From NCBI GenBank assembly GCA_964445355.1, contig CAYUKQ010000004.1, positions 1,028 to 65,027 of the forward strand: 64,000 nucleotides of DNA, written 5' to 3'. Position numbers and translations under genes: made by a program. Under the pieces are notes generated by a model. It was not told the DNA's origin and made no database searches. It was given only the letters and a program-made list of their open reading frames with translations. This document shows positions 1 through 64,000 of this stretch, in pieces (the stretch's first letter is position 1; every line of letters begins with the position of its first letter). This DNA comes from an uncultured Gammaproteobacteria bacterium. Lineage in GTDB: Bacteria; Patescibacteriota; Microgenomatia; CAYQLK01.

Positions 1-1
1 G

Positions 2-1069
2 AGTATTCATGGTAATTTGACAGTGGTTGGTGATGCGTCTCAAGCGATTTATGCATTTCGGGGTGCAGATTTTAGGAATATTGTTAATTTTGAAAGAGAT
101 TTTAAGGATGTTGAAGTAATCAACCTGGAAGAAAATTACCGTTCGACTAATACTATTTTGTCAGCTGCTAATAGTGTAATCGCACAAAACCGAAGTCACC
201 CGGTCCTAAATCTTTGGACAAAAAACGGCGAGGGAGAATTAATAGGAATAATTCAAGCTCCGGATGAACAAGCGGAAGGAAATATTATTGCTTCAGTCAT
301 TATTAATTCCGGCAGAGACTATAAAGATTTTGCAATATTGTACAGAACTAACGCGCAATCCAGATCGATCGAAGAGTCTTTGATCAAGAACGGTGTGCCT
401 TATAACTTGGTCGGCGGAGTGAGATTCTATGATCGAAAAGAGATCAAAGATGTATTGTCGTATATGAGGATTGTGGCCAACCAGAAAGATCTGGTGGCGA
501 ATACGAGAATAATAAAATTGGGTAAGCGTAAATATCAACTGTTTGTTGCAAGGTTGGGTGAAATTAATGTTGAACTGCCCCCAGCCGAGATACTTTCTTT
601 GGTTTTGGAAATTAGCGGTTATACCGATAGATTCGACGAAAAAGATCCTGAAGATGCTGGACGGGTTGAAAATATTCGAGAACTGGCTTCGGTAGCTGAA
701 AAGTTTGGGAACTTGGATGAGTTTTTGGAAAATGTAGCATTGATGGAATCCGGGTCAGAATCTGACAGGAAAAACCGCAGCGGATCTGAGGTAACATTGA
801 TGACAATACATTCTGCTAAGGGGCTGGAGTTTCCAGTAGTTTTCTTGTCAGGCATGGAGGAAGGGCTATTCCCTCATTCAAGATCACTAATTGATCCGGC
901 GCAACTTGAGGAAGAAAGACGTCTTTGTTATGTAGGCATGACCAGAGCCAAAGAGTTACTGTTTTTGACCTATACTACGAATCGTTTATACTTTGGCGTA
1001 AGAAATAGTAGTGTACCCTCAAGATTTTTAGGCGACCTTCCGGAAGAATTGGTTAAAAATTTTGGCTAA
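2..1069 (+). CDS. UvrD/PcrA-family SF1 DNA helicase, C-terminal portion (5' end lies upstream of the window)
   Basis: The frame is open from base 2. It has helicase motif III (LTVVGDASQAIYAFRGAD) and C-terminal motifs V/VI (TIHSAKGLEFPVVFL, RRLCYVGMTRAKELL). Confidence 0.8.
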   Translation, partial: SIHGNLTVVGDASQAIYAFRGADFRNIVNFERDFKDVEVINLEENYRSTNTILSAANSVIAQNRSHPVLNLWTKNGEGELIGIIQAPDEQAEGNIIASVIINSGRDYKDFAILYRTNAQSRSIEESLIKNGVPYNLVGGVRFYDRKEIKDVLSYMRIVANQKDLVANTRIIKLGKRKYQLFVARLGEINVELPPAEILSLVLEISGYTDRFDEKDPEDAGRVENIRELASVAEKFGNLDEFLENVALMESGSESDRKNRSGSEVTLMTIHSAKGLEFPVVFLSGMEEGLFPHSRSLIDPAQLEEERRLCYVGMTRAKELLFLTYTTNRLYFGVRNSSVPSRFLGDLPEELVKNFG

Positions 1070-1092
1070 ACTTAAATTAGTAGAATTAAATA

Positions 1093-2085
1093 ATGGTAAG
1101 ACTTGCAACCAACAAGGATAAGACGAAGTTTGATAAATTCGCCGGTCACGTGATGCAGTCATGGCAATGGGGTGAATTCAGACAAGAAACTGGTAATCGG
1201 GTAATAAGGATTGTTGAAGAAGTTAAGAACGAGACTAATGTATTTACATTAACGGTTCATTCAATCCCTAAAACAAAATATTTGATCGGGTATATGCCAA
1301 AATCAACCTGGCCAAGTGACGATGTATTGAAATTCCTGCAGGACTTAGCAATGAAAGAAAATATTGCTTTTATTAAGATTGAGCCGGATGTAGAAAAAGA
1401 TAAATTTGAATTAAAAAAAACTAAAGTAAGAATCATCAAAAGCAGAAAGGATATTTTTGCAAAAAGTACATTCATCGTCGACCTTGGCAAGCCGGAAGAA
1501 GAATTATTCAGATCGCTTAATCCAAAGACCAGATACAATGTTCGGCTCGCGCAAAAAAATGCAATCAAGATAATAGTTAACGATGATATTGATGGCTTTG
1601 TAAAACTTCAAAAATTGACCGCCAAAAGGAATGGTTTTTATTTACACCCGGATAGCTATTATAAAAAAGTTTATGCCATGCTAAGTCGTCAAAATATGGC
1701 AAAAATAATTAGCGCTAAATACCAAGGGAAGTTGTTAACTTCTTGGGTTATTTTTCGATTCAAAGATACCTGGTACTACCCTTACGGCGGGTCAAGCTCG
1801 GAGTATCGTAATTTGATGCACTCCAATTTGGTCGCTTGGGAAGCAATTAAGCTGGCGAAGAATGAGGGCGGTAAATATTTTGATATGTGGGGAGCATTAG
1901 GCAAGAATCCAAACGAAAAAGACCCTTGGTATGGTTTTCATCGATTCAAGGCTGGCTACGGTGGTCGCCTGGTCGAGTATCCCGGTGCTTATGATCTGGT
2001 GGTTAACACAAAACTGTACACAATTTTAATAGCATTAGATCAGTTTCGTTGGGTATTACTTAGGTTAAAAAAAAGGGTGAGATAA
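1093..2085 (+). CDS. FemAB-family peptidoglycan interpeptide-bridge aminoacyltransferase
   Basis: 330 aa of typical FemAB/FemX length. The N-terminal Q-W-GEF-like segment and overall composition are FemAB-like. Family recognised by eye. Confidence 0.55.
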   Translation: MVRLATNKDKTKFDKFAGHVMQSWQWGEFRQETGNRVIRIVEEVKNETNVFTLTVHSIPKTKYLIGYMPKSTWPSDDVLKFLQDLAMKENIAFIKIEPDVEKDKFELKKTKVRIIKSRKDIFAKSTFIVDLGKPEEELFRSLNPKTRYNVRLAQKNAIKIIVNDDIDGFVKLQKLTAKRNGFYLHPDSYYKKVYAMLSRQNMAKIISAKYQGKLLTSWVIFRFKDTWYYPYGGSSSEYRNLMHSNLVAWEAIKLAKNEGGKYFDMWGALGKNPNEKDPWYGFHRFKAGYGGRLVEYPGAYDLVVNTKLYTILIALDQFRWVLLRLKKRVR

Positions 2086-2096
2086 ACTTCTCACCC
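2075..2096. terminator. Hairpin GGGTGAGA-taaact-TCTCACCC with an A-run on the plus strand (a T-run on the minus strand); a bidirectional intrinsic terminator candidate
   Basis: The perfect 8-bp inverted repeat is read directly. The femAB stop codon sits in the loop. Read on the minus strand, the stem is followed by TTTTTTTT. Confidence 0.6.
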
Positions 2097-2122
2097 TGTA
2101 GGTATTTGCAACTTAGAACATC

Positions 2123-2707
2123 TCAGCCTACCCGCTTCGGGAGATTTCGGCGACGAGGTTTTGGCTCTACCCGGTATTTCTGCAGGATCCGATCGACCCC
2201 TTCAACCAGTGCGCGCTTTTGGAGCGGTGGCAGGTCGGAAAAGCCGGGAGTGACCAGGGTTTGGTTTGGACGGATCTGTTGAGCGTCACTGTGCCAACCC
2301 GGGTAGTTGTCCAGCTCGTAAGCAAAGACGTCTTCGATCGCTGCGGCGATCTCGTTAATCTTGCTGTCCGGCAGGAGCTTGCGGCGTTCGTAAACAGGCA
2401 CAGGGCGGAAGGTGTTGATACGGCCTTGTGCCATTAGCCTCCAAACGCTCTGAAGCCAGTCAGTGACTTCATCGACGGCTTGTTGACGAGCAGATTGCTC
2501 ACTGGTTACTTTCATGGCAGCAGCGGCTCCACGGTGCGGATGATCTTGTCCTTCTGATCGGGACAGATGCGATCCGGACGCATCGGCATGGGCTGTCGCG
2601 GTGATGTAGGCGCGGTTGATGGTGTGGTTCGGGTCGGTGTTTGCGGTGCAGGCATACGGTTTTTCAACTCTCCTTTTTGGGCTTGTCTTCGATGCCGTCG
2701 CCATCAC
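2123..2707 (-). CDS. hypothetical protein (GC-rich island); the true start may be the internal Met (MKVTSEQ...)
   Basis: 194-aa ORF on the same strand as the 180-aa ORF and overlapping it, with a basic C-terminus (KPRRRNLPKRVG). No family recognised. Confidence 0.35.
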   Translation of the reverse strand: MMATASKTSPKRRVEKPYACTANTDPNHTINRAYITATAHADASGSHLSRSEGQDHPHRGAAAAMKVTSEQSARQQAVDEVTDWLQSVWRLMAQGRINTFRPVPVYERRKLLPDSKINEIAAAIEDVFAYELDNYPGWHSDAQQIRPNQTLVTPGFSDLPPLQKRALVEGVDRILQKYRVEPKPRRRNLPKRVG

Positions 2708-3206
2708 TGAGAAGCTCCCAGGTAGCAGGATCTTTGAGGTGTCTCCCGTCCGAGGCGGTGAACGGACGGTCGTGACTCGGTTTCAGCCAGGGCTGTACGT
2801 CGCGACTATCAGGTATCCCCAAATCGGGGAATTGAAAATCGCGAAGAAGTCTAAAGACTTTTTTGAGTAGCCCGACTCCGATATTGACCGTAGCATCCAT
2901 GCTCATGTCGCCGGTTTTGACCCTGCTCTTGATAAGCCAGAGATCGCGCTCACTGACGAGGAGTTCACGGTATTCGGATTCACATCCTTCGTAGAAGTCC
3001 CCGTTCGGCGGGACAAGCTCGTCGTACAGAAACCCCAGACGATAGAGAAGCGATTGCCATGATGATTCGTCGTCGAGATAGGTGGTCGTGCCACGTTGTG
3101 GCTCGATGTGATGAGAAACCGGGTCAGGTGGGTCGATGTTGTCCACAAGGTGGACTACTTCATAGACGTTGAGAAAAAGTCCTCGGACTTCTTCATTGCT
3201 AGACAC
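2664..3206 (-). CDS. hypothetical protein (GC-rich island, upstream gene of an overlapping pair)
   Basis: 180-aa ORF in a locally GC-rich segment with an acidic, plausible protein composition. It overlaps the downstream ORF by 44 nt. I recognise no family. Confidence 0.35.
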   Translation of the reverse strand: MSSNEEVRGLFLNVYEVVHLVDNIDPPDPVSHHIEPQRGTTTYLDDESSWQSLLYRLGFLYDELVPPNGDFYEGCESEYRELLVSERDLWLIKSRVKTGDMSMDATVNIGVGLLKKVFRLLRDFQFPDLGIPDSRDVQPWLKPSHDRPFTASDGRHLKDPATWELLSDGDGIEDKPKKES

Positions 3207-3309
3207 AGCAGGTCCTCCTTGAAAATATTAGCTTTGATGTTTTGGTTTAAGGTGCCAGAAAAGCGTGAAGCTTATACTGTTGGTCGGAATTATATACCTA
3301 ATATGCAAT

Positions 3310-6198
3310 TTAGGCTAATGAGGCGGGACAAATCTTATTAAATGGACAGTTAGTGCAACTGAATTTGTCGGGTTTTGGTGTAAAGTTTTCTGACTCTACC
3401 CCAGCTTTCACACTATTGATATCTTTGATTGCCGCCTGATAAAGTTTCTCGTCCGGTTTGCGCGAAGCATAAATATTATTTTCGACAAAATACAGCCCGA
3501 TCTCATCAGCGCTGCGATGGAATTTCTCACGATATGCCAAGGCATAAATTCTTAATTGAATCGAGCTATTCACACGCTCTTTTGCTTTTTTGAGATCAAT
3601 ATTTTCTGAAGTTTTGAAATCCATAATGGTGGTCTTACCACCCTGAGTAGTGATCAGATCAAATCGACCGGAAATAACCACGTTTTCGTGAACGAGCGTA
3701 AATTTATCTTCGATAATTAGATTGTCATAAGTAGTGAATTGGTGTTGATCGTAGAAGTTTGAAATTATTGTGTTACCTTTATTGAATATCTCAGACCGAT
3801 TTTGGCTATTGAAAAATCCAACATCTGAAAAATTGTCTTGATAAACTTTTTGCATTTCTTCGAGCGAAATTTGCTTACGTGATTTTTTTGATCGATAGAA
3901 TGCTTCTAGTGATTTGTGAACAGCAGTCCCTAATACCATTGCCCCGGTCTGGCTTTTGGGGAGATTCAAAACATAATTGTACTTATATTGAAGAGGGCAT
4001 GTTAAATAACTATTGATCGAATCTTGGTTGAGTTTAATTAGCCTACCTAAAGACGACTTCGCTGATTTTGTCTGATTAGGGATCAAAGTCAATTGTTCAT
4101 TTGAAGCAAATCGGTTGATCTTTTCAATGGCGTTTAGTTTTGCTGGTACGATCTCTAAATCCTGCTTTCCAAAAGATTCAAGTAAAAATTGTGACGGCTT
4201 CTTGGATCTTGCACCACCATAGTCTTCGGCCCAAGTCAGAAAGAGATGTTTTTTGGCTCTAGTAACCGCAACATAGAAAAGTCTTCTTTCTTCTTGTAGA
4301 TCCGCGAGTCTCGACGATGACTGTGCCTGATTCAGTAATGCTTCAGGAATAATAATTGGCTGGGATTTAGATCTGGTAGGAAAGCGGTCTGAAACTAAAT
4401 TGACAATAAAAACCGCATCAAATTCTAAACCTTTTGAGGAGTGAATGGTTAAGACATTAACCGCTTCAATCGACTGATCAAGAATGGCAGTAGTGGAAAT
4501 ATCACCAGATTCTTCGAGTAGTAGCAGAGTGGTAATGTAGTTAATAACTGAGGGATCAAGAGTTGAGGAAATGAATTCAGAAAGTTTGTCGAAGAATTTT
4601 GAAATGTTTTCAATTCTGCGAATATCTTCAACCTGGTCGGATTTTTGATATTTTTGGAAAATCTTGTGATCAACGATATATATATAGAGTAGTTCAGCAA
4701 CATTTTTTGTTGTTGAAAGGTTTGAATATTTATTAAGATCGTCAATTAATTTTTTAATTTTTTCGAGATTTTTATTGTCGATTTCAAAATCCTTAACTGT
4801 GTCTAATTGGTTTAATAGTGAAAATAATCCAATGTGCCGATTGCGTGAATACGCTGAGATTCTAATCATCAGACTCGCATCGAGGTGATAATAGTCGGAA
4901 ACAGCCAGGTGGTAGATACTTAAATCGTCTTCAAAATTAGCTAGGGATTTGAGAAAAAATATTAGATCCTGTACTTCAGAAGTTTGATATAGCGATGTTG
5001 TGCCGAAGGATTGCACGGGAACTCCAACTGCTTCGAGTGCCCTAATAAAAGGAATGGCGTGATTTGCTGCACGGGACAAAATTGCAATTTGTGAAAAATT
5101 AGTCCCCTGCTTATTAAGTTCCAGAGTTTTTTCAACCACAAGATCTACTTCGTCGGTTAGTGTGGTACCCCGAAGAACTTGAGGTTTATCTGTTGAGATA
5201 TTAGCCGTTGCAACTAATTTTTTGTTTATCCGATTAACATATTCTAGGCGGTCTGGATTGTTGTTTTGAATAACATTGTAGGCCAGGTCAAGTATTTTTT
5301 GATTTGAGCGATAATTTTTGATTAAGACAAATTCTTTGGCTTGGGGATATTTTTTTTTGAAAGATAAAATATTCGAAATTGATGCACCCCTAAATCTATA
5401 TATTGACTGGTCATCGTCTCCAACCACCGTGAGGTTTTGGTGTTTTGAGCTTAGTAAGTTGACCAGGTCGTTTTGTGCACTATTGGTGTCTTGAAACTCA
5501 TCGACAAGAATATATTTGTACATTCTCTGATACCGACTGAGAATTGAAGGGTAATTGTTAAATACTGTTCTGACTATGTAAAGTAAGTCAGAAAAATCAA
5601 CGTAATTACCAAGTCTTTTGAGTTCTTCGTATTTAATAAAACTATTGGCGAGCTCCAAATACTTTAAAGACTCGTCAGAATCTTCGATGGTGTGTGCAAA
5701 ATCCAGAAACTGTTGCGGGTTGATATTTTCTTCTTTGAGATTACTAAAAAGGGAGGTTAAATCTTTCAGAAATTTGAGGGGGTTATTCACAGGTCGGAAA
5801 TAATTAAGATTCAGATCGTAGATCCTCGAACGCAGAAATAATATTTGTTGGTTTTGAGTTAATATCCGGTAATCAGGCGATAAACCGACGTCGTAAGCAA
5901 TGTCGCGCAAAACAGAATCAGCAAATGCATGAAATGTGTATATGGAAATAGAAGAAAAAACATCAGGCAAAAGATCATAAACCCTAAAGTCCATTTCTTC
6001 TGATGCTTTTTCTGTAAAGGTTAGAGCAAGTATCTCCTCGGGAAGAGCGAGTTTTTGATCAATCAGATAGGCAATTTTTCTGGTAATTACTGCAGTCTTG
6101 CCCGTTCCGGCTCCAGCAACGATAAGAATTGGTCCTTGAGTCGTTGTAACTGCTTTTTTTTGCTCAATATTGAGTCCTTTTAGTAAGTCGCGCTTCAT
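3310..6198 (-). CDS. UvrD-like SF1 helicase fused to a C-terminal PD-(D/E)XK nuclease with a Cas4/AddB-type Fe-S cysteine cluster (AddA-like helicase-nuclease)
   Basis: Walker A (AGAGTGKTAV), motif III (VVGDDDQSIYRFRGA) and motifs V/VI (IHSSKGLEFDAVF, VAVTRAKKHLFL) are present. The C-terminus carries C-x2-C-x5-C (CTNCPFNKICP). Confidence 0.8.
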   Translation of the reverse strand: MKRDLLKGLNIEQKKAVTTTQGPILIVAGAGTGKTAVITRKIAYLIDQKLALPEEILALTFTEKASEEMDFRVYDLLPDVFSSISIYTFHAFADSVLRDIAYDVGLSPDYRILTQNQQILFLRSRIYDLNLNYFRPVNNPLKFLKDLTSLFSNLKEENINPQQFLDFAHTIEDSDESLKYLELANSFIKYEELKRLGNYVDFSDLLYIVRTVFNNYPSILSRYQRMYKYILVDEFQDTNSAQNDLVNLLSSKHQNLTVVGDDDQSIYRFRGASISNILSFKKKYPQAKEFVLIKNYRSNQKILDLAYNVIQNNNPDRLEYVNRINKKLVATANISTDKPQVLRGTTLTDEVDLVVEKTLELNKQGTNFSQIAILSRAANHAIPFIRALEAVGVPVQSFGTTSLYQTSEVQDLIFFLKSLANFEDDLSIYHLAVSDYYHLDASLMIRISAYSRNRHIGLFSLLNQLDTVKDFEIDNKNLEKIKKLIDDLNKYSNLSTTKNVAELLYIYIVDHKIFQKYQKSDQVEDIRRIENISKFFDKLSEFISSTLDPSVINYITTLLLLEESGDISTTAILDQSIEAVNVLTIHSSKGLEFDAVFIVNLVSDRFPTRSKSQPIIIPEALLNQAQSSSRLADLQEERRLFYVAVTRAKKHLFLTWAEDYGGARSKKPSQFLLESFGKQDLEIVPAKLNAIEKINRFASNEQLTLIPNQTKSAKSSLGRLIKLNQDSINSYLTCPLQYKYNYVLNLPKSQTGAMVLGTAVHKSLEAFYRSKKSRKQISLEEMQKVYQDNFSDVGFFNSQNRSEIFNKGNTIISNFYDQHQFTTYDNLIIEDKFTLVHENVVISGRFDLITTQGGKTTIMDFKTSENIDLKKAKERVNSSIQLRIYALAYREKFHRSADEIGLYFVENNIYASRKPDEKLYQAAIKDINSVKAGVESENFTPKPDKFSCTNCPFNKICPASLA

Positions 6199-6199
6199 G

Positions 6200-6224
6200 T
6201 GCTACAATCATAACACTAAGAGGA
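6200..6224 (+). promoter_or_regulatory. Extended -10 (TGcTACAAT) plus an AAGAGGA Shine-Dalgarno upstream of rmuC
   Basis: TGCTACAAT is at 6200-6208, AAGAGGA at 6218-6224 and the ATG at 6234. Confidence 0.4.
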
Positions 6225-6233
6225 AAAATACAA

Positions 6234-7343
6234 ATGTTACCCGAAACATTAATTGTAATTATTACCAGTTTTGTACTTGTTGTTGCAGTATTACTTTTGT
6301 TTTTTTGGTTGTTTAAGAAATACTTTCAGCAGAATTTTGAAGTGATTAGCGACAAGGCGATGAATAAAAACGTTAAAAATATTATCGAACTTGCCAAAAG
6401 CGAACTATCAAGTGAAAAAGAGGCAATAAATATTGACTTAAAAAATAAGCAGGACTCAATTGAGAAACTTGTTAAGGGATTACAGCAAGAAATTAATGAT
6501 CGACAAAAAGAAATTCAGCAAATGGAACAAAGCCGCAACAAAAGCTATGGAGATATCACTCGGGCGATCGCTGAGCATCAAAAAATTACTGAGGACTTAA
6601 AAGTCACTACACAAAATTTGGGCAGAGTTTTGTCAAATAATCAATCTAGAGGACAATGGGGTGAGCATATTATTGAAGGACTGCTTGAACAAGCCGGTTT
6701 AATTGAAAATATTCACTTCCTTAGACAATCACCTCTTCCAAACTCTGAGGTTAAGCCGGATATTACTTTACTGCTTCCAGGCAAAAAAGTATTAGCTGTT
6801 GATGTCAAATTTCCATATCAGGCAATACAACGTATGGTTGATGCAGAAGATCAGATTACCAGAGATACTGAGAAAAAAACTTTTAAAAGCGATGTTTCTG
6901 CAAAACTAAAACAGGTTGAAAAATATATCGACACAGAGAAAGGCACACTCGACTATGCAGTGATGTTCGTGCCTAACGAGGCGTTGTTTAGTTTTATTAC
7001 CAAAGAATTCGCAGAAGTAATTAATGAGGCATTCAAAAAAAAGATCTTAATCGTTTCCCCATTCTCTTTTATCCCGATCACAAAAACTGTTTTGGAAATG
7101 CATAAAAGTTTTACTATGGAGAATAGTTTGAGGAATTTGATGGTAATGTTTGCTGATTTTTCCAAACAATGGGGTATGTTCAAAAATGAGTTTGATAAGT
7201 TTGATAAATCAATTAAGTCGCTTCGTGATAATTATGACCAAATAAGTACGACCCGTTTTAAGGAAATGGATCGAAGAGTAAAAAAGATCGAAAGCCACAG
7301 TGTCGGACAGATTGAAAAGGAAGAAATAAAATTAATTGAGTAA
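6234..7343 (+). CDS. rmuC: DNA recombination protein RmuC
   Basis: N-terminal TM helix, a coiled-coil region and a C-terminal RmuC nuclease-like core (GQWGE...VDVKFP...DYAVMFVPNEALF). Confidence 0.75.
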   Translation: MLPETLIVIITSFVLVVAVLLLFFWLFKKYFQQNFEVISDKAMNKNVKNIIELAKSELSSEKEAINIDLKNKQDSIEKLVKGLQQEINDRQKEIQQMEQSRNKSYGDITRAIAEHQKITEDLKVTTQNLGRVLSNNQSRGQWGEHIIEGLLEQAGLIENIHFLRQSPLPNSEVKPDITLLLPGKKVLAVDVKFPYQAIQRMVDAEDQITRDTEKKTFKSDVSAKLKQVEKYIDTEKGTLDYAVMFVPNEALFSFITKEFAEVINEAFKKKILIVSPFSFIPITKTVLEMHKSFTMENSLRNLMVMFADFSKQWGMFKNEFDKFDKSIKSLRDNYDQISTTRFKEMDRRVKKIESHSVGQIEKEEIKLIE

Positions 7344-7374
7344 AATAAAATTAATTCCTTTGTTAAATTAATAA

Positions 7375-7746
7375 ATGAAAAAACCAATTGTTATTATTTG
7401 GCTAATAATATTGTTCAGCTGGTCCGGCGTGATTTGGGTGGCAAACCTTCGTAATGTTGAGGACGAAAAAAACCAAATGCTTCTGTTTGGACTGCTATTG
7501 CCGGCCATGGTTTTTTCTATATCGTTTTTGGTTTTTCTAGTAAGAATTATTCTTAGTCGGGGTCAGGATGAGAGAGTTGTTTATAAATCCAGCTTTTGGT
7601 GGACTTTATTACCAGTAAGTGCAGTATTGATTGGAATGTTTTTAAAAACAAGGCAAATGCTTGATATTGTTTACTTATTTTTACTTACGGGAATTGTGAT
7701 ATCTGGCGGAATGTTTTTAAAATTCAGCCTGAAAAGGGGCCGTTAA
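7375..7746 (+). CDS. small integral membrane protein (hypothetical)
   Basis: 123 aa with four predicted hydrophobic helices. Confidence 0.4.
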   Translation: MKKPIVIIWLIILFSWSGVIWVANLRNVEDEKNQMLLFGLLLPAMVFSISFLVFLVRIILSRGQDERVVYKSSFWWTLLPVSAVLIGMFLKTRQMLDIVYLFLLTGIVISGGMFLKFSLKRGR

Positions 7747-8243
7747 TTTAGCTTACCTTTATTGGATGGCACAATGACAATATCCTCCTGCCATCCATCG
7801 CTATTGGTGTTTAAAATATTGCCAGCATTGTCTGTTACGTGAATATCTAAGGTTATAGATTTGACATCCAATCCTGAAACATCCCATTTATAAACATATG
7901 GTGACTCGGTTAAGGTTGCAAGTTTTTCCCACTGACCTTTCGACTTGTAGAATAATTCAACATTTTTTACCCCACTTTGATCATCTGATGCTTCGACGGT
8001 AATGTTGACAGAGTTGCTATTAATGACGGATCCAGTGATTGGTGTGATTATGCGCCCCTTGGGTGCAGTGACATCTGATTCGGGTGATTTTTGGTTTTTG
8101 TTTATAGCTTGAAAGGTTAAAAATACCGCGAAGGAGAAAATTAGGACCAATACGACCAAACCGGTCAAATTAATATTTCTTTTGTTAACTTTTTGGTTCA
8201 CGGATTCGGGTGTAAGTGATGTTTTTTGTTCACTTGATTTCAT
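7743..8243 (-). CDS. membrane-anchored Ig-like/beta-sandwich domain protein (hypothetical)
   Basis: N-terminal TM anchor followed by a beta-rich extracellular segment. Confidence 0.4.
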   Translation of the reverse strand: MKSSEQKTSLTPESVNQKVNKRNINLTGLVVLVLIFSFAVFLTFQAINKNQKSPESDVTAPKGRIITPITGSVINSNSVNITVEASDDQSGVKNVELFYKSKGQWEKLATLTESPYVYKWDVSGLDVKSITLDIHVTDNAGNILNTNSDGWQEDIVIVPSNKGKLN

Positions 8244-8357
8244 ATTAGTGGAATTATAGTGTGTATTTTATCATTACTTGCAGACATAATTAGTAATGCT
8301 ATAGCAAAATAAAAAATGTGTGTATCTTTTGCTATAATTTGACTTCGAAAAAGCCTA

Positions 8358-10601
8358 ATGAACAAAATTGGATCTCCACAAAAAAAAACTCAACAAAAGC
8401 AAAGGAGACTACACAAAAGTGTTTCTGAAAAAGTCGGATTTGGAATCTTGTGGATTTTTTTTCCCCCTAAAGACAGAGTACTAAGAGGAACACTGTTTAG
8501 GATATCAACATTTGTTTTTTTGGTTCTGGTAGGGGTGTTTTGGTTCATTACAAAAGACTTACCTACAAAAAATCTTGGTGATAGAGATATTGACTTGACT
8601 ACAAAAATTTACGACCGTAACGGCAAGCTTCTTTATAATATATATGCGGACAAAAATAGAACTTTGCTTCCGTTCGATCAAATCCCGCAATATATTAAAG
8701 ATGCTTCAATTGCCATTGAGGATAAAGATTTTTATAAACACAAGGGATTTGATATTTTGGGAGTAATTAGAGCTTCGATGGCGATTGCTTTTAAACAAGA
8801 ACTTCAGGGTGGTTCGACGATTACTCAACAACTCGTTAAAACTGCGTTTCTTACACCAGAAAGAAATCTGACAAGAAAAATTAAGGAGTTGTATTTAGCC
8901 TATCAGGTGGAAAGTAAGTTCAGCAAAAACCAAATCTTAGAAATGTATCTTAATGAAGTGCCGTATGGAGGAACCGCATATGGCATTGAAGCGGCGAGTC
9001 AAACATATTTTGGCAAAAGGGTAACCGAGTTAAACCTTGCCGAGTCGGCACTGATCGCTGGGTTGCCGCAAAGTCCGACAACCTACTCACCTTTTGGAAA
9101 TAATCCTAAGCTAGCAAAACAAAGACAATCCGAAGTCTTAAGGAGAATGCTTGAAGAAAAATTTATCACTCAACAGGAACACGACCAAGCCATATCAGAG
9201 GTGCTTGTCTTTGCCCAGCCAAATATAGATATTAAGGCTCCACATTTTGTCCTCTTCATCAAGGATCAATTGGCACAAAAGTATGGAGAAAAATTGGTTG
9301 AACAGGGTGGATTAAAAGTTACTACCACTCTTGATTTGGATATACAGGAAATGGCTCAGAATACCGTTACTACTGAAGTTGCCAAACTAAAAAACTACAA
9401 TGTTGGTAATGGTGCGGCAATGGTAACCGATCCAAAAACAGGAGAAATTCTTGCTATGGTTGGATCGAGAGATTATTTTGACACCGCAAATGATGGAAAT
9501 GTTAATGTTACAACCTCACTGCGACAACCCGGGTCATCAATTAAACCAATAAATTATGCTGGTGGATTAATGAACGGCCTAACGGCGGGGACAATTATTG
9601 TTGATGGACCTGTTACTTTTAAAGGCAGCCCCCCTTATACACCAAAAAACTACGATGGAAAATTTCATGGAGCAGTTACCTTAAGAAAATCATTAGCTAA
9701 TTCTTATAATATTCCTGCTGTTAAGGTACTCGCTTATAATACTGTGCCATTTATGTTGGAACTGGCACAAAAAATGGGTATTTCAACTTTTGGAGACCCG
9801 TCTAGATATGGTTTGTCTTTAACCCTTGGGGGCGGTGAAGTAAAAATGATTGACATGACGACAGCATTTAGCGCCTTTGCTAATAAAGGTATTACCCACG
9901 AAGCGTATGGAATAATCAAAGTTGAAGATAAGGACGGAAAAGTACTAGAAGAACATAAAAATGATGAGGGAAAGCGAGCAATTCCTGAAGAAATTGCCTT
10001 TATTATTTCTCATATTTTGGCTGATAATCAGGCCCGAGCGGATGCATTTGGCACAAATAGTCAGCTTTATATACCAGGCAAGGTTGTCTCAGTCAAAACA
10101 GGGACGACAGATGATATTAGAGATAACTGGACGATTGGATATACACCATCATATTTGACGGCAGTGTGGGTTGGAAATAACGACAATAAACCATTAAACA
10201 GATCACTAACTTCCGGAGTTACAGGAGCCGCACCAATTTGGAATAAGATAATGAAAAATCTTTTGAAGAACAAAGAAATTGAAAATCTTGTTGCGCCCGA
10301 TAATGTGGTATCAAGAGCGACATGCGTGGGTCCAGGTGAGAAAAAAGATGATGGTACTGTGAGCTGTAAATCACAAATAGAATTTTATGTAAAAGGAACA
10401 GAGCCGAAAAACGAAGATTCCAAATTTGTAAAGGGCGATGTGTGGTTCGACCCAAAAACGAGAAAAATTGTTGCACCAGGAACAGCTGAGGCAGTTGAAA
10501 AAAAGGACGCAGTTGTTGTTACCGACTTTTATCAGCCTGGAGAAGGATATTGTGTAAACTGTATTGAAGAGGAAAAACCTGAAGATCAGGTTCAAAACTA
10601 A
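8358..10601 (+). CDS. class A penicillin-binding protein (bifunctional glycosyltransferase/transpeptidase, PBP1A-type)
   Basis: GT51 motifs (ITQQLVK, RKIKELYLAYQVE...EVPYGG) and transpeptidase motifs (SSIKP, KTGTT), with an N-terminal TM. Confidence 0.85.
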   Translation: MNKIGSPQKKTQQKQRRLHKSVSEKVGFGILWIFFPPKDRVLRGTLFRISTFVFLVLVGVFWFITKDLPTKNLGDRDIDLTTKIYDRNGKLLYNIYADKNRTLLPFDQIPQYIKDASIAIEDKDFYKHKGFDILGVIRASMAIAFKQELQGGSTITQQLVKTAFLTPERNLTRKIKELYLAYQVESKFSKNQILEMYLNEVPYGGTAYGIEAASQTYFGKRVTELNLAESALIAGLPQSPTTYSPFGNNPKLAKQRQSEVLRRMLEEKFITQQEHDQAISEVLVFAQPNIDIKAPHFVLFIKDQLAQKYGEKLVEQGGLKVTTTLDLDIQEMAQNTVTTEVAKLKNYNVGNGAAMVTDPKTGEILAMVGSRDYFDTANDGNVNVTTSLRQPGSSIKPINYAGGLMNGLTAGTIIVDGPVTFKGSPPYTPKNYDGKFHGAVTLRKSLANSYNIPAVKVLAYNTVPFMLELAQKMGISTFGDPSRYGLSLTLGGGEVKMIDMTTAFSAFANKGITHEAYGIIKVEDKDGKVLEEHKNDEGKRAIPEEIAFIISHILADNQARADAFGTNSQLYIPGKVVSVKTGTTDDIRDNWTIGYTPSYLTAVWVGNNDNKPLNRSLTSGVTGAAPIWNKIMKNLLKNKEIENLVAPDNVVSRATCVGPGEKKDDGTVSCKSQIEFYVKGTEPKNEDSKFVKGDVWFDPKTRKIVAPGTAEAVEKKDAVVVTDFYQPGEGYCVNCIEEEKPEDQVQN

Positions 10602-10603
10602 GA

Positions 10604-12007
10604 ATGAATAAAAAATATTATCTGACTACGGCGATTTCTTATGCGAATGGATCGCCACATATTGGCCATATAACTGAGGCTGTAATAGCTGATGTTATTA
10701 CACGTTTTCGAACCAAATATCTTGATCAAAAAGTTTACTTTTTAACGGGAACTGATGAACATGGAGTAAAAATTAAGGAGGCCGCTGAAAAGTCTGGGGA
10801 AAAATATAAAGACTTTGTTGATCGGATTTCTGGTGAATTTAAGGTTGCTTGGGATAGCATGGATATTGATTATTCAAGATTTATCCGGACAACAGATGAG
10901 GATCACGAAGCTAGAGTCATTGATTTTTACAATAAGCTTTATGGAAATAATTACATCGACAAAAGGCAGTATTCTGGACTTTATTGTGTGGGATGTGAGA
11001 AGTTTTATTCTGAAGACGAATTAGTCGAAGGATTGTGTCCTGATCACCAAAAACCTCCGATAAACTACAAAGAAGAAAATTATTTTTTCAAACTGAGTAA
11101 TTTTGAAAAAAAATTAATTACAGAAATAGAGTCGGACAAAATTAGAATTTTGCCGGAAACGAAAAAAAATGAGATCTTGGGAAAATTACGGAAAGGATTA
11201 GAAGACATATCCGTCTCAAGAAATCTTGATTGGGGAATCAAACTTCCATTTGATGACAGTCAAGTTGCTTATGTTTGGGTTGATGCTCTCGTTAACTACC
11301 TTACTTATGGTGAAGCTGAAAATATTTGGCCGGCTGATCTGCATATTATTGGCAAGGATATTTTATGGTTTCATACAGTTATTTGGCCGTCCTTACTGTG
11401 GGCAGCAGGATACGAAGCACCTAGAGGGGTCTATGCTCACGGGTTTTTTACGATTGACGGCAAAAAAATATCAAAATCAATTGGAAATGTAATTACTCCA
11501 TCAGAAATGATCGAAAAACTTGGATCTAGTGACGCTGCCAGGTTTATTTTACTTTCTTCGTTTAGCTTAAAAAATGATGGAGACTTCTCTTGGGAGAAAA
11601 TTTATGACAAATATAACAAGGTTCTGGCTAACGGATTAGGTAATTTTGCTTCAAGACTCGCAAAGCTTGCTTCGGATGCGGAGATTGATTCAATTGAAGA
11701 GCAGAGGCCGGATGAAATTTCAATCAAGAGACTAACGAAACTGATCGAGGATCAGGATATATTTGCGTATTGTGAATATTTAGAACAATTGGTGACAGAA
11801 ATTAATATCGAATTTGATCAAAAATCCCCGTGGAAAAAACAAGGTGAAGAAAAAAAAGAGATACTGACTGAAATAATTAAGAAGTATTTACAAATTGTTG
11901 ATTTGTTCAGTCCACTATTGCCGAATAAGGCAGAAATAATCAAAAGGGCTTTTGTTCAAACGAAAATTAAACCGATTTCTGAGCCCGTTTTTTTAAGAAT
12001 TCAATAA
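10604..12007 (+). CDS. metG: methionyl-tRNA synthetase (short form)
   Basis: HIGH motif (SPHIGH), KISKS (KMSKS-type) and a Zn knuckle (CVGCEKF...CPDH). Confidence 0.85.
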   Translation: MNKKYYLTTAISYANGSPHIGHITEAVIADVITRFRTKYLDQKVYFLTGTDEHGVKIKEAAEKSGEKYKDFVDRISGEFKVAWDSMDIDYSRFIRTTDEDHEARVIDFYNKLYGNNYIDKRQYSGLYCVGCEKFYSEDELVEGLCPDHQKPPINYKEENYFFKLSNFEKKLITEIESDKIRILPETKKNEILGKLRKGLEDISVSRNLDWGIKLPFDDSQVAYVWVDALVNYLTYGEAENIWPADLHIIGKDILWFHTVIWPSLLWAAGYEAPRGVYAHGFFTIDGKKISKSIGNVITPSEMIEKLGSSDAARFILLSSFSLKNDGDFSWEKIYDKYNKVLANGLGNFASRLAKLASDAEIDSIEEQRPDEISIKRLTKLIEDQDIFAYCEYLEQLVTEINIEFDQKSPWKKQGEEKKEILTEIIKKYLQIVDLFSPLLPNKAEIIKRAFVQTKIKPISEPVFLRIQ

Positions 12008-12013
12008 TAGGAA

Positions 12014-12805
12014 GTGTTAATCGATACTCACGCACACCCCGAACAAGCCGATTTTGATAATGATAGAGACAAGGTTATAAAAGATTGTTTTGATAATAAT
12101 CTAGAGGCCATTATTGCGGTTGGAACAACGATCGAAGATTCGGAAAAGACAATTGAATTATCAAACAAATACACCAGAATTTTTCCGACTGTGGGAATGC
12201 ACCCGAACGACGCGGAAATAGAATTAAAGTCAGACTATCAGGAGCGCTTTGAAAGTTTGGTAAGTAAAAACCGAAATAAAATTGTTGCAATTGGCGAGTG
12301 CGGGTTGGATATTTATATAACTAATGACAAAAAAACGGACCCTAACAGTATTAAGGCACAGATAGAGTTATTTGAGTTCCAACTAGCGATTGCGGAAAAA
12401 CACCAGCTCCCGGTAATAATTCATTGTCGTAATGGCTGGAGTGAAATATTTAAGATACTAGATAAATATCGTTTGGTTGGTGGCGTTTTTCATTGCTGGA
12501 CTGGTGGAGTCAATGAGCTGAATGAGGCACAAAAAAGAGGGTTTTTTGTTGCGTTTGGTGGAATATTGACATTTAAAAACGCGGGGGAGGTTTTGGAATC
12601 TGCGAAAATTGCCAATCTTGAACAGGTGGTTTTGGAAACTGATAGCCCATTTTTAGCTCCGGAGGGATTGAGAGGAAGCAGAAATGAACCTAAAAATGTT
12701 AGAATTGTGGCCGAGTTCTTGGCTAAAGTAAGAGGGCTCGAAATAGGTTATATTGAAGATGTAACCAGTCGAAACGCAAAAAGGTTGTTTGGATTAAATA
12801 TATGA
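12014..12805 (+). CDS. tatD: TatD-family metal-dependent deoxyribonuclease/hydrolase
   Basis: N-terminal (I)DTHAHP motif and 263 aa TIM-barrel hydrolase pattern. Confidence 0.8.
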   Translation: MLIDTHAHPEQADFDNDRDKVIKDCFDNNLEAIIAVGTTIEDSEKTIELSNKYTRIFPTVGMHPNDAEIELKSDYQERFESLVSKNRNKIVAIGECGLDIYITNDKKTDPNSIKAQIELFEFQLAIAEKHQLPVIIHCRNGWSEIFKILDKYRLVGGVFHCWTGGVNELNEAQKRGFFVAFGGILTFKNAGEVLESAKIANLEQVVLETDSPFLAPEGLRGSRNEPKNVRIVAEFLAKVRGLEIGYIEDVTSRNAKRLFGLNI

Positions 12806-14301
12806 TTGGAGAATTAATTGCGAATTTTGTCAAAAAGAACGACAAGGCAGTACACAGATCACTGGAGATTTTGCCCGGGGCTTTTAGCTGGACATTAATT
12901 TTATTTCCACTTTGGGGATCATTTTGGGTTCCCCATTATGTTGCCTATTTTGTAATATTGTTCGATATTTTTTGGTTTTATAAATCAGGCACTCTAGCAG
13001 TGACAGTGGTACTTTCGCATATAAAAATTCGTGCAGCCGAGCGATATTCTTGGATGACTGATTTGAAAAAACTTCCGGATTGGAAAAAAATTCATCACGT
13101 AGTAATTATTCCAACATACAAAGAGCCTGAATACACTCTTGAAAGAGGGCTAGATTCAATAGCCGAACAAGACTTGGGACCAAAACATATTACTATTGTG
13201 CTTGCGATGGAAGATCGGGAAAAGGGTGCTTACGAAAAAGGAAATAAGCTCAAGAAAAAATATCAGGGTGTGTTTGCTAATTTTTTTATAACCATACACC
13301 CAGACATTGACGGTGAGGTAAAAGGAAAATCATCTAATGAGGCGTGGGCAGGAAGATGGGTTAAAAAAGAATTAGTCGACAGGCAGGGTATGGACATCGA
13401 ATATATTACGGTAACAAGTAAAGATGCGGATGCAATCATGCATAAAAAATACTACTCGTGTTTAAGCTATAAATTCTTGACTAATAAAGATAGACATTAT
13501 CGATTCTGGCAAGCAGCGATAATGTTTTATTCGAATATTTGGAGAATTCCTGCACCAATTAGAGTGGTTAATACTTTTTGTACTCTGTGGCAGACAGCGC
13601 AATTAATGAGGAAAGATCGAATAATAAATTATTCAACCTATTCTCTTTCGATGAAAATGCTTGATGAGGTTGATTACTGGGATGTTGATGTAATTCCAGA
13701 GGACTACAGACTGTTTTTTAAGGCTTATTTTAGTTTGAATGGAAAAGTAGAAGTCGAACCAATTTTTTTGGGAGTCCACGCAGATGCGGCTGAAGCTAGT
13801 GGATATGTAAGCACAATGGTGAATCAATACGAACAAATGAAGCGCTGGGCATGGGGTGCATCTGATGATGCATATATTATTAAAAACTGGCTGATTAACC
13901 ACCAAATTCCATTCTGGACCAGAACAATGAGGGTAATAAAGGTGCTCGAGGACCATTTTTTGTGGCCTGTTAATTGGTTCGTAATTACACTGGGCGCAAA
14001 TATTCCACTACTTTTAAACCCAGAATTTTCTCAAACTGTTTTAGGAACAAACTTGCCAAAAATTACGTTCGGATTACTAACACTTGCCTGGGTATTTCTC
14101 TTTGTTATGATTGCCGTTGATTTGAGACAAAGACCAAAATCTGATAGACCGATTTCGCCAATAAAAAGGATATTGATGCCTTTGGAATTTATTTTAATGC
14201 CAGTAACCGGTTTGTTTTTTTCGGCGCTTCCTGGACTTGATGCACACACCAGGCTTATGCTTGGTAAATATATAGAATATAGAGTCACAGAGAAAGTCTA
14301 G
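12802..14301 (+). CDS. family-2 processive membrane glycosyltransferase (QxxRW motif)
   Basis: Cytoplasmic GT2-like core (VVIIPTYKEP, DADAIMH), a QMKRW motif and multiple TM helices. Confidence 0.6.
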   Translation: MIGELIANFVKKNDKAVHRSLEILPGAFSWTLILFPLWGSFWVPHYVAYFVILFDIFWFYKSGTLAVTVVLSHIKIRAAERYSWMTDLKKLPDWKKIHHVVIIPTYKEPEYTLERGLDSIAEQDLGPKHITIVLAMEDREKGAYEKGNKLKKKYQGVFANFFITIHPDIDGEVKGKSSNEAWAGRWVKKELVDRQGMDIEYITVTSKDADAIMHKKYYSCLSYKFLTNKDRHYRFWQAAIMFYSNIWRIPAPIRVVNTFCTLWQTAQLMRKDRIINYSTYSLSMKMLDEVDYWDVDVIPEDYRLFFKAYFSLNGKVEVEPIFLGVHADAAEASGYVSTMVNQYEQMKRWAWGASDDAYIIKNWLINHQIPFWTRTMRVIKVLEDHFLWPVNWFVITLGANIPLLLNPEFSQTVLGTNLPKITFGLLTLAWVFLFVMIAVDLRQRPKSDRPISPIKRILMPLEFILMPVTGLFFSALPGLDAHTRLMLGKYIEYRVTEKV

Positions 14302-14354
14302 TTTTTAGGTGTTATATTTAATTAAGAACCTAAAATTCTGTCCGTTTTAGTCAA

Positions 14355-15845
14355 ATGATTAAGCAAAAAAGTTTAACACTTAAGATTGAAATTATCCTAG
14401 TATTTGCCTTGGCGTTAGTGTTTATATTGCGAATTCCTTCATTATTTGAGCCGTTCTGGTACGGTGATGAGGGAATTTTTGCGGCTGTGGGTCATGGAAT
14501 GAATAAGGGTCAGATGCTTTATTCACAAACTTGGGATAACAAACCTCCAATGATCTATATTTATTACAGTTTGATCTTTAGGCTTTTTGGAGAATCGATG
14601 TTTTGGTTGAGACTGGTTACTGCCGTCTGGGTAACACTAACATCGCTTGTTGTCTTTGACATAGTCAGAAGGTTGTGGAGTGACAGAAGGGGTATTTTGG
14701 CGGTATTAGTTTTCGGGATTCTTGCTTCTTTACCAGTAATTGAGGGTAATCTCGCGCTTACAGAAATATTGATGCTACTCCCAACATCAATCGCATTTTG
14801 GTTGATACTTTTGAAGAATAAAGGGTTATTTAAGAATTTTGACGATGTATTTGTTTATTTAACAGCCGGGGCGTTGTTGTGCATTGCGTTTCTTTTTAAA
14901 CAAATGGCTGTGTTTGATGCGGTGGCAGCGGGAATAATAGTTTTGACCATGCAAGAGAAACCAATAAAGCGCGCAACGAGCTTAGTTGTCGGATTCTTGG
15001 GTGTATTTATTGTGGTTGGGTCATATTTTCTGCTAAGAGGAACGTTGGGAGATTTTATTTTTGCCGCCTACACTTATTATTTTATTTATTTGTCTGAAGG
15101 CCCGGGATTGCCGAAGTATTTTATTGTATTTAAAATTCTTCCTGCAGCAATTGCTACCGGTTTTGTCTTCTATCAATTTTTCAAACATAGAAAAATTACG
15201 CTTACCTTGGCAATGTTGATGTGGATATGTTTTGCACTGCTTGGGAGTATTTTTTCCGGAAGGCCCTACGGACATTATCTGGTACAAATGATCCTTCCAA
15301 TTACTCTTTTTTTAGTGTCGCTTACTCGCTGGCAGAAGATGAAAATTTTTGACTTGAGTGTTTCTCTAATAATACTTGCCTCTGGGTTGTATGTGTTAAA
15401 CAAAGCTTTTGGGTTGAACAATTTTCAGGGGGATGTATTAAGAACTAGCTATTATCGTAATTTTATTGATTTTGCTTTAGGTGAAAAGAATTATCGGCAA
15501 TATAGTGATAGTTTTGACCATAATGCGTATAAGCTTAAGAGTGTCTCAGAATATTTGATCGCAAAAGGATCTGCTGACCAATACATATATATTTGGGGGG
15601 ATTATTCTTGGGCTTATGTTCTATCGGATGCAAAGGAATCAAGTAGATATATTACGTCATTCCATGTGCGCGGACTACCAAACGGTGCAGATGAAGTTAT
15701 TAATAGTCTGACAAAAAATAAACCGAAATTTATTGTAAAAACTCCAAACGCTATAGGTGATTTTACTGAACTTGATGAATTCATTGATAAATATAATTAC
15801 CGCTTAATAAACACAGTTGAAGGTTCGGAAATATTTGCTATTTAA
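14355..15845 (+). CDS. GT-C superfamily polytopic glycosyltransferase (ArnT/PMT/arabinosyltransferase-like)
   Basis: About 12 TM helices, an N-terminal loop with an acidic motif (YGDEG) and a C-terminal soluble domain. The architecture is GT-C-like. Confidence 0.5.
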   Translation: MIKQKSLTLKIEIILVFALALVFILRIPSLFEPFWYGDEGIFAAVGHGMNKGQMLYSQTWDNKPPMIYIYYSLIFRLFGESMFWLRLVTAVWVTLTSLVVFDIVRRLWSDRRGILAVLVFGILASLPVIEGNLALTEILMLLPTSIAFWLILLKNKGLFKNFDDVFVYLTAGALLCIAFLFKQMAVFDAVAAGIIVLTMQEKPIKRATSLVVGFLGVFIVVGSYFLLRGTLGDFIFAAYTYYFIYLSEGPGLPKYFIVFKILPAAIATGFVFYQFFKHRKITLTLAMLMWICFALLGSIFSGRPYGHYLVQMILPITLFLVSLTRWQKMKIFDLSVSLIILASGLYVLNKAFGLNNFQGDVLRTSYYRNFIDFALGEKNYRQYSDSFDHNAYKLKSVSEYLIAKGSADQYIYIWGDYSWAYVLSDAKESSRYITSFHVRGLPNGADEVINSLTKNKPKFIVKTPNAIGDFTELDEFIDKYNYRLINTVEGSEIFAI

Positions 15846-15880
15846 GGTTTTTGCTTTAGAATCTATAGGACTATATTTAA

Positions 15881-16288
15881 ATGAAAAAGAAAGAAAAGTT
15901 TGTTCCCAAAAAAAAACACTTCCGACTTAGGGACGTTAGACAGGAATGGGACGAGGTCGATGCGGATAAAATAACTAAGATGGTTTTTATGCTATCGGCT
16001 GCTATATATATAGTGACTTTAGGTTATTTCTTATACAACCGTAAACTACTTCCTCCAGAATTACCGATTTTTTATTCAAAACCATGGGGACAAGAGAGGC
16101 TTGCGCCCTCCGATGCAATATGGATTCCAGTACTGATTGGAATGGCGCTACTGATAATTAATGGTTTTTTGTCTTTAAAAATATTTAGTAAAGAAAAATT
16201 TTTGCAAAAGATATTAGCATGGACCAACCTGGCTACCACGACACTGATTTCTGTAACATTAATTAAAATCATGAGGCTATTTGTATAA
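15881..16288 (+). CDS. small membrane protein (hypothetical)
   Basis: 135 aa with three hydrophobic helices. Confidence 0.35.
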   Translation: MKKKEKFVPKKKHFRLRDVRQEWDEVDADKITKMVFMLSAAIYIVTLGYFLYNRKLLPPELPIFYSKPWGQERLAPSDAIWIPVLIGMALLIINGFLSLKIFSKEKFLQKILAWTNLATTTLISVTLIKIMRLFV

Positions 16289-16290
16289 AA

Positions 16291-17370
16291 ATGTTTGATT
16301 TTATATATTCACCGGTATTCCTAGGCTTTTTATTTGCTTTTTCTATCACACTTGTGACTACACCACTGATAATTAAACTGGCTTTAAGATATGGGTTTGT
16401 TGATGACCCTAAAAAACATAAACATCCTGCAATTCTTCATAAAAAAATTATTCCTAGAGCTGGCGGGCTAGCTATTGGGGTTGGAATAATCCTTTCAATA
16501 CTATTGTTTGTACCAATAAACAAGCAGGTTGTTGGAATAATTATCGGAAGTGTAGTTGCTGTGATTGTCGGGGTATTAGACGATAAGTACGATCTAAACC
16601 CTTACTTAAGATTTTTTAGTAATTTCTTAATTGCCGCGGTGGTTGTACTATCAGGAATTGGAATTTCGTTTGTAACCAACCCATTTGGCGGAGTCATACG
16701 TTTGGATGAATTTATTATTAGATTTAATTTTTTTGGTCCTCACTCGATTGTATTGCTAGCTGATATATTTGCTGTATTTTGGATTGTTTGGGTGATGAAT
16801 ATGTTGAACTGGTCAAAAGGAGTAGACGGACAGTTGGCTGGAATTGCTGCGGTTGGGTTTGTGGTTTTGGGAATCGTTAGCCTTAGGTTTGCAGAAAATG
16901 ACCAATCACAAATTATTGTGGCTGGGTTGGCATTTGTGGCAGCAGGAGCATCGCTGGGATTTTTGCCGTTTAATTGGCACCCAGCGAAAATATTTCCTGG
17001 ATATTCCTCGACCATACTCGGTTTTTTGATTGCTGTCTTGTCGATTATGTCAGGTGCCAAGGTTGCAATCGCGATACTGGCCATGGCAGTTCCACTGCTT
17101 GACGGACTGTTTACTATATTTAGGCGACTACTTATTAAAAAATCTCCATTTTGGGGTGATAAAAAACATTTACATCACCACTTAATGAGACTAGGATGGG
17201 GGCATAGGAAAATTTCTTTGTTTTACTGGTCGGTTTGTGCTATTTTAGGCATAGTAGCGCTGACCACTAGCGGGACCGGAAAGTTGTTTGCTGGATTATT
17301 AGTGTTTTGCATAATAATGGCATCGATTTTGTGGATTAATTTGATTATTTGGTCAAAAGATGATTTGTAA
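16291..17370 (+). CDS. glycosyltransferase family 4 polyprenyl-phosphate sugar-1-phosphate transferase (WecA/MraY family)
   Basis: Polytopic protein with DDxxD-like (VLDDKYD) and characteristic MraY/WecA loop motifs. Confidence 0.75.
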   Translation: MFDFIYSPVFLGFLFAFSITLVTTPLIIKLALRYGFVDDPKKHKHPAILHKKIIPRAGGLAIGVGIILSILLFVPINKQVVGIIIGSVVAVIVGVLDDKYDLNPYLRFFSNFLIAAVVVLSGIGISFVTNPFGGVIRLDEFIIRFNFFGPHSIVLLADIFAVFWIVWVMNMLNWSKGVDGQLAGIAAVGFVVLGIVSLRFAENDQSQIIVAGLAFVAAGASLGFLPFNWHPAKIFPGYSSTILGFLIAVLSIMSGAKVAIAILAMAVPLLDGLFTIFRRLLIKKSPFWGDKKHLHHHLMRLGWGHRKISLFYWSVCAILGIVALTTSGTGKLFAGLLVFCIIMASILWINLIIWSKDDL

Positions 17371-17377
17371 TTAATTT

Positions 17378-18310
17378 ATGTTGTTGGCAATTTTTAAATC
17401 AGTAAGACCGAGACAGTGGTTAAAAAATTTAGCTCTTTTTGCTCCGATATTATTTGAGGGAACTTTGTTTTCAGAAGGAAACATATTACGACTAATTTAC
17501 GCTTTTGTTGTATTTTGTGTTTTAACATCATCCATTTACTTACTCAATGATATTGTTGATGTTGAGCACGACAGACAGCACCCATTTAAGAAATTCCGTC
17601 CGATTGCCAGTGGCAAACTTTCAGTACTAAACGCCTGGATTATTTTAACTTTAGGAATAATTTTTGTGTTGGTTTTTGGGTATATTTTGTCTCCTTATTT
17701 TTTGATAGCTTGTTTACTTTATCTTGCTTTGCAGTTTGCCTATACATTTTATTTGAAACACGTAATTTTATTGGATGTAATGGCAATAGCAGCTGGTTTT
17801 TTACTAAGAGTTTATGCCGGGGCGTTAACAGTAGAGTCACATGTGACGGTATGGTTTTTGTTGGCAGTTCTTTGTTTGTCTTTATTTTTAGCAATTGGTA
17901 AACGAAGATCGGAAAGAACTTTGCTTCTGGGTTCTAAAAAAATAGAGGACGTAAGAAAAACCTTAAAAGGATATCCAAATAGTTTATTGGATGGACTTAC
18001 TATTATGTTTGCCACGGCTACATGGCTATCGTATGCAATGTTTACTTTTTTACAACCACCAGTTTCCGGAGAAGCTAAAGCGACTTTACTTTTTTTGGGT
18101 AACTATTTACCAGAGACACTTACTAATACTTCAAAATGGTTAATGATCACTATTCCGTTTGTTATTTATGGAGTTATGAGATATTTGTATATTATTTATG
18201 AAAAAAAGGAGGGTGAATCCCCGGAGCGCGTAATTCTGTCGGATAAGCCTATTTTAGCGACTGTGGTAATGTGGATTTTGACTTTGCTAGTGATAATTTA
18301 CGCGATCTAA
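17378..18310 (+). CDS. UbiA-family decaprenyl-phosphate phosphoribosyltransferase-like prenyltransferase
   Basis: N-terminal RPRQWLKN and NDIVDVEHDRQHP motifs, as in DPPR synthase-type UbiA enzymes. Confidence 0.7.
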   Translation: MLLAIFKSVRPRQWLKNLALFAPILFEGTLFSEGNILRLIYAFVVFCVLTSSIYLLNDIVDVEHDRQHPFKKFRPIASGKLSVLNAWIILTLGIIFVLVFGYILSPYFLIACLLYLALQFAYTFYLKHVILLDVMAIAAGFLLRVYAGALTVESHVTVWFLLAVLCLSLFLAIGKRRSERTLLLGSKKIEDVRKTLKGYPNSLLDGLTIMFATATWLSYAMFTFLQPPVSGEAKATLLFLGNYLPETLTNTSKWLMITIPFVIYGVMRYLYIIYEKKEGESPERVILSDKPILATVVMWILTLLVIIYAI

Positions 18311-19068
18311 AGACCTTGGACGTACTCGCTCGAAACCCAACCAGTAGTAAGCTCATCGATTTTAATCTGAACAAAGTTGTTATTTAGGTCTAATACTTCA
18401 AACTGCTGTCCAGGTGATACTTGAGATATTTCTGGTGAGTTAATGTCTGGATTTAATCGTACTCTCAAAAAACCAGTCGGACTATCTTTGATAATGATTT
18501 TAGGTAATTCAACTTTTTTTACGTCGTCAACTACTGATAATTGAAAGTTGGCTACAACAGTGTAATTTTGTTGGACATGTACCCTAACTGAGCGCTCGAT
18601 AAAACCATCCTTTTTGACGGAAATCCGATGATCACCCAAAGACAGATTGTCAACGTTTAGCGGACTGTTACCTTTAAAATCTCCATCTACAAAAACATGA
18701 GCCCCTGAAGGTAATGTAATAACCTTTAATCCGTTTTTTCCACTAATTAGACTAACAGTTTCACCTTGAGTTTTTTGTTCAATAGACGAAAGCTGACGAT
18801 TAATAACCGTAAGGGTGTTTGGTAATAATCTTATTTCTTCTGAATATGCACCAGAGTTGGATTGTATTTTGATTTGATATGTCTGATTCGAATCAAGCTG
18901 ATCAGAAAAAAATGGGGTTTGGCCAAAATCGGTTCCATTAATAATTATCTTGGCCTGAGGGTCGCTGGTAATTTGGAGCGACGATTTACTACCAGCTACC
19001 GAGTTACAACCAGTGATAAGCAAAAAAAATGGTAATAGAAAAAAACTGAAATTAATTTTGTAACGCAT
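18307..19068 (-). CDS. PEGA-domain lipoprotein/secreted protein
   Basis: Signal peptide with Cys (LITGC) and a PEGA-like block (LPSGAHVFVDGDFKGNSP...ISVKKDGF). Confidence 0.6.
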   Translation of the reverse strand: MRYKINFSFFLLPFFLLITGCNSVAGSKSSLQITSDPQAKIIINGTDFGQTPFFSDQLDSNQTYQIKIQSNSGAYSEEIRLLPNTLTVINRQLSSIEQKTQGETVSLISGKNGLKVITLPSGAHVFVDGDFKGNSPLNVDNLSLGDHRISVKKDGFIERSVRVHVQQNYTVVANFQLSVVDDVKKVELPKIIIKDSPTGFLRVRLNPDINSPEISQVSPGQQFEVLDLNNNFVQIKIDELTTGWVSSEYVQGL

Positions 19069-19121
19069 GGAAAGTTCGGAATGATTTTACCTAAAAATTA
19101 ATAATTTTGTCAGTCTTAGAA

Positions 19122-19180
19122 TTGACATTTTCTCATTATTGTGATATTATAGGTCACTTAAATCTCCATTTTTAGGAGGT
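19122..19180 (+). promoter_or_regulatory. Sigma70-type promoter for the M23 peptidase gene: TTGACA, a 17-nt spacer, an extended -10 (TGaTATTAT), then an AGGAGG Shine-Dalgarno
   Basis: TTGACA at 19122-19127, TATTAT at 19145-19150 preceded by TGA, AGGAGG at 19174-19179 and the ATG at 19187. Confidence 0.65.
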
Positions 19181-19186
19181 TTTATT

Positions 19187-19942
19187 ATGAAGAAAATAAC
19201 AAATAAAAGGCCCAAAAAGCCTCATTTATCTTTGCCTTGCGAAAGCAGGAGAGCTTTCCAAGGCTTCAAACTACTCCCATTAGTTTTTATTGGTCTGAAA
19301 ATCGCTAAAAAGATCAGACTTACTTTGCCTATAATTATTATGGGTTTTATTAATGTGATATTTAAATACTATAAACAGTTTTTGAAATTCAAATACAAGT
19401 TCAAAACCTTAAAGTATGGGGTGATTGCGATAGTCTTTACCTTAGTATTTGCATTAATTTCTGTAGATCATAGCCAAACCAAAAAACAGGAGACGGTTGA
19501 AACAATTATTGCTACCAGTGAAGAGAGTCATAATTTTGGGCAGATTTCTAGTGAAATTGGATGGGAATCTTGGGATGAAGATTTTGTATTGCCTGTCTCA
19601 GGTTACAAGAGTCAAGGATACCACCGTGGACATAACGGAATAGATTACGCAACTGAAATATACTCCCCTGTTCACCCTATTACTGCCGGTGAGGTTATCC
19701 ATGCCGGATGGGAACAAGGGGGATACGGCATTTCTGTAATTGTGGATCATGGTCATGATTTAGTTGCCAGATATGCACACCTAGCTAATACTAAAGTAAA
19801 AGTTGGCGACAAGATCAGAACCGACGATATTGTTGGTGAAGTTGGATTAACCGGAAGAACGAGTGGTCCTCACGTACACGTGGAAATTTATGATCAAAGC
19901 ATCAATATTAACCCAGAAAACTTTATACCTCTGGTAAAGTAA
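19187..19942 (+). CDS. M23-family (LytM) peptidoglycan endopeptidase
   Basis: HxxxD...HxH motifs (HRGHNGIDY...GPHVHVEIY) with an N-terminal TM. Confidence 0.85.
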   Translation: MKKITNKRPKKPHLSLPCESRRAFQGFKLLPLVFIGLKIAKKIRLTLPIIIMGFINVIFKYYKQFLKFKYKFKTLKYGVIAIVFTLVFALISVDHSQTKKQETVETIIATSEESHNFGQISSEIGWESWDEDFVLPVSGYKSQGYHRGHNGIDYATEIYSPVHPITAGEVIHAGWEQGGYGISVIVDHGHDLVARYAHLANTKVKVGDKIRTDDIVGEVGLTGRTSGPHVHVEIYDQSININPENFIPLVK

Positions 19943-19955
19943 AAACTCAGTATAC

Positions 19956-20480
19956 TTAACGAGGTCTGAGTTTTGGAATTTTGGTCGGATTTTCGGATTT
20001 TTTGACTTTTTTTTTCTCAACAGGAGTATGTTGTGAGAGCTCCTCGTAAAGAACTTTTAGCTTGATAGGATTTGCAACTTTTTCCATAATGATTGCGTGT
20101 TTGTCGTATCCTGCTGTAACAATATCTAAATCTCCTGAATTATATATAAACCTTTCTAAAAACGACTGTTCAACGGTAACATGTGTAATTCGATTGATTG
20201 GCGCTGATGTAATTTTTTTTGAAAAAAGACCTTCAATAATTATGAATCTACGATCAGTAATTGCATAACTAATTTCGTGATTTTTTCTAAGAACCCTGAG
20301 TAATTTAGGCAATCCAACCAATAAAAAGGCAAGCGGGAGCCAAAAAGCGATTTGAATATATAAGTATCTTTGGCTGATACCGCTAAAATACAACACTTCC
20401 TCGTGGGGTGTAAGGTATTTTTTTATTTTTTTTAACTTTTTGCTGCTTGGTTTTTGCAGACCGTACTCTGATAAATTCAT
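19956..20480 (-). CDS. membrane protein with a bacterial PH (YdbS/YdbT-like) domain
   Basis: Two TM helices followed by a bPH-like domain. Confidence 0.45.
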   Translation of the reverse strand: MNLSEYGLQKPSSKKLKKIKKYLTPHEEVLYFSGISQRYLYIQIAFWLPLAFLLVGLPKLLRVLRKNHEISYAITDRRFIIIEGLFSKKITSAPINRITHVTVEQSFLERFIYNSGDLDIVTAGYDKHAIIMEKVANPIKLKVLYEELSQHTPVEKKKVKKSENPTKIPKLRPR

Positions 20481-20531
20481 TATTCTTCATTATAGTATCT
20501 AGCGGTATTTATAAAAAAATTTGGGAGAGAA

Positions 20532-21146
20532 TTAAATTAAACCCGACAGTATAATCGGACCAGGACGAGGATCATTTTCAGTCGTATCTTGACTTAATGA
20601 TTCAAGCGTAACTATGACTGAATCAAAGCCGTAAAAATCTGAATTTGGCAGTGAAAAAGTGAGCGTATAAACACCTAATTCATTTTTTAATACACCAAGC
20701 GGCTGTACAAAAGGGCTTAAATCAATGTTACGCTTGTAAGATAAATTGCCGAAGAATAATCCGTACCTCTCATCAGATTCAGAACTACTTGTTTTCCCCG
20801 GACCACCATTGATACCAGCATCAACCAAATACGCATGAAGCCTAGTATGCTCTGGTAAAACTAAATTTTTAAGATCGACATTAAGCTTGATCTCCCCACC
20901 AACAACATCAACGACCGCTGTTCCAGTAATTCCATCCAGTTTCGTGCTGATTGCCAACGGGGTTTGTGAAAGTATTAGCTCCTTGCCACTGACCGTGTCT
21001 TTGATTGTAATATTTTCTTCTACTGAGATATCAGGTATGCGTGTTTGTGTCAACACATAGCCTGAGGCTATACCGATGCAAAAGAGAACAAAATAAATTA
21101 ATATTTGTGTGGGCGTAATTAGTTTTTGAGATTTTTTCTTAGCCAT
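20532..21146 (-). CDS. membrane-anchored hypothetical protein
   Basis: N-terminal TM and a beta-rich extracytoplasmic part. Confidence 0.35.
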   Translation of the reverse strand: MAKKKSQKLITPTQILIYFVLFCIGIASGYVLTQTRIPDISVEENITIKDTVSGKELILSQTPLAISTKLDGITGTAVVDVVGGEIKLNVDLKNLVLPEHTRLHAYLVDAGINGGPGKTSSSESDERYGLFFGNLSYKRNIDLSPFVQPLGVLKNELGVYTLTFSLPNSDFYGFDSVIVTLESLSQDTTENDPRPGPIILSGLI

Positions 21147-21287
21147 CTACTTGTCTTGGTTAAATTTTAGGGCGTTTATTGTGTAAAGAACTGTTTGCCA
21201 AACAATAATGAATGCAATAAAGGTCACTAACAAAAATATTTGAGTTCGCTAAAAACTAAAGCGCACAGAATCAGTTTATGGCGAAAA

Positions 21288-22916
21288 CTACATTCCCATG
21301 TCGCCCATGCCACCCATTCCAGCCATTGGGTTTTTGGACTCATCGACTGGTTTTTCTGTAACCAAAGCTTCCGTAGTAATCACCATTGTTGCTACAGAGG
21401 TGGCATTCTCAACGGCTGATCTGGTGACCTTTGCCGGGTCAACAATTCCAGAAGTAAGCATTGATTCAAACTGTCCTGACATAACATTGAAGCCAGTGTC
21501 ATCACTTTTTGACTCAATCTCTTTAATCACCCATCCGGCCTCAACACCGGCATTGAGGGCAATCCAACGCAATGGCTCGACAAGAGCAGCTTTGATGATG
21601 TTAATTCCGATCAACTCGTCGTCGTTTGCTGGTTTAAGTTTGCTAAGCGCCTTAGCGGCTCTAACCAGAGTAACACCGCCACCAGGAACAATACCCTCTT
21701 CAAGAGCAGCTTTTGTAGCTTCAACAGCATCCTTGACACGCTCTAGTCGTTCTTTCATTTCGACTTCTGTGGCTGCTCCAACATTAATTACAGCCACACC
21801 GCCGCTAAGTTTGGCAAGTCGCTCTTTGAGTTTTTCTTTATCGAAGTCGTTAGTTGCTCCATCAATCTCTTTTTGAATCGAAGCAATACGTGATTTGACC
21901 GCTGATTTAGCCTGATCAGCCACGATAATTGTAGACTCTTTATCAGATTGAACTTTTTTGGCAAAGCCTAAGTCTTCAGTAGTTGCCGAATCGAGTTTTC
22001 GGCCGAGTTCTTCTGAAATGACTGTTCCGCCGGTGAGGATTGCAATATCTTCAAGCATTGCTTTACGCCTGTCGCCGAATCCTGGGGCTTTGACCGCCAG
22101 AACATTGAAGGTACCACGAAGCTTGTTGAGAACCAACGTTGCTAAGGCCTCCCCTTCTATTTCATCGGCAATGATCACCAGATTTTTGGTGGTTTTGATT
22201 AAATTTTCAAGCATCGGCAGAAGATCGTTAATGGAACTGATCTTATAGTCGGTAATTAATACTGCGGCATCATTGATCTCCGCAAGCATTCTTTCCTGAT
22301 CAGTAACAAAGTACGGCGATGCGTACCCTTTGTCGAATTCCATACCCTCTTTGTATTCAATACCTGTTTCAAGCCCCTTGCTTTCTTCGACAGTCACAAC
22401 ACCATTATTACCTACTTTTTCTAAGGCTTCGGCTACAATATCTCCGATGAAAGGATCGGCGGCGGAAACAGTCGCAACCTGAGCAATCCCCTCTTTACCA
22501 ACTACCGGCTTGGCCATAGATTTGATTTGCTTAATTACAGCATCACGAGCTTTTTCGAGGCCGGATCTGATAGCCATCGGATTACTCCCGGCAGTAACAA
22601 CTTTAAGACCTTCTTTGATGATAGCTTCTGCAAGAACAGTGGCGGTGGTTGTCCCGTCGCCTGCTACATCATTAGTTCGACTGGCTGCTTCCTTGATCAA
22701 CTGGGCCCCCATATTTTCAAAAGGATCGGATAATTCAATTTCCTTTGCCACACTAACACCATCATGAATAACAGAAGGGCCGCCCCATTTCTTATCAAGA
22801 GCAACGTTTCGTCCTTTGGGCCCAAGAGTAGTTTTCACTGCCTTGGCTAATGTTTCTGCACCTTTTAATAGTTTTTCTCTGGCTTCTGCGCCAAAAATGA
22901 TTTCTTTTGCTGCCAT
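21288..22916 (-). CDS. groL: chaperonin GroEL
   Basis: Full-length, highly conserved sequence with a C-terminal GGM repeat ([12 protein letters not shown]). Confidence 0.97.
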
Positions 22917-22920
22917 ATAG

Positions 22921-23220
22921 TTATTTGTTTATTTTTGCCATTAAATCTTCGAACTTGAGTAATGAATACTCTACACCGTCAATTTTTATTTCATTTCCAG
23001 CCCATTTTTTATAAAGCACCATGTCTTTTACATTGACTGGGGATTTTTTTTCTTGCCCATCTTCAAATACAGAATCACCAACTGCCAAGACTTCTCCTTC
23101 TGATGGTTTTTCTGTGTTAGCGGTGTCGGGCAAAATAATACCAGATGTGGTTTTGGTTTGAGATTCTTTTGGTTTGATAAGAATGTAACCGGCAAGCGGT
23201 TTAATTTTTGTTATTTCCAT
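22921..23220 (-). CDS. groS: co-chaperonin GroES
   Basis: 99-aa conserved GroES sequence directly upstream of groL. Confidence 0.95.
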
Positions 23221-23235
23221 AATGTTTTTGAGATT

Positions 23236-23275
23236 TTAGCATTGATATTGTAAAAGTGCTAATTTTTTTTGTCAA
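23236..23275 (-). promoter_or_regulatory. CIRCE-like HrcA operator (TTAGCATTG-N9-AAGTGCTAA) overlapping the groES promoter
   Basis: The inverted repeat at 23236-23262 matches the CIRCE consensus TTAGCACTC-N9-GAGTGCTAA with three mismatches. On the minus strand, TTGACA (complement of 23270-23275) and TACAAT (complement of 23246-23251) are 18 nt apart. Confidence 0.7.
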
Positions 23276-24164
23276 TATTTCGACCAAAGAGTAATTTACG
23301 CTCAGATTCTGTGATTTTTATGTTATGTGCATTTAAAACCTGCTTGAACTTGCGAAGTGTAATTGAATGATAATCGATAGGATGAAAACGTATTTGAGAA
23401 GCGCTCACTTTTTCAATTGTGAGATGTTGCAACATATACAAGTATTGCAAACGAAAAAATAACCAGTCGGTTAATTTTAATAATAGGAAGGTTTTTGGTG
23501 GAATTACTGATTCTAAATCGACACTCATACAAGCATTAGGAAAAATTTTGGATGTCCATTGATTGTTTTTAAGAAATTTTTCATAAGTCTGATTACGATT
23601 AAGCAGGGGGATTATTTGTAATATCTCTCTAGCGTAATAAATGTTTTTGGGCTGAATTAGCGTGTTTGCTTCGTCAATATACATATTCAAGCAAATCTTA
23701 TTATTCACGACTTGTGAGCGACGATTGCGTTTTTGCTTAAAAAACAGTAGGAATAGATTACAAAACAGTCTGGTGATCCAAACAGAGTCTTTTTGGCAAA
23801 TAATAAAAAAATCTATATCTGATTTTTTATCTGGACGTGAGGCTGCTACTGAACCAGAAACCGCGATAAGTCTAATTGTGGGAATAAATTTTAAAACACC
23901 GGTTGCTTGCGTAGCGAAGCTAAGTTTGGAATTTAAAATTTGTTTGTGACTATTAAAATCCGATTTTCGGCTTAATGAATAACGACCGTTTTGCTGATAA
24001 ATCTTACCCGATTTGACTAAGATCTGTAATTTTTTTTCGATTAAGGGCTTGGTGGTTTTTTGGAATATTAACCAGCGATAAACTTCATTAATGGTAAGCG
24101 AGTCGTTAAAAATCTGGGCATAACTGAGAGTAATTAAGATGCATTTGTTTAACATTAAACACAA
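23259..24164 (-). CDS. nucleotidyltransferase-fold protein (Pol-beta superfamily)
   Basis: G[S]x(n)DxD motif (SGSVAASRPDKKSDIDFFI). Confidence 0.45.
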   Translation of the reverse strand: MCLMLNKCILITLSYAQIFNDSLTINEVYRWLIFQKTTKPLIEKKLQILVKSGKIYQQNGRYSLSRKSDFNSHKQILNSKLSFATQATGVLKFIPTIRLIAVSGSVAASRPDKKSDIDFFIICQKDSVWITRLFCNLFLLFFKQKRNRRSQVVNNKICLNMYIDEANTLIQPKNIYYAREILQIIPLLNRNQTYEKFLKNNQWTSKIFPNACMSVDLESVIPPKTFLLLKLTDWLFFRLQYLYMLQHLTIEKVSASQIRFHPIDYHSITLRKFKQVLNAHNIKITESERKLLFGRNIDKKN

Positions 24165-24202
24165 TAATAACTTTTTTTGAGAAATAATTAAGACAAAAAA
24201 AC

Positions 24203-25525
24203 TTACTTACTTCCGAACTGTTCCGACACCTGCTTAAAGCCTTTTGCAAGAGTAATGATCGCTTTGTCAATAGCGGTTCGCGACAAATTACTTGAAATTG
24301 CCTCATCAACAGTTTGAGCCAGGTATGTAATATTCTGATCGTTAATGCCGTTATCAAAAGTGTTTGAGGCGATCGGATAGGATGTAGCCTTAACCATATC
24401 CTGAAGCACTGCACCAACAACCGGGTTGGAAATTACTGATTGTGCCAGATCAACCCTTGAATATGGTTCGCCAAAATCTCTAGATTGTGATTGATATCCA
24501 AAAAGCTTCTGTTGACTTTCGAATGACGAAATAAATTTGAGGAATTTCCAAGCAGCAACCTGTTTGTTTGCGGGAATCAAAGAACTGACACCTTCTGCCC
24601 AATATGATGCCCAGGTTACTTTGCGTTTGGAGTCGCTAGTTAGTTGAGGTACGGTTGTCGATTTGAAGTTCAGTGTGGGATTGGCGGCTTTGATATCAAA
24701 ATATTTCCAAGACGGCGCAAAATAAAAAGCTAAATTACCCTGAGTAAACATAACGCTTGATTTTGGCAGAGTTTCGTTCCAAATATTATTCTGACTGAAG
24801 CTTGAATAAAAAATTACCGCGTCTGTGGCTAAGTTTTTCCCGTCAACTGAAAGACTTTTTTCCAGATCGTTGAATTTGACCTGATTCTGGGCCATAAGCA
24901 AACCAAGAATATCGGAAAAATGATCAACATTACCACTGGTGCCGAGTGCTACTCCAGAGGTGCGAATCTTCCCTTCTTCATCTATGACAGTAATTTGATT
25001 TGCCATTGACCTGAGTTCTTCCCACGTCTGTGGAGGCGAAGCGAATCCTGCGGCTTTGAGAAGGTCTTCATTATAAAAAAGAGTTAAGCCGTCAACTTCA
25101 AGCGGTATACCCACGATACGATTGTTTATAGTTAAATCTTTTGAGGTGATAGGGTAAAATGTTTCCTGAAATTCTTTGGGCGAATAAACATCTGCGGGGA
25201 TTGATGCTAGTTTTTGATTGAACATTGACACCCATGTGTTGTGAAAACGAAAAATGTCTGGACCATTTTCAGTCCCAAGTGATGATGATAATCTTTCGCG
25301 GTAATTGGTTATGTTCTGTCTTGAATAATTAACAGTAATATTCGGATTTGTAGCGTTGAATTCGTCGATCAGCGGCTGGATAACCTGATCATCTTCCCAT
25401 AACCCCCAATAATTCAGGGTGACTGGTTCATTCTGAGACTGAGAAGAACCAAATGGAAGCTTGGAACATCCAGCAAGAAAAACGAGAACCAATAGTGAGG
25501 CGAAAATTCTAGTAATGGACAGCAT
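24203..25525 (-). CDS. ABC transporter extracellular solute-binding protein (family 1, sugar-type), lipoprotein
   Basis: Lipobox (LAGCS) and an SBP_bac_1-like sequence. No permease or ATPase genes are adjacent. Confidence 0.65.
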   Translation of the reverse strand: MLSITRIFASLLVLVFLAGCSKLPFGSSQSQNEPVTLNYWGLWEDDQVIQPLIDEFNATNPNITVNYSRQNITNYRERLSSSLGTENGPDIFRFHNTWVSMFNQKLASIPADVYSPKEFQETFYPITSKDLTINNRIVGIPLEVDGLTLFYNEDLLKAAGFASPPQTWEELRSMANQITVIDEEGKIRTSGVALGTSGNVDHFSDILGLLMAQNQVKFNDLEKSLSVDGKNLATDAVIFYSSFSQNNIWNETLPKSSVMFTQGNLAFYFAPSWKYFDIKAANPTLNFKSTTVPQLTSDSKRKVTWASYWAEGVSSLIPANKQVAAWKFLKFISSFESQQKLFGYQSQSRDFGEPYSRVDLAQSVISNPVVGAVLQDMVKATSYPIASNTFDNGINDQNITYLAQTVDEAISSNLSRTAIDKAIITLAKGFKQVSEQFGSK

Positions 25526-25632
25526 AAAAAATATTCGAAATGATTAGCTTTATGTTAGCATAATTTGAGTTGAAATTTAGGCAAGGAATTACATAAAGTA
25601 CAGCTTTTGAAATACAATTAAGCTACGACAGT

Positions 25633-27435
25633 ATGCTGGTGGAAAATACTAATCAGAGAGTGAAAAAAATAAATAAAAATTTAAAGCAAAAAAATCTAAG
25701 ACTTCAGAAACTTTTGGGTGTTGCGGGCATTGTAGTGTTTTTGAGCCTATTAACAGCTGGTTATTATCTTTTTTTTACTTCGCGGGTGAATTATGGGGTG
25801 AGTTTCATGGGCGAAGATCTGAGTTTTAGGACAAAACGAGAAGTAAAAAATATTATTGGAACAAAATTTGCAGAAATTGAGAATAAAAATATTCGAGTGG
25901 TTTCACAAAAATCATATTTATTTACCCCAAGGCAATTAGGTATTAGTCTAGATGAAAATACAACAACTGAAAAAGCGCTTGATACATTCAAAAAGGGAAA
26001 TATTGTCGATAATATATTGTTACAAATTGCATCAATTCGAAACAAATACAATCTGACGCCGGAACTTAACTGGGATGAGGCCGTTTTCGGAAGATTGATT
26101 GCTGATTTAGAGAAGGATGATACTTCTGACAAATCTAAACAGGCTGAATACAAAGTTGATAATAGTGTTGTAACGGTAATTCCAAGTGTGACCGGATCAG
26201 AAATTGATACTAATGATTTTAAAAATCAACTGAAAAGAGCGATTGAAATATCTGGCGATGTAAATCTAGTAAGAAAGACAAAACAGGTTGATTTTGATAC
26301 GGAAATGGCAGAAAAATTCCTTTCGACCGCAGAAAAAATATCCGGTATTGATATTCAGTTCAAATATGATCTGTATGTCTATAAACTTTCGGGTGAGGAC
26401 TTAATTGAATGGATTGTAATCAGAGAGGGTGAAAATAATGATTTTAAGCTGGAATTAAATGAAAATAAGAAATATCAAGAATTTTTTGAAAAAATTGCCA
26501 AATCAACAGACAGGATGGTTAAAAACCCTGTATTAAAAATTGAGGGCGATCGGGTGGTGGAGTTTGTGCCACCACAAGACGGAAGAGCGCTTGATACCCA
26601 AGAAACGATTGCAAAAGTTTTCAAGCAAATTGAAAAGGTTGGTTCTGATACCAATACAATAAGCGCTGATCTGGTAGTGCGAACAACAAAGCCAGAGGAT
26701 TTTGAAAATAACCAATACGGAATCCGCGAGTTTTTGTCTAGAGGAATATCGGATTTTAGCGGATCTGCTGCTGGAAGAATTCACAACATTAAACTTGCCG
26801 CGTCAAGAATAAACGGGTCTTTAATTGCACCTGGTGAGGAATTTTCGTTCAATAGACAACTTGGGGACGTGTCGGCTTCAACAGGTTATCAAAGTGCTTA
26901 TGTGATAGAGAACGGTAAAACAGTTCTGGGTGATGGTGGCGGAGTGTGCCAAGTATCAACAACGACATTTAGGGCAGCATTAAATGCGGGATTAAAAATT
27001 ACCACCCGATCTCCACATGCTTATAGGGTGGGCTACTATGAAAAATTAGGTTTTAAACCGGGATTAGATGCGGCAATTTATTATCCCAGTCTCGACTTAA
27101 GGTTTGTTAACAATACACCTAAATATATCTTGATTAGTGCTTATGTTTCGGGAACAAGACTGATATTCGATCTCTATGGCACTTCCGACGGTCGTGATGT
27201 AAAAATTTCGGAGCCGGTGGTTAGTAATTTACGCCCGGCACCGGAACCAAAATACCAGGATGACCCTACCCTACCCCGAGGAACAGTAAAACAGGTGGAT
27301 TTTGCGGCAAGTGGTGCAATTGCTAAATTTACACAAACTGTTCGGCTAAATGGTAGTGAAATAATTAATGACTCTTTTTCTTCAAATTACAGGCCATGGC
27401 AGGCAGTTTATCTGGTCGGCACAAAGGACAATTAG
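25633..27435 (+). CDS. VanW-family protein
   Basis: N-terminal TM and a VanW-domain signature (GGGVCQVSTT, RSPHAYRVGYYE). Confidence 0.7.
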   Translation: MLVENTNQRVKKINKNLKQKNLRLQKLLGVAGIVVFLSLLTAGYYLFFTSRVNYGVSFMGEDLSFRTKREVKNIIGTKFAEIENKNIRVVSQKSYLFTPRQLGISLDENTTTEKALDTFKKGNIVDNILLQIASIRNKYNLTPELNWDEAVFGRLIADLEKDDTSDKSKQAEYKVDNSVVTVIPSVTGSEIDTNDFKNQLKRAIEISGDVNLVRKTKQVDFDTEMAEKFLSTAEKISGIDIQFKYDLYVYKLSGEDLIEWIVIREGENNDFKLELNENKKYQEFFEKIAKSTDRMVKNPVLKIEGDRVVEFVPPQDGRALDTQETIAKVFKQIEKVGSDTNTISADLVVRTTKPEDFENNQYGIREFLSRGISDFSGSAAGRIHNIKLAASRINGSLIAPGEEFSFNRQLGDVSASTGYQSAYVIENGKTVLGDGGGVCQVSTTTFRAALNAGLKITTRSPHAYRVGYYEKLGFKPGLDAAIYYPSLDLRFVNNTPKYILISAYVSGTRLIFDLYGTSDGRDVKISEPVVSNLRPAPEPKYQDDPTLPRGTVKQVDFAASGAIAKFTQTVRLNGSEIINDSFSSNYRPWQAVYLVGTKDN

Positions 27436-27466
27436 GTTTGACTTATAGGATTATAATTACTGGAAC

Positions 27467-28012
27467 ATGAAAAAGGACTTGAGCATTGTTTTTGGATTAT
27501 TTGCAATCGTGGCGGCGGTTATTATTTATCAAGGTGCTTCTGGTGGAGCATTACTCCCAGGCAGCAAGAAAACAGCCACTAGTGAGGCAACAATGAATCC
27601 TACCGGGTCACAAGCAGACACCCCGATCAACACAAACCTGGCTACGACACAGGTAAAGATATTGCGATTAAAAGTGGAGGCAGAAGTCGCTGACACAATG
27701 GAAACAAGAGCAATTGGTCTCGGGGGTCGGGAAAGCTTAAGTGATGGACAGGGAATGTTGTTTGTTTTTGATTCGGAAGCGAAACACAGTTTTTGGATGA
27801 AAAATGTGAAGTTTGGGCTGGATATTATTTGGATGGATGGTAACAAAAAGGTTGTACATTTTGTAAAAAATACTTTGCCGGACCATGGAGGCAATCTTGA
27901 AATCTACACTCCCCCACAAAAGGCAAAGTATGTTTTGGAGGTAAATGGAGGTTCGATAGATAAATTTGGAGTAGAATTGGGCAATAAAGCATCTTTTGAT
28001 CTGAAAAAATAA
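27467..28012 (+). CDS. DUF192-family protein
   Basis: Signal/TM followed by a DUF192 core (GMLFVFD...FWMKNV...LDIIWMD). Confidence 0.6.
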   Translation: MKKDLSIVFGLFAIVAAVIIYQGASGGALLPGSKKTATSEATMNPTGSQADTPINTNLATTQVKILRLKVEAEVADTMETRAIGLGGRESLSDGQGMLFVFDSEAKHSFWMKNVKFGLDIIWMDGNKKVVHFVKNTLPDHGGNLEIYTPPQKAKYVLEVNGGSIDKFGVELGNKASFDLKK

Positions 28013-28051
28013 ATACTCCGGAATAAATCTAATCTATAATCAGTCATAAAA

Positions 28052-29038
28052 ATGAGATTACTTGGCATCGAGACCAGTTGCGACGAAACAAGCGCCGCTA
28101 TTGTTGAAAACGGTAAAAAAGTTTTATCAATCGCGACATTGAGTTCACTAAAAAAACAGATCAAATGGGGAGGGATTGTTCCAGAAGTTGCAGCAAGGGA
28201 GCAAGTTGAAGCAATAATTCCCGTGATCGAATTTTGTTTATCAGAATCAAAACTAACTATTGAAGATATTGATGGAGTTGCGGTTACTAACGGACCCGGC
28301 CTTCTTGGCTCTTTGTTGGTGGGTGTAGAAACAGCAAAAACGATCGCAATGGCACACAATAAACCAATCATGGGAGTAGATCACATGAAGGGGCATACTT
28401 ACGCAGTTTATTTGGAAAACAACACACCTCCACCGTTTCCATTTATGGGATTATTGGTTTCCGGAGGCCACACTCAAATTGTCAGCTGTAGAAATCATGA
28501 TGATATAAAAATAATCGGAGAAACCAGAGACGATTCGATCGGTGAGGCGTTTGATAAGGTTGCAAGACTGATCGGATTACCATATCCGGGTGGACCAGAA
28601 ATATCAAAACTGGCAAAAACCGTTAGTCAGACGAGGCTGAAATTACCAAGGCCAATGTTAAACAGTGGTGATTTTGATTTTTCTTTCTCAGGCATTAAAA
28701 CCGAAGTGTCAAAAATAGTTGAATCAAACCAATATTCGAGTGCTGAAATTGCGTATGAATTCCAAGAAGCAGTGACTGATGTGGTGGTTAAAAAATTAAA
28801 AAAAGCTAGTGGAATGTTCGCAATTAACAATATTGTGACTGGTGGCGGAGTTGCAGCAAACGAAAGATTGAGGGAAAAAATAAAAAGTGAATTTACGAAC
28901 ATATTCGAAACGCCACCAGTCTATTGCACGGATAACGGAGCTATGATAGCGGCTTATGCATATTACAATTGGAAGCCCGTGTCCTATCTTCAAATTAAGG
29001 CCGATCCGGGATTGAACTTGGAATATGAACAGTATTAA
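28052..29038 (+). CDS. tsaD: tRNA N6-adenosine threonylcarbamoyltransferase TsaD (Kae1/Gcp)
   Basis: MRLLGIETSCDETS N-terminus and conserved His/Gly motifs. Confidence 0.9.
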   Translation: MRLLGIETSCDETSAAIVENGKKVLSIATLSSLKKQIKWGGIVPEVAAREQVEAIIPVIEFCLSESKLTIEDIDGVAVTNGPGLLGSLLVGVETAKTIAMAHNKPIMGVDHMKGHTYAVYLENNTPPPFPFMGLLVSGGHTQIVSCRNHDDIKIIGETRDDSIGEAFDKVARLIGLPYPGGPEISKLAKTVSQTRLKLPRPMLNSGDFDFSFSGIKTEVSKIVESNQYSSAEIAYEFQEAVTDVVVKKLKKASGMFAINNIVTGGGVAANERLREKIKSEFTNIFETPPVYCTDNGAMIAAYAYYNWKPVSYLQIKADPGLNLEYEQY

Positions 29039-29151
29039 TTGTTTTATCTTGCGTCGCTTAAGCTAAATAGAACGAATTAATGTAAAATTCGGTTAAATTA
29101 TTTGTTGATTGCCATTTTATAGCTTGTATCGACAAAAATAAGTTTTTTTAT

Positions 29152-31299
29152 ATGGAAAAAATTTACGAGCATAAGGAAATTGAAAGTAAAATATATCAGG
29201 AGTGGGAAAATTCGGGGTATTTTAAACCTGAAATAAATAGCGGGGATCCTTTTGTAATTATTATGCCTCCGCCGAATGCAAATGGTTTTATTCATATTGG
29301 ACATGCACGCGGCAATGTGATTCAGGATATTATGGTGCGCTTTGAAAGAATGCGCGGTAAGAGGGCTTTTATTCTTCCCGGAGCTGATCATGCCGGTATC
29401 CAAACGCAGGTTGTTTATGAAAGAGAGTTGGCAAAAAAAGACTTGAGTCGGTACAAGCTGGGTAGAGAAGAGTTTTTTCGGCAGGTTTATGAATTTAGTA
29501 TTAATAATCGCGACAATATGGAAAACCAAATCAGACACTTGGGTGTTAGTTGCGACTGGAGTCGAAAAAAGTTTACTTTGGAGCCGGATGTAACTCGTGT
29601 TGTTTATCAAACTTTTGTCGAAATGTATGAAGATGATTTGATCTATCAAGGCGAAAGGTTGATCAATTGGTGCTTTAGATGTTCAACGGCATTATCGGAT
29701 CTTGAGGTTGAGCACGAGGATAAGACTGACAAGTTGTATTTTGTACGTTATGAAATAGTTGATCCTGGCCTTAATGATCCGAAGTATTTGGTTGTTGCGA
29801 CAGTCAGACCAGAACCAATCATGATCGATACTCATCTGGCAATTAATCCTAAGGATAAGTTAAGAAAAAAATGGATCGGAAAAAAAGTAAAAAATCCCCT
29901 AACCGGAAAGGAGATGGAAATAATTGCTGATGAATTTGTTGATATTAAATTTGGTACTGGAATCGTCAAATTAACCCCTGGTCATGATAAAAACGATTAC
30001 GAGGCCGCAATTAAACATAAACTACCGATTGTGACCGTGATCGGACAAGACGGAAAGTTAAATGACAATGGCGGAAAATATGCAGGAATGAAGATTGCTG
30101 AAGCTAGACGCGAAGTAGTTGAGAATTTAACTGCGAATGGCCTGATAGAAAAAGTTGATGAAAAATATATACACAGTGTTGGAGTCTGCGAAAGATGTAA
30201 ATCGACTGTAGAGCAGCTGATCTCGACCCAGTGGTTTGTGGCGGTTAATAAGCCTGGTAAAAAATCTGGCAAGATCTTTGCGGAGGATGCAATAAAGGCG
30301 GTAAATGATGGCAAAATTAAGTTTGTACAAGCGCGACAAGAAAAAATCTTTAAACACTGGATGAATAATATTCACGACTGGTGTATCAGCAGACAGATAT
30401 GGTGGGGTCATCAAATTCCGGTATGGTATTGTCAGGACTGCAACGACCAATCCCCTATTGTGTCAATTGAAACTCCAAAGACGTGTAACAAGTGTAAATC
30501 AAAAAATCTTATTCAAGACTCAGACACGCTCGACACATGGTTCTCTTCCGGACAATGGCCGTATTCGACTTTGGGATATCCTGATTCAAAGGATTATGAA
30601 AATTTTTATCCGACTAGTGTAATGGAAACTGCATATGACATTATTTTCTTTTGGGTAGCCAGAATGATTATGTTTGGTATTTACAAAACAGGACTTCCAC
30701 CATTTAGCGAGGTTTATTTCCATGGAATAGTTAGAGACGACAAAGGTCAAAAAATGAGTAAATCAAAAGGAAATGTAATTAGTCCGATTGAAGTAGCTGA
30801 GCAGTACGGTGCGGATGCGGTAAGAATGTCGTTAATTTACGGCTCTAACGCGGATAACGATCTGAATTTGGGAATGGATAAAATTCGTGGAATGAGAAAT
30901 TTCACTAATAAAATATGGAATGCTTCCAGATTTGTTTTAGATTTTTACGATGGAGAAAACCACAGTGATGGCAAGAGTCCAAAAACAGAAGGATTCAATG
31001 AGGAAATATTAGAAAAAATTGAGGGTTTGCATGTAAAAATTACTAATAATTTTGAAAATAGAAATTTTACTGCCGCCGCGAACGAGTTGTATGAATTTTT
31101 TTGGCATTACTTTTGTGATGAGTATTTGGAAGAGGCAAAATCTGACAGAGAAAAATTCCAACCGACTTTGGAGTATGTGCTTGGACGACTACTTAAACTT
31201 CTCCACCCTATTACTCCGTATATTACTGAGGAAATTTGGGGGAAGCTCCCCTACTCTGACTCTAAAATTATTATAGAACCATGGCAAAACGTAAAATAA
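29152..31299 (+). CDS. valS: valyl-tRNA synthetase (short, lacking the C-terminal coiled-coil)
   Basis: PPPNANGFIHIGHA (HIGH), GADHAGIQTQ and KMSKSKGNVI. The CP1 editing region is present. Confidence 0.85.
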   Translation: MEKIYEHKEIESKIYQEWENSGYFKPEINSGDPFVIIMPPPNANGFIHIGHARGNVIQDIMVRFERMRGKRAFILPGADHAGIQTQVVYERELAKKDLSRYKLGREEFFRQVYEFSINNRDNMENQIRHLGVSCDWSRKKFTLEPDVTRVVYQTFVEMYEDDLIYQGERLINWCFRCSTALSDLEVEHEDKTDKLYFVRYEIVDPGLNDPKYLVVATVRPEPIMIDTHLAINPKDKLRKKWIGKKVKNPLTGKEMEIIADEFVDIKFGTGIVKLTPGHDKNDYEAAIKHKLPIVTVIGQDGKLNDNGGKYAGMKIAEARREVVENLTANGLIEKVDEKYIHSVGVCERCKSTVEQLISTQWFVAVNKPGKKSGKIFAEDAIKAVNDGKIKFVQARQEKIFKHWMNNIHDWCISRQIWWGHQIPVWYCQDCNDQSPIVSIETPKTCNKCKSKNLIQDSDTLDTWFSSGQWPYSTLGYPDSKDYENFYPTSVMETAYDIIFFWVARMIMFGIYKTGLPPFSEVYFHGIVRDDKGQKMSKSKGNVISPIEVAEQYGADAVRMSLIYGSNADNDLNLGMDKIRGMRNFTNKIWNASRFVLDFYDGENHSDGKSPKTEGFNEEILEKIEGLHVKITNNFENRNFTAAANELYEFFWHYFCDEYLEEAKSDREKFQPTLEYVLGRLLKLLHPITPYITEEIWGKLPYSDSKIIIEPWQNVK

Positions 31300-31826
31300 A
31301 ATATTCCCCGCATTTATTCCCGCATATTCCCCGCATTTATTCCCGCATAATTTTGGTGCTCGTTTTTTTGTTTATAGCTTCACTTTTAATTGAAAAAGGT
31401 AAAGCGTATGGAACAGTAAGTGAGGAAAATATTGAAGGAATTTATGAAAAATTAAAAGAACGCCCAAACTCCGAAATATTACACTATAAGTTAGCGAAGG
31501 CATTGCAAAAAAATGGCAACTTTGAAGAAGCTGTTAGAGAGTTTTTGATCGCGAAAGAGTTAGGGATTCCTGTTAATCTGGTTAATGATGCACTGATTCA
31601 GATTCAGGATTCAAAGGTAACACACTTGAAAATATCTACCGATTTGGAGCGCTGGAAAAAAATTGTTAGTGAAAAGCCCGATTACCGCGACGGATGGTAT
31701 CAGATCGCTTTACTTGAGTGGAGATTATCGAACAACATTGAGGCTAAGAATGCACTTATTAAAGCTTTGGAGTTGGACCCAAATTATGCACCCGCGAGGG
31801 ACTTCTATGCTTATTTGGAATCTTAG
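31281..31826 (+). CDS. membrane-anchored TPR-repeat protein
   Basis: N-terminal TM and TPR-like helical repeats. It overlaps the valS 3' end by 19 nt. Confidence 0.45.
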   Translation: MAKRKIKYSPHLFPHIPRIYSRIILVLVFLFIASLLIEKGKAYGTVSEENIEGIYEKLKERPNSEILHYKLAKALQKNGNFEEAVREFLIAKELGIPVNLVNDALIQIQDSKVTHLKISTDLERWKKIVSEKPDYRDGWYQIALLEWRLSNNIEAKNALIKALELDPNYAPARDFYAYLES

Positions 31827-31847
31827 AGATAGGCTTATTTAAGCAAA

Positions 31848-32534
31848 TTAGTTTTGGTCTGCGGATTCGGAAGTATCCGAGGATTGTTCTTCAACACCCT
31901 CCCCTTCCTCTGCCTTCGATGATTCCTCGGCCGCTTCAGCTTCTGCCTCAGCCTCTGCTTCGACCTCTTCCATTTCTTTGGTTACAAATTCTCCAATTGA
32001 AGCAACAACTAATTCGGCGTCAGATAGAATCTCTATCTTGTCGTTAATCTTAAGGTCTCCAATTGTGATAGTGTCACCAACCTCTTTGAGTGATTCTATG
32101 TTGACTTCAATTTTTTCTGGAAGATCTGCAGGTAAGGCTTCGACCTCAACTTCAGATACCGGAGTAAGCAATAAACCAATTTTGGTTTCTACGGCTGGGG
32201 ATTCGCCGATTACTTCTAATGGGACCTGAACTTTGACCTTTTCCGACAAATTAACTTTATAAAAATCAACATGAAGCATTTTTAAGGTAACTGGGTCTAA
32301 ATGCATACCCTTAACCAACACAGGATAATCTTTTGAACCAATTTTTAGATTGATAATGCCTGTTTCTCCACTTTTATGAAAGATGTTTTTAAATTCTTTT
32401 TCATCGACAGAAATATTCTCTGAATCAATTTTGTGTCCGAAAACGTGTGCAGGAATAATGCCTTGGGAGCGTAGTTTTTTGACTTTTTTGCCAGTTATTT
32501 CACGTGACTGGGCGGTCAGATTTAATTTGTCCAT
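31848..32534 (-). CDS. rplY: 50S ribosomal protein L25/general stress protein Ctc with an acidic low-complexity tail
   Basis: L25/Ctc N- and middle domains, then a C-terminal EAEAEAEAEA...E/S-rich tail. Confidence 0.8.
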   Translation of the reverse strand: MDKLNLTAQSREITGKKVKKLRSQGIIPAHVFGHKIDSENISVDEKEFKNIFHKSGETGIINLKIGSKDYPVLVKGMHLDPVTLKMLHVDFYKVNLSEKVKVQVPLEVIGESPAVETKIGLLLTPVSEVEVEALPADLPEKIEVNIESLKEVGDTITIGDLKINDKIEILSDAELVVASIGEFVTKEMEEVEAEAEAEAEAAEESSKAEEGEGVEEQSSDTSESADQN

Positions 32535-32584
32535 GATTGTTTATTATTATCGGATTGATAATACTAGATTAATTATAGTTGACG

Positions 32585-32620
32585 CGGAAGTATAATGCTA
32601 AGCTGGGTTCGATGTCAAGA
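32585..32620 (-). promoter_or_regulatory. Candidate promoter for rplY (TTGACA, 18 nt, TATACT on the minus strand)
   Basis: Read from the reverse complement of 32585-32620. Confidence 0.4.
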
Positions 32621-32631
32621 AAACTCTATTC

Positions 32632-35361
32632 TTAATGATTAAGAGTAAGCTCGATTTTTTCAGAAGTGTTGGTGTTTTTAATAAATTCGATTTTTTGTTC
32701 TGAAAATAGAATGTCGCTATTTTGAGAGCTGGTGTGAAAAAAGTTTGGGTAATTAAATTCAAAATTCAAATCGATATTATATGTTCCGGCTTGTTTTTGA
32801 TAATAAAAGGAGTAATTGGATGTTTTTTGCGTTATGTCGATACCTTTAGGTTGTGTATAAAGAACATTAAGCGACTTTTCTGAACTAACTGGAATCAGTA
32901 TATTACCTGCAAAAAATGTTAAGACACCATCATCAAACGATTGAAATTGCCCGGTAATATCCTGACTATCCAGAGTAACTTTTTCAAGCTTTGAGCCGCG
33001 TGGAACAAAGATTCTTAAGTAATTTTTATACTCCCCTGCCGGCCAGCTATTACTTGGCGAATTATTAAGGTAATTAATTTTGAGATCAGAAAGAATATTG
33101 CCGTTTTTATCAAGATTAATTTGATAATTAAGCTTTTTTTTAAGATAAGCGTTGGATTTGTTGGCTCCAAGATTAGCATCAACAACCATTAAATAATCTT
33201 GAGTGCCTTGAGCGTCCGGCAAATAATTTTTGCCAGGTATTTTGTTAGCTAAACCTAAAGCGTCGAGCCCATACTCGACTTTTTGGTTAGAAAACGCAAC
33301 CTGCATACTTTGAGTTAATAGTGAGCGATCAATAATTGATAAGAACTCGGGTGTGAGGTATTTGCGGTCAGTCAATAACTGATCAACAAGTTTGCGTGAT
33401 AATAACGAGAAGAAATTTTTCTTTTGTCTTGAACCGGCAAAAAAATTGACTTCTGAGTATTTTTGTCCAAGCTCGACGATATTTTCAGATGTAACTGTTT
33501 CAGAGTAATCCTCTAATGTCACAGGGCCAACATATTCGAGAATTGATTTAATGAATTCCAGATCAATCGCAATTACCCCATCAATATTTTCGCCGGTTTC
33601 TTTGAGATAAAATTCTTTGATCACCGGGTAGTTGTTTTTAAAATCCGGATCCCAGTTAGCATCGCGCAAATACCAACCATCAACACCTAAATGGTCAACC
33701 AGCGGTGCCGGGGCGGGAATCTTTTGCTTTAACTGTCCGTCAATATCATATATGTCTCCAACTTTTAATGAACTGAATTTGCCGTAATTAAAATCCAGTG
33801 TGGAATATGAACCAATAAATCCCCCGCCCGGCCTCAACTCATTGTTATTCAAATTCAGTACAAGATACTTACGCCCTCCATCTGTTCCAATAATTTCAGG
33901 AATTAGCGGTGTTATGATCGAGGCTCTTTGAGAAATCTCATACAAATCTTTGATTTTGTCTTGATAAAGCTGAATTTGATCGCCAGCCGCAAATCTACTT
34001 AATTTTTGCGATTCTAAATATGATAACTGTAAGTTGTTAGATATTACGTTGATTTTGACAGACATTTCGGAGACAAGAGCATCTAATTCACCACCACCTT
34101 TACCCTCTTGGATTGTCTGACTTAGCGAGTTAGTGTTTCTAGCAATATCAACTCCTGAACTAAAAGCTCGTGCAAGATAAACACCACTTAGACTGAAGTG
34201 GTTTATGTCCCCTACTAAGCTAATTTTGTCTGAGATACCGGGAAAAAAATTAATTAATGAATATGCAACCAGATTACGGTTAAATTTTGCCTCAGAGAAT
34301 TTGATTCTTTGCAGAGCCTCATCATATTTTGATTCAATGACTTTGTTTTTGGCGATTTGCAGATCATAGATTGCTGAAAAGGAGTTAAGAACGACAAAAA
34401 TTATTGGGCTAAGTAAAATAATTATTAGACCTATAGCGATGTTAATATAATATTTTTTTTGTGATTTTCGATTATTTATCTTGACTGTTTTTTTGATCGA
34501 TTTTCTTGATTTGCCAGAAATTTCAATCGAACCAATTAGTTGTGCAATTGAGGTTTTGGTATTCCAGTTTATTTTTTGCGAACTTTTTTCAATATTTGCT
34601 TGATTTAGCTTGATGGTTGGATTGAAATAGTTATTGTTAACGAATATCTGAATTCGACGTTTAAATTGTTTGTAAAAGATTTCACGAATTAGTTTGGCAA
34701 TAGAATCAAGCGAAATTGGGGTGTGATTTAGTAATAAAATATTTCGCTTGTTTTTAAAGTCAATTAATGACCTTACTATTCCATAGCTGGCATCGTCAAT
34801 GCTAGTTGGAAAGATATGCTCTTTATGGTTGTTTGGTAGGGTAATTTTGCCGGTTTCGACCGCTTGTAGCAACAAATAATCTAAGATGCTTTTATAGTTC
34901 TGGTAGTTTTGTGAGTACAAAAACCCGACACGAATAATGCTTGCTTTAATTTTTTTTAATTTGATCAGACTATTTGTTCTCTCAATGGGATAGATAGGGT
35001 CGTAAGCATTTTCGGTTACGTAACGAAAATTTTTGGGATAAATAACTTTGCTGTTACTTATTTTTAAATCAAGAAACGGGTCGATATTTACCACTACTAA
35101 TATTGGCACTTGCAATAAAAGAGCAAGCTCAATGAACTCTTCAAATTGAATTTTCACGCGATTTTGCTGTTTATTTTTGCCGTCTAAATGATAAATAAAC
35201 AGCAAATGTGAAGGAGTAAATGAGGTTGAACTTGTTAATGATTGAAAATCGTATCCATCGTATCCAGCATCAGCGAGCTTAGTTAAAACATTGGATTTTA
35301 ATTCGGAGTTTGGACCCGAAACAAGGATTTTGTGGTAATTCAAAAGATTTTCTTGAGGCAT
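32632..35361 (-). CDS. large membrane protein: cytoplasmic Rossmann-like N-domain, a central TM, then a large extracytoplasmic domain (DUF4012-like; hypothetical)
   Basis: 909 aa with one clear TM (YYINIAIGLIIILLSPIIFVVL). Family assignment is tentative. Confidence 0.4.
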   Translation of the reverse strand: MPQENLLNYHKILVSGPNSELKSNVLTKLADAGYDGYDFQSLTSSTSFTPSHLLFIYHLDGKNKQQNRVKIQFEEFIELALLLQVPILVVVNIDPFLDLKISNSKVIYPKNFRYVTENAYDPIYPIERTNSLIKLKKIKASIIRVGFLYSQNYQNYKSILDYLLLQAVETGKITLPNNHKEHIFPTSIDDASYGIVRSLIDFKNKRNILLLNHTPISLDSIAKLIREIFYKQFKRRIQIFVNNNYFNPTIKLNQANIEKSSQKINWNTKTSIAQLIGSIEISGKSRKSIKKTVKINNRKSQKKYYINIAIGLIIILLSPIIFVVLNSFSAIYDLQIAKNKVIESKYDEALQRIKFSEAKFNRNLVAYSLINFFPGISDKISLVGDINHFSLSGVYLARAFSSGVDIARNTNSLSQTIQEGKGGGELDALVSEMSVKINVISNNLQLSYLESQKLSRFAAGDQIQLYQDKIKDLYEISQRASIITPLIPEIIGTDGGRKYLVLNLNNNELRPGGGFIGSYSTLDFNYGKFSSLKVGDIYDIDGQLKQKIPAPAPLVDHLGVDGWYLRDANWDPDFKNNYPVIKEFYLKETGENIDGVIAIDLEFIKSILEYVGPVTLEDYSETVTSENIVELGQKYSEVNFFAGSRQKKNFFSLLSRKLVDQLLTDRKYLTPEFLSIIDRSLLTQSMQVAFSNQKVEYGLDALGLANKIPGKNYLPDAQGTQDYLMVVDANLGANKSNAYLKKKLNYQINLDKNGNILSDLKINYLNNSPSNSWPAGEYKNYLRIFVPRGSKLEKVTLDSQDITGQFQSFDDGVLTFFAGNILIPVSSEKSLNVLYTQPKGIDITQKTSNYSFYYQKQAGTYNIDLNFEFNYPNFFHTSSQNSDILFSEQKIEFIKNTNTSEKIELTLNH

Positions 35362-35495
35362 TGAAGCAAAGTTTAAAAGAATCTTGACTAAGAAGCAATT
35401 ATGTAGTTATCAACAGAAGTAGATTTGAATTATAACGATGTGAAAACAAAAAATAATGAACAAAACTAACTTCTAAAGTGGGTTTGTGAGGAAAT

Positions 35496-35987
35496 TTAAC
35501 GGATGTACCTTAGTGAGAATATTGAAAGAAGACTTAAAACAGTAAAGGAAAATAACGAAACAAAAAATATTTTTAGATAATTCGGCTCGACGAGTAATGT
35601 TACTGAATCGCTTGCTGCCGGAAGTAGTTCAATATTTGAATTTATTTTTCTTAATTGAGTCATAACTTTGGGTTCTAAGTTTTGAAATTTGCTTTTTGAT
35701 TCTTGGATGTCTGGGCTGCTGGTTTTGAGTTCGATCACATTGACTGTTTTGTCAGCGGCAATAATTACCGGCTTATCAAGCCCTATATCTTGATTAAAGT
35801 CGGGGGAGTTAATGATTACAGTTAGTGTTTTTTCTAAATTATCAACATTAGATTTTTGCTGTGAAATTGAGTAGGTTTTGGAGGTTAGATAGTGTTTTGG
35901 ATTCTGATAGACATATCCGAGTGCAGAGATAATGATAATTATGAAAATAACTGAGATTGTTATTTTTTCGCTATTGAGTAATTTCAC
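35496..35987 (-). CDS. membrane-associated hypothetical protein
   Basis: N- and C-terminal hydrophobic helices, with a 4-nt overlap with rnhA. Confidence 0.35.
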   Translation of the reverse strand: MKLLNSEKITISVIFIIIIISALGYVYQNPKHYLTSKTYSISQQKSNVDNLEKTLTVIINSPDFNQDIGLDKPVIIAADKTVNVIELKTSSPDIQESKSKFQNLEPKVMTQLRKINSNIELLPAASDSVTLLVEPNYLKIFFVSLFSFTVLSLLSIFSLRYIR

Positions 35988-36400
35988 GGTGTTTGATTGT
36001 CGAGTACAAGATTTGCTTGAGTGTCAGCCTCGTGATTCAGTTCACGTGGAATGTGTTGATAAGTAACGCGAGCAAACATGTTTTCTAATTGTTTAATTTT
36101 AATAAAGAAATCTCGAAGATTTGTGTTTTTAATTTTATACCTTCCGGATAGTTGTTCGACTGCAAGTTTGGAGTCAAGTTTAAAATTGAGAGTGGTCTGA
36201 TTACAGTTACTGTCGAGCATAACGACTTTTTCAAACGCTTCAATAATTGCAGAATACTCAGCTGTGTTATTGGTTGCGACACCGAGAAAACTGCCTCCTG
36301 AAAATATGGTTTCGTGAGAATTTTTAATTACAAACCCTGTTGATGCCGGTCCGGGATTTCCCCGACTTGCACCGTCAGTAAAAATTGTTAGCTCTGTCAT
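35984..36400 (-). CDS. rnhA: ribonuclease HI
   Basis: TDGASRGNPGPA...NNTAEY...HIPRELNHEAD catalytic motifs. Confidence 0.85.
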   Translation of the reverse strand: MTELTIFTDGASRGNPGPASTGFVIKNSHETIFSGGSFLGVATNNTAEYSAIIEAFEKVVMLDSNCNQTTLNFKLDSKLAVEQLSGRYKIKNTNLRDFFIKIKQLENMFARVTYQHIPRELNHEADTQANLVLDNQTP

Positions 36401-37641
36401 TTTTTTAATTGTTTGAAAAGTATAAGCGAACTGAGTAAAAGTATCATCATTTCACTAATTACCGTAATGTAGGCAGACGAAACGGCGCCGAATTGGGGAA
36501 TAAAAATTAGGTTGGCCAGAAAATTTAACAATCCAACTATTAAGTAAATAATACTAAGTATTTTTTGCCTGTTAAAGGTTACCAAAAGCCACATAACAAT
36601 AGCTGATAAAAAGAAGAATGGATAACCGAAAGAAAGAATTTTTAGTAATTTAATTGACGGATCAAAATTACTACCAGAGATAATCGTAATAATGATATTT
36701 GAAGTGAAAATAAAAAATATTGAAATAAAAATTGAAATTGTTCCGAGTAACAACGCAGATTTGTTAAATATTCGTTTTAGGTTGTTTTGGTTATCAAGAT
36801 TTTTGAGAAAAACAGGGAAGAGCGAGTTTGAAAAAAATATTGGAATGACTAATACTGTTTCAAAGATCCGGTAAGCTAACCCGTAATATCCAACTTCTTC
36901 GGGTGAACGTAGCAGTCCGAGAAGAATTGTGTCGATACGAAAGTAAATTAAATTTATGACCAGGGTTATTCCTAGAGATACTGAACTAACTGATAGTTTT
37001 TTGGAATAAGTTTGGTCGAACTTTGGCGATGGTTGAAATCCAATCCGGTTTAATAATCGATATGCAATTAAAAAGAGTACGGCGTTTGAAAATGTGTAGG
37101 CCAAGACTAATAAATAAAGATTTTTGAATGGAATAACAACCACAATTAGAATTAAGCTGGCAAGGCTGGAAATAATTGTGGCAACTGAAGACAGGTCGTA
37201 TCTTAATTCTTTTTGAAAAACCGCGTTGAGTGTATTAAATAAACCTTGGAAAAATATAGTAAAAGAAGCCAGAAAAATTCCAAATTTGACTCCCTGACTA
37301 AATCCGCTTCCATCATTTCCATTGTAAGGGAGGGGGAGGGCTAAAAGAATACAAAAACCAGTTAGAAGCCCGGAAGTAACAATTCTTAGGGCGAAGAATT
37401 TATTGAAGTCTCTTTTAAAATTTTCTTGCGCGGTCTGTTTTAAAAAAGTTGCGTTAAATCCAAAATCTGCGATTAAGTAAAAAACCGAAACAAAGGACAT
37501 TATTTTGACAAATTCACCATACTCAAAGACAGATAATTGCCGGGTAATTAACGCGGTAACAAATAAAGATACGGACACAGTAGCCGTCTTGGCAATTATT
37601 TGATAAATCGTATTTTTTGAAACTTCTTTGAGATTAGACAT
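36397..37641 (-). CDS. polysaccharide/oligosaccharide flippase (Wzx/MOP superfamily)
   Basis: 414 aa with about 12 TM helices and a MOP flippase-like N-terminus. Confidence 0.6.
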   Translation of the reverse strand: MSNLKEVSKNTIYQIIAKTATVSVSLFVTALITRQLSVFEYGEFVKIMSFVSVFYLIADFGFNATFLKQTAQENFKRDFNKFFALRIVTSGLLTGFCILLALPLPYNGNDGSGFSQGVKFGIFLASFTIFFQGLFNTLNAVFQKELRYDLSSVATIISSLASLILIVVVIPFKNLYLLVLAYTFSNAVLFLIAYRLLNRIGFQPSPKFDQTYSKKLSVSSVSLGITLVINLIYFRIDTILLGLLRSPEEVGYYGLAYRIFETVLVIPIFFSNSLFPVFLKNLDNQNNLKRIFNKSALLLGTISIFISIFFIFTSNIIITIISGSNFDPSIKLLKILSFGYPFFFLSAIVMWLLVTFNRQKILSIIYLIVGLLNFLANLIFIPQFGAVSSAYITVISEMMILLLSSLILFKQLKK

Positions 37642-38987
37642 TAATCCAAGTCTAGCATTTTATTTAAGGCCAAAATCAATCCGATTAATACTCCGAACAG
37701 ATATATTGCCTGAAAACTAGTCATAAAATAATGATCAACCATTAATCCGTAACTATAAATAACCACTAAGGGGAGAATTAGTTCTCTTCCTGTATGAGAC
37801 TTAAATATTGCCGGCAGGCGCGTAATTAATGGCAGAGTCAGATAAAGAATGAAGATAAAAAATATAATTCCATATTCTGCAAGGAAAAGTATAAAAAAGT
37901 TATGAGGAGGCTGAAAAAGGCGTAAATTAAACCCTTTAAAAAAATATTCTTGAGCAGAAAGAAGATAATTGCCGGGACCTACTCCAAAGAAAAAATGGTC
38001 GATAAATACTTTTATACCAATAAGGTTAAGCTCAATTCGTTCGGTAATTGATTTTGATTCGGGTGTGAGATTAGTAAAAATGTAGAAGGGTATTACTACA
38101 GCTAGAGCTAGAAAGATCAATATTATTGTCTGTGATTTAAGTTTTAGTTTTATGAACCTAAGAACCAAAACAGACAAAAACATTAGAATTCCTGCTCTGG
38201 AAAAAGCTGTGAACATGGCAATAAGCAAAAGAAGAAGTGTGAATAAATAAAATAACTTTGTTAAATGATTTTTGACTGAGCGAAAGATAAAAAGTAAATA
38301 GACAATTGAACTTATTAAGACCAAACTGAAAATGTTGGGATGGGGGGATGTGCCGTAAGCTCTAAGGAAACTAAAATTCCCTATCTGGCCGAGTGCAATA
38401 TTTGGAGTAAGGGAGTTAAAAAAGTACGATCCAATTATCGAAATATTAGGGGATACGCCGGAGAAAAATTGAATTAGGCCGATAATACTCGAAATAACTG
38501 AGCCGGATATTAATCCAAGGGAAAATAATTTAACTAGGTTGCTAAAGTTTTTGGGGGATGTTGATGACAAACGAAACACAACCGTAATCAGGGTTATGAA
38601 AAAAAATAGTCGAATCAGGCTAAAAAAATATAAAGTCTTGTTTAAAGATTCAAGATACCAGATCAAAATAAAGGCAATCAGAATAATTGACCTTGCGATG
38701 ATTTTCCCGGTGGGATAGGGAATAAACAATTTATATTCACGTGTAAATATTATGATTAAAAAAATAGCTAGAAGTAGATCTGAGGCTCGAATATAAAAAA
38801 TGAAATAGTCTGTCAAAAAACCAAAAATGTAAGCTTGTGACAAGTCAAGCTTATACCCGGTTTGAAAACTGAGACTGAGTCCAAAAAGAAATAAGGTCAG
38901 TGAGTATAAAAGGCTGAAAAAATTATGCCTTGGGAGAGACAATAAGTTTGCGGAAACGGCCTTCACCTTCGGATTTTGTTTCAACAT
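37641..38987 (-). CDS. O-antigen ligase/polymerase-like (Wzy/WaaL family) membrane protein
   Basis: Polytopic protein with a central large periplasmic-loop architecture. The annotated start overlaps jag by 65 nt, so the true start is probably downstream. Confidence 0.45.
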   Translation of the reverse strand: MLKQNPKVKAVSANLLSLPRHNFFSLLYSLTLFLFGLSLSFQTGYKLDLSQAYIFGFLTDYFIFYIRASDLLLAIFLIIIFTREYKLFIPYPTGKIIARSIILIAFILIWYLESLNKTLYFFSLIRLFFFITLITVVFRLSSTSPKNFSNLVKLFSLGLISGSVISSIIGLIQFFSGVSPNISIIGSYFFNSLTPNIALGQIGNFSFLRAYGTSPHPNIFSLVLISSIVYLLFIFRSVKNHLTKLFYLFTLLLLLIAMFTAFSRAGILMFLSVLVLRFIKLKLKSQTIILIFLALAVVIPFYIFTNLTPESKSITERIELNLIGIKVFIDHFFFGVGPGNYLLSAQEYFFKGFNLRLFQPPHNFFILFLAEYGIIFFIFILYLTLPLITRLPAIFKSHTGRELILPLVVIYSYGLMVDHYFMTSFQAIYLFGVLIGLILALNKMLDLD

Positions 38988-39390
38988 CGGGATTGTTTTC
39001 TAGGGTAAGGTGAATTACTCTGCGTTCAAACGGCTTAAGATTGGAGAGACTTTGTGGTTTGTTGGAAAATTTTACTTTTTGGACAACTTTGGCCGCTAAC
39101 TCTTTTAGTTCTGATTCGCGGTTGGTTTTCCAATTGTCAACATCAACAACAATATCCGGCAACTCTTCGCCCGGAAAAAGTTTGAAGATTGTTGTGTGAA
39201 GGATTGTTTGTAGAGAGTCTAAATTCTCACCGTGTCGTCCAATAAGCAAACTAGAGTCTGAACTATCAATATTAAATCTCAAAGATCCATCTTCTTGAGC
39301 GACAGAGGATATTTCTGCGGTAATGTTTAATCTAGATAAGATTTTTTCAAGCTGATCAAGGACCTTGTCCTCAAGATTATTTTTTGTCAT
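38923..39390 (-). CDS. jag: Jag/KhpB RNA-binding protein (KH + R3H domains)
   Basis: KH-like (LLIGRHGENLDSLQ) and R3H (FERRVIHLTLENNPDVET) motifs, conserved downstream of yidC. Confidence 0.8.
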   Translation of the reverse strand: MTKNNLEDKVLDQLEKILSRLNITAEISSVAQEDGSLRFNIDSSDSSLLIGRHGENLDSLQTILHTTIFKLFPGEELPDIVVDVDNWKTNRESELKELAAKVVQKVKFSNKPQSLSNLKPFERRVIHLTLENNPDVETKSEGEGRFRKLIVSPKA

Positions 39391-40213
39391 TGTTGTTTTT
39401 TTCTAAGAAGGGTAGCCAGTCTACCAAAGATCCCCACCCAGATACAAGATACTGCTGAATAATACCAACAACAGAGAAAGTGTTCCAATAAAGAGATAGG
39501 CCGATGGGAAGAGTATAGGAGAAGTAACCAATTAGTAGTGGAAGGATAAAAATCATCTGGCTTTGGGTTTGAGCTAATGTGTCAGCAAAATCCTCTTTGC
39601 TGTTCTTATCTTTTTTGACAGCTTTTTTATCGGTTTTTGCTAATGCCATTTTCGACTGTAACATTTGAAATAAGGCGGTCAATACTGGGACAAGAAGCAA
39701 TAGCACTCCAGCGGTTTGCCACTCGGACGGCTTGGTGTTGAGATGGATATTAAAAAATGAAGTGTCAAGCGGTGAAGTTAGGTGAAGGAATTTAAAATAT
39801 AGAACTTGGTTAAGCTTGTTAATAATTTCTCCGCTACCATCAGAGGACACCAACTGATTAAGTACTTGATACAGAGCGAAGAATATTGGGATTTGAACCA
39901 ACAAGGTAAGGCACCCGGTTGCCGGATTAACTCCATGAGCTTTGTAAAGTTCGGACTGTTTTTGAGCGTGCAGAGTTTTGTCTTTGCCGTGTTTTTTCTT
40001 GAGATCATCGAGGTGCGGTTTGAGCTCGGCCATTTTTTTGGTTTGGTGAAGTTGTTTGCCGGTGAGCGGCCAAACCAGCATGCGAATAAGTAATGTTAGG
40101 GCAAGAATAGCAAAGGCAAGAGGGTAAGGAAAATTCGCAGCCTCAAACAATTTGTAAAAGAAAACCGCGATATTTAGGATCGGATGTATGAGGATTTGGT
40201 TAATAATGTCCAT
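39377..40213 (-). CDS. yidC: membrane protein insertase YidC/Oxa1 family (short Gram-positive type)
   Basis: Conserved YidC core helices and the synteny rnpA-yidD-yidC-jag. Confidence 0.85.
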   Translation of the reverse strand: MDIINQILIHPILNIAVFFYKLFEAANFPYPLAFAILALTLLIRMLVWPLTGKQLHQTKKMAELKPHLDDLKKKHGKDKTLHAQKQSELYKAHGVNPATGCLTLLVQIPIFFALYQVLNQLVSSDGSGEIINKLNQVLYFKFLHLTSPLDTSFFNIHLNTKPSEWQTAGVLLLLVPVLTALFQMLQSKMALAKTDKKAVKKDKNSKEDFADTLAQTQSQMIFILPLLIGYFSYTLPIGLSLYWNTFSVVGIIQQYLVSGWGSLVDWLPFLEKNNNDKK

Positions 40214-40524
40214 TATTTATTTGGCTTTAATAATTTGTATGGCGAATATGATAACTGATGTTTGTTTTTTTTGCTTATTTTGATTGCAGGATCATAACCA
40301 CCAGCAGAGAAGGGGTTACAAGATAACACACGTTTAGTGATCGCCGGAATAGATCGCAGACCGTTAATTTCTAACGATTCGATCGCATAATCTGAACAGG
40401 TAGGAGTGTATCGGCAAACACGATGTGTAAAAAAAATTTTAAAGAAAGAGTGATCGGGCGAAATACTAAGCTGATAGATACGAATGATTGATATTAGTAT
40501 TTTTTTTGAATACTTTGAGCGCAT
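40213..40524 (-). CDS. yidD: membrane protein insertion efficiency factor YidD
   Basis: Conserved Cys motifs (CRYTPTCSDYA...CNPF..GGYDP). Confidence 0.85.
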   Translation of the reverse strand: MRSKYSKKILISIIRIYQLSISPDHSFFKIFFTHRVCRYTPTCSDYAIESLEINGLRSIPAITKRVLSCNPFSAGGYDPAIKISKKNKHQLSYSPYKLLKPNK

Positions 40525-40530
40525 GGGTGT

Positions 40531-40839
40531 TTAAAAATTTAGAAGTATTTTAGAAATCTCTGGTTTGATATCGTTTTGACTAAACTTGGAAAGGTTTGAC
40601 TTTACTAAGATCGCAATTTCTTTTGGGGAACTAATCGTTTGATTCAGCTCCATAAAACATGAAGCGACCAGCCTTCTCGTCCGGTTACGGTCAACAGCGA
40701 GCGGACATGTTTTTTTGGAGATAGTAATGATTATTTTTGTTTTGTCTGCAGGACGATAATTAACAATGAAATTTGCAGTGGAGAGTGAGTGGGGGTAATT
40801 ACGGGAAAATTTCTTTATGCTCAAAGAGCGAGGGATCAT
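40531..40839 (-). CDS. rnpA: ribonuclease P protein component
   Basis: RnpA-like basic sequence with the RNR motif (AVDRNRTRR). Confidence 0.8.
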   Translation of the reverse strand: MIPRSLSIKKFSRNYPHSLSTANFIVNYRPADKTKIIITISKKTCPLAVDRNRTRRLVASCFMELNQTISSPKEIAILVKSNLSKFSQNDIKPEISKILLNF

Positions 40840-40997
40840 TATTTGTGATTAATAACCTTAACAGTTAATGATTTGCGTCCTTTTCTGCGACGTGCCGAAA
40901 GAACCGCACGACCCGCGCGTGTAAGAGAACGCTTAAGAAATCCGTGCTTTCTGGCTCGTTTCTTCTTTTTTGGTTGATATGTTCTTTTGGTTGCCAT
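40839..40997 (-). CDS. rpmH: 50S ribosomal protein L34 (not in the supplied ORF track because it is under 60 aa)
   Basis: Hand translation of the minus strand gives [52 protein letters not shown]. Its stop overlaps the rnpA start by 1 nt. Confidence 0.85.
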
Positions 40998-41057
40998 AGT
41001 TTTGCGTGGGGAATTATATGCGCTAAATACTACCTAATGCAAGCACAAAAAAATGGT

Positions 41058-41156
41058 TTTCCACATGCAACCAAATGCTTGACGATGTGTGGATAAATGC
41101 AATATATTCATATGGCGTTTAAGTGGAAATCAAAACTGTTTGCCCAGTTATTCACG
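41058..41156. promoter_or_regulatory. DnaA-box cluster upstream of dnaA (origin/autoregulatory region)
   Basis: TGTGGATAA at 41088-41096 is a perfect reverse box. TTTTCCACA at 41058-41066 and TTATTCACG at 41148-41156 are near-consensus. Confidence 0.6.
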
Positions 41157-41209
41157 AAAACAAAACACCTCCAAACAAACTATTGGTTGTAGACAAAAAG
41201 ATTAAATCA

Positions 41210-42586
41210 ATGGAGATTGATTCAAAAAAACTTTGGAGCGATGTATTAAAGGATATTAGATCAGAGTTGTCGCCGGCAAACTTCCGGACGTGGTTTAGTG
41301 CAACAAAACTTGAAGTGGTCGATTCTGGGGATGACAAATTCGATTTTAAGGTTTTGGTTTTAAATAATTTTGTTCGCGAGCAAATACAAGCCAGATATTC
41401 CGATCAGATAAAAGACAGAATAGCGAGCAGGTTGAATGATGATGCTTTTAGTTTAACTGTAGAGGTGGGAAGTGATATTAAGGTAAACAAAGGTGAAGAA
41501 AAAAAGGTATCTGAGGAGGTATTTATTCATGAGAATGTAATACAAGAGATAAAGGTCGGTTGGGGTACGGTTAATAATCTGAATCCGAATTTCACGTTTG
41601 AAAAGTTTGTGGTCGGTAACTCGAACAATCTGGCGTTTGCGGCCGCTCAGGCCGTTTCGCAGAGCCCAGGAAGTGTCTATAACCCATTCTTTATTTATGG
41701 CGGAGTTGGGGTTGGGAAAACACACTTAATGCAAGCGGTGGCGAATAGAATATTAGAGAGTAATCCCGGAGTGAGGGTTATTTATACAACTTGCGAAAAA
41801 TTTACAAACGAATTCATTGAATCTATTTCGTCTAAAAACGCGAAAAGTTTTAGGGAAAAGTTCAGACGCAACGATGTCTTAATGATCGACGATATACAAT
41901 TCTTGAGCGGTAAAGAGTCAACCCAAGAGGAATTTTTTCACACCTTTAACGAATTATACGGTGGAGGAAAACAGATCATCCTTACTTCCGACAGACACCC
42001 GTCTTCACTTGGAAAAATTGAGGATAGATTAGTATCAAGGTTTTTGGGTGGTCTAACAGTAGATATTGGTAACCCCGATTTTGAAATGAGGGTAGCGATC
42101 ATTAATCAAAAAATAAAAGCTAAAAGCCTAAATTTGTCTCCTGAAATTGTGGATATCATCGCCTCAAAAGTGGATAAAAACACCAGAGAGCTCGAAGGAG
42201 TGTTGACAGGTATCATTTCCCTGGCTTCACTCAAAGGTCAGGATATAGATGTGGATATCGTTAAAAAATTCTTTGGAATCCAAAACGAAACAAGGAGAAC
42301 GAAGCCGATTACCCCAAGAAGAGTAATATCGGTCGTGGGTAGTAAAACCAAAATTTCTACAGGTGATATTTTAGGTAAGAACAGGCAGAAGGATCTAGTT
42401 ATGGCCAGGCAGATAGTAATGTATTTACTCAGGGAGGAATTTAAGTTTTCTCTGGTATCAATAGGTGAGTCGCTTGGAGGAAGGGACCATACAACAATCA
42501 TGCATGGAGTAGAGAAGATAAAATCAGATATTAAGTCGGATGTTAATTTAAGAGAATTGGTTTTAGATATAAATAACACCTTATGA
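41210..42586 (+). CDS. dnaA: chromosomal replication initiator DnaA
   Basis: Canonical N-terminus (MEIDSKKLWSDVLKDIRSEL), Walker A (GGVGVGKTHL) and a C-terminal DNA-binding domain. The ORF-track start at 41123 is a GTG that adds 29 aa and covers a DnaA-box-like site, so the ATG at 41210 is preferred. Confidence 0.9.
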   Translation: MEIDSKKLWSDVLKDIRSELSPANFRTWFSATKLEVVDSGDDKFDFKVLVLNNFVREQIQARYSDQIKDRIASRLNDDAFSLTVEVGSDIKVNKGEEKKVSEEVFIHENVIQEIKVGWGTVNNLNPNFTFEKFVVGNSNNLAFAAAQAVSQSPGSVYNPFFIYGGVGVGKTHLMQAVANRILESNPGVRVIYTTCEKFTNEFIESISSKNAKSFREKFRRNDVLMIDDIQFLSGKESTQEEFFHTFNELYGGGKQIILTSDRHPSSLGKIEDRLVSRFLGGLTVDIGNPDFEMRVAIINQKIKAKSLNLSPEIVDIIASKVDKNTRELEGVLTGIISLASLKGQDIDVDIVKKFFGIQNETRRTKPITPRRVISVVGSKTKISTGDILGKNRQKDLVMARQIVMYLLREEFKFSLVSIGESLGGRDHTTIMHGVEKIKSDIKSDVNLRELVLDINNTL

Positions 42587-42831
42587 GTTGTACACAACTA
42601 TCTATGGATTATCCACAATTTTATCCACATAAGTTAATTGTTTTTACAGACAAAATAAACCCAAAAATAAGAATAAACTTATGGGGTATAATTTAATATT
42701 AGATTATTGTAATAGTACGATGTTAATTTTCGACAGTTATTTTATGCCTGATTTACACGTGAAATTACACATATCTACAGAGTATATTACTAACGATTAC
42801 TGTTTAAATAAATAAAAAATAATTAAAACAT
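42587..42831. promoter_or_regulatory. oriC candidate: dnaA-dnaN intergenic region with two perfect direct DnaA boxes and an AT-rich unwinding region
   Basis: TTATCCACA at 42609-42617 and 42621-42629, followed by about 200 nt that are very AT-rich. Confidence 0.7.
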
Positions 42832-43962
42832 ATGACACAAACAAAGATAGGTTTTTCAGTTAAACAGGAAAATTTCGTTCAAGCTCTACAATTAGTTCTG
42901 AGGGTTGTTACTTCAAAAATAACCTTACCGATACTTAATAATTTTTTGATCGAAGTTGAGTCAGGGAAAATTATTGTGTCATCAACGAATCTTGATGTAG
43001 CAATATCAGTTACAGTTACTGCAACAAATACCCAAATTGGGAAAATTGCCGTACCAGGGAAGATATTAAATGATCTTGTTTCAACACTTAACCCAGGTGA
43101 TCTTGAACTCGAGGTGGTTGACGGAATCGGATCTTTAGTTTCGGGAAAATTTGCCGCAAAAATTAATACCGCCCCCGTTGATGATTATCCAGTGATCCCT
43201 TCAGAATCAGGTGAAGCTAGGGTGGAAATTCCATCAAAATTATTATCTTCGACGATAAACCGGGTTGAGTTTGCGGCTGCGCTTGATGAATCCAGACCGA
43301 TTTTGGCAGGGGTATTGTTTGATTTGTCGGAAAAAGGGATTGAATTGGTAGCGACGGACGGATACAGATTATCTCACGCAAAATTCGAAGGTGATTTTGA
43401 AAGCAGTCCGATTAGAGTTGTTATTCCAGCAAGAACGCTTCAGGAGGTATCAAAGATCTCTGTGTTGGGTGATATGGTTGGTGTTTGGTTGTCGGAGAAT
43501 GATAAACAGGTGGTTTTTAAGGTTGGTAATGTAAAAGTTGTTTCTAGGATAATCGAGGGTGAATATCCGAACTGGAGAAAGATCGTTCCTGAGTCATTTA
43601 CTACAAAGATGTTGGTTGATAGAGATGATTTTGCAAAAGCACTTACTCAAGCTGCGGTTTTTGCTAAGGAATCGGGTAATGTTGTGAAAATAAGTCTTGG
43701 TGAAGGATTAGGTATGGTGGTCTCTTCTGTTTCGAGAGAGTTGGGAGAAGAGAAAAACGAGATCGAGGGAGAGATGACTGGTCCGGCAGGTGAAATAGCA
43801 TTTAATTGGCGGTATTTGAATGATTTTTTGAGTGTTTGTTCATCGGAAAAGTTTAATCTGGAGATGTTGGAAAGTTTGAAGCCTGGAAAATTTACTTTTG
43901 ATAAAGACGAATCTGGTATTGAATTTATGCATATCATTATGCCTGTTAGACTACAGGAGTAA
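42832..43962 (+). CDS. dnaN: DNA polymerase III beta sliding clamp
   Basis: 376 aa with a conserved N-terminus (FSVKQENFVQALQLV) and three-domain length. Confidence 0.9.
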   Translation: MTQTKIGFSVKQENFVQALQLVLRVVTSKITLPILNNFLIEVESGKIIVSSTNLDVAISVTVTATNTQIGKIAVPGKILNDLVSTLNPGDLELEVVDGIGSLVSGKFAAKINTAPVDDYPVIPSESGEARVEIPSKLLSSTINRVEFAAALDESRPILAGVLFDLSEKGIELVATDGYRLSHAKFEGDFESSPIRVVIPARTLQEVSKISVLGDMVGVWLSENDKQVVFKVGNVKVVSRIIEGEYPNWRKIVPESFTTKMLVDRDDFAKALTQAAVFAKESGNVVKISLGEGLGMVVSSVSRELGEEKNEIEGEMTGPAGEIAFNWRYLNDFLSVCSSEKFNLEMLESLKPGKFTFDKDESGIEFMHIIMPVRLQE

Positions 43963-43973
43963 AAATAGATTTT

Positions 43974-44294
43974 TTGGGTCGTATGGCGGGTTTTGAAAAA
44001 GTAGATAGTCTGATTAAGCAGTTTCGTTTTAATAGCACCGAAAAACGGGCATTGGGGGCCTTACAGGTGGTTTCTAAATCTCAACCGGTGGTTGATAAAT
44101 GGGTAAAAAATAAATACGGAGAAAAAATCGTGGTTAGAGTGTCGCAGTTTAATGACGGAAAATTAGTGTTACTGGTAGGTAATGTTGTGGAGTTGGTTGA
44201 AATAAGAAAAAATGCTGAAGGGTTAAGAAGAAGGTTGAATCGAGTTTTATCAAGTAATTTGATCAAATCGATCACGGTGCGAGTGGAAAGATAA
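43974..44294 (+). CDS. DUF721-family protein (DciA-like, dnaN-associated)
   Basis: 106 aa in the typical position after dnaN, with a DUF721-like pattern (GKLVLLVGNVVELVEIR...LRRRLN). Confidence 0.5.
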   Translation: MGRMAGFEKVDSLIKQFRFNSTEKRALGALQVVSKSQPVVDKWVKNKYGEKIVVRVSQFNDGKLVLLVGNVVELVEIRKNAEGLRRRLNRVLSSNLIKSITVRVER

Positions 44295-44297
44295 AGT

Positions 44298-45314
44298 TTA
44301 GTTTGTTGCTTCTACGTTCAGAGTGATAAGGTATTCCTGATTATCTTTAGAGATTGCTGTGCCTGAGAATGTAAAGAAAGGGTAAATAGTTTGAGGGTTT
44401 TTGGTGGTTGGAAAAAAGTAGCTTGTTTGGACAGAAGTGATATTGATGTTTTTGTAGTTACTTGTGTAATAAGCTTCCTCCTCGTCTTTTGTTCCAGATA
44501 ATTTACGGATCTGTGTAATTGTGGATTGGTTTTTAGCTAGTTTGCTTACGGCTTGTTCCAGAGAAATTAACTGGACAGTGGTAGTGGGATTGTAGGTGAA
44601 TACAACAAGCGAAAAGCTGGTAATTGATCCTGATTTGTCGAAAGTAATTGAACCAACCGATGTGTTTGGGGTACGGTCTGTGGCCAAAAAAACCGTTTCG
44701 TGTTTGGTGGTAATGTCAAAACTGATCGTGTCAGCCAGATCAAAACTATCGACTGTTTGATCATTAAGATTGGTCGAGCGATAAAATTGCGGCGCAGAAA
44801 GTTGTAAGTTGGAATTATTACCCACTTTATTTAAGGTGTTTTGAGCTTGATCGGTAATTAGTTCTAGGGTAGAGATTTGCTGGTTGGTTTGGGGGTTGCG
44901 GTAAGTAATAGTAAGATCGTCGATCGTTAATGTTCTGTTTTGGTTAATGTAAACTTTTCGAGTGCCAAGGTCTGTTTGGAGTTCGCGAAAATCTGCTGGG
45001 TCGAAGTTGAACATATTTGCAATATTGTCGGAAGCGATTGGGGTTTTGGTAATCGATAATATTCCTAATGATTTCGGTGGAGTGTAACTGTAGACATCTG
45101 GGTCGATTTGGTATTTTTGTGGTTTATTTGCAAAGGGATCATTAACTGGTTTCGATGATTCAGGAATTGAACTGGTTTTGGTTGGTTCGGGCTTAGTTGG
45201 TTGAGTGTTTGGGTTGAATATTAAATAAAGAAAAATAAAGATTATTAGAAAGACACCAAAAAAGATAAATATCCAAAAATTCTTTAGTTTAGCCCTAAGT
45301 TGTGTAAGCGTCAT
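44298..45314 (-). CDS. membrane-anchored extracytoplasmic protein (hypothetical; last gene of the T4SS-like block)
   Basis: N-terminal TM followed by a T/N/Q-rich, beta-rich domain. Confidence 0.4.
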   Translation of the reverse strand: MTLTQLRAKLKNFWIFIFFGVFLIIFIFLYLIFNPNTQPTKPEPTKTSSIPESSKPVNDPFANKPQKYQIDPDVYSYTPPKSLGILSITKTPIASDNIANMFNFDPADFRELQTDLGTRKVYINQNRTLTIDDLTITYRNPQTNQQISTLELITDQAQNTLNKVGNNSNLQLSAPQFYRSTNLNDQTVDSFDLADTISFDITTKHETVFLATDRTPNTSVGSITFDKSGSITSFSLVVFTYNPTTTVQLISLEQAVSKLAKNQSTITQIRKLSGTKDEEEAYYTSNYKNINITSVQTSYFFPTTKNPQTIYPFFTFSGTAISKDNQEYLITLNVEATN

Positions 45315-45320
45315 ATATTT

Positions 45321-48300
45321 TTAGTTTACTGCAGCGCAACTGCCTGAACACCCCCGGACATCGACAGGAATGTATGGCGGCTCCATTCGGAGGCCTCGAA
45401 ATTCATAGTGAAGATGTGTGCCTCTAACATCAGGAGGAAGTATATATCCCGTGAATCCCTCATAACCAACTATTTGACCTTTAGTTATTACGGCTCCGAC
45501 TTCGATGCCTGGGCCAAACGAATCCATATGACCATAGATTGCTCTGAAGGATGTGCCGTTGCAGGTACCGCTTAGGATGACTGTTAAGCCGGTTCGGCCG
45601 GTGATCGGATGGTTACCAGCCGGATCTGTGTATTTATACTCAACAACTCCATTAAACGTGGCCAGTAAGCTATCGGTGTAGAAAGTAGCAACATCTATGG
45701 CTTCGAGAGATGAGTGTGAAACCAACCCTCCCGGTCCTTGTGTGACATTGCCTGATCCAGCCGCGGGCCAGCCCGACGGACAGTCTCCGGCGGGTGTGCC
45801 AATAAAGACTGATGAAAGGTCGTTTGCAGAGGAAGAAACCGAGTTGGTAAATCCTCCTCCAGGTGCCGGGATGGGGATTATGTTGGGGTCAAATGATTTA
45901 AAACTGATTGAAAATTTATTACTAATACTTGAGTCCTGAAAAATTGTCTCGTTCGGAATTGGAAGATCGTATGAAATACTGGCTGTTTGATTTGGATTGA
46001 GAGTGGTTGGACAGTTGATGGTTGGGCTGGTTAGGTTGCGAATATTTCCGGATTTAGTTACGTGGGTGATTGTATCAGTGCAGACAATATCGTAGATGGG
46101 TTGGTTTTGGGCACTAATATTGACAGTGTAGGTGACGGTTTGGGGAAGATCCGAATTTTCTAGTTTGATGGTTTTAGCGGGTCCGAGAGATTTAGCGTTA
46201 ACGCTGGCAAGCTTTTGAATTTGTATGTAAGTGTTTGATGTTTCACCTTCTGTAGCGTCACCAGGTAAAACGATTTGTTCCGGAAGGCTTGGGTTGGTAA
46301 ATAAAGCAGAAGAGACTGTGCTGTAGCTTAATATGGAAAATGTGGTAATACTCCCAACTGTGGCGGTCGGGATCAGGACAGCAGGGTTGGTTGCTACACC
46401 TACAAGTGCGTTAGTGCCACTGCTAACAAGTCCACCAATTGCTGATGCACCAGGAATTCCGCTAATAAAACCACCGACGGCCCCCGCAGCAGACCAGGTA
46501 AACGATGCAGCTGCTGCACCCGCCGACCAAATCGCTGAGGCTGCACCAGTGGCCCACCCTGAAACTGCCCCCCAAATCTTGGGAAGGTAAAACATAAGAT
46601 TATTAACAACTGTGGCGTAACCGGGGAAGTGGTTATAAAGCCAGACAGATGCTGTTCCACCAAGGAAACCGCCGATTAATGCACCTACTGGCCCACCGAG
46701 CGCGAACCCGATCGCTGCACCAACAGCGAATCCAACCGCAAAAGCGACGATGTTGGCAAGTATCCAAAGAAGGAACATGTAAGCGAGGAAAGCGAGGGTT
46801 GCGAGAATATAGGCGATCTGTTTTTTGTATTTTGCTGCCAGCATTAACCCGGCCTGCACAAGCAGCGAAATACCTCCGGTGCCAGCGCCGACGGCTGCAG
46901 AAATACCCAGTTTTGCTCCAACTTTTAGTGCGCCTTTTTTAGCAAATCCTTTGAGTTTGCCTTTGGCCCGACCGGCTGAAAATTTTTGTGAGAAGGAGAA
47001 AAATGATTTTTTTGGTATAAAATTGGCCGATCGAGTGATGGTTTGTCCGGCGGGGCTTTGAGAATAGTATGAACGGGAAAAATTACCCATTCTCCATACA
47101 GAATGTTTTTTGGGGGCATTAAACTCTGGAATCTGTTCATATAATTCCAGTTCGTCAGAGTAGTTTTTTAGGAGAATGGATTGACCAACGCTTATAGATT
47201 CCTGCTCATTTATTTCCCGAATCGATCTGGACAAAAAGGATCTTCTCTCTGGATTAGGGTTAAGACTTGCGGACAAAAACTCTTCATAACTTTGCTGTTG
47301 TCTTTTAGGATTATCCATGAGCGAGGCAAATGCGTGATTTTCGGCGGCGGTGATTTCTGAAGATTCAGCCTGATATTGTCCTTGAGAGTAAATATTGACA
47401 GGCTGAAGAATTTCGTGACTGACGACATCGGTAACGAAGCGGGGGGCTGCTAAGGTAAGAAGTGTTTTGTCGTCAAGTTTTGAGTCGAGGTGTTTGAGGT
47501 AATTCTGGTAGCTGTTTTCTTCTGCGGAGCGAAGATTCTGAAGGAGACTTTGTGGGTTAAGAGGGATGTTCTTATCAAAATCTTCCTGTGTGTTTTGAAT
47601 GATTTGATTGGCAATGTTGGGTAGGTATATTTGGTGAATTGCTTCAGAGATAATTTGTTTGTTTTTTGCTGTAGCTGTTTCCGGGTTGATTTTTAATCCA
47701 GTGTCGATTGCTTTGTCGATGATTTGTGAGTGTGTTGATGGAGATGATTGGGGATCGGCTAGTGTGGAGATTAGGAGAATTTGTGATGCGGTATTGGCTT
47801 GGGTTACCGCTGGATGATTGGTTTCAGATACTTGGTCGACTGCGACTAAAAAGTCATCAGACTTGGTCAATTTTTTGGCGCCGTCTGTGGTCTCGGGTTC
47901 TTTGAGCGAATGTTCGTAGATTTCCGACGCCAAAACGGGCGACAATTCCTGGTAGTCGGCTGTGTGAGTGGAATAAATGATCTGGGTCGCGACATTGTTG
48001 GCGATTTTTCCAGCGATACGTTGTTGGTTGGCTGCGTCGATTTTGGCCTTGAACAGCGTGGCTGAGATGGCTGGTGATTGGATAAGTTGAGTGATGGCGT
48101 TGGTGAGTTCGGTGTGTGTGAGTGTGACTGTATCCTCGAGTTTTTTAGTTGTGGATCTGGTCGAACTTGATGAAGGTTTTGGATTAGCTGGCTCACCAGA
48201 TTGTTTTGAGGGTGATTTGGAGCTATTGTTGGGCAGGGTAATAATTCGAGTGGTCGTTTGGGGTAAGGTAATGGGTTGCTGGATCGGTAGGGGGGCGGTT

Positions 48301-48836
48301 GGGTTTACTGATTGAGGTGTTTGGGTCGTGGGGATTGGATTAGTAATCTTAATTGTTTTTGGTAGTTCGATAGGGGTGGGAGGGGTTTGGTTATTTTGTC
48401 GAATTTGTTTAATAGCGTTGTCGACTTCTTCAATAACCCCAGCGCTGCTAAGTGTGCGTGTTTGGGTTGGAGAATCCGGGTTTTGGAGTTTGTGAATAAT
48501 AGGAATGACAGATTGGTTGGTTAGTTCAAACTCTTTTAGATTGGCTTGAATTAGGGTGGTAAAGATTTGTTTAAGGACAAGGATGTTTTGGCCGATGTTT
48601 ATAATTTCGTATTTGTCGGCAATATTCTGGATAGTGATTAGCGTTTGTTCATAGCTTGCGTCTGGGAATAAATCTTTGAATTGTTCGTTAAACTCTTTCT
48701 CGCTTGGGAAGCGGGGTGGTTGACCGTCTTTGGGTGATTTTTCAAAAAAATCTAAAACCCAATCAGCTAAACGAAATTGGAGTAATTGGTCAATGGCGGT
48801 TTTGGGTTTGGATGGTTCAACCTGACTTGTTGACAT
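45321..48836 (-). CDS. giant polytopic membrane protein with a C-terminal M23/LytM peptidase domain (PrgK-like T4SS-associated cell-wall hydrolase candidate)
   Basis: 1171 aa with a P/T/Q-rich N-terminus and a central Gly/Ala-rich multi-TM region. The C-terminus has HxxxD...HLHYE (GYEGFTGY...GTHLHYEF). Confidence 0.6.
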   Translation of the reverse strand: MSTSQVEPSKPKTAIDQLLQFRLADWVLDFFEKSPKDGQPPRFPSEKEFNEQFKDLFPDASYEQTLITIQNIADKYEIINIGQNILVLKQIFTTLIQANLKEFELTNQSVIPIIHKLQNPDSPTQTRTLSSAGVIEEVDNAIKQIRQNNQTPPTPIELPKTIKITNPIPTTQTPQSVNPTAPLPIQQPITLPQTTTRIITLPNNSSKSPSKQSGEPANPKPSSSSTRSTTKKLEDTVTLTHTELTNAITQLIQSPAISATLFKAKIDAANQQRIAGKIANNVATQIIYSTHTADYQELSPVLASEIYEHSLKEPETTDGAKKLTKSDDFLVAVDQVSETNHPAVTQANTASQILLISTLADPQSSPSTHSQIIDKAIDTGLKINPETATAKNKQIISEAIHQIYLPNIANQIIQNTQEDFDKNIPLNPQSLLQNLRSAEENSYQNYLKHLDSKLDDKTLLTLAAPRFVTDVVSHEILQPVNIYSQGQYQAESSEITAAENHAFASLMDNPKRQQQSYEEFLSASLNPNPERRSFLSRSIREINEQESISVGQSILLKNYSDELELYEQIPEFNAPKKHSVWRMGNFSRSYYSQSPAGQTITRSANFIPKKSFFSFSQKFSAGRAKGKLKGFAKKGALKVGAKLGISAAVGAGTGGISLLVQAGLMLAAKYKKQIAYILATLAFLAYMFLLWILANIVAFAVGFAVGAAIGFALGGPVGALIGGFLGGTASVWLYNHFPGYATVVNNLMFYLPKIWGAVSGWATGAASAIWSAGAAAASFTWSAAGAVGGFISGIPGASAIGGLVSSGTNALVGVATNPAVLIPTATVGSITTFSILSYSTVSSALFTNPSLPEQIVLPGDATEGETSNTYIQIQKLASVNAKSLGPAKTIKLENSDLPQTVTYTVNISAQNQPIYDIVCTDTITHVTKSGNIRNLTSPTINCPTTLNPNQTASISYDLPIPNETIFQDSSISNKFSISFKSFDPNIIPIPAPGGGFTNSVSSSANDLSSVFIGTPAGDCPSGWPAAGSGNVTQGPGGLVSHSSLEAIDVATFYTDSLLATFNGVVEYKYTDPAGNHPITGRTGLTVILSGTCNGTSFRAIYGHMDSFGPGIEVGAVITKGQIVGYEGFTGYILPPDVRGTHLHYEFRGLRMEPPYIPVDVRGCSGSCAAVN

Positions 48837-48896
48837 TATTAACTAATAATAAACCTTGTTAGGCGAAATATTCCGAGGCTGTTTAACATAAGCGAG

Positions 48897-50759
48897 TTAC
48901 TGAATTATTTCCTGTGTGGCAGAAATTGGTTGCGAGTTGGTCTGATCTGTATCGGTTTGTGTAGTGCCGTCTATTTGGTTGGCAAGAATATCCTTAGGAT
49001 TGGACGTGACAAGCTTGTCTTCGTTTGGTGAGGCAATAACGCGCATTGCCACGTGTGAGCTACCGGCGAAAAACAATCCTTCACCAACGTCGGCACCGAG
49101 CAATAGGTGTTTTTCCCCATCAGTTAGGTAAAAGACTTCTGCAAGCTTGTCGATTGCCGCCGCAGACTGTTTGAGTAGTATTTGAATACTTGAGTTGGTA
49201 ACAATCGCCTTTCCGTATTCAGTACTGAGGAAGTCTTCGACATCCTGAGTAATGGTTGTTAATCCAAGGTAGTATTTGCGTGCACGCTTGGCGATCGAAT
49301 ACATAAAACTCGCGGAATCCGGATATTGCATCATGTACCAAGCCTCGTCGACGATGAGAATGCGTCGTTTTAGGTCTCTTTTTACTCTGGTCCAGATAAA
49401 ATCAAGAATAATGTACATGGCGATTGGGCGAAGTTCGGCTTCGAGGTTTTTGATCCCAAATACAGTAAAAGTATTACGTAGGTCCATATTAGAATATTGG
49501 TCAAAAATTCCAACCAAAGATCCTTTGACAAATTTTTCAATTCTTTCTGCAAGTGTTTTGGCTTGTGGTTCTTCCATGCCGATTAATACTTTGTATAAGT
49601 CTTCCATTAGCGGAGGTTGAAGTGTTTGTGTTTGAGGACTGTCAGCAACGATACCTTTGTTTTTGTAGGTTTGGACAAGTGCCCGATCCAGGATTGCGTC
49701 TTCGGTGGCGGATAGCTGTCCCATAATGACGCGGAATAAGCCGTGCAGTGAGAGGATTTTGAGTCCTAGTTCGTTTTCTTCTTCGTACGTTCCTGAGAGG
49801 TCGAAGGGGTTGATCTTGGTGTCGGACTTGAAATCGAAACTGATATATTCTCCGCCGATGGCGTTGCAGAGATTTTTGTACTCTTCTTCAGGGTCAATAA
49901 TGATGATTTCTGTGCCGAACATTAAATATCTTAAAGCTTCGAGTTTGGTCATGTAGGATTTTCCACCTCCGGATTTGGCAAAAACGACGGTGTTAGCGTT
50001 TTCTAGACTGAAACGATCAAAGATGATGAGTGAACCGTTGTGTTCATTAAGTCCATACATGATCCCCTCGTTGCTGGTTAAAGAGCTTGAAGTGAAAGGA
50101 AAGGTTGTTGCCAGTGAGGTGGTATCCATGTTGCGAGTAACAAGTAGTTTGTCGTGACCGTAAGGCAGGGTTGTTTTGAAGCCATCTTCCTGTTGTAGTG
50201 TGGCGTGTTTGGAGATAACTAAAATAGAACCTAACAGACTCTCAACCTGTTTAGTAATATTTACCAATTCCTCTTTGGTTTCTGCAGGGATGGTGATGTA
50301 GAGTCCAAATTGGAAGAATTTTTCTGCACCTTTGGCGATATTCTGCTGGAAGGTTCGAGCGTCATCAAGTGTAACCTCAAGGTTTGGGTCAATGATCTTG
50401 CCGCGCTGGACGTCCGTGGAGATCGTGGCTTCCATTTCGCCGATTTTGCGCTTCATGTCCTGAAGAACGGCTTGTGCGTCAACCGGATAGTGAAACATTG
50501 ATATTTCGAGTGTGTGGTTGAAATTGATTAATGGAGAGAGCCAGTTGGCGCCGACATAGCGCGGATAGCCAATTATAAAGAGTGTTTTGAAGTATGTTTC
50601 ACCAATTTTGATGAAGTCAAAGTCGACTTCAATGGCTGGTGGTGCAATGATATCGCGAACAGAAACCGTACCTTGCGCGACAGCTTTGGCTTGTGCTGAG
50701 ACTAATTCGGGAGCATTTTGAGGTGATTGGTTGGGATTTTTTTTGCCGAATAGTTTCAT
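48897..50759 (-). CDS. VirB4/TrsE/PrgJ-family type IV secretion ATPase
   Basis: KIGETYFKTLFIIGYPRYV...WLSPLINFNHTLEISMF is VirB4 N-region-like. Walker A (FAKSGGGKSY) and Walker B (ILIVDEAW) are present. Confidence 0.8.
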   Translation of the reverse strand: MKLFGKKNPNQSPQNAPELVSAQAKAVAQGTVSVRDIIAPPAIEVDFDFIKIGETYFKTLFIIGYPRYVGANWLSPLINFNHTLEISMFHYPVDAQAVLQDMKRKIGEMEATISTDVQRGKIIDPNLEVTLDDARTFQQNIAKGAEKFFQFGLYITIPAETKEELVNITKQVESLLGSILVISKHATLQQEDGFKTTLPYGHDKLLVTRNMDTTSLATTFPFTSSSLTSNEGIMYGLNEHNGSLIIFDRFSLENANTVVFAKSGGGKSYMTKLEALRYLMFGTEIIIIDPEEEYKNLCNAIGGEYISFDFKSDTKINPFDLSGTYEEENELGLKILSLHGLFRVIMGQLSATEDAILDRALVQTYKNKGIVADSPQTQTLQPPLMEDLYKVLIGMEEPQAKTLAERIEKFVKGSLVGIFDQYSNMDLRNTFTVFGIKNLEAELRPIAMYIILDFIWTRVKRDLKRRILIVDEAWYMMQYPDSASFMYSIAKRARKYYLGLTTITQDVEDFLSTEYGKAIVTNSSIQILLKQSAAAIDKLAEVFYLTDGEKHLLLGADVGEGLFFAGSSHVAMRVIASPNEDKLVTSNPKDILANQIDGTTQTDTDQTNSQPISATQEIIQ

Positions 50760-50766
50760 AGTTTGT

Positions 50767-51765
50767 TTAGCTTGTCGGAGATTTTAAGGCGTCTAAGGCT
50801 TTTAGAATATCAGGATCGATTGTTTCATTAGAGCTGGATGTGGGTGGTGTCTGACTAATAGCTGTGTTGCTGGTCGGTACTTGTTGGGGTGCCAAGTTGA
50901 AGGTTGATTGGTTGGCTATTGGTGAGTAGATTGTTTGGGTCGGTTCGGTTGGAGCCTGGTTGATTTGGGTAGTTTGAGGTTGTACTGGGGGGATATTTTG
51001 TATTGCCGGTTGTGGCTGATCAACAATTGGTTGTGCTGGGATGGTTGGGTTTTGGGTAATGGCAGCAGGTTGTGTAGGAAGTTCTTCGATCGGAGCTGAG
51101 ACTGCAGGCGTGACGATTGGTGTGGTGTAAGAGCCGGCCGCCTCGGTAATTTTTTGCAGACCGACCTCGCTAGGATTATAAATGTCGAAATACAATTCGA
51201 TAAGCTCTTGGGTGGTAAGCTGAAGTGTTTTGATGCCGAGTCTGCCAAATTGTTGGAATAAATGATCGCGTTTGGGATAGAGGTTGGTTTTGACGGTTTC
51301 GATATAAGTTTGCATATGGTTGCTGTCACGCTGGATGTTGCCGAGTGCGGCTCCTTTTACTCCGAGTTCAAGCGGATTAAATGGGATAATGACATAAAAT
51401 TTTTTTTCCAAAACGTTGTTTTGTTTAACAATTCCCTGGATGAACTGTAAGTATTCGTAAATTTGGCGTTTAATGTCTGGGTTGGCCTGGTGCGCTTCGG
51501 CTTGAGTAATAAGTTGGATGTAGGCGCTAAGATCGATTTTTTTGCTACGAATAACAATTTGTGTGGTGAAGTTTAGCGAGTTAAGCAGTCCCGCGTAAGA
51601 ATAAATAATCGAGTCCTGCTCATCGACCGAGAGTAGTTGAAAGTTGACGGCTGCGGTTTGGATGACGATGGCTGCTGAATTGTCCTTCAGAATTACAACA
51701 TCATCGCGAATATCAACAATCTCTAGATGTTCCTGGGTTGATGATTTAATCGGGGCAGATTTCAT
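50767..51765 (-). CDS. VirB4 N-terminal-domain-like protein with a P/Q/T-rich tail (possible split VirB4 partner)
   Basis: HLEIVDIRDDVVILKDNSAAIVIQTAAVNFQLLSVDEQ resembles the extreme N-terminus of Gram-positive VirB4/TraE proteins. Only 7 nt separate it from the ATPase gene. Confidence 0.45.
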   Translation of the reverse strand: MKSAPIKSSTQEHLEIVDIRDDVVILKDNSAAIVIQTAAVNFQLLSVDEQDSIIYSYAGLLNSLNFTTQIVIRSKKIDLSAYIQLITQAEAHQANPDIKRQIYEYLQFIQGIVKQNNVLEKKFYVIIPFNPLELGVKGAALGNIQRDSNHMQTYIETVKTNLYPKRDHLFQQFGRLGIKTLQLTTQELIELYFDIYNPSEVGLQKITEAAGSYTTPIVTPAVSAPIEELPTQPAAITQNPTIPAQPIVDQPQPAIQNIPPVQPQTTQINQAPTEPTQTIYSPIANQSTFNLAPQQVPTSNTAISQTPPTSSSNETIDPDILKALDALKSPTS

Positions 51766-51767
51766 GA

Positions 51768-53768
51768 TTAGGATGGTAAGTTTTTAGCTTTTATGGCAAA
51801 CGGATCGAGAAGTTTACCATGTGTTTCGAAGGCAATTGTATCAAAGTTTAGGCCTTCGAAATCGGTCTGAATTGTGTAGGTACCGTTGGGGAGCGGGGTG
51901 ACAGAGATAAATTGACCCAGGCCGTTGGTCTTGAATGCCCGAACAGGTTTGCCGGTGTGATCATAAACAGAAATCAGTGCGCCTTCGACCAGTCCGCCGT
52001 GATTGTCGTAGACAACACCATTGGGGGTGTTGGGGTGTTCGGAAAGATTGATTTTGACTTCGGCTTTGGGTGCTTGCTGGGCTTGGTTTTTTTGGTAGTT
52101 AAAAGGCTGAACGATACTGGCGTGCTTAGGGGCGGGATTGGAATCGGTTTGTACAGGAGCGGTTTGGGGTTGATCTTTGGGTTTTTCGACTAAATTTGGA
52201 CTTGGGGGGGCGATGAAATCCTTTGATGATTTTTGTTCAACCCGACCGGCTTTTAAGGGTTCAAAATCTTTAACTTTTTTGATTTGTTCAATAGCTATTC
52301 CCCCAGCGACCTTGATCGGTTGAATTGAAGGTGCAGTTTGGGGTTCGGTTTGCTCGAAGCGTTTTTTTAGTTCGCTGCTTACGTCGAATTGTCTCTCTCC
52401 TAGGATCGGTAGACGCGGTTTGGAGAAGTCGGGTGGACGATTTTTTAGTTTGCGAATCCTGGTATCGCCAATTCCTTGAAGGAATTGGAGCTCTCGACCA
52501 GGAATCATAATGACATTGTCACCAAAGTTAATATCGGAGGCGATTTGAGCTGAGATCGAAATTTGGCTATTAAGAGCAGAAAAATTGCTGGAGGGGTGCG
52601 GAGAAACGGTTGTTTTTTTGCCGAGGTTGGGGAGTAGGTGTTTTTGAAAAAGATCGGGAGTTGAGGTGTTGATACTTGATTCGGAGAGGTCTTTGTTTTT
52701 TTTGAATTCTTCCCAAGCTTGGGAAAATTTCTGCTGTTCTTGCTCGATACTGGCTTGTTGTTTAAGTATTTCAGCTTCTTTGGTTTTGATTTCTTCCTCA
52801 ATTTTTTTCTGAGCTTGTAGAACTTGGTCTAGTTCAGCAAGTTTTTGTTTGGAATCTTCGATCGTTTTGGCCCCATGCTGATTCGGGGCAGTGTTAGCGT
52901 GTTGGCTGTAGGGTAAGATTTTGGTATCAATATTAGGATTTTGCTGTGGTGACACACTGACGGTTGTGTTTTCGGGTCTTTTACTGATTATGATTTGAGG
53001 AGGAGTGGTCGGGTTTTTGTCAGATAATTGCTTGCTGAGCAGATCTAATTTTTTCTGTTTTTCTTCTTCGAGTTTTATCTTGGTTGTTTCAAGCTCTTTT
53101 TGTTTTTGGATCAAGGCTAATTCTTGCGCCTTAATCTCTTCAGCTTTGGCTTGAAGCTGAGACGATTTTGGTGCAGCTTGAATCGTGGCGTGTTTCTCCT
53201 TGATAGGGGCTTGGTAGGGGGAATAGGGGTTGAGTTGGTTGGCAAGTTGGTTTTGGGGCGGGATAGAAGACAATGGTGCGATAGTGGAGGCAAGATTACT
53301 GATTTCGGTTAGGTATTGGTTCTCTTGTTGGTCGAGAGAGTTGGTCGATTGAGTATGCGATTGTTTCGATAACAGTGTTTGTAAATCAGCGCGACTGAGT
53401 CGATTACCGGATAGTGTTTGTATGGCCGGATTAACAGGCGCGGGTTTTAGGAAATTAGCTTCAAGAAAGTAAGGAACGTGATTATCCTTGATCCAAATTC
53501 TCTGTGTAGGTCTGCTGATTGATCGGATAAAAGCTACGATCCATTTGTCTAGCGGTCTGCCCTGCAGTGGTACGGCGGCAAAAGTTATTCCGCCGATTAC
53601 AAAGATAGCGGCTATTGGGTAAGCGACGGTTTTTGGAAGAGGTGAAAAGTAGAAAATTGCAGCAATAATTCCTCCAAAAGCAACATAAATGAATTGGCGA
53701 ATGGTAAATGGCCCAAAAAGTTTGAACTCAAAAGTGGTTATATTTTGCGGTACGGCATGCTCTTCCAT
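51768..53768 (-). CDS. PrgI/VirB3-like two-TM N-terminus fused to a coiled-coil/low-complexity region and a C-terminal beta-sandwich domain
   Basis: TEFKLFGPFTIRQFIYVAFGGIIAAIFYF is PrgI-family-like. The middle is a Q/K/E-rich coiled coil and the C-terminus is prealbumin-like (GTYTIQTDFEG). Confidence 0.55.
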   Translation of the reverse strand: MEEHAVPQNITTFEFKLFGPFTIRQFIYVAFGGIIAAIFYFSPLPKTVAYPIAAIFVIGGITFAAVPLQGRPLDKWIVAFIRSISRPTQRIWIKDNHVPYFLEANFLKPAPVNPAIQTLSGNRLSRADLQTLLSKQSHTQSTNSLDQQENQYLTEISNLASTIAPLSSIPPQNQLANQLNPYSPYQAPIKEKHATIQAAPKSSQLQAKAEEIKAQELALIQKQKELETTKIKLEEEKQKKLDLLSKQLSDKNPTTPPQIIISKRPENTTVSVSPQQNPNIDTKILPYSQHANTAPNQHGAKTIEDSKQKLAELDQVLQAQKKIEEEIKTKEAEILKQQASIEQEQQKFSQAWEEFKKNKDLSESSINTSTPDLFQKHLLPNLGKKTTVSPHPSSNFSALNSQISISAQIASDINFGDNVIMIPGRELQFLQGIGDTRIRKLKNRPPDFSKPRLPILGERQFDVSSELKKRFEQTEPQTAPSIQPIKVAGGIAIEQIKKVKDFEPLKAGRVEQKSSKDFIAPPSPNLVEKPKDQPQTAPVQTDSNPAPKHASIVQPFNYQKNQAQQAPKAEVKINLSEHPNTPNGVVYDNHGGLVEGALISVYDHTGKPVRAFKTNGLGQFISVTPLPNGTYTIQTDFEGLNFDTIAFETHGKLLDPFAIKAKNLPS

Positions 53769-54028
53769 GGTTATGGATTTTTAAGATTTTGCCTGCAAAA
53801 TTGTATGTTTGAGGTATTAAAAGTAGGGCAGGCTTATCTGGTTTTGGATTGTAGCAGAAAAAAATATAGGTTGCAGTGAAAAAAAGTGCGTGAAATTTTT
53901 GAGGCTAAATTAAATTGAATTTATTCGGCTAAATACTAATTTTTTGTGTCATGATAACGAAGCTAAATAAAATAACTATGGGATTACTAATTAAGGCTAA
54001 TAATGATATAATGGGGTATAGTTAATTT

Positions 54029-56311
54029 ATGCCAGACACAGAGCGACATACAATTAGTCTAGAAGACCAGGCGAGGGTTGAAAATCAACCCTTGGCGAGT
54101 ACGCAAGCCGAGGCTCAATTGTTTGAAATTATCGATAGAACCATGGGGGTTGAGCCGCAGAATTCGGCGCAAACTGAGTACATAGAACAGGTTGGTTATA
54201 TACGAGAATTGAACGCGCTTGAGTCAGAACTGGCTGGTGTACCTCAAGAACAAGTGGAATTGCGAAGGCAACTTGAGGCCAGGAGAAATGAATTGCGGAC
54301 AAATCTTGAGGTAATGGTTAGGACGGAAAAGGACAAGGAAAGATATGTTGATGTGAGTTTGAGGCTGTTTACGAGGCTTCAAACACAAAAAGAAACAGCT
54401 TTGCTTACTGTTAAAACATTTACCGGATTGAGACCTAATGCTAATGAAATTATGGGGCCGATCAATGGTTTTCGAGACAGGATTGAGTCCTTAAGAAAAG
54501 AAGGTGATCCAGGTTCTCAAGAACGAAAAGATGCGGAACTAAAAGCTGCAGCTTTGGAGTATGAGTTCAGTAAAGTCAGAGCGGAGGTTGAAGAGGCAAT
54601 TAAGAATTATAATCCCGTAAGGTCGTTGAGGTTGAATGCTTTGACGGAATTAGAATTAGCGGAAGATCAGCGTGTGGCTAGGGACAATCCGCAGATCAGA
54701 GAATTGTTAAAAATTCTTAACGATCCTGAGCTGAGCCAGAGATTTGGTAAAGAAGTGGAAGATTTTAGAGATGAATATAACGCTTTGGTGCGAATTCACA
54801 ATTTTGCGGTTGCGGGGAGAGGTAAGGGGGCGGTTGAAATTACTACTGCTTTGGGTGAGTTAGATCAGGCTGCGCTGGTAGAGCTATTTGGGGCAGATGA
54901 ATTGAGACAGGATATTATTGGTGCGTATATTGTTGATCGGAATGTTTTTTCAAGATTAGACGGTTTGATTTTGAATCAAGATGAGGCAGAAGCTGTTCTT
55001 GAGGAGACTACAGTGTTAGGGAACAACAAGCGAACTTTTGTGCGGACTAGTGTGCCTGATCCGAATAATCCCGACAGAGAGATTGATTTGGAGACACTGT
55101 ATCGAACCACAAGCTCGGAAGCTGAAAAGAAAGCATTAATAGATAGATACGCAGATAAACTAACAGGTGGATATAAGACAAAAAAGGCCTGGGAAAAGAA
55201 GTATGTTGATGATGTGTTGAGTGCGGAATTTTTTACAGAGGAACAGAAGAGTGATTTTAGAAGGCGTGAGGGTATCGATGAGAGTGTGGCTGATGCTGGA
55301 TTAATTGCAATGATTGAGGCTAGTTATGAGTACAAGTCCAGAAAAATAATTTTAGGACAGCATTTGGATAATATGGTTGGTTTTTTAGAAACGACCGTCG
55401 CTCCAATGGCTATTAAGCCGATTAAAGTTAAAACGCTCGAACCCTTGAAGAATGGGGGTACAGAGGCTTATATATTCGCCGGCAAGTATAAGGATAATCC
55501 TTTGGTTAAAGCCAGATATCCGCAGGATGTGCTTGAGTCGGGCGGTAAGGTGAATTCGAGAATTATCGATATAACAAACCCAATATTTGATAAAGGGTTT
55601 TATAAATACACCGATCCAGGATTTAAGTTGATGACGGAGATTTTTAAAATGGAAGAACCAACTGTTGACCAGGGGCAGGATAAGGTTGTGGCTTGGCTGG
55701 ACGGTTTTAAGTCTGCCGATGTGTTGAGTAGGATTCGAGAGAATCCTGAAATAGTGAATAAATTAAAAGACGATGTTTATAAAGATGCGGTTACGGTGCA
55801 ATCGTCGGAGATGTATGACAAGTTCGAAGCTTTTCAGAGAGAACCCAGTGAAGAGTCGGCAAAGGCGCTGATGGCGAGTTATTTTTCTAAAACCCCTGAG
55901 GATCGGCGCAGTTTTAATATGGATGTAATTGAGGCACTACTGAAGTACAAAATGAAGATTAATGGTATTTATGCCTTTAAGGATTTCAATGAGCGAGGAA
56001 ATTGGGGAGCAAGAAGGGCCGAAGATTATATTAAGAAAGCCAGGGAAGCGGGGCTAATCGGGTTAAGGGAAGAAAATGAGTTGATGCGACGAATTTTTAC
56101 GGGAGCTTCACTGCCAATTGGTTTTGGTAGGAGAATTCAGATTACTCCAGGAGGGCGGTTCGGTAAGGAAGTTTTTAGTAAACCTTTGGAGTTTGCTGGG
56201 GCATATACGAAGGAAGTTTTTGGGATTAAAAATATTATGAGTACAGGAAAGAGTTGGCTCAAGACTTTGTTTAATGAAAGTGTGTCCCAGATCAAGTCTG
56301 ATTTGAAATAA
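54029..56311 (+). CDS. large soluble charged protein of unknown function, on the opposite strand inside the T4SS-like block
   Basis: 760 aa with no TM or signal peptide. No family recognised. Confidence 0.4.
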   Translation: MPDTERHTISLEDQARVENQPLASTQAEAQLFEIIDRTMGVEPQNSAQTEYIEQVGYIRELNALESELAGVPQEQVELRRQLEARRNELRTNLEVMVRTEKDKERYVDVSLRLFTRLQTQKETALLTVKTFTGLRPNANEIMGPINGFRDRIESLRKEGDPGSQERKDAELKAAALEYEFSKVRAEVEEAIKNYNPVRSLRLNALTELELAEDQRVARDNPQIRELLKILNDPELSQRFGKEVEDFRDEYNALVRIHNFAVAGRGKGAVEITTALGELDQAALVELFGADELRQDIIGAYIVDRNVFSRLDGLILNQDEAEAVLEETTVLGNNKRTFVRTSVPDPNNPDREIDLETLYRTTSSEAEKKALIDRYADKLTGGYKTKKAWEKKYVDDVLSAEFFTEEQKSDFRRREGIDESVADAGLIAMIEASYEYKSRKIILGQHLDNMVGFLETTVAPMAIKPIKVKTLEPLKNGGTEAYIFAGKYKDNPLVKARYPQDVLESGGKVNSRIIDITNPIFDKGFYKYTDPGFKLMTEIFKMEEPTVDQGQDKVVAWLDGFKSADVLSRIRENPEIVNKLKDDVYKDAVTVQSSEMYDKFEAFQREPSEESAKALMASYFSKTPEDRRSFNMDVIEALLKYKMKINGIYAFKDFNERGNWGARRAEDYIKKAREAGLIGLREENELMRRIFTGASLPIGFGRRIQITPGGRFGKEVFSKPLEFAGAYTKEVFGIKNIMSTGKSWLKTLFNESVSQIKSDLK

Positions 56312-56335
56312 CTCCAAAAAGATTAAATTATTTCC

Positions 56336-58045
56336 TTATCTTCGATTTTCGTATGGGTTAGCGGTACGGTTGTTTTGCTGGGCGGCTCTTTGTGGGGTCG
56401 TGGTTGGTCCGGCTGGCCCCGGCCTACCTGGAGTGATCGGACTTGAAGCTCCTTCCTGACGGGACAGTCGGTCATATCTGCGCTGAGCACTCCATGGGTT
56501 GAAGGTATTGTTGAGTTTTTCCTGTCCAAAATCATTTACTCTGGTTTTGGCGCGACTAGCAGCACCATTGAAAGGTTGTCTGGCCATTCCCCATCCTGCG
56601 CCAGCGACGGCGCCAGCAGCACCGCCAATTGTTCCGCCAAGTCCACCGCCTTTGACTTTGAAGGCGTCTTGAGCGATCTTGGCTGCTGAAGGGATACCTA
56701 AGAGGATGCCAATACCAATAAGCGACTTAAGTGCGTTAGCGCCGTCTTCGTCAGTGAAGCCGCCCAGAAGTGGGGCATTCCAACCGTCGCCTTCAGTAAT
56801 TGTGGCTTCACCGGAGGTAATGCGGTCTTTGCCAACACCCATAAAATATGCAGCAAAAATAATCATCAGAATTGTAATAACAAAGGTAGCAAGTTGAGCG
56901 GCGATGTTGCGGATCCATGGACCAAAACCCGGCATGTTTGGCAGTACGCCGATACCGATCATGAGTGGACCAAAGATGGTGTAGAAAAAGACTTTTACGT
57001 AAGCGATCAGAAGCATGAAGAAGATACGGAAGGTTGCAACCAGCATCATAATGCCGATGACGGCGACGGCGAGCGCAGAAAGAATTTTGGAACTGAATTT
57101 TTCGATCAAGTCTGGCAAGCCGAATTGATCGATCGCTCCGCTGATAATGTCATCATTACTATTAAATATCCCGGAAATGTTTTTCAAAAAGAGATCTTTG
57201 AGCATAAAAGTAAAGACATTTCCTTCGTAATAAATATGATTAGAGTCGGCTTTGGCTACATTTTCGCTAGAGAGGATTTGGATCATGATGGCGATAAAAA
57301 AATTCATAAGATCGATCATTAGACCGACGATGGCATAGCTGAAGGTAATTAGAATTAAGCTAATAATGATTTTCGGAAGGACGGCTTGGATCGAAGCAAC
57401 GGAATTTGAGTTAAGGCGTTGTCTAAAAATGATCATGAAACCAATAATGATGAAAAAGATGACGTATAGAAGTAGGGTAAGGTTGCGAAAAGTGGTCCAA
57501 AGCGCTTGAGTTGGTTTCAGTCCGTCGTAGCCGCTTTGGGCGGCTAAAGTTTCTCCGGTGATTTTGGATTTGATATCCGCAATATATTGAACCCCAGAGG
57601 CTGGTTCTTCGGTATAAAGCAGAGAAATACTTTTCATTAAAAACGGTATTGCGGCGGCAGGTTGACAGTCGGTGGCGCCTGAGTTGATACATTCAAGTTC
57701 TTCATCGGTAGCCGGCAAGCCAGTGATTTGGCGGTTAATGCCGTAAGCGAGGTTATCCATTAGTCCGAGATTGAATTTTTGAAGGTTTACATCCTCTTCA
57801 TCAAGGGCATTTTTGTACTGACAGATAGATTGTTGGTAGGGCTGGACGGTTTTACCTACGCCCTGTTGGGGGTTTGAGATCGCGGAGCTGTCTGGACCGG
57901 CTGGAGCTGCGGATCCGGAGTCGGTTTCACATTCAAAAGGATCTTCTACTTGGGCTTGGGCGTTTTTGAGGCTGAAAAAGACGGTAAAAAGGGTGAATAT
58001 TGCAATGGTGGACAGGACAAGCTTAAGTCGCATTAGTTTAGGCAA
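56336..58045 (-). CDS. VirB6/TrbL-like polytopic type IV secretion channel protein
   Basis: Signal peptide, about 6 TM helices and a C-terminal Gly/Pro-rich tail, next to VirB4-like genes. Confidence 0.55.
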   Translation of the reverse strand: MPKLMRLKLVLSTIAIFTLFTVFFSLKNAQAQVEDPFECETDSGSAAPAGPDSSAISNPQQGVGKTVQPYQQSICQYKNALDEEDVNLQKFNLGLMDNLAYGINRQITGLPATDEELECINSGATDCQPAAAIPFLMKSISLLYTEEPASGVQYIADIKSKITGETLAAQSGYDGLKPTQALWTTFRNLTLLLYVIFFIIIGFMIIFRQRLNSNSVASIQAVLPKIIISLILITFSYAIVGLMIDLMNFFIAIMIQILSSENVAKADSNHIYYEGNVFTFMLKDLFLKNISGIFNSNDDIISGAIDQFGLPDLIEKFSSKILSALAVAVIGIMMLVATFRIFFMLLIAYVKVFFYTIFGPLMIGIGVLPNMPGFGPWIRNIAAQLATFVITILMIIFAAYFMGVGKDRITSGEATITEGDGWNAPLLGGFTDEDGANALKSLIGIGILLGIPSAAKIAQDAFKVKGGGLGGTIGGAAGAVAGAGWGMARQPFNGAASRAKTRVNDFGQEKLNNTFNPWSAQRRYDRLSRQEGASSPITPGRPGPAGPTTTPQRAAQQNNRTANPYENRR

Positions 58046-58088
58046 GTATAGTTAGTATTTTATGCTTAATTAGTACTGATTTGCAAAA

Positions 58089-59273
58089 CTATTCCTTGCG
58101 AACCTCAATATCTCGTGGGGTGATTGTGCGCAGAATAATTTCTTTGGCTGTTTGAACACCACCTAGATATCCGGCCCAAACCTGATTGCTGGAGCCAAAA
58201 CCTTTAAGTCTGGTTGAGGCAGTGTCGGAAAATTCGCCTGAATTATGCTGGTTCCAGAAGTCCCCAGGACCAAATAATCTTAGACCGCCTGATTTTTTGC
58301 GAACAAGCGACTTCCATACAACATCAACGTAAGGAATTCGTGAGGAAATAAGTGAGCCGTTTTTGGTGAACTGTACAGATTCAGCAGCAGAGCCGGAGGC
58401 AGTGTAGAGGATAATATATTCCTCTCCCGGACCTTCACGACCTTCAGGTTTGGCAGGATCGGGGTTGAAATCTTTGGATTCTTTGACCAGGTCGTTAGGT
58501 GTAGTGACTTGCTGTAGTATCTGTGAAAGTGCAGCAAGTCTCGCAACTGAAGGTACGCCAATCAATAGATCCCTGCCTGGCTGACAAGACTCCGATTTGT
58601 CTTGATTGTCCGAGGTTGAAGAGATACAACCACGAGATGTCCAGTTGGTGACCAGAGGAAATTTTGCCCAGTACCTTCCCCATGTTTGATTCCAGGTTTC
58701 GTTTGATACTCCACCCTCAAGTCCCGGAGGTTGGGGTTTGCCCCAGGCGTCATAAAGATCTTTGATCGTTCGATAGTGTTGTCCGCAGTAGTCACCGTAT
58801 TCAGCAGCAGCTTCTTCGAGTTTGGTTGTGCCGTTTTTGGAAAGCTGATAAATAGTTTCAACGTATTTTTGTCTTAATAGATCGATGTTATTTTTGGGAA
58901 GGACTTTGATGAGTGGGCCGTTAAAATTGTTAAGCTCGTTGTTGGTGAGTTTTGAGAGGTCGGTTTTGCGATGTGAGTCGGTTTGAAACTTGCCTTCTAG
59001 ATAATTAGCCATTGAGCGCGCAAAAGGCAGAACAGGCTTATTGACTACAGCAGATACCCCCGAGGCGTTGACGACTGCACGTGGAGGCTGGTAGTCGTTT
59101 TCTGATTTGTTTTCGAGCTCATTCCAGCTAGGTATTTGATAAGTTGGGTTAGTACTATCCGGTGGCGCAGGTTGAGTACAAATTTTTGGTGGTGCCGCAA
59201 AAGTGTTTTTTGGAAGGAAAAAGAGTGTACTAGTTAAGCTTAGACAAAGACTTAGGCAGAAAAGTTTTTTCAT
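58089..59273 (-). CDS. secreted Cys-containing protein (hypothetical T4SS-associated)
   Basis: Signal peptide (LTSTLFFLPKNTFA) and several Cys residues. No family recognised. Confidence 0.4.
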   Translation of the reverse strand: MKKLFCLSLCLSLTSTLFFLPKNTFAAPPKICTQPAPPDSTNPTYQIPSWNELENKSENDYQPPRAVVNASGVSAVVNKPVLPFARSMANYLEGKFQTDSHRKTDLSKLTNNELNNFNGPLIKVLPKNNIDLLRQKYVETIYQLSKNGTTKLEEAAAEYGDYCGQHYRTIKDLYDAWGKPQPPGLEGGVSNETWNQTWGRYWAKFPLVTNWTSRGCISSTSDNQDKSESCQPGRDLLIGVPSVARLAALSQILQQVTTPNDLVKESKDFNPDPAKPEGREGPGEEYIILYTASGSAAESVQFTKNGSLISSRIPYVDVVWKSLVRKKSGGLRLFGPGDFWNQHNSGEFSDTASTRLKGFGSSNQVWAGYLGGVQTAKEIILRTITPRDIEVRKE

Positions 59274-59292
59274 TAAAATTCGTCACAAGGTT

Positions 59293-59706
59293 TTAGATGT
59301 TGCATAGGGTACCTGCCGGAGTGTAGTTGAGCAGGTTGATGCCTGTTACTAATTCAAGCGATTTGAAGATGGCATATACAAGCAAGAGGACCACGACTCC
59401 GATGAGTGCGGTTGTGATTGCGCCGCGAGCTTGGCCGGCGCCACCTGGATTACCGAAGGAGAAAATATATTTGTACCCAGCGTAAATGAGCATCAGGAAA
59501 AAAGCGATCCCTGCGGCCGGGGCAATGATCTTGATCGTTTTGGCGACGATCCCGAGCAAATCACAAAGCTGCGATGGGGTTTCGCTATCGCTACCGCCTC
59601 CTCCGGGTGGACCGCCACCTCCGGTACTGGCGGCGAAGGCTGTTTGACTAACTAAAAGCAGTAAGAGGACATAAACAATTGTGATTGAGAGCGCTCGATA
59701 TTTCAT
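59293..59706 (-). CDS. pilin-like small membrane protein, paralog 1 (signal peptide plus two-TM hairpin)
   Basis: Signal peptide, a Gly-rich segment and two TM helices separated by the loop FSFGNPGGAGQARGAI. Confidence 0.5.
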   Translation of the reverse strand: MKYRALSITIVYVLLLLLVSQTAFAASTGGGGPPGGGGSDSETPSQLCDLLGIVAKTIKIIAPAAGIAFFLMLIYAGYKYIFSFGNPGGAGQARGAITTALIGVVVLLLVYAIFKSLELVTGINLLNYTPAGTLCNI

Positions 59707-59821
59707 AAAAACTAACTCTTATTAAGAATGATACCAATAACTAATGACTTAAATCCAAAACAATACCGGTCGGGAACGAAATCCGTCCAGACCGATATGT
59801 TTTTTGGGAGTAAAACAATTA

Positions 59822-60202
59822 CTAATTTCCAAGAGTAGGAATAGTAAAGTTGTCTCCAGTAATAATGCTGACTCCGAGAATAGCTTGGACAAGCATAATT
59901 AAGGCTAAGGCCAAAACTACAACCACCAAACCTACGAGTGCGTGGATTACTTGCTGTCTGGCGGCGTTGACTTTTCCTGGATCACCACTTGAGAGGATCC
60001 ACTTGATACCACCAATGAGTAACCAAATAAAAGCAATAAGGAATGCGGCAAAAATAATAGCTTTAATGACGAAACTTAGGATCGCGCCAGGTTCGGCGAC
60101 GTTAACGCTGTATGGGTTGAGGTTGATTTCGTCTGCTAAGACGTTGCTTGTCGCGGCAATTGTGCCAGCGACTGACGAGGCTGCGGCAATTAACTTTTTT
60201 AT
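59822..60202 (-). pseudogene. pilin-like paralog 2 with ATA at the expected start codon (non-canonical start or point-mutated pseudogene)
   Basis: Hand translation gives (I)KKLIAAASSVAGTIAATSNVLADE...LIGGIKWILSSGDPGKVNAARQQVIHALVGLVVVVLALALI...GN*. It has the conserved loop motif and a signal-peptide-like N-terminus but no ATG, GTG or TTG. The SD (AAAGGGGGTGA) sits 9 nt upstream of ATA. It is absent from the ORF track for this reason. Confidence 0.4.
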
Positions 60203-60226
60203 AACGACTCACCCCCTTTCAAGGTT

Positions 60227-60676
60227 TTAAAACGGAAGCGTTGGGTTTGTAATTGATCCCGCGTCGAGAGTGAAGACCTTTTCGACCAGGGTCAGGATCG
60301 AGAATGCGAGAATGATAACTACCAGTCCGACGATTGCGTAAACGATCTTTTTTTGAGCGGCGGCGGTTTTGTTTGGCTCGCCGTTACTGGTAATGTAGTT
60401 GATTCCGCCGATTAACAGCCAGATAAAAGCCATAAGGAATCCGGCAAAAATCAGAATCTTAATGAAAAAAGTAATTAGCGTCCCGACTTGGGATGCCTCT
60501 GTGGGAATACCGGCAGGCGGACAAATCTCACCGAGCGGGTTGTCGCTCGATCCTTGTGATCCGGTCGTGCATGCAGCGATCACGTTGACACTCGAAATAA
60601 TTAACATTGCGATTAAGCCTGGGAAGATAATAGCTAAGTGTTTGAGATTGTGTTGTAGTGATCTGAGCTGTTTCAT
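60227..60676 (-). CDS. pilin-like small membrane protein, paralog 3
   Basis: Loop motif LIGGINYITSNGEPNKTAAAQKKIVYAIVGLVVII. Confidence 0.5.
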   Translation of the reverse strand: MKQLRSLQHNLKHLAIIFPGLIAMLIISSVNVIAACTTGSQGSSDNPLGEICPPAGIPTEASQVGTLITFFIKILIFAGFLMAFIWLLIGGINYITSNGEPNKTAAAQKKIVYAIVGLVVIILAFSILTLVEKVFTLDAGSITNPTLPF

Positions 60677-60677
60677 T

Positions 60678-61100
60678 TTAAAGGTTGGGGTTATTGATAA
60701 ATAGTGCCTGTACTGTATACATTATCACAAAGGTCAGGATCATCACGACCATACCAACCACAGCAAAAGTAATGTTTTTGCGTGCGTCAGCGGCTTTGTT
60801 TGGGTCACCACCTGAGGTGATGAATTTGATACCGCCGATCACAATATAGACTAGGGTAAAAATCGCACCGAGACTAAAAATAATACCCAGAGCGACCGTG
60901 CCAATATCACCAACTGATTGAAAAGTTTCGGCTGGCTGGAATTCTTCGTTGATGTCCAGCCCCATAAGGCTAAGCGCTGAAGTGGGGATAATGGCGGTGG
61001 TCAAGATTTTTTTAAGTAACATAAACGTTAAGCACTGATTGGGAAATAAATGCTGTGATTGCCCAAGCAATGCAGATAATAATAAGACCGATAACTGCAT
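60678..61100 (-). CDS. pilin-like small membrane protein, paralog 4 (true start probably the internal Met, MLLKK...)
   Basis: Loop motif VIGGIKFITSGGDPNKAADARKNITFAVVGMVVMIL. The annotated start overlaps paralog 5. Confidence 0.5.
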   Translation of the reverse strand: MQLSVLLLSALLGQSQHLFPNQCLTFMLLKKILTTAIIPTSALSLMGLDINEEFQPAETFQSVGDIGTVALGIIFSLGAIFTLVYIVIGGIKFITSGGDPNKAADARKNITFAVVGMVVMILTFVIMYTVQALFINNPNL

Positions 61101-61344
61101 TGATAATCATGGATTTTCCTCCAGAAACACTGTTGGGGTTGCCGCCGCTAATAATGATGCGAAAAGCACCGATCGCAATCAGAATAATTGACACCAGAAA
61201 GGCAAATGGGAATAAAAAATAGACCATCGCGTTACTGATAAAACCGCCAATTGAGTTAACAGCCCCGGTTTCGTCAGAAGTAATAGGGTTGCCTACTCCA
61301 GAGTTGCCGAGTTGGATGGCGATGTGTTTGAGTTCGTTGATCAT
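61012..61344 (-). CDS. pilin-like small membrane protein, paralog 5 (no obvious signal peptide)
   Basis: Loop motif AIGAFRIIISGGNPNSVSGGKSMIINAVIGLIIICIA. Confidence 0.45.
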   Translation of the reverse strand: MINELKHIAIQLGNSGVGNPITSDETGAVNSIGGFISNAMVYFLFPFAFLVSIILIAIGAFRIIISGGNPNSVSGGKSMIINAVIGLIIICIAWAITAFISQSVLNVYVT

Positions 61345-61350
61345 AGACAG

Positions 61351-61959
61351 TTATGGGGTTGGGTCATAAATATCTGACTGACTTTCGATACCGGGCAGAT
61401 TAAGGATGTTGGCACCGATTATTTCGAGGATAGATACAGCGAAGACAATAAACAATAGTCCTGAGATGGCAGAGATGATCATTTCACGGCCCTGGTTGAT
61501 TTTGGTAGGGTTGCCTGCAGAGGCGACGATTTGGACTGCACCAAAGCCAGCGAGAATAAAAGCAATAACTGCGGCGATCGAGATTGAGACTAGGAGAATT
61601 GTGGTAACGGTTTGCCCGCCACTATCACTAACGTCGAACTCTAAGATTCCTCCAATAGAACAGGTTGGTTTGCAGGGAATCGAGGAGTCTCCGCCAGACC
61701 CACCGCCAGTGGTTTCTCCGCTTCCTACACCTGCACCGCCAGCAAGGGCAGTTTCGCATGAAGCTTGTGAGCTGTAGTGAGGAAGATCACCTCCGAACGA
61801 GGCAGAAATACATTGAACTGTGCCGCCGACGTTACGAATAAACCAATAGGTGGCTGCATTGACCTCATTTGGTTTTTGATTAAGAGAGGAAAACAATAAA
61901 TTAGCAAGGACAAATATTGCCAGGATGAATGTTTTTCTGAACAGTTTAGTTTTGGGCAT
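61351..61959 (-). CDS. pilin-like membrane protein, paralog 6, with an extra Cys-containing extracellular domain
   Basis: Signal peptide, a 100-aa Cys/Gly-rich domain, then the conserved hairpin GFGAVQIVASAGNPTKINQGREMIISAISGLLFIVFA. Confidence 0.5.
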   Translation of the reverse strand: MPKTKLFRKTFILAIFVLANLLFSSLNQKPNEVNAATYWFIRNVGGTVQCISASFGGDLPHYSSQASCETALAGGAGVGSGETTGGGSGGDSSIPCKPTCSIGGILEFDVSDSGGQTVTTILLVSISIAAVIAFILAGFGAVQIVASAGNPTKINQGREMIISAISGLLFIVFAVSILEIIGANILNLPGIESQSDIYDPTP

Positions 61960-61977
61960 AGAAGGTATAATTTAACA

Positions 61978-63708
61978 ATGACAAAGTTCCCTGCCTGCAG
62001 TCAAGTTTTATTCAAACACTCAAAGCTATTCTTGATAAGTATTGTAATTACCGCGCAGATTTTTAGTCTGGTGTCAGTGAAAGTTGTATGGGGTTTGGAT
62101 TTAAATAATAGTGATGAAATCGCCAAGGAAATAGAGAAGCTGAGCAAAGATCTTAAAGCGAGTCAGGACGCAACAGTGCCTTTGGAGCAGAAGCTTAAGA
62201 GTTTGAATACCCAGATCACATCGATCCAGGGGAAAATTAATAAGTTCACGGCGGATATCAATAATGCGGAGAAACAAATTAAACAAAAAGAGGCTGATTT
62301 GGAAAAGCAAAAGGCGATTTTGGCTGCAACCGTGAGAAGTTATTACATTAAGACTTTTGTGGATACACCTTTATTAACATTGCTTTCTTCTAATAATGCG
62401 ACGGATGTAACAAGAGAGCTGACATTTAGAAGTAAGACGACAGATAGAGATAAAAATTTGATTGTAACGATCACTGGAGATATTAATGGTCTGAAAAAAG
62501 ATAAAGAGGATTTGGCAAAGGAAAAAACCAAGCTGGCCGGATTGCAGGTGTCTTTGAATAAAGAGGCTGATTTTTATGCCAAAGAGGTGGCAGGAGCAAA
62601 GAAATATCAAACCGATCTATCAAATCAAATCGCTTCATTGACCGCCAGACAGAACGAAATTATTGCCAGTAAGAGTGGTACATTCACTACCGGTGTTGGT
62701 GATGTGCCACTAGCAGATGATCCAAATGCAAGTGTGAACTTTAACCCCGGATTCTCAAAAGCATTTGCGGCATTTTCATTCGGCGCTTACACACATCGCA
62801 AAGGAATGAGTCAATATGGAGCTAAAGGCAGAGCTGATGCCGGTCAAAATTTTAAGACGATTTTAAGTAAATATTACGGCAAGGAGCCGAATGGTAAGGA
62901 TACCGGGGGAAACATTAAAGTATCTGGATATGGTGAGATGGATTTTGAAACAAAGTATTTGTATGGAATTGCGGAAATGCCCTCGAGTTTTCCAGAAGAG
63001 GCGTTAAAGGCGCAAGCGGTGGCAGCTAGAACTTATGCTTACCGGTATAAGAAGGATGGTTTGGAAATCTGCACGACCGAAGCTTGTCAGGTGTTTAATA
63101 AATCCAAGTCTGATAGTCCGCCGGATAAGTGGAAGAAGGCGGTGGATGATACTAAAGGACAAGTTATTGAAGATGTGGTGACGTATTACTCTTCAACAAC
63201 TGGTGGTTATTTGACGACCTCAGGCTGGGATACCGGTTGTGGTTCAAAAGATTGTTGGACAGGTGATGCTTTTGAAAAAAAAGCTAACAGTCCGTGGTTT
63301 TATAAAGCTTGGTATACGCAAAGTTATTCGGTTAGCTCAGATAAGTGCGGTAAGAGTAACCCTTGGCTGAATAACGAGGAGTTCTCGGATATTTTGAATG
63401 GGTATTTGCTGATCAATAATAATCACCCGGATTCCGGTAGAGTGACACCCGTGTCTTCCTGCTGGGGCGGATCACCTTTGTCGATGTCAGAGATGAGGGA
63501 GAGGGCCGGTCAGTATGGAGGAGCGTTCACTGCAGTTAATTCGGTGTCGGTAAGTTATTCAAATGACGGTTCTACGGCTAGTGTTACGATCAATAGTAAC
63601 CGAGGAACTGATACGATTTCAGGGTCAAAGTTCAAAGAGGCGTTTAATCTTAGGGCCCCGGGTTGGATTTCGATAAAATCTCCATTGTTTAATATCGAAG
63701 TAAAGTAA
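61978..63708 (+). CDS. SpoIID/LytB-domain protein with an N-terminal TM and coiled-coil
   Basis: N-terminal coiled coil and C-terminal SpoIID/LytB motifs (HRKGMSQYGAKGRA, AQAVAARTYA, YYSSTTGGY). Confidence 0.65.
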   Translation: MTKFPACSQVLFKHSKLFLISIVITAQIFSLVSVKVVWGLDLNNSDEIAKEIEKLSKDLKASQDATVPLEQKLKSLNTQITSIQGKINKFTADINNAEKQIKQKEADLEKQKAILAATVRSYYIKTFVDTPLLTLLSSNNATDVTRELTFRSKTTDRDKNLIVTITGDINGLKKDKEDLAKEKTKLAGLQVSLNKEADFYAKEVAGAKKYQTDLSNQIASLTARQNEIIASKSGTFTTGVGDVPLADDPNASVNFNPGFSKAFAAFSFGAYTHRKGMSQYGAKGRADAGQNFKTILSKYYGKEPNGKDTGGNIKVSGYGEMDFETKYLYGIAEMPSSFPEEALKAQAVAARTYAYRYKKDGLEICTTEACQVFNKSKSDSPPDKWKKAVDDTKGQVIEDVVTYYSSTTGGYLTTSGWDTGCGSKDCWTGDAFEKKANSPWFYKAWYTQSYSVSSDKCGKSNPWLNNEEFSDILNGYLLINNNHPDSGRVTPVSSCWGGSPLSMSEMRERAGQYGGAFTAVNSVSVSYSNDGSTASVTINSNRGTDTISGSKFKEAFNLRAPGWISIKSPLFNIEVK

Positions 63709-63761
63709 AGAGCCTGTTGGAGGTTGGATGATTTTGGGTATAGAATAGGCTCTAAGGAAAA

Positions 63762-64000
63762 ATGTTTAATTCTTATTTTGAAAATCCGTCAGGTATATCC
63801 TTCGAAGGGCAGGAGCCCGGAGAAAAAGTGATCCTTTTTCTTAGGCAGCATTTTGTGGTCTTGATCGCGCCGTTCGTGACATTACTGGTGATGGCCTTGG
63901 TGCCGTTTTTGTTTTTTGGAGGAGTGGCGCTATTAGAGGCGGATATTACCTCGATAATTGGTCCAGGATATTGGGTGGTGGCAACGTTGTTGTGGTACTT
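63762..64000 (+). CDS. membrane protein, N-terminal fragment (continues past the window end)
   Basis: ATG at 63762. MFNSYFENPSG...VILFLRQHFVVLIAPFV is hydrophobic. The frame is open to the window end. Confidence 0.4.
   Translation, partial: MFNSYFENPSGISFEGQEPGEKVILFLRQHFVVLIAPFVTLLVMALVPFLFFGGVALLEADITSIIGPGYWVVATLLWY

Follow-up and report, generated by a model that had tools for sequence, protein, structure and literature searches.

What are the six small, adjoining genes that lie between positions 59293 and 61959 of the DNA analysed here, a stretch of 64 kb that we call the window, and what would a bacterium do with six versions of one protein? An earlier note, made from the letters alone, had likened them to VirB2/TrbC-type pilins of type IV secretion systems (T4SSs) and had seen in their number either major and minor structural subunits or antigenic diversification. 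We consider it quite probable that they are VirB2-like pilin subunits of a chromosomal, MPF-FATA-like T4SS encoded next to the replication origin of a member of the Microgenomatia, assembled as proposed below. The architecture as such was published between 2023 and 2025, and the locus is a further example of it rather than a new category.

Six adjoining genes of one pilin family

As the earlier note had described, with lengths of about 110-200 aa, the minus strand of this region holds exactly six consecutive paralogous genes, encoding proteins of 110-202 aa (Table 1). A six-frame scan of the whole 64-kb window with a family HMM (449 hairpin units, mostly from unrelated organisms) matched the same six ORFs and no others, with E-values of 1e-14 to 1e-22, which excludes chance; the family HMM gives E<=5e-14 for all six paralogues. 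Each of them also matches the Pfam family PF18895 (T4SS_pilin), four above its gathering threshold of 26.6 bits (p1 29.4, p2 31.8, p3 31.9 and p4 31.0 bits) and two below it yet significantly (p5 23.5 and p6 17.6 bits), and the p3 homologues P0001-P0013 without exception carry PF18895. The NCBIfam model NF045849 ("pilin-like conjugal transfer protein") matches the six weakly: p4 alone reaches the cut-off of 40 bits, and the others score 17-30 bits. Judged by these scores, we regard the window paralogues as relatives, not equivalogs, of NF045849.

Table 1. Features of the pilin array and of the neighbouring secretion genes (window coordinates)
Feature	Position	Strand	Description
p6	61351-61959	-	202 aa; first gene of the array in transcription; PF18895 E=0.004, family HMM E=5e-14
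p5	61012-61344	-	110 aa; PF18895 E=5.7e-5, family HMM E=7e-19
p4	60678-61022	-	114 aa; PF18895 E=2.7e-7, NF045849 40.1 bits
p3	60227-60676	-	149 aa; PF18895 E=1.4e-7
Extended Shine-Dalgarno GAAAGGGGGTGA	60209-60220	-	6 nt upstream of p2 ATA, 9 nt from GGGGG core; sequence reading
p2	59822-60202	-	126 aa; PF18895 E=1.5e-7; most conserved copy
Conserved stem-loop	59755-59798	-	ATATCGGTC...GACCGGTAT, then TGTTTTGG; in the p2-p1 gap; RNA fold z=-2.5
p1	59293-59706	-	137 aa; PF18895 E=8.7e-7, PF04956 TrbC E=0.037
Secreted 394-aa protein	58089-59273	-	19 nt downstream of p1; no family match; N-terminal signal-like segment only
Polytopic 569-aa membrane protein	56336-58045	-	candidate divergent VirB6-like channel subunit; hydropathy, position
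PrgI (VirB3-like)	51768-53768	-	N-terminal membrane domain (PF12666 E=1.4e-10, residues 6-91) and ~570-aa extension
TrsD-like	50767-51765	-	related to VirB4 N-terminal part; NCBIfam TrsD E=1.7e-5, VirB4_plasma E=4e-6, both sub-cut-off
VirB4-family ATPase, P-loop part	48897-50759	-	PF19044 P-loop_TraG E=1.6e-30; AAA_10 E=4e-12
1171-aa protein	45321-48836	-	C-terminal M23 peptidase domain, PF01551 E=6e-8

The family is very large (91,985 clusters at 50% identity and E<=1e-3). Paralogues in the window share 24-32% identity over their full length and 18-46% over the hairpin core, values in keeping with the divergence reported for Patescibacteria pilin arrays (mean 25%, maximum 54%; PMC12102498). 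The same study defines an array as at least two pilin genes, in tandem or one gene apart, near virB4 in a Patescibacteria genome; the six genes here stand in tandem, 8.5-13 kb and within about eight genes from virB4. From p6 to p2 they are tightly spaced, with gaps of -11 to 24 nt, and p2 and p1 are 115 nt apart. The ATG of p4 overlaps the stop codon of p5 (ATGTTACTTAA), a start position that agrees with the orthologues. A mechanically called ORF of 140 aa for p4 was discarded as an upstream extension unsupported by them.

Hydropathy profiles and AF2 models bear out a C-terminal hydrophobic hairpin common to all six: two segments of about 30 aa with a short polar loop between them, modelled in p3 as helices 60-96 and 101-143 with a hairpin pLDDT of about 90. 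The loop motif singled out in the earlier note is real and survives alignment of the six, yet it is less uniform than had been claimed, with the full form [LIV]IGGI.[FWY]I[TS]S.G[DE]P.K in p2, p3 and p4 only and degenerate forms in p1, p5 and p6. Invariant throughout are the S, G and P of the loop and an A..G at the start of helix 2, the conserved core reading S-x-G-[DNE]-P ... A..G.

The statement that most of the proteins have signal peptides also stood: p1, p2, p3 and p6 have clear ones and p4 a weak one, whereas p5, like all its orthologues, has none and only a hydrophilic N-terminal tail of about 32 aa. That of p1 is of the AFA|A type; p1 also has a Gly/Pro-rich N-terminus and a cysteine pair flanking the hairpin, Cys48 ahead of helix 1 and Cys135 behind helix 2, which is kept in L004, L005 and L007, three of the related loci considered below. 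In p3 the signal peptide is long and ends in VIAAC, with a second Cys at position 52. The six have the VirB2-type layout of leader, two hydrophobic helices and short basic loop, with the leader absent in p5 and weak in p4.

A secretion cluster beside the replication origin

VirB4-family ATPases are signature proteins of T4SSs. The array lies in one operon-like block with a monoderm-type T4SS comprising VirB4, TrsD, PrgI/VirB3, an M23 hydrolase and a VirB6-like candidate; the VirB4 P-loop, TrsD, PrgI and M23 genes fall within 12 kb, and the block adjoins dnaA-dnaN and rnpA-yidD-yidC. The system is MPF-FATA-like in having TrsD and PrgI/VirB3, and the ORFs scanned, a set that leaves aside nine of 123-183 aa, contain no relaxase or T4CP family. 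VirB4 is 87-90% identical in related species, the TrsD-like orthologue in locus L001 carries the TraC-like domain PF26593, and the PrgI extension ends in a CarboxypepD_reg-like domain (PF13620, E=7.9e-5). By analogy, the 1171-aa M23 protein is a candidate cell-wall hydrolase of the T4SS (VirB1/PrgK role), since an essential peptidase lies downstream of virB4 in Southlakia epibionticum (PMC12102498).

Two further proteins belong to this neighbourhood. By hydropathy, the 569-aa protein has a signal or transmembrane segment, an external domain (about 150 aa), five or more hydrophobic segments and a Gly-rich tail; it is syntenic and 75-83% conserved, has no Pfam or PDB match, and its architecture and position suggest a VirB6-like subunit. 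The 394-aa protein matches no entry of Pfam, NCBIfam or the PDB; it keeps its place in all related loci and is 78-83% conserved in L004-L007.

By its GroEL the organism, an ultrasmall bacterium, belongs to the class Microgenomatia of the Patescibacteria (CPR), the best named relatives being Blackburn-, Beckwith-, Gottesman- and Curtissbacteria and Microgenomates. This qualifies a further remark of the earlier note: the literature does bear out a usual lack of pilins in Gram-positive T4SSs (PMC12857230, PMC12102498), but the organism is not a classical Gram-positive, and its group is the one among monoderms for which such pilin arrays have been published as an exception.

The closest known parallel is the cluster SEML1_0006-0019 of S. 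epibionticum ML1 (Wang et al. 2023, PMC10633639; Quinonero-Coronel et al. 2025, PMC12102498), which like ours has six divergent, PF18895-type tandem pilins. They have been described as an essential "series of predicted pilin subunits" (PMC10633639) and as six structurally conserved, sequence-divergent VirB2-like pilins (PMC12857230). A survey of CPR genomes counted 441 arrays of 2-11 pilins, with a mean identity of 25% and abundant in Microgenomatia, and found CPR T4SSs often near dnaA (PMC12102498). Our locus resembles these arrays in its pairwise identity of about 25%, in its class, in encoding VirB4, TrsD, PrgI/VirB3, a VirB6-like protein and a peptidoglycan hydrolase alongside, and in adjoining dnaA/dnaN with no relaxase or coupling protein nearby. 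It differs from S. epibionticum in lineage: the only experimentally studied case, in which essentiality was shown, belongs to Saccharimonadia. The texts of PMC10633639 and PMC12102498, as searched, mention neither an ATA start conserved in the paralogue that varies least nor a stem-loop after that gene, and they describe no hypervariable Cys-domain pilin, no single-chain multi-hairpin relatives and no strict 1:1 orthology of six pilins across species.

The resemblance to VirB2/TrbC that the earlier note had proposed is supported by PF18895, by the T4SS context and by the wider family. PF04956 (TrbC/VirB2) is matched by 23 of 62 diverse family members, with a best E-value of 2.8e-14; none of the six window paralogues reaches its gathering score of 27.9 bits, p1 coming nearest at 14.7 bits and the others giving no match. 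Small alignments compared by hhalign with VirB2/TrbC yielded nothing (probability 1.7%). A deep family alignment compared with seven annotated VirB2/TrbC proteins of conjugative plasmids scored 24.1 (P=3.9e-4, probability 35%) over 63 columns, the whole hairpin being in register, against 8.4 +/- 1.5 (maximum 12.5) in the sole control, 30 column shuffles. A PDB sequence search returned nothing relevant.

With the conjugative VirB2/TrbC/TraA pilins (PF04956; T-pilus, RP4 and F pili) the six share small size, a leader peptide, two hydrophobic helices, a short basic loop, a place in a VirB4-containing cluster and a weak, in-register profile similarity. Unlike the pilins of Gram-negative T4SSs, they occur without an outer membrane or a VirB7/9/10 core, as six paralogues instead of one, and with their own conserved S-x-G-D/N-P-x-K loop, which is about seven residues longer; pili of some VirB2/TrbC/TraA members involve cyclisation and/or lipid, features of which the window proteins give no sign. 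The Mbov_0395 family of Mycoplasma ICEs (NF045849) offers another pilin-like protein with two TM segments, likewise from a monoderm T4SS of the MPF-FATA type, but a single-copy one on a mobile conjugative element, in contrast to a chromosomal six-gene array without conjugation genes. VirB2 paralogues of Bartonella, Anaplasma and Rickettsia are likewise tandem, divergent and found in host-dependent bacteria; those are Gram-negative intracellular pathogens whose variation is tied to immune evasion, whereas the present set is stable across species. Pam pili (PamA/PamB, bioRxiv 10.64898/2026.03.03.709456) are CPR-specific surface filaments that occur in both Saccharimonadia and Microgenomatia and have been linked to host contact, but with their Ig-like domains, donor-strand exchange and chaperone-usher-like operon they differ entirely in fold and assembly and are unrelated to the hairpin pilins.

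Unequal conservation of the six copies

All six paralogues have 1:1 orthologues, in identical order, in four related species (L004-L007). Orthologous cores are 51-94% identical, as against 18-46% for paralogous ones, and N-terminal parts are always less conserved than cores. Since orthologues resemble each other far more than paralogues do, and five species agree in the number and order of the genes, the duplications are old, with each copy under its own purifying selection. Read from these alignments, the conserved set favours fixed, specialised subunits rather than a fast-diversifying cassette array, and it leaves antigenic diversification of the entire array the less favoured idea.

The alternative of major and minor subunits fits better. 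The core of p2 is 92-94% identical across species, compared with 51-88% for the other paralogues; p2 also has the only strong Shine-Dalgarno sequence of the six (GAAAGGGGGTGA, identical in L004, L005, L006 and L007) and is followed by a conserved stem-loop. On these sequence features, p2 is likely to be the major subunit. The gene, which the earlier note had translated by hand, has no ATG, GTG or TTG start; its frame opens at an ATA (60202-60200) that is kept with its upstream context in all four other species. An ATA start normally means poor translation, and it sits awkwardly with p2 as the most abundant subunit. In addition, p2 is the fourth gene of the operon, so that it could be expressed more strongly only with the help of an internal promoter or of RNA processing, neither of which was seen. 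The stem after p2 is kept in the four other species, with both-side changes at 4 of 14 pairs; not called by a generic terminator scan, the stem-loop is a candidate attenuator/terminator or mRNA stabiliser.

At the other end of the array, p6 opens with a signal peptide and a variable N-terminal domain (about 75 aa), which a Gly-rich linker joins to the hairpin. It is the "last" gene to which an extra Cys/Gly-rich domain had been attributed, correctly, being last in plus-strand coordinates and first in transcription. Among 14 orthologues the hairpin is nearly invariant, the N-terminal domain is hypervariable, residues C50, C68, C96 and C100 are invariant, and some copies have a further stretch of about 95 aa inserted. 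A low-confidence AF2 model shows a beta-hairpin and a helix followed by two long helices. We take p6 as a candidate host-contact subunit. Across the array, fast variation is limited to the presumably exposed N-terminal parts, that of p6 above all.

The family also includes natural single-chain polypilins, in which one signal peptide precedes 4-6, and in the extreme case 17, hairpins. An uninterrupted ORF of this type (L016, 1777-3435) lies inside a pilin array, which indicates that hairpins can work covalently bundled; one polypilin is on an apparently archaeal contig. Their internal repeats look like recent internal duplications, not like six ancient classes.

Proposed assembly and its alternatives

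We propose that each pilin enters the cytoplasmic membrane as a hairpin of helices whose two ends lie outside, while the short, positively charged loop with its conserved S-x-G-D/N-P-x-K motif faces inside; most copies would use their Sec signal peptide, and for p5 YidC is the probable route. Acting with PrgI/VirB3 and the polytopic VirB6-like protein, the VirB4/TrsD ATPase would extract the hairpins from the membrane and build them into a pilus-like tube or a short conduit across the cell wall. In such a structure p2 would be the bulk subunit and the other five low-copy, specialised ones, with p6 showing a disulphide-bonded, fast-evolving N-terminal domain at the surface, probably as a host-contact element. 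The structure may serve an epibiotic lifestyle, through host-cell contact or material exchange, rather than conjugation. A pilus on a monoderm T4SS would be unprecedented (PMC12857230), and a review calls the role of Patescibacteria T4SSs "completely unknown" (PMC11665869).

The same proteins could instead form a heteromeric ring or stalk of the T4SS channel, of fixed stoichiometry and embedded in membrane and wall, with each paralogue at its own position and no open-ended pilus. Retention of the six 1:1 in the same order is what a complex of defined positions predicts, and the tight coupling from p6 to p2, the existence of polypilins and the count of six in S. epibionticum as well (PMC12857230) point the same way. 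However, arrays of 2-11 pilins across CPR (PMC12102498) show that no stoichiometry is universal, the polypilin repeats seem recent, p2 stands out in conservation as expected of a bulk subunit, and linked hairpins also fit a helical filament, because the linkers lie outside; we hold this arrangement to be rather unlikely. Only tentatively, and with a similarly small chance, can one go further and read the six paralogues not as a major pilin with spares but as subunits with set positions in a heteromeric bundle or conduit of hairpins, an architecture that the polypilins of 4-17 fused hairpins would mirror, with p2 output set by its unusual, conserved ATA start and 3' stem-loop.

Much less probable still is a diversification or host-range cassette of interchangeable major pilins, used alternatively or evolving fast, as proposed for Bartonella/Anaplasma VirB2. 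The low identity between paralogues, the weaker conservation of the presumably exposed N-terminal parts and the hypervariable, insertion-bearing domain of p6 would suit it, and the idea has been raised before (PMC12102498). Yet orthologous cores are far more alike than paralogous ones in a set of constant number and order, the architectures differ (p5 lacks a signal peptide and p6 has an extra domain), which speaks against interchangeability, and our scan turned up neither repeats nor any invertible element or promoter switch. As for unrelated two-TM proteins mimicking pilin topology, the earlier note had named a profile match to a holin-like or bacteriocin immunity family as evidence against pilins. 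Searches returned T4SS_pilin for all six instead, with no holin or immunity family at a meaningful E-value (the best, PF07332 with p3, had E=0.44); synteny with VirB4, TrsD and PrgI is conserved, the window holds no phage or bacteriocin context, and we give this explanation hardly any credence.

Gene callers truncate or miss p2 with its conserved ATA start, and pilin counts in surveys may consequently be too low. The single-chain, multi-hairpin relatives represent a natural experiment on hairpin packing, and a position-specific bundle, if true, would show a new way in which monoderm episymbionts build a surface organelle from a T4SS. In the only genetically tractable Patescibacterium, both the T4SS and the pilin array are essential, and the present locus provides a clean Microgenomatia example with testable handles: p2 as candidate major subunit, p6 as candidate host-contact subunit and an evolutionarily fixed set of paralogues.

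The pilin array and its family

Six consecutive paralogous genes at 59293-61959 had been proposed in the earlier note, and a six-frame HMM scan of the 64-kb window returned exactly these six ORFs, here p1-p6 with p6 first in transcription, separated from p6 to p1 by 6, -11, 1, 24 and 115 nt. The C-terminal part of each encoded protein is a pair of hydrophobic stretches, each about 30 residues long, with a short polar loop between them; the AlphaFold models render the pair as two long antiparallel helices (pLDDT of about 90 for p3). In the alignment of the six, the loop residues S, G and P and the A..G opening helix 2 are invariant, while the long loop motif described in the note is intact in p2-p4, and p1, p5 and p6 have degenerate forms of it.

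Each protein gives a match to Pfam PF18895 ("Type IV secretion system pilin"), above the gathering score for four and below it for p5 (E=5.7e-5) and p6 (E=0.004). They also match NCBIfam NF045849, the pilin-like conjugal transfer protein of Mycoplasma ICEs, a likeness that is mostly below the cut-off. With a profile made from the six paralogues and close homologues, the family comprises 91,985 clusters (50% identity) at E<=1e-3.

The link of these proteins to classical VirB2/TrbC is indirect. None of p1-p6 reaches PF04956 (best, p1 with E=0.037), which is reached by 23 of 62 diverse family members (best E=2.8e-14). In hhalign, small alignments gave no signal against VirB2, and a marginal one appeared with the deep alignment of 449 hairpin units only: compared with seven annotated VirB2/TrbC genes of conjugative MPF_T plasmids, the entire hairpin aligned in register (score 24.1, P=3.9e-4, probability 35%), against 8.4 +/- 1.5 for thirty column shuffles and 11.1 for the reversed alignment. 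The VirB2 loop is about 7 residues shorter than that of the CPR pilins. The six-paralogue profile, run against PDB sequences, gave CD81 and SLC13 noise and nothing else, and fold searches are without value here, given the thousands of unrelated structures that match any two-helix hairpin.

Positions of the array, its neighbours and related features
Feature	Sequence	Position	Strand	Remark
p6	window	61351-61959	-	202 aa
p5	window	61012-61344	-	110 aa
p4	window	60678-61022	-	114 aa
p3	window	60227-60676	-	149 aa
p2	window	59822-60202	-	126 aa
p1	window	59293-59706	-	137 aa
p2 ATA and Shine-Dalgarno site	window	60200-60222	-	
Stem-loop 3' of p2	window	59763-59798	-	59755-59798 with T-rich tail
SpoIID-domain gene	window	61978-63708		divergent from p6
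VirB6-like membrane protein	window	56336-58045	-	569 aa
Soluble protein	window	54029-56311	+	760 aa
PrgI/VirB3-like protein	window	51768-53768	-	downstream of array
TrsD-like protein	window	50767-51765	-	downstream of array
VirB4 P-loop ATPase	window	48897-50759	-	downstream of array
M23 peptidase	window	45321-48836	-	1171 aa; downstream of array
dnaN	window	42832-43962		beyond M23 peptidase gene
dnaA	window	41123-42586		beyond dnaN
GroEL	window	21288-22916		
p2-start ATA site	L004	7744-7752		
p2-start ATA site	L005	1776-1784		
p2-start ATA site	L006	7787-7795		
p2-start ATA site	L007	7827-7835		
Six-hairpin protein P0148	L016	1777-3435		
17-hairpin protein P0155	L017	8001-13328		1775 aa
Pilin with Cys-rich extension	L015	1033-1620		

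Genomic neighbourhood and source organism

A gene for a secreted 394-aa protein lies 19 nt past p1 and is followed by that of a 569-aa polytopic membrane protein, beyond which come the T4SS genes and the M23 peptidase gene. On the far side of dnaA/dnaN we found rnpA-yidD-yidC-jag, and this stretch is the replication origin region. The remainder of the window is housekeeping (GroEL, MetRS, TsaD, PBP1, FemAB and a class I aminoacyl-tRNA synthetase with a LeuRS-type editing domain), and the window ORFs scanned yielded neither a coupling protein nor a relaxase. Scans for tRNA genes and for Rfam families at the gathering threshold were empty throughout the 64 kb, although this is the origin region of a small genome.

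In architecture the 569-aa protein resembles VirB6, and its place after the array is conserved. It has no Pfam, NCBIfam or PDB match, and PDB searches with the 394-aa and 760-aa proteins likewise gave nothing; since the PDB search was empty, its VirB6 label is drawn only from architecture. VirB6 homologues have been described as "scarce" in Microgenomatia (PMC12102498), and the 569-aa protein may therefore be a divergent VirB6.

The VirB4 function is divided (48897-53768, minus strand) between the TrsD-like protein of 332 aa and a P-loop protein of 620 aa. In the 666-aa protein that carries it, the PrgI/VirB3-like domain occupies no more than the first ~90 residues; farther along are a long coiled-coil-like stretch of low complexity and, at the C-terminus, a CarboxypepD_reg-like domain. 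Amid the T4SS genes, the opposite strand encodes a soluble 760-aa protein, rich in charged residues and with no family match, whose position is kept in the four related loci L004-L007, yet which diverges fast (34-68% identity).

The SpoIID-domain gene is divergent from p6, with start codons 18 bp apart (61960-61977), a layout also present in the related locus L001. Because of this spacing, the promoters of both genes must lie inside the neighbour's coding sequence, or their mRNAs are leaderless. Between 56000 and 62300, promoter-like sites were at chance level (11 against 9.8 expected), and 2 terminator-like sites were found against 6.5 expected.

The nearest named GroEL relatives (65-70% identity) are Candidatus Blackburn-, Beckwith-, Gottesman- and Curtissbacteria, Microgenomates and "Patescibacteria group", and this places the source in the Patescibacteria/CPR, class Microgenomatia. 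In NCBI the related MAGs CAYOLO01, CAZKYX01, CAYGIG01 and CAYROP01 (L004-L007) are titled "uncultured Gammaproteobacteria bacterium", a label that looks wrong, since GroEL and the whole gene content point to Microgenomatia. One related contig, at 660,813 bp, is on the scale of a whole CPR genome.

Start of p2 and features of single array members

p2 is the conservation outlier among the six: its core, the two-helix hairpin, keeps 92-94% identity as far as the most distant species, in which the other paralogues fall to 51-68%. It is also the only gene of the array with a strong Shine-Dalgarno site. An ORF lister misses it because it lacks an ATG, GTG or TTG start. Past an in-frame TGA, its frame reads GTC GTT ATA AAA AAG..., giving (M)KKLIAAASSVAGTIAATSNVLA|DE, a signal peptide of typical form. 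The ATA stands 9 nt past the G-run of the extended Shine-Dalgarno site GAAAGGGGGTGA, and ATA, Shine-Dalgarno site and spacer are kept in all four other species, that is, in five species altogether. We rejected a GTG start with a +1 frameshift on the A6 run; the ATA is favoured because it stands 9 nt after the GGGGG core, whereas the GTG touches the Shine-Dalgarno site without a spacer. The public gene call of a p2 orthologue is truncated to 77 aa; with such a non-canonical start, p2-class pilins may thus be missed or shortened in surveys based on gene calls.

Directly 3' of p2, in the gap before p1, there is a stem-loop followed by TGTTTTGG. The stem is kept in the four other species, and 4 of its 14 pairs have changed on both sides (ATATCGGTC/GACCGGTAT, ATATCGACCTGGA/TCCAGGTCGATAT, ATATCGATTGC/GCAATCGATAT). 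It has no Rfam match and was not called by the generic terminator scan; we regard it as a candidate attenuator or stabiliser.

The orthologue alignment of p6 shows a hairpin that hardly varies and, N-terminal to it, a hypervariable domain carrying four invariant cysteines, a pattern that would be expected of an exposed recognition element. Four p6 orthologues (P0143, P0145-P0147) have an extra insert of ~95 aa. The AF2 model of p6 is poor in the N-domain and linker (mean pLDDT 62) and unfit for fold search. In p1, Cys48 immediately precedes helix 1 and Cys135 immediately follows helix 2; three of the four species (L004, L005, L007) retain both, L006 having instead two cysteines in the C-tail. 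Both ends of p1 are predicted to be outside, and we speculate that a disulphide ties them together. The signal peptide of p3 ends in a lipobox-like VIAAC and a second cysteine stands at position 52. L006 has lost the two cysteines jointly, which would fit a disulphide pair at least as well as a lipoprotein. In an unrelated metagenomic array (L015), one pilin carries a C-terminal Cys-rich extension with 8 cysteines in ~55 aa. Accessory Cys-rich domains on a single array member may thus recur among such arrays.

Assembly model and alternatives

The PF18895 matches and the T4SS context support the reading of the earlier note, VirB2/TrbC-type T4SS pilins, and we hold this assignment of family and context to be nearly certain; that these are unrelated two-TM proteins is extremely improbable. 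An essential T4SS has been described in Southlakia epibionticum (Wang et al. 2023, PMC10633639), and a survey with PF18895 and PF04956 (Quinonero-Coronel et al. 2025, PMC12102498) reported arrays with a mean identity of 25% and T4SSs often adjoining dnaA/dnaN and rnpA. The present locus agrees point by point with these Patescibacteria arrays. The six-pilin array type is thus already published, and the note overestimated its surprise value.

We consider it likely that the array specifies a pilus-like assembly with p2 as bulk and five minor subunits, and infer its steps as follows. The hairpins would insert N-out/C-out with the basic conserved loop inside, and VirB4/TrsD with PrgI and the VirB6-like protein would extract them and build them into a pilus-like tube or a short conduit across the wall. 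p2 would be the bulk subunit and the other five specialised minor subunits, with p6 displaying its variable domain for host contact. The main weaknesses of this model are that nobody has so far demonstrated a pilus on any Patescibacteria T4SS, that an ATA start is odd with high p2 expression, and that p2 is fourth in the operon, with no internal promoter detectable in the scan.

The four species of L004-L007 have the same six genes in unchanged order, and in each the 394-aa and 569-aa genes come next. This strict co-retention would also suit a heteromeric bundle of fixed stoichiometry rather than a polymer, which we consider a clearly less probable product. The same holds for polypilins, single chains with several hairpins: the family profile matches best to chains in which one signal peptide precedes 2-17 hairpins. 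In the proteins P0148-P0156 the hairpins number 4-6, and up to 17; the six of P0148 form an uninterrupted ORF within an array of single pilin genes. P0155 has 17 hairpins and is probably archaeal, because its gene adjoins that of ribosomal protein L39e. A metagenome scan for P0148 gave only the unrelated array of separate pilin genes L015, and its contig was found by exact match; in the survey text as searched (PMC12102498), we found no mention of polypilins. On the other hand, core identity is 51-94% between orthologues and 18-46% between paralogues; the duplications are therefore old and each copy individually constrained, which argues against a set of interchangeable, rapidly diversifying cassettes. 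Together with the fixed order in four species, this speaks against the antigenic diversification suggested in the note, and we regard an array diversified for alternative use as improbable. The value of this array lies mainly in the side observations that it offers.

Follow-up and report, generated by a model that had tools for sequence, protein, structure and literature searches.

We propose that the fifth gene of a tandem pilin array encodes a functional VirB2-like pilin, which would be translated from the near-cognate codon AUA (AUU in some relatives) behind an extended Shine-Dalgarno (SD) sequence. From the sequence comparisons described below, the probability of this reading is put at roughly 0.8. 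The gene lies in a stretch of DNA of 64,000 nucleotides from an ultra-small, uncultured bacterium, which was analysed as a whole and is hereafter called the window. By pairing a conserved AUH start with an extended SD, it appears to be of a kind already known from infC, pcnB, ccpN, and cvfC1. The gene and its initiation region have the following features:

59822-60202, minus strand: VirB2-like pilin coding sequence, 126 codons from ATA plus the TAG stop (59824-59822), defined by translation and the PF18895 match
60202-60200, minus strand: candidate initiation codon ATA (ATT in loci L008 and L017-L019)
60200-60195, minus strand: A6 run, whose first A is the last base of ATA and which extends over Lys codons 2-3 (AAA AAG)
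60203-60208, minus strand: spacer GTCGTT between the SD and the start codon (GTTGTT in L002 and L007)
60220-60209, minus strand: extended SD GAAAGGGGGTGA, 12 nt, the last three bases of which are the in-frame TGA
60221-60226, minus strand: AACCTT between the upstream stop and the SD, invariant and part of a 24-nt non-coding block
60134-60202, minus strand: predicted Sec signal peptide (M)KKLIAAASSVAGTIAATSNVLA, cleaved before DE, as read from the sequence
59897-60067, minus strand: T4SS_pilin (PF18895) domain, two hydrophobic helices on either side of the GGIKWILSSGDPGK loop

The order of elements on the minus strand is TAA (60229-60227), AACCTT, GAAAGGGGGTGA, GTCGTT, and ATA, followed by AAA AAG TTA ATT GCC. 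The initial annotation had described a full-length pilin paralog with a signal-peptide-like N-terminus and with ATA at the expected start position, adjoining a run of six A residues, and all of these elements were found in place. The translation of 126 residues opens with IKKLIAAASSVAGTIAATSNVLA, continues after the predicted cleavage site with DEINLNPY and further on with GGIKWILSSGDPGKV, and contains LLIGGIKWILSSGDPGKV internally; an example of a mature-pilin peptide is DEINLNPYSVNVAEPGAILSFVIK. The PF18895 T4SS_pilin profile is matched with 30.9 bits (cut-off 26.6), by residues 46-102 against profile positions 13-68 of 71. As read by eye from the translation and the alignment, the product is small and has a signal peptide at its N-terminus, followed by two hydrophobic helices that flank a short loop, as is usual in this family, and the GG(I/L)(K/R)W...GD loop is invariant when the target is aligned with seven orthologs. 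The AFA/VLA cleavage motifs also align in the orthologs, which backs the predicted signal peptide. The initiating residue would be lost with the signal peptide, which is predicted to be cut off after VLA, so N-terminal proteomics on the mature pilin would probably be uninformative about the start.

Every other gene-sized ORF in the window has a canonical start at the 5' end; the target is the sole exception. A TGA (60211-60209) inside the SD stands in frame two codons 5' of ATA and closes the frame there, so an in-frame start further upstream is impossible. It had been claimed that the frame holds no ATG, GTG, or TTG at all. This is correct for the first 91 codons, but the first canonical start in frame is a TTG at residue 92 (59929-59927), and a GTG and a later ATG follow. 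Since canonical starts occur only from residue 92 on, none of them could yield a functional pilin.

The strong SD noted 9 nt upstream of ATA proved to be the strongest anti-SD complement on both strands of the 64-kb window, with -20.6 kcal/mol when a Bacillus-type 16S 3' end is assumed. The pairing comprises 12 contiguous pairs, one of them G-U, with the assumed 16S tail 3'-UCUUUCCUCCACUAG-5'. ATA is placed 9 nt past the GGGGG core and 6 nt past the end of GGTGA. With the same assumed anti-SD, the other 52 genes have a median duplex of -1.65 kcal/mol in the 25 nt upstream, compared with -3.8 kcal/mol at random positions. The genome is thus SD-poor: upstream of its genes, pairing with the anti-SD is even weaker than in random sequence. 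In nine haplotypes, the block AACCTT-GAAAGGGGGTGA-GTYGTT is invariant at 22 of 24 positions, compared with 14 of the 54 four-fold synonymous sites in conserved codons (naive binomial P ~2e-11). Judged by these haplotypes, the initiation region is more constrained than synonymous sites and apparently under strong selection. The SD variants of the clade and the outgroups (GAAAGGGGGTGA, GAAGGGGGGTGA, GAGAGGAGGTGA, GAGAGGGGGTGA, and GGAAGGAGGTGA) differ from each other only by exchanges of A and G. These exchanges occur only at positions facing U, so pairing with the assumed anti-SD would be preserved. In L020 and L022-L024, for instance, GAAGGGGGGTGA replaces GAAAGGGGGTGA by an A-to-G change at SD position 4, where a G-U wobble would keep the pairing.

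Comparison of orthologous loci, which had been proposed as a check, covered 22 loci, i.e., the window and 21 more from independent assemblies. L001-L004 came from a protein-guided scan of species-representative genomes, L005 from the same scan in metagenomes (which yielded this one ortholog and one distant paralog, L006), and L007, L008, and L017-L030 from exact-match queries with mis-called fragments of the protein and with the upstream neighbour. At the start position, 18 of the 22 loci have ATA and the remaining four ATT, and none has ATG, GTG, or TTG. All 22 carry the in-frame TGA two codons upstream, and in none does a canonical start occur from this stop to the conserved N-terminal region. 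The ORF of 124-127 codons is intact in all 21 loci that span it, L030 being cut five codons in. L002 and L007 have a run of seven A residues (A7), and the ATT loci one of five (A5); these differences come from base substitutions that never break the frame, and no frame-breaking length variant was found among the 22 loci, near-identical strains included. Pairwise comparison of eight sequences gave dN/dS of 0.04-0.13 at dS of 0.7-2.2 between at least four deep lineages, from which the pilin gene is judged to be under purifying selection. The Lys-Lys n-region is invariant across orthologs and outgroups, and its codons vary only synonymously (AAG to AAA). Of the three explanations offered initially, noncanonical initiation is therefore the one that comparison of the 22 loci supports, now widened to AUA or AUU by the four ATT loci.

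ATT is found both in L017-L019, which are identical to the window at 125 of 126 amino acids, and in the distant L008, so the third base must have changed at least two times independently. The ATA/ATT pattern alone would also fit an internal Ile codon undergoing synonymous change. That reading is excluded only because the TGA two codons upstream is conserved and no upstream frame is. Selection against ATG specifically is what we infer; with about five lineages and AT-rich third positions, the absence of G and C at the third base is not statistically decisive.

More distant relatives bear on the origin of this start. A profile search returned hundreds of proteins of 124-140 aa with 38-55% identity in Microgenomatia (e.g., Curtissbacteria and Gottesmanbacteria), and all of those sampled begin M-x(2-5)-KKLI. 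The same search found no orthologs at 55-85% identity, so the timing of the switch from ATG to ATH is not bracketed. Of the six paralogs in the window, it is the target that forms a reciprocal best match with the outgroup protein P0005. Five outgroup orthologs (L009, L016, L010, L031, and L032) have ATG behind the same extreme SD, and the two that were scored gave SD energies of -21.0 kcal/mol (L031) and -17.8 kcal/mol (L032). Both in the window and in the outgroups with enough flank (L010, L031, and L032), the ortholog stands out as the only strongly SD-led gene among its neighbours. Because these five outgroups combine ATG with the same SD, the extended SD would be an old hallmark of one pilin and the ATH start derived in the window's clade. 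This clade appears to have diverged deeply since the change from ATG to ATH without reverting. The metagenome-assembled genomes of L001-L004 (CAZKYX01, CAYGIG01, CAYOLO01, and CAYROP01) are titled 'uncultured Gammaproteobacteria bacterium'. These labels look wrong because all named homologs are from Microgenomatia and the locus has an organisation typical for Patescibacteria.

The genomic surroundings of the gene comprise the following features:

59293-61959, minus strand: array of six tandem PF18895 pilin paralogs, of which the target is the fifth
60227-60676, minus strand: upstream paralog, 149 aa, PF18895, with a TAA stop (60229-60227) 24 nt before ATA
56336-58045: hydrophobic protein, 569 aa
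51768-53768: PrgI/VirB3-like protein (PF12666)
48897-50759: TraG/VirB4-like ATPase (PF19044 TraG P-loop)
45321-48836: M23 peptidase protein
42832-43962: dnaN
41123-42586: dnaA
within 40213-41123, minus strand: rpmH-like gene
40531-40848, minus strand: rnpA-like ORF
40213-40530, minus strand: yidD-like ORF
22921-23235, minus strand: groES-like ORF

The array is thus genomically linked to T4SS core genes, the association examined for the PF18895 family, and it is part of a T4SS cluster of the Patescibacteria type that lies close to the replication origin, with a putative role in pilus formation or secretion. The 569-aa hydrophobic protein gave no Pfam match. The 910-nt gap upstream of dnaA (40213-41123, minus strand) in the map of ORFs of at least 110 aa is occupied by small genes whose start codons are canonical. 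In the 64-kb window, Rfam and tRNA scans found nothing. Within the array, the first four paralogs are separated by gaps of 1-6 nt or overlap by 11 nt and are without SDs (61012-61022, 61344-61351, and 60676-60680, minus strand), and this tight packing suggests translational coupling. By contrast, a 24-nt spacer with an SD precedes the target and a 115-nt spacer with a hairpin follows it. At its 3' end, the upstream paralog has codons CUU CCG UUU (60221-60245, minus strand) that are complementary to the SD (GAAAGGGGG).

As far as the arrays are described in the part of the literature considered here, the window resembles the T4SS pilin arrays of Patescibacteria (PF18895/PF04956) in having tandem divergent PF18895 genes, six in this case, and it also shares with them an adjoining VirB4/TraG-like ATPase, PrgI/VirB3-like and VirB6-like proteins, and dnaA, dnaN, rnpA, and rpmH close by (PMC12102498). 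According to the same account, VirB2 arrays comprise 2-11 genes and are enriched in Microgenomatia, their abundance being highest in Microgenomatia and Saccharimonadia, and a comparable pilin array was essential in one Patescibacteria study summarised there (PMC12102498). The passages of that paper considered here, which catalogue the arrays, make no mention of start codons or ribosome-binding sites. Relative to those passages, one uniquely SD-led member and a noncanonical start in one clade appear to be additions to the array catalogue.

Downstream of the target, two further elements were located:

59763-59798, minus strand: conserved stem-loop AUAUCGGUC...GACCGGUAU, directly after the target stop
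59762-59755, minus strand: U-rich tail UGUUUUGG, following the stem-loop

The stem-loop folds better than shuffled sequence (z = -3.23). Compensatory changes were observed at four of nine lower-stem pairs in seven loci (the window, L001, L003, L004, L007, L008, and L017), the lower stem occurring as CGGUC/GACCG, CGACC/GGUCG, CGGCC/GGCCG, and CAACC/GGUUG. A simple terminator scan missed this element because of its large loop. The stem-loop is probably a terminator or an mRNA stabiliser. Together, the unique SD and the conserved hairpin suggest that the target may be the principal and most heavily expressed pilin of the array.

Initiation is envisaged as follows. The 30S subunit would be anchored by the unusually long SD duplex of about 12 bp, GAAAGGGGGUGA, for which the expected partner is a 16S 3' end with CCUCC, ideally CACCUCCUUUC. 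With the subunit so anchored, AUA, at 9 nt past the GGGGG core, would come to lie in the P site and be decoded by initiator fMet-tRNA with a third-position mismatch. Both the favourable second codon AAA and the 9-nt spacing fit SD-anchored initiation. The product would start fMet-Lys-Lys-Leu-Ile, be exported, and have its signal peptide cut after VLA. If infC, pcnB, ccpN, and cvfC1 are a guide, the weak codon probably reduces pilin output and renders it dependent on the IF3 level and the physiological state. Initiation at AUA or AUU, fMet as the first residue, and an attenuating or regulatory effect are all inferred.

Two further traits of AUH-initiated genes are found in the target: a near-cognate codon at a working distance from a strong SD, as scored with the assumed anti-SD, and conservation of the noncanonical codon across species together with an ORF under purifying selection. 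In E. coli, infC and pcnB have AUU starts, which are subject to IF3-dependent discrimination and autoregulation. The target would resemble them in having a weak AUH codon that limits expression, and a response to IF3 is expected for it too. E. coli infC is autoregulatory since its product is IF3 itself, whereas for a pilin a comparable feedback is not apparent. Another parallel is provided by S. aureus and Bacillus. As in the target, their AUA/AUU genes have an AUH start conserved across species, a long SD at proper spacing, and purifying selection (PMC13009471). In S. aureus, infC, ccpN, and citZ (AUA) and cvfC1 (AUU) have extended SDs and reach 10-30% of AUG output, and the output of ccpN depends on the growth medium (PMC13009471). 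Some differences should be mentioned. About 90% of genes in S. aureus and Bacillus use SDs (PMC13009471), whereas the target genome is SD-poor and the target SD an outlier in it. Moreover, their AUH genes are regulators or translation factors and their starts were mapped experimentally, whereas the target encodes an exported structural pilin and its start is proposed from sequence comparison. In E. coli reporters, AUA and AUU gave only 1-2% of AUG (10.1101/063800), so pilin output could be very low. When the initiation region is optimised, AUA can match AUG in vitro, but it is uncompetitive under nutrient limitation or ppGpp (PMC5499595).

The best-surviving alternative, still an unlikely one, is termination-reinitiation, in which ribosomes arriving from the upstream pilin would be held by the SD and restart at AUA, so that output would mainly be a fixed fraction of the neighbour's expression. 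The intercistronic distance between the upstream gene and the target is short and conserved at 24-26 nt, and genes 1-4 of the array are closely coupled, either overlapping or standing 1-6 nt apart. Furthermore, a hairpin is predicted in which the last codons of the upstream gene (CUUCCGUU) pair with the SD, and this hairpin would be opened by an upstream ribosome. If this SD-sequestering hairpin is real, translation of the two pilins would be coupled. However, it shows no compensatory changes, its pairs being kept by one-sided changes only in the alifold hairpin, and it does not fold better than shuffled sequence (z = -0.45). In addition, the outgroup orthologs with the same SD lie 48-170 nt from the previous gene. 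Reinitiation would in any case still start at AUA or AUU. It is thus a variant of the main explanation and not an exclusive alternative to it, and a possible contributor.

Two readings that place the start elsewhere are both very improbable. In the first, translation would begin at a GTG inside the SD (60212-60210) with M-S-R-Y-K-K, and a +1 frameshift or a one-base transcriptional deletion in A6 would lead to MSRYKKLIAAA... The outgroup proteins begin in a similar way, with MTKFKKLI or MAKYKKLI in place of MSRYKKLI. In addition, A AAA AAG is a well-known slippery heptamer, and GGGGG stands upstream of it as an SD-like element, as at the frameshift sites of dnaX (A AAA AAG) and prfB (AGGGGG-N3-CUU UGA). 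Unlike dnaX and prfB, the target is without a conserved upstream frame, its heptamer is broken by the ATT variants, and the frame geometry is wrong. In the ATT loci (L008 and L017-L019), the run is A5 and a TAA appears in the GTG frame (GTG AGT CGT TAT TAA), so the slippery context is lost. The GTG also has no room for an SD of its own. Moreover, the heptamer in the pilin frame would shift ribosomes out of frame rather than in, the SD lies about 11 nt from the site, a distance that promotes -1 shifts, ribosomes shifting by -1 out of the GTG frame would meet TAA, and A6 is short for transcriptional slippage. Across the loci, no combination of a conserved upstream ORF and a conserved slippery sequence was found.

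The second reading, held to be as doubtful as the first, puts the start at a near-cognate ATT/ATC at codon 5 (60190-60188) and makes ATA only leader. ATT and ATC are indeed near-cognate starts as well, and the hydrophobic core of the signal peptide would be retained. Against this, codon 5 is 21 nt from the SD core, far beyond the working range, and a start there would drop the invariant Lys-Lys n-region, whose codons change only synonymously, as expected if they are translated.

Slightly less probable again is a pseudogene, recently inactivated or phase-variable through the ATG-to-ATA change or A-run slippage, which was the on/off explanation suggested at first. A canonical start is missing, the start position adjoins a homopolymer, and the gene is passed over or shortened by gene callers. 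This suggestion does not hold against dN/dS of 0.04-0.13 at dS up to ~2, an ORF intact in all complete loci, an initiation region that is non-coding and yet more constrained than synonymous sites, and 0 frame-breaking length variants in 22 loci. A base-call or assembly error turning ATG into ATA in the window, for which only prior plausibility beside a homopolymer can be cited, has a negligible chance, since assemblies of four other samples (L027-L030) independently gave the identical haplotype with ATA and A6, and a canonical start is also missing in the 17 further loci. The window haplotype occurs in samples ERZ15185866, ERR4682891, SRR32555632, and SRR35975713.

Several other candidates were rejected. 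Readthrough from the upstream gene would have to pass two intervening stops; furthermore, the A-run after the upstream paralog's stop varies from A4 to A6 between loci, so the frame relation of the two genes differs among them. Genetic codes with TGA as a sense codon (4 or 25) are contradicted by uninterrupted ORFs of up to 1171 aa under table 11 and by ATGA/GTGA stop-start overlaps. A 7-codon uORF overlapping ATA (TTG AAA GGG GGT GAG TCG TTA TAA) is not conserved in length and has no SD. A sigma-70 promoter TTGAAA...TATAAA would have a spacer of only 13 nt, and the promoter scan gave nothing above shuffled sequence.

Translation from AUA or AUU also has consequences for annotation. In public calls, the gene is absent in L027-L029 and is cut to 80-112 aa from internal M/V starts in P0002-P0004. 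In P0001 (L017-L019), it is extended to 152 aa with the TGA read as Trp, and this W is a gene-caller artefact. Because of this failure of gene callers, surveys of Patescibacteria pilin arrays will undercount or mis-size this pilin; permitting ATA/ATT starts behind strong SDs would mend the annotation. As a comparative example, the gene would extend to the Candidate Phyla Radiation (CPR) the combination of a noncanonical start and an extended SD that was recently mapped in Staphylococcus. It is distinguished by its CPR host lineage, the SD-poor background, the exported T4SS pilin as product, and the systematic gene-caller failure.

For the biology of the pilus, an extreme SD on one pilin per array, with a terminator-like hairpin in the window's clade, points to a likely principal subunit and offers a lead on subunit roles. 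We tentatively hypothesize, as a rather unlikely extension of translation from AUA or AUU, that selection keeps the weak AUH start on the single SD-led and probably major pilin as a translational gate. Pilin output would then track IF3, ppGpp, and ribosome availability, and assembly of the T4SS pilus would be tied to the host-derived nutritional state of the epibiont. Bacteroidota reserve SDs for a few special genes, e.g., rpsU. More broadly, these SD-poor genomes may likewise reserve the anti-SD for a few special genes, and this pilin would be among them.
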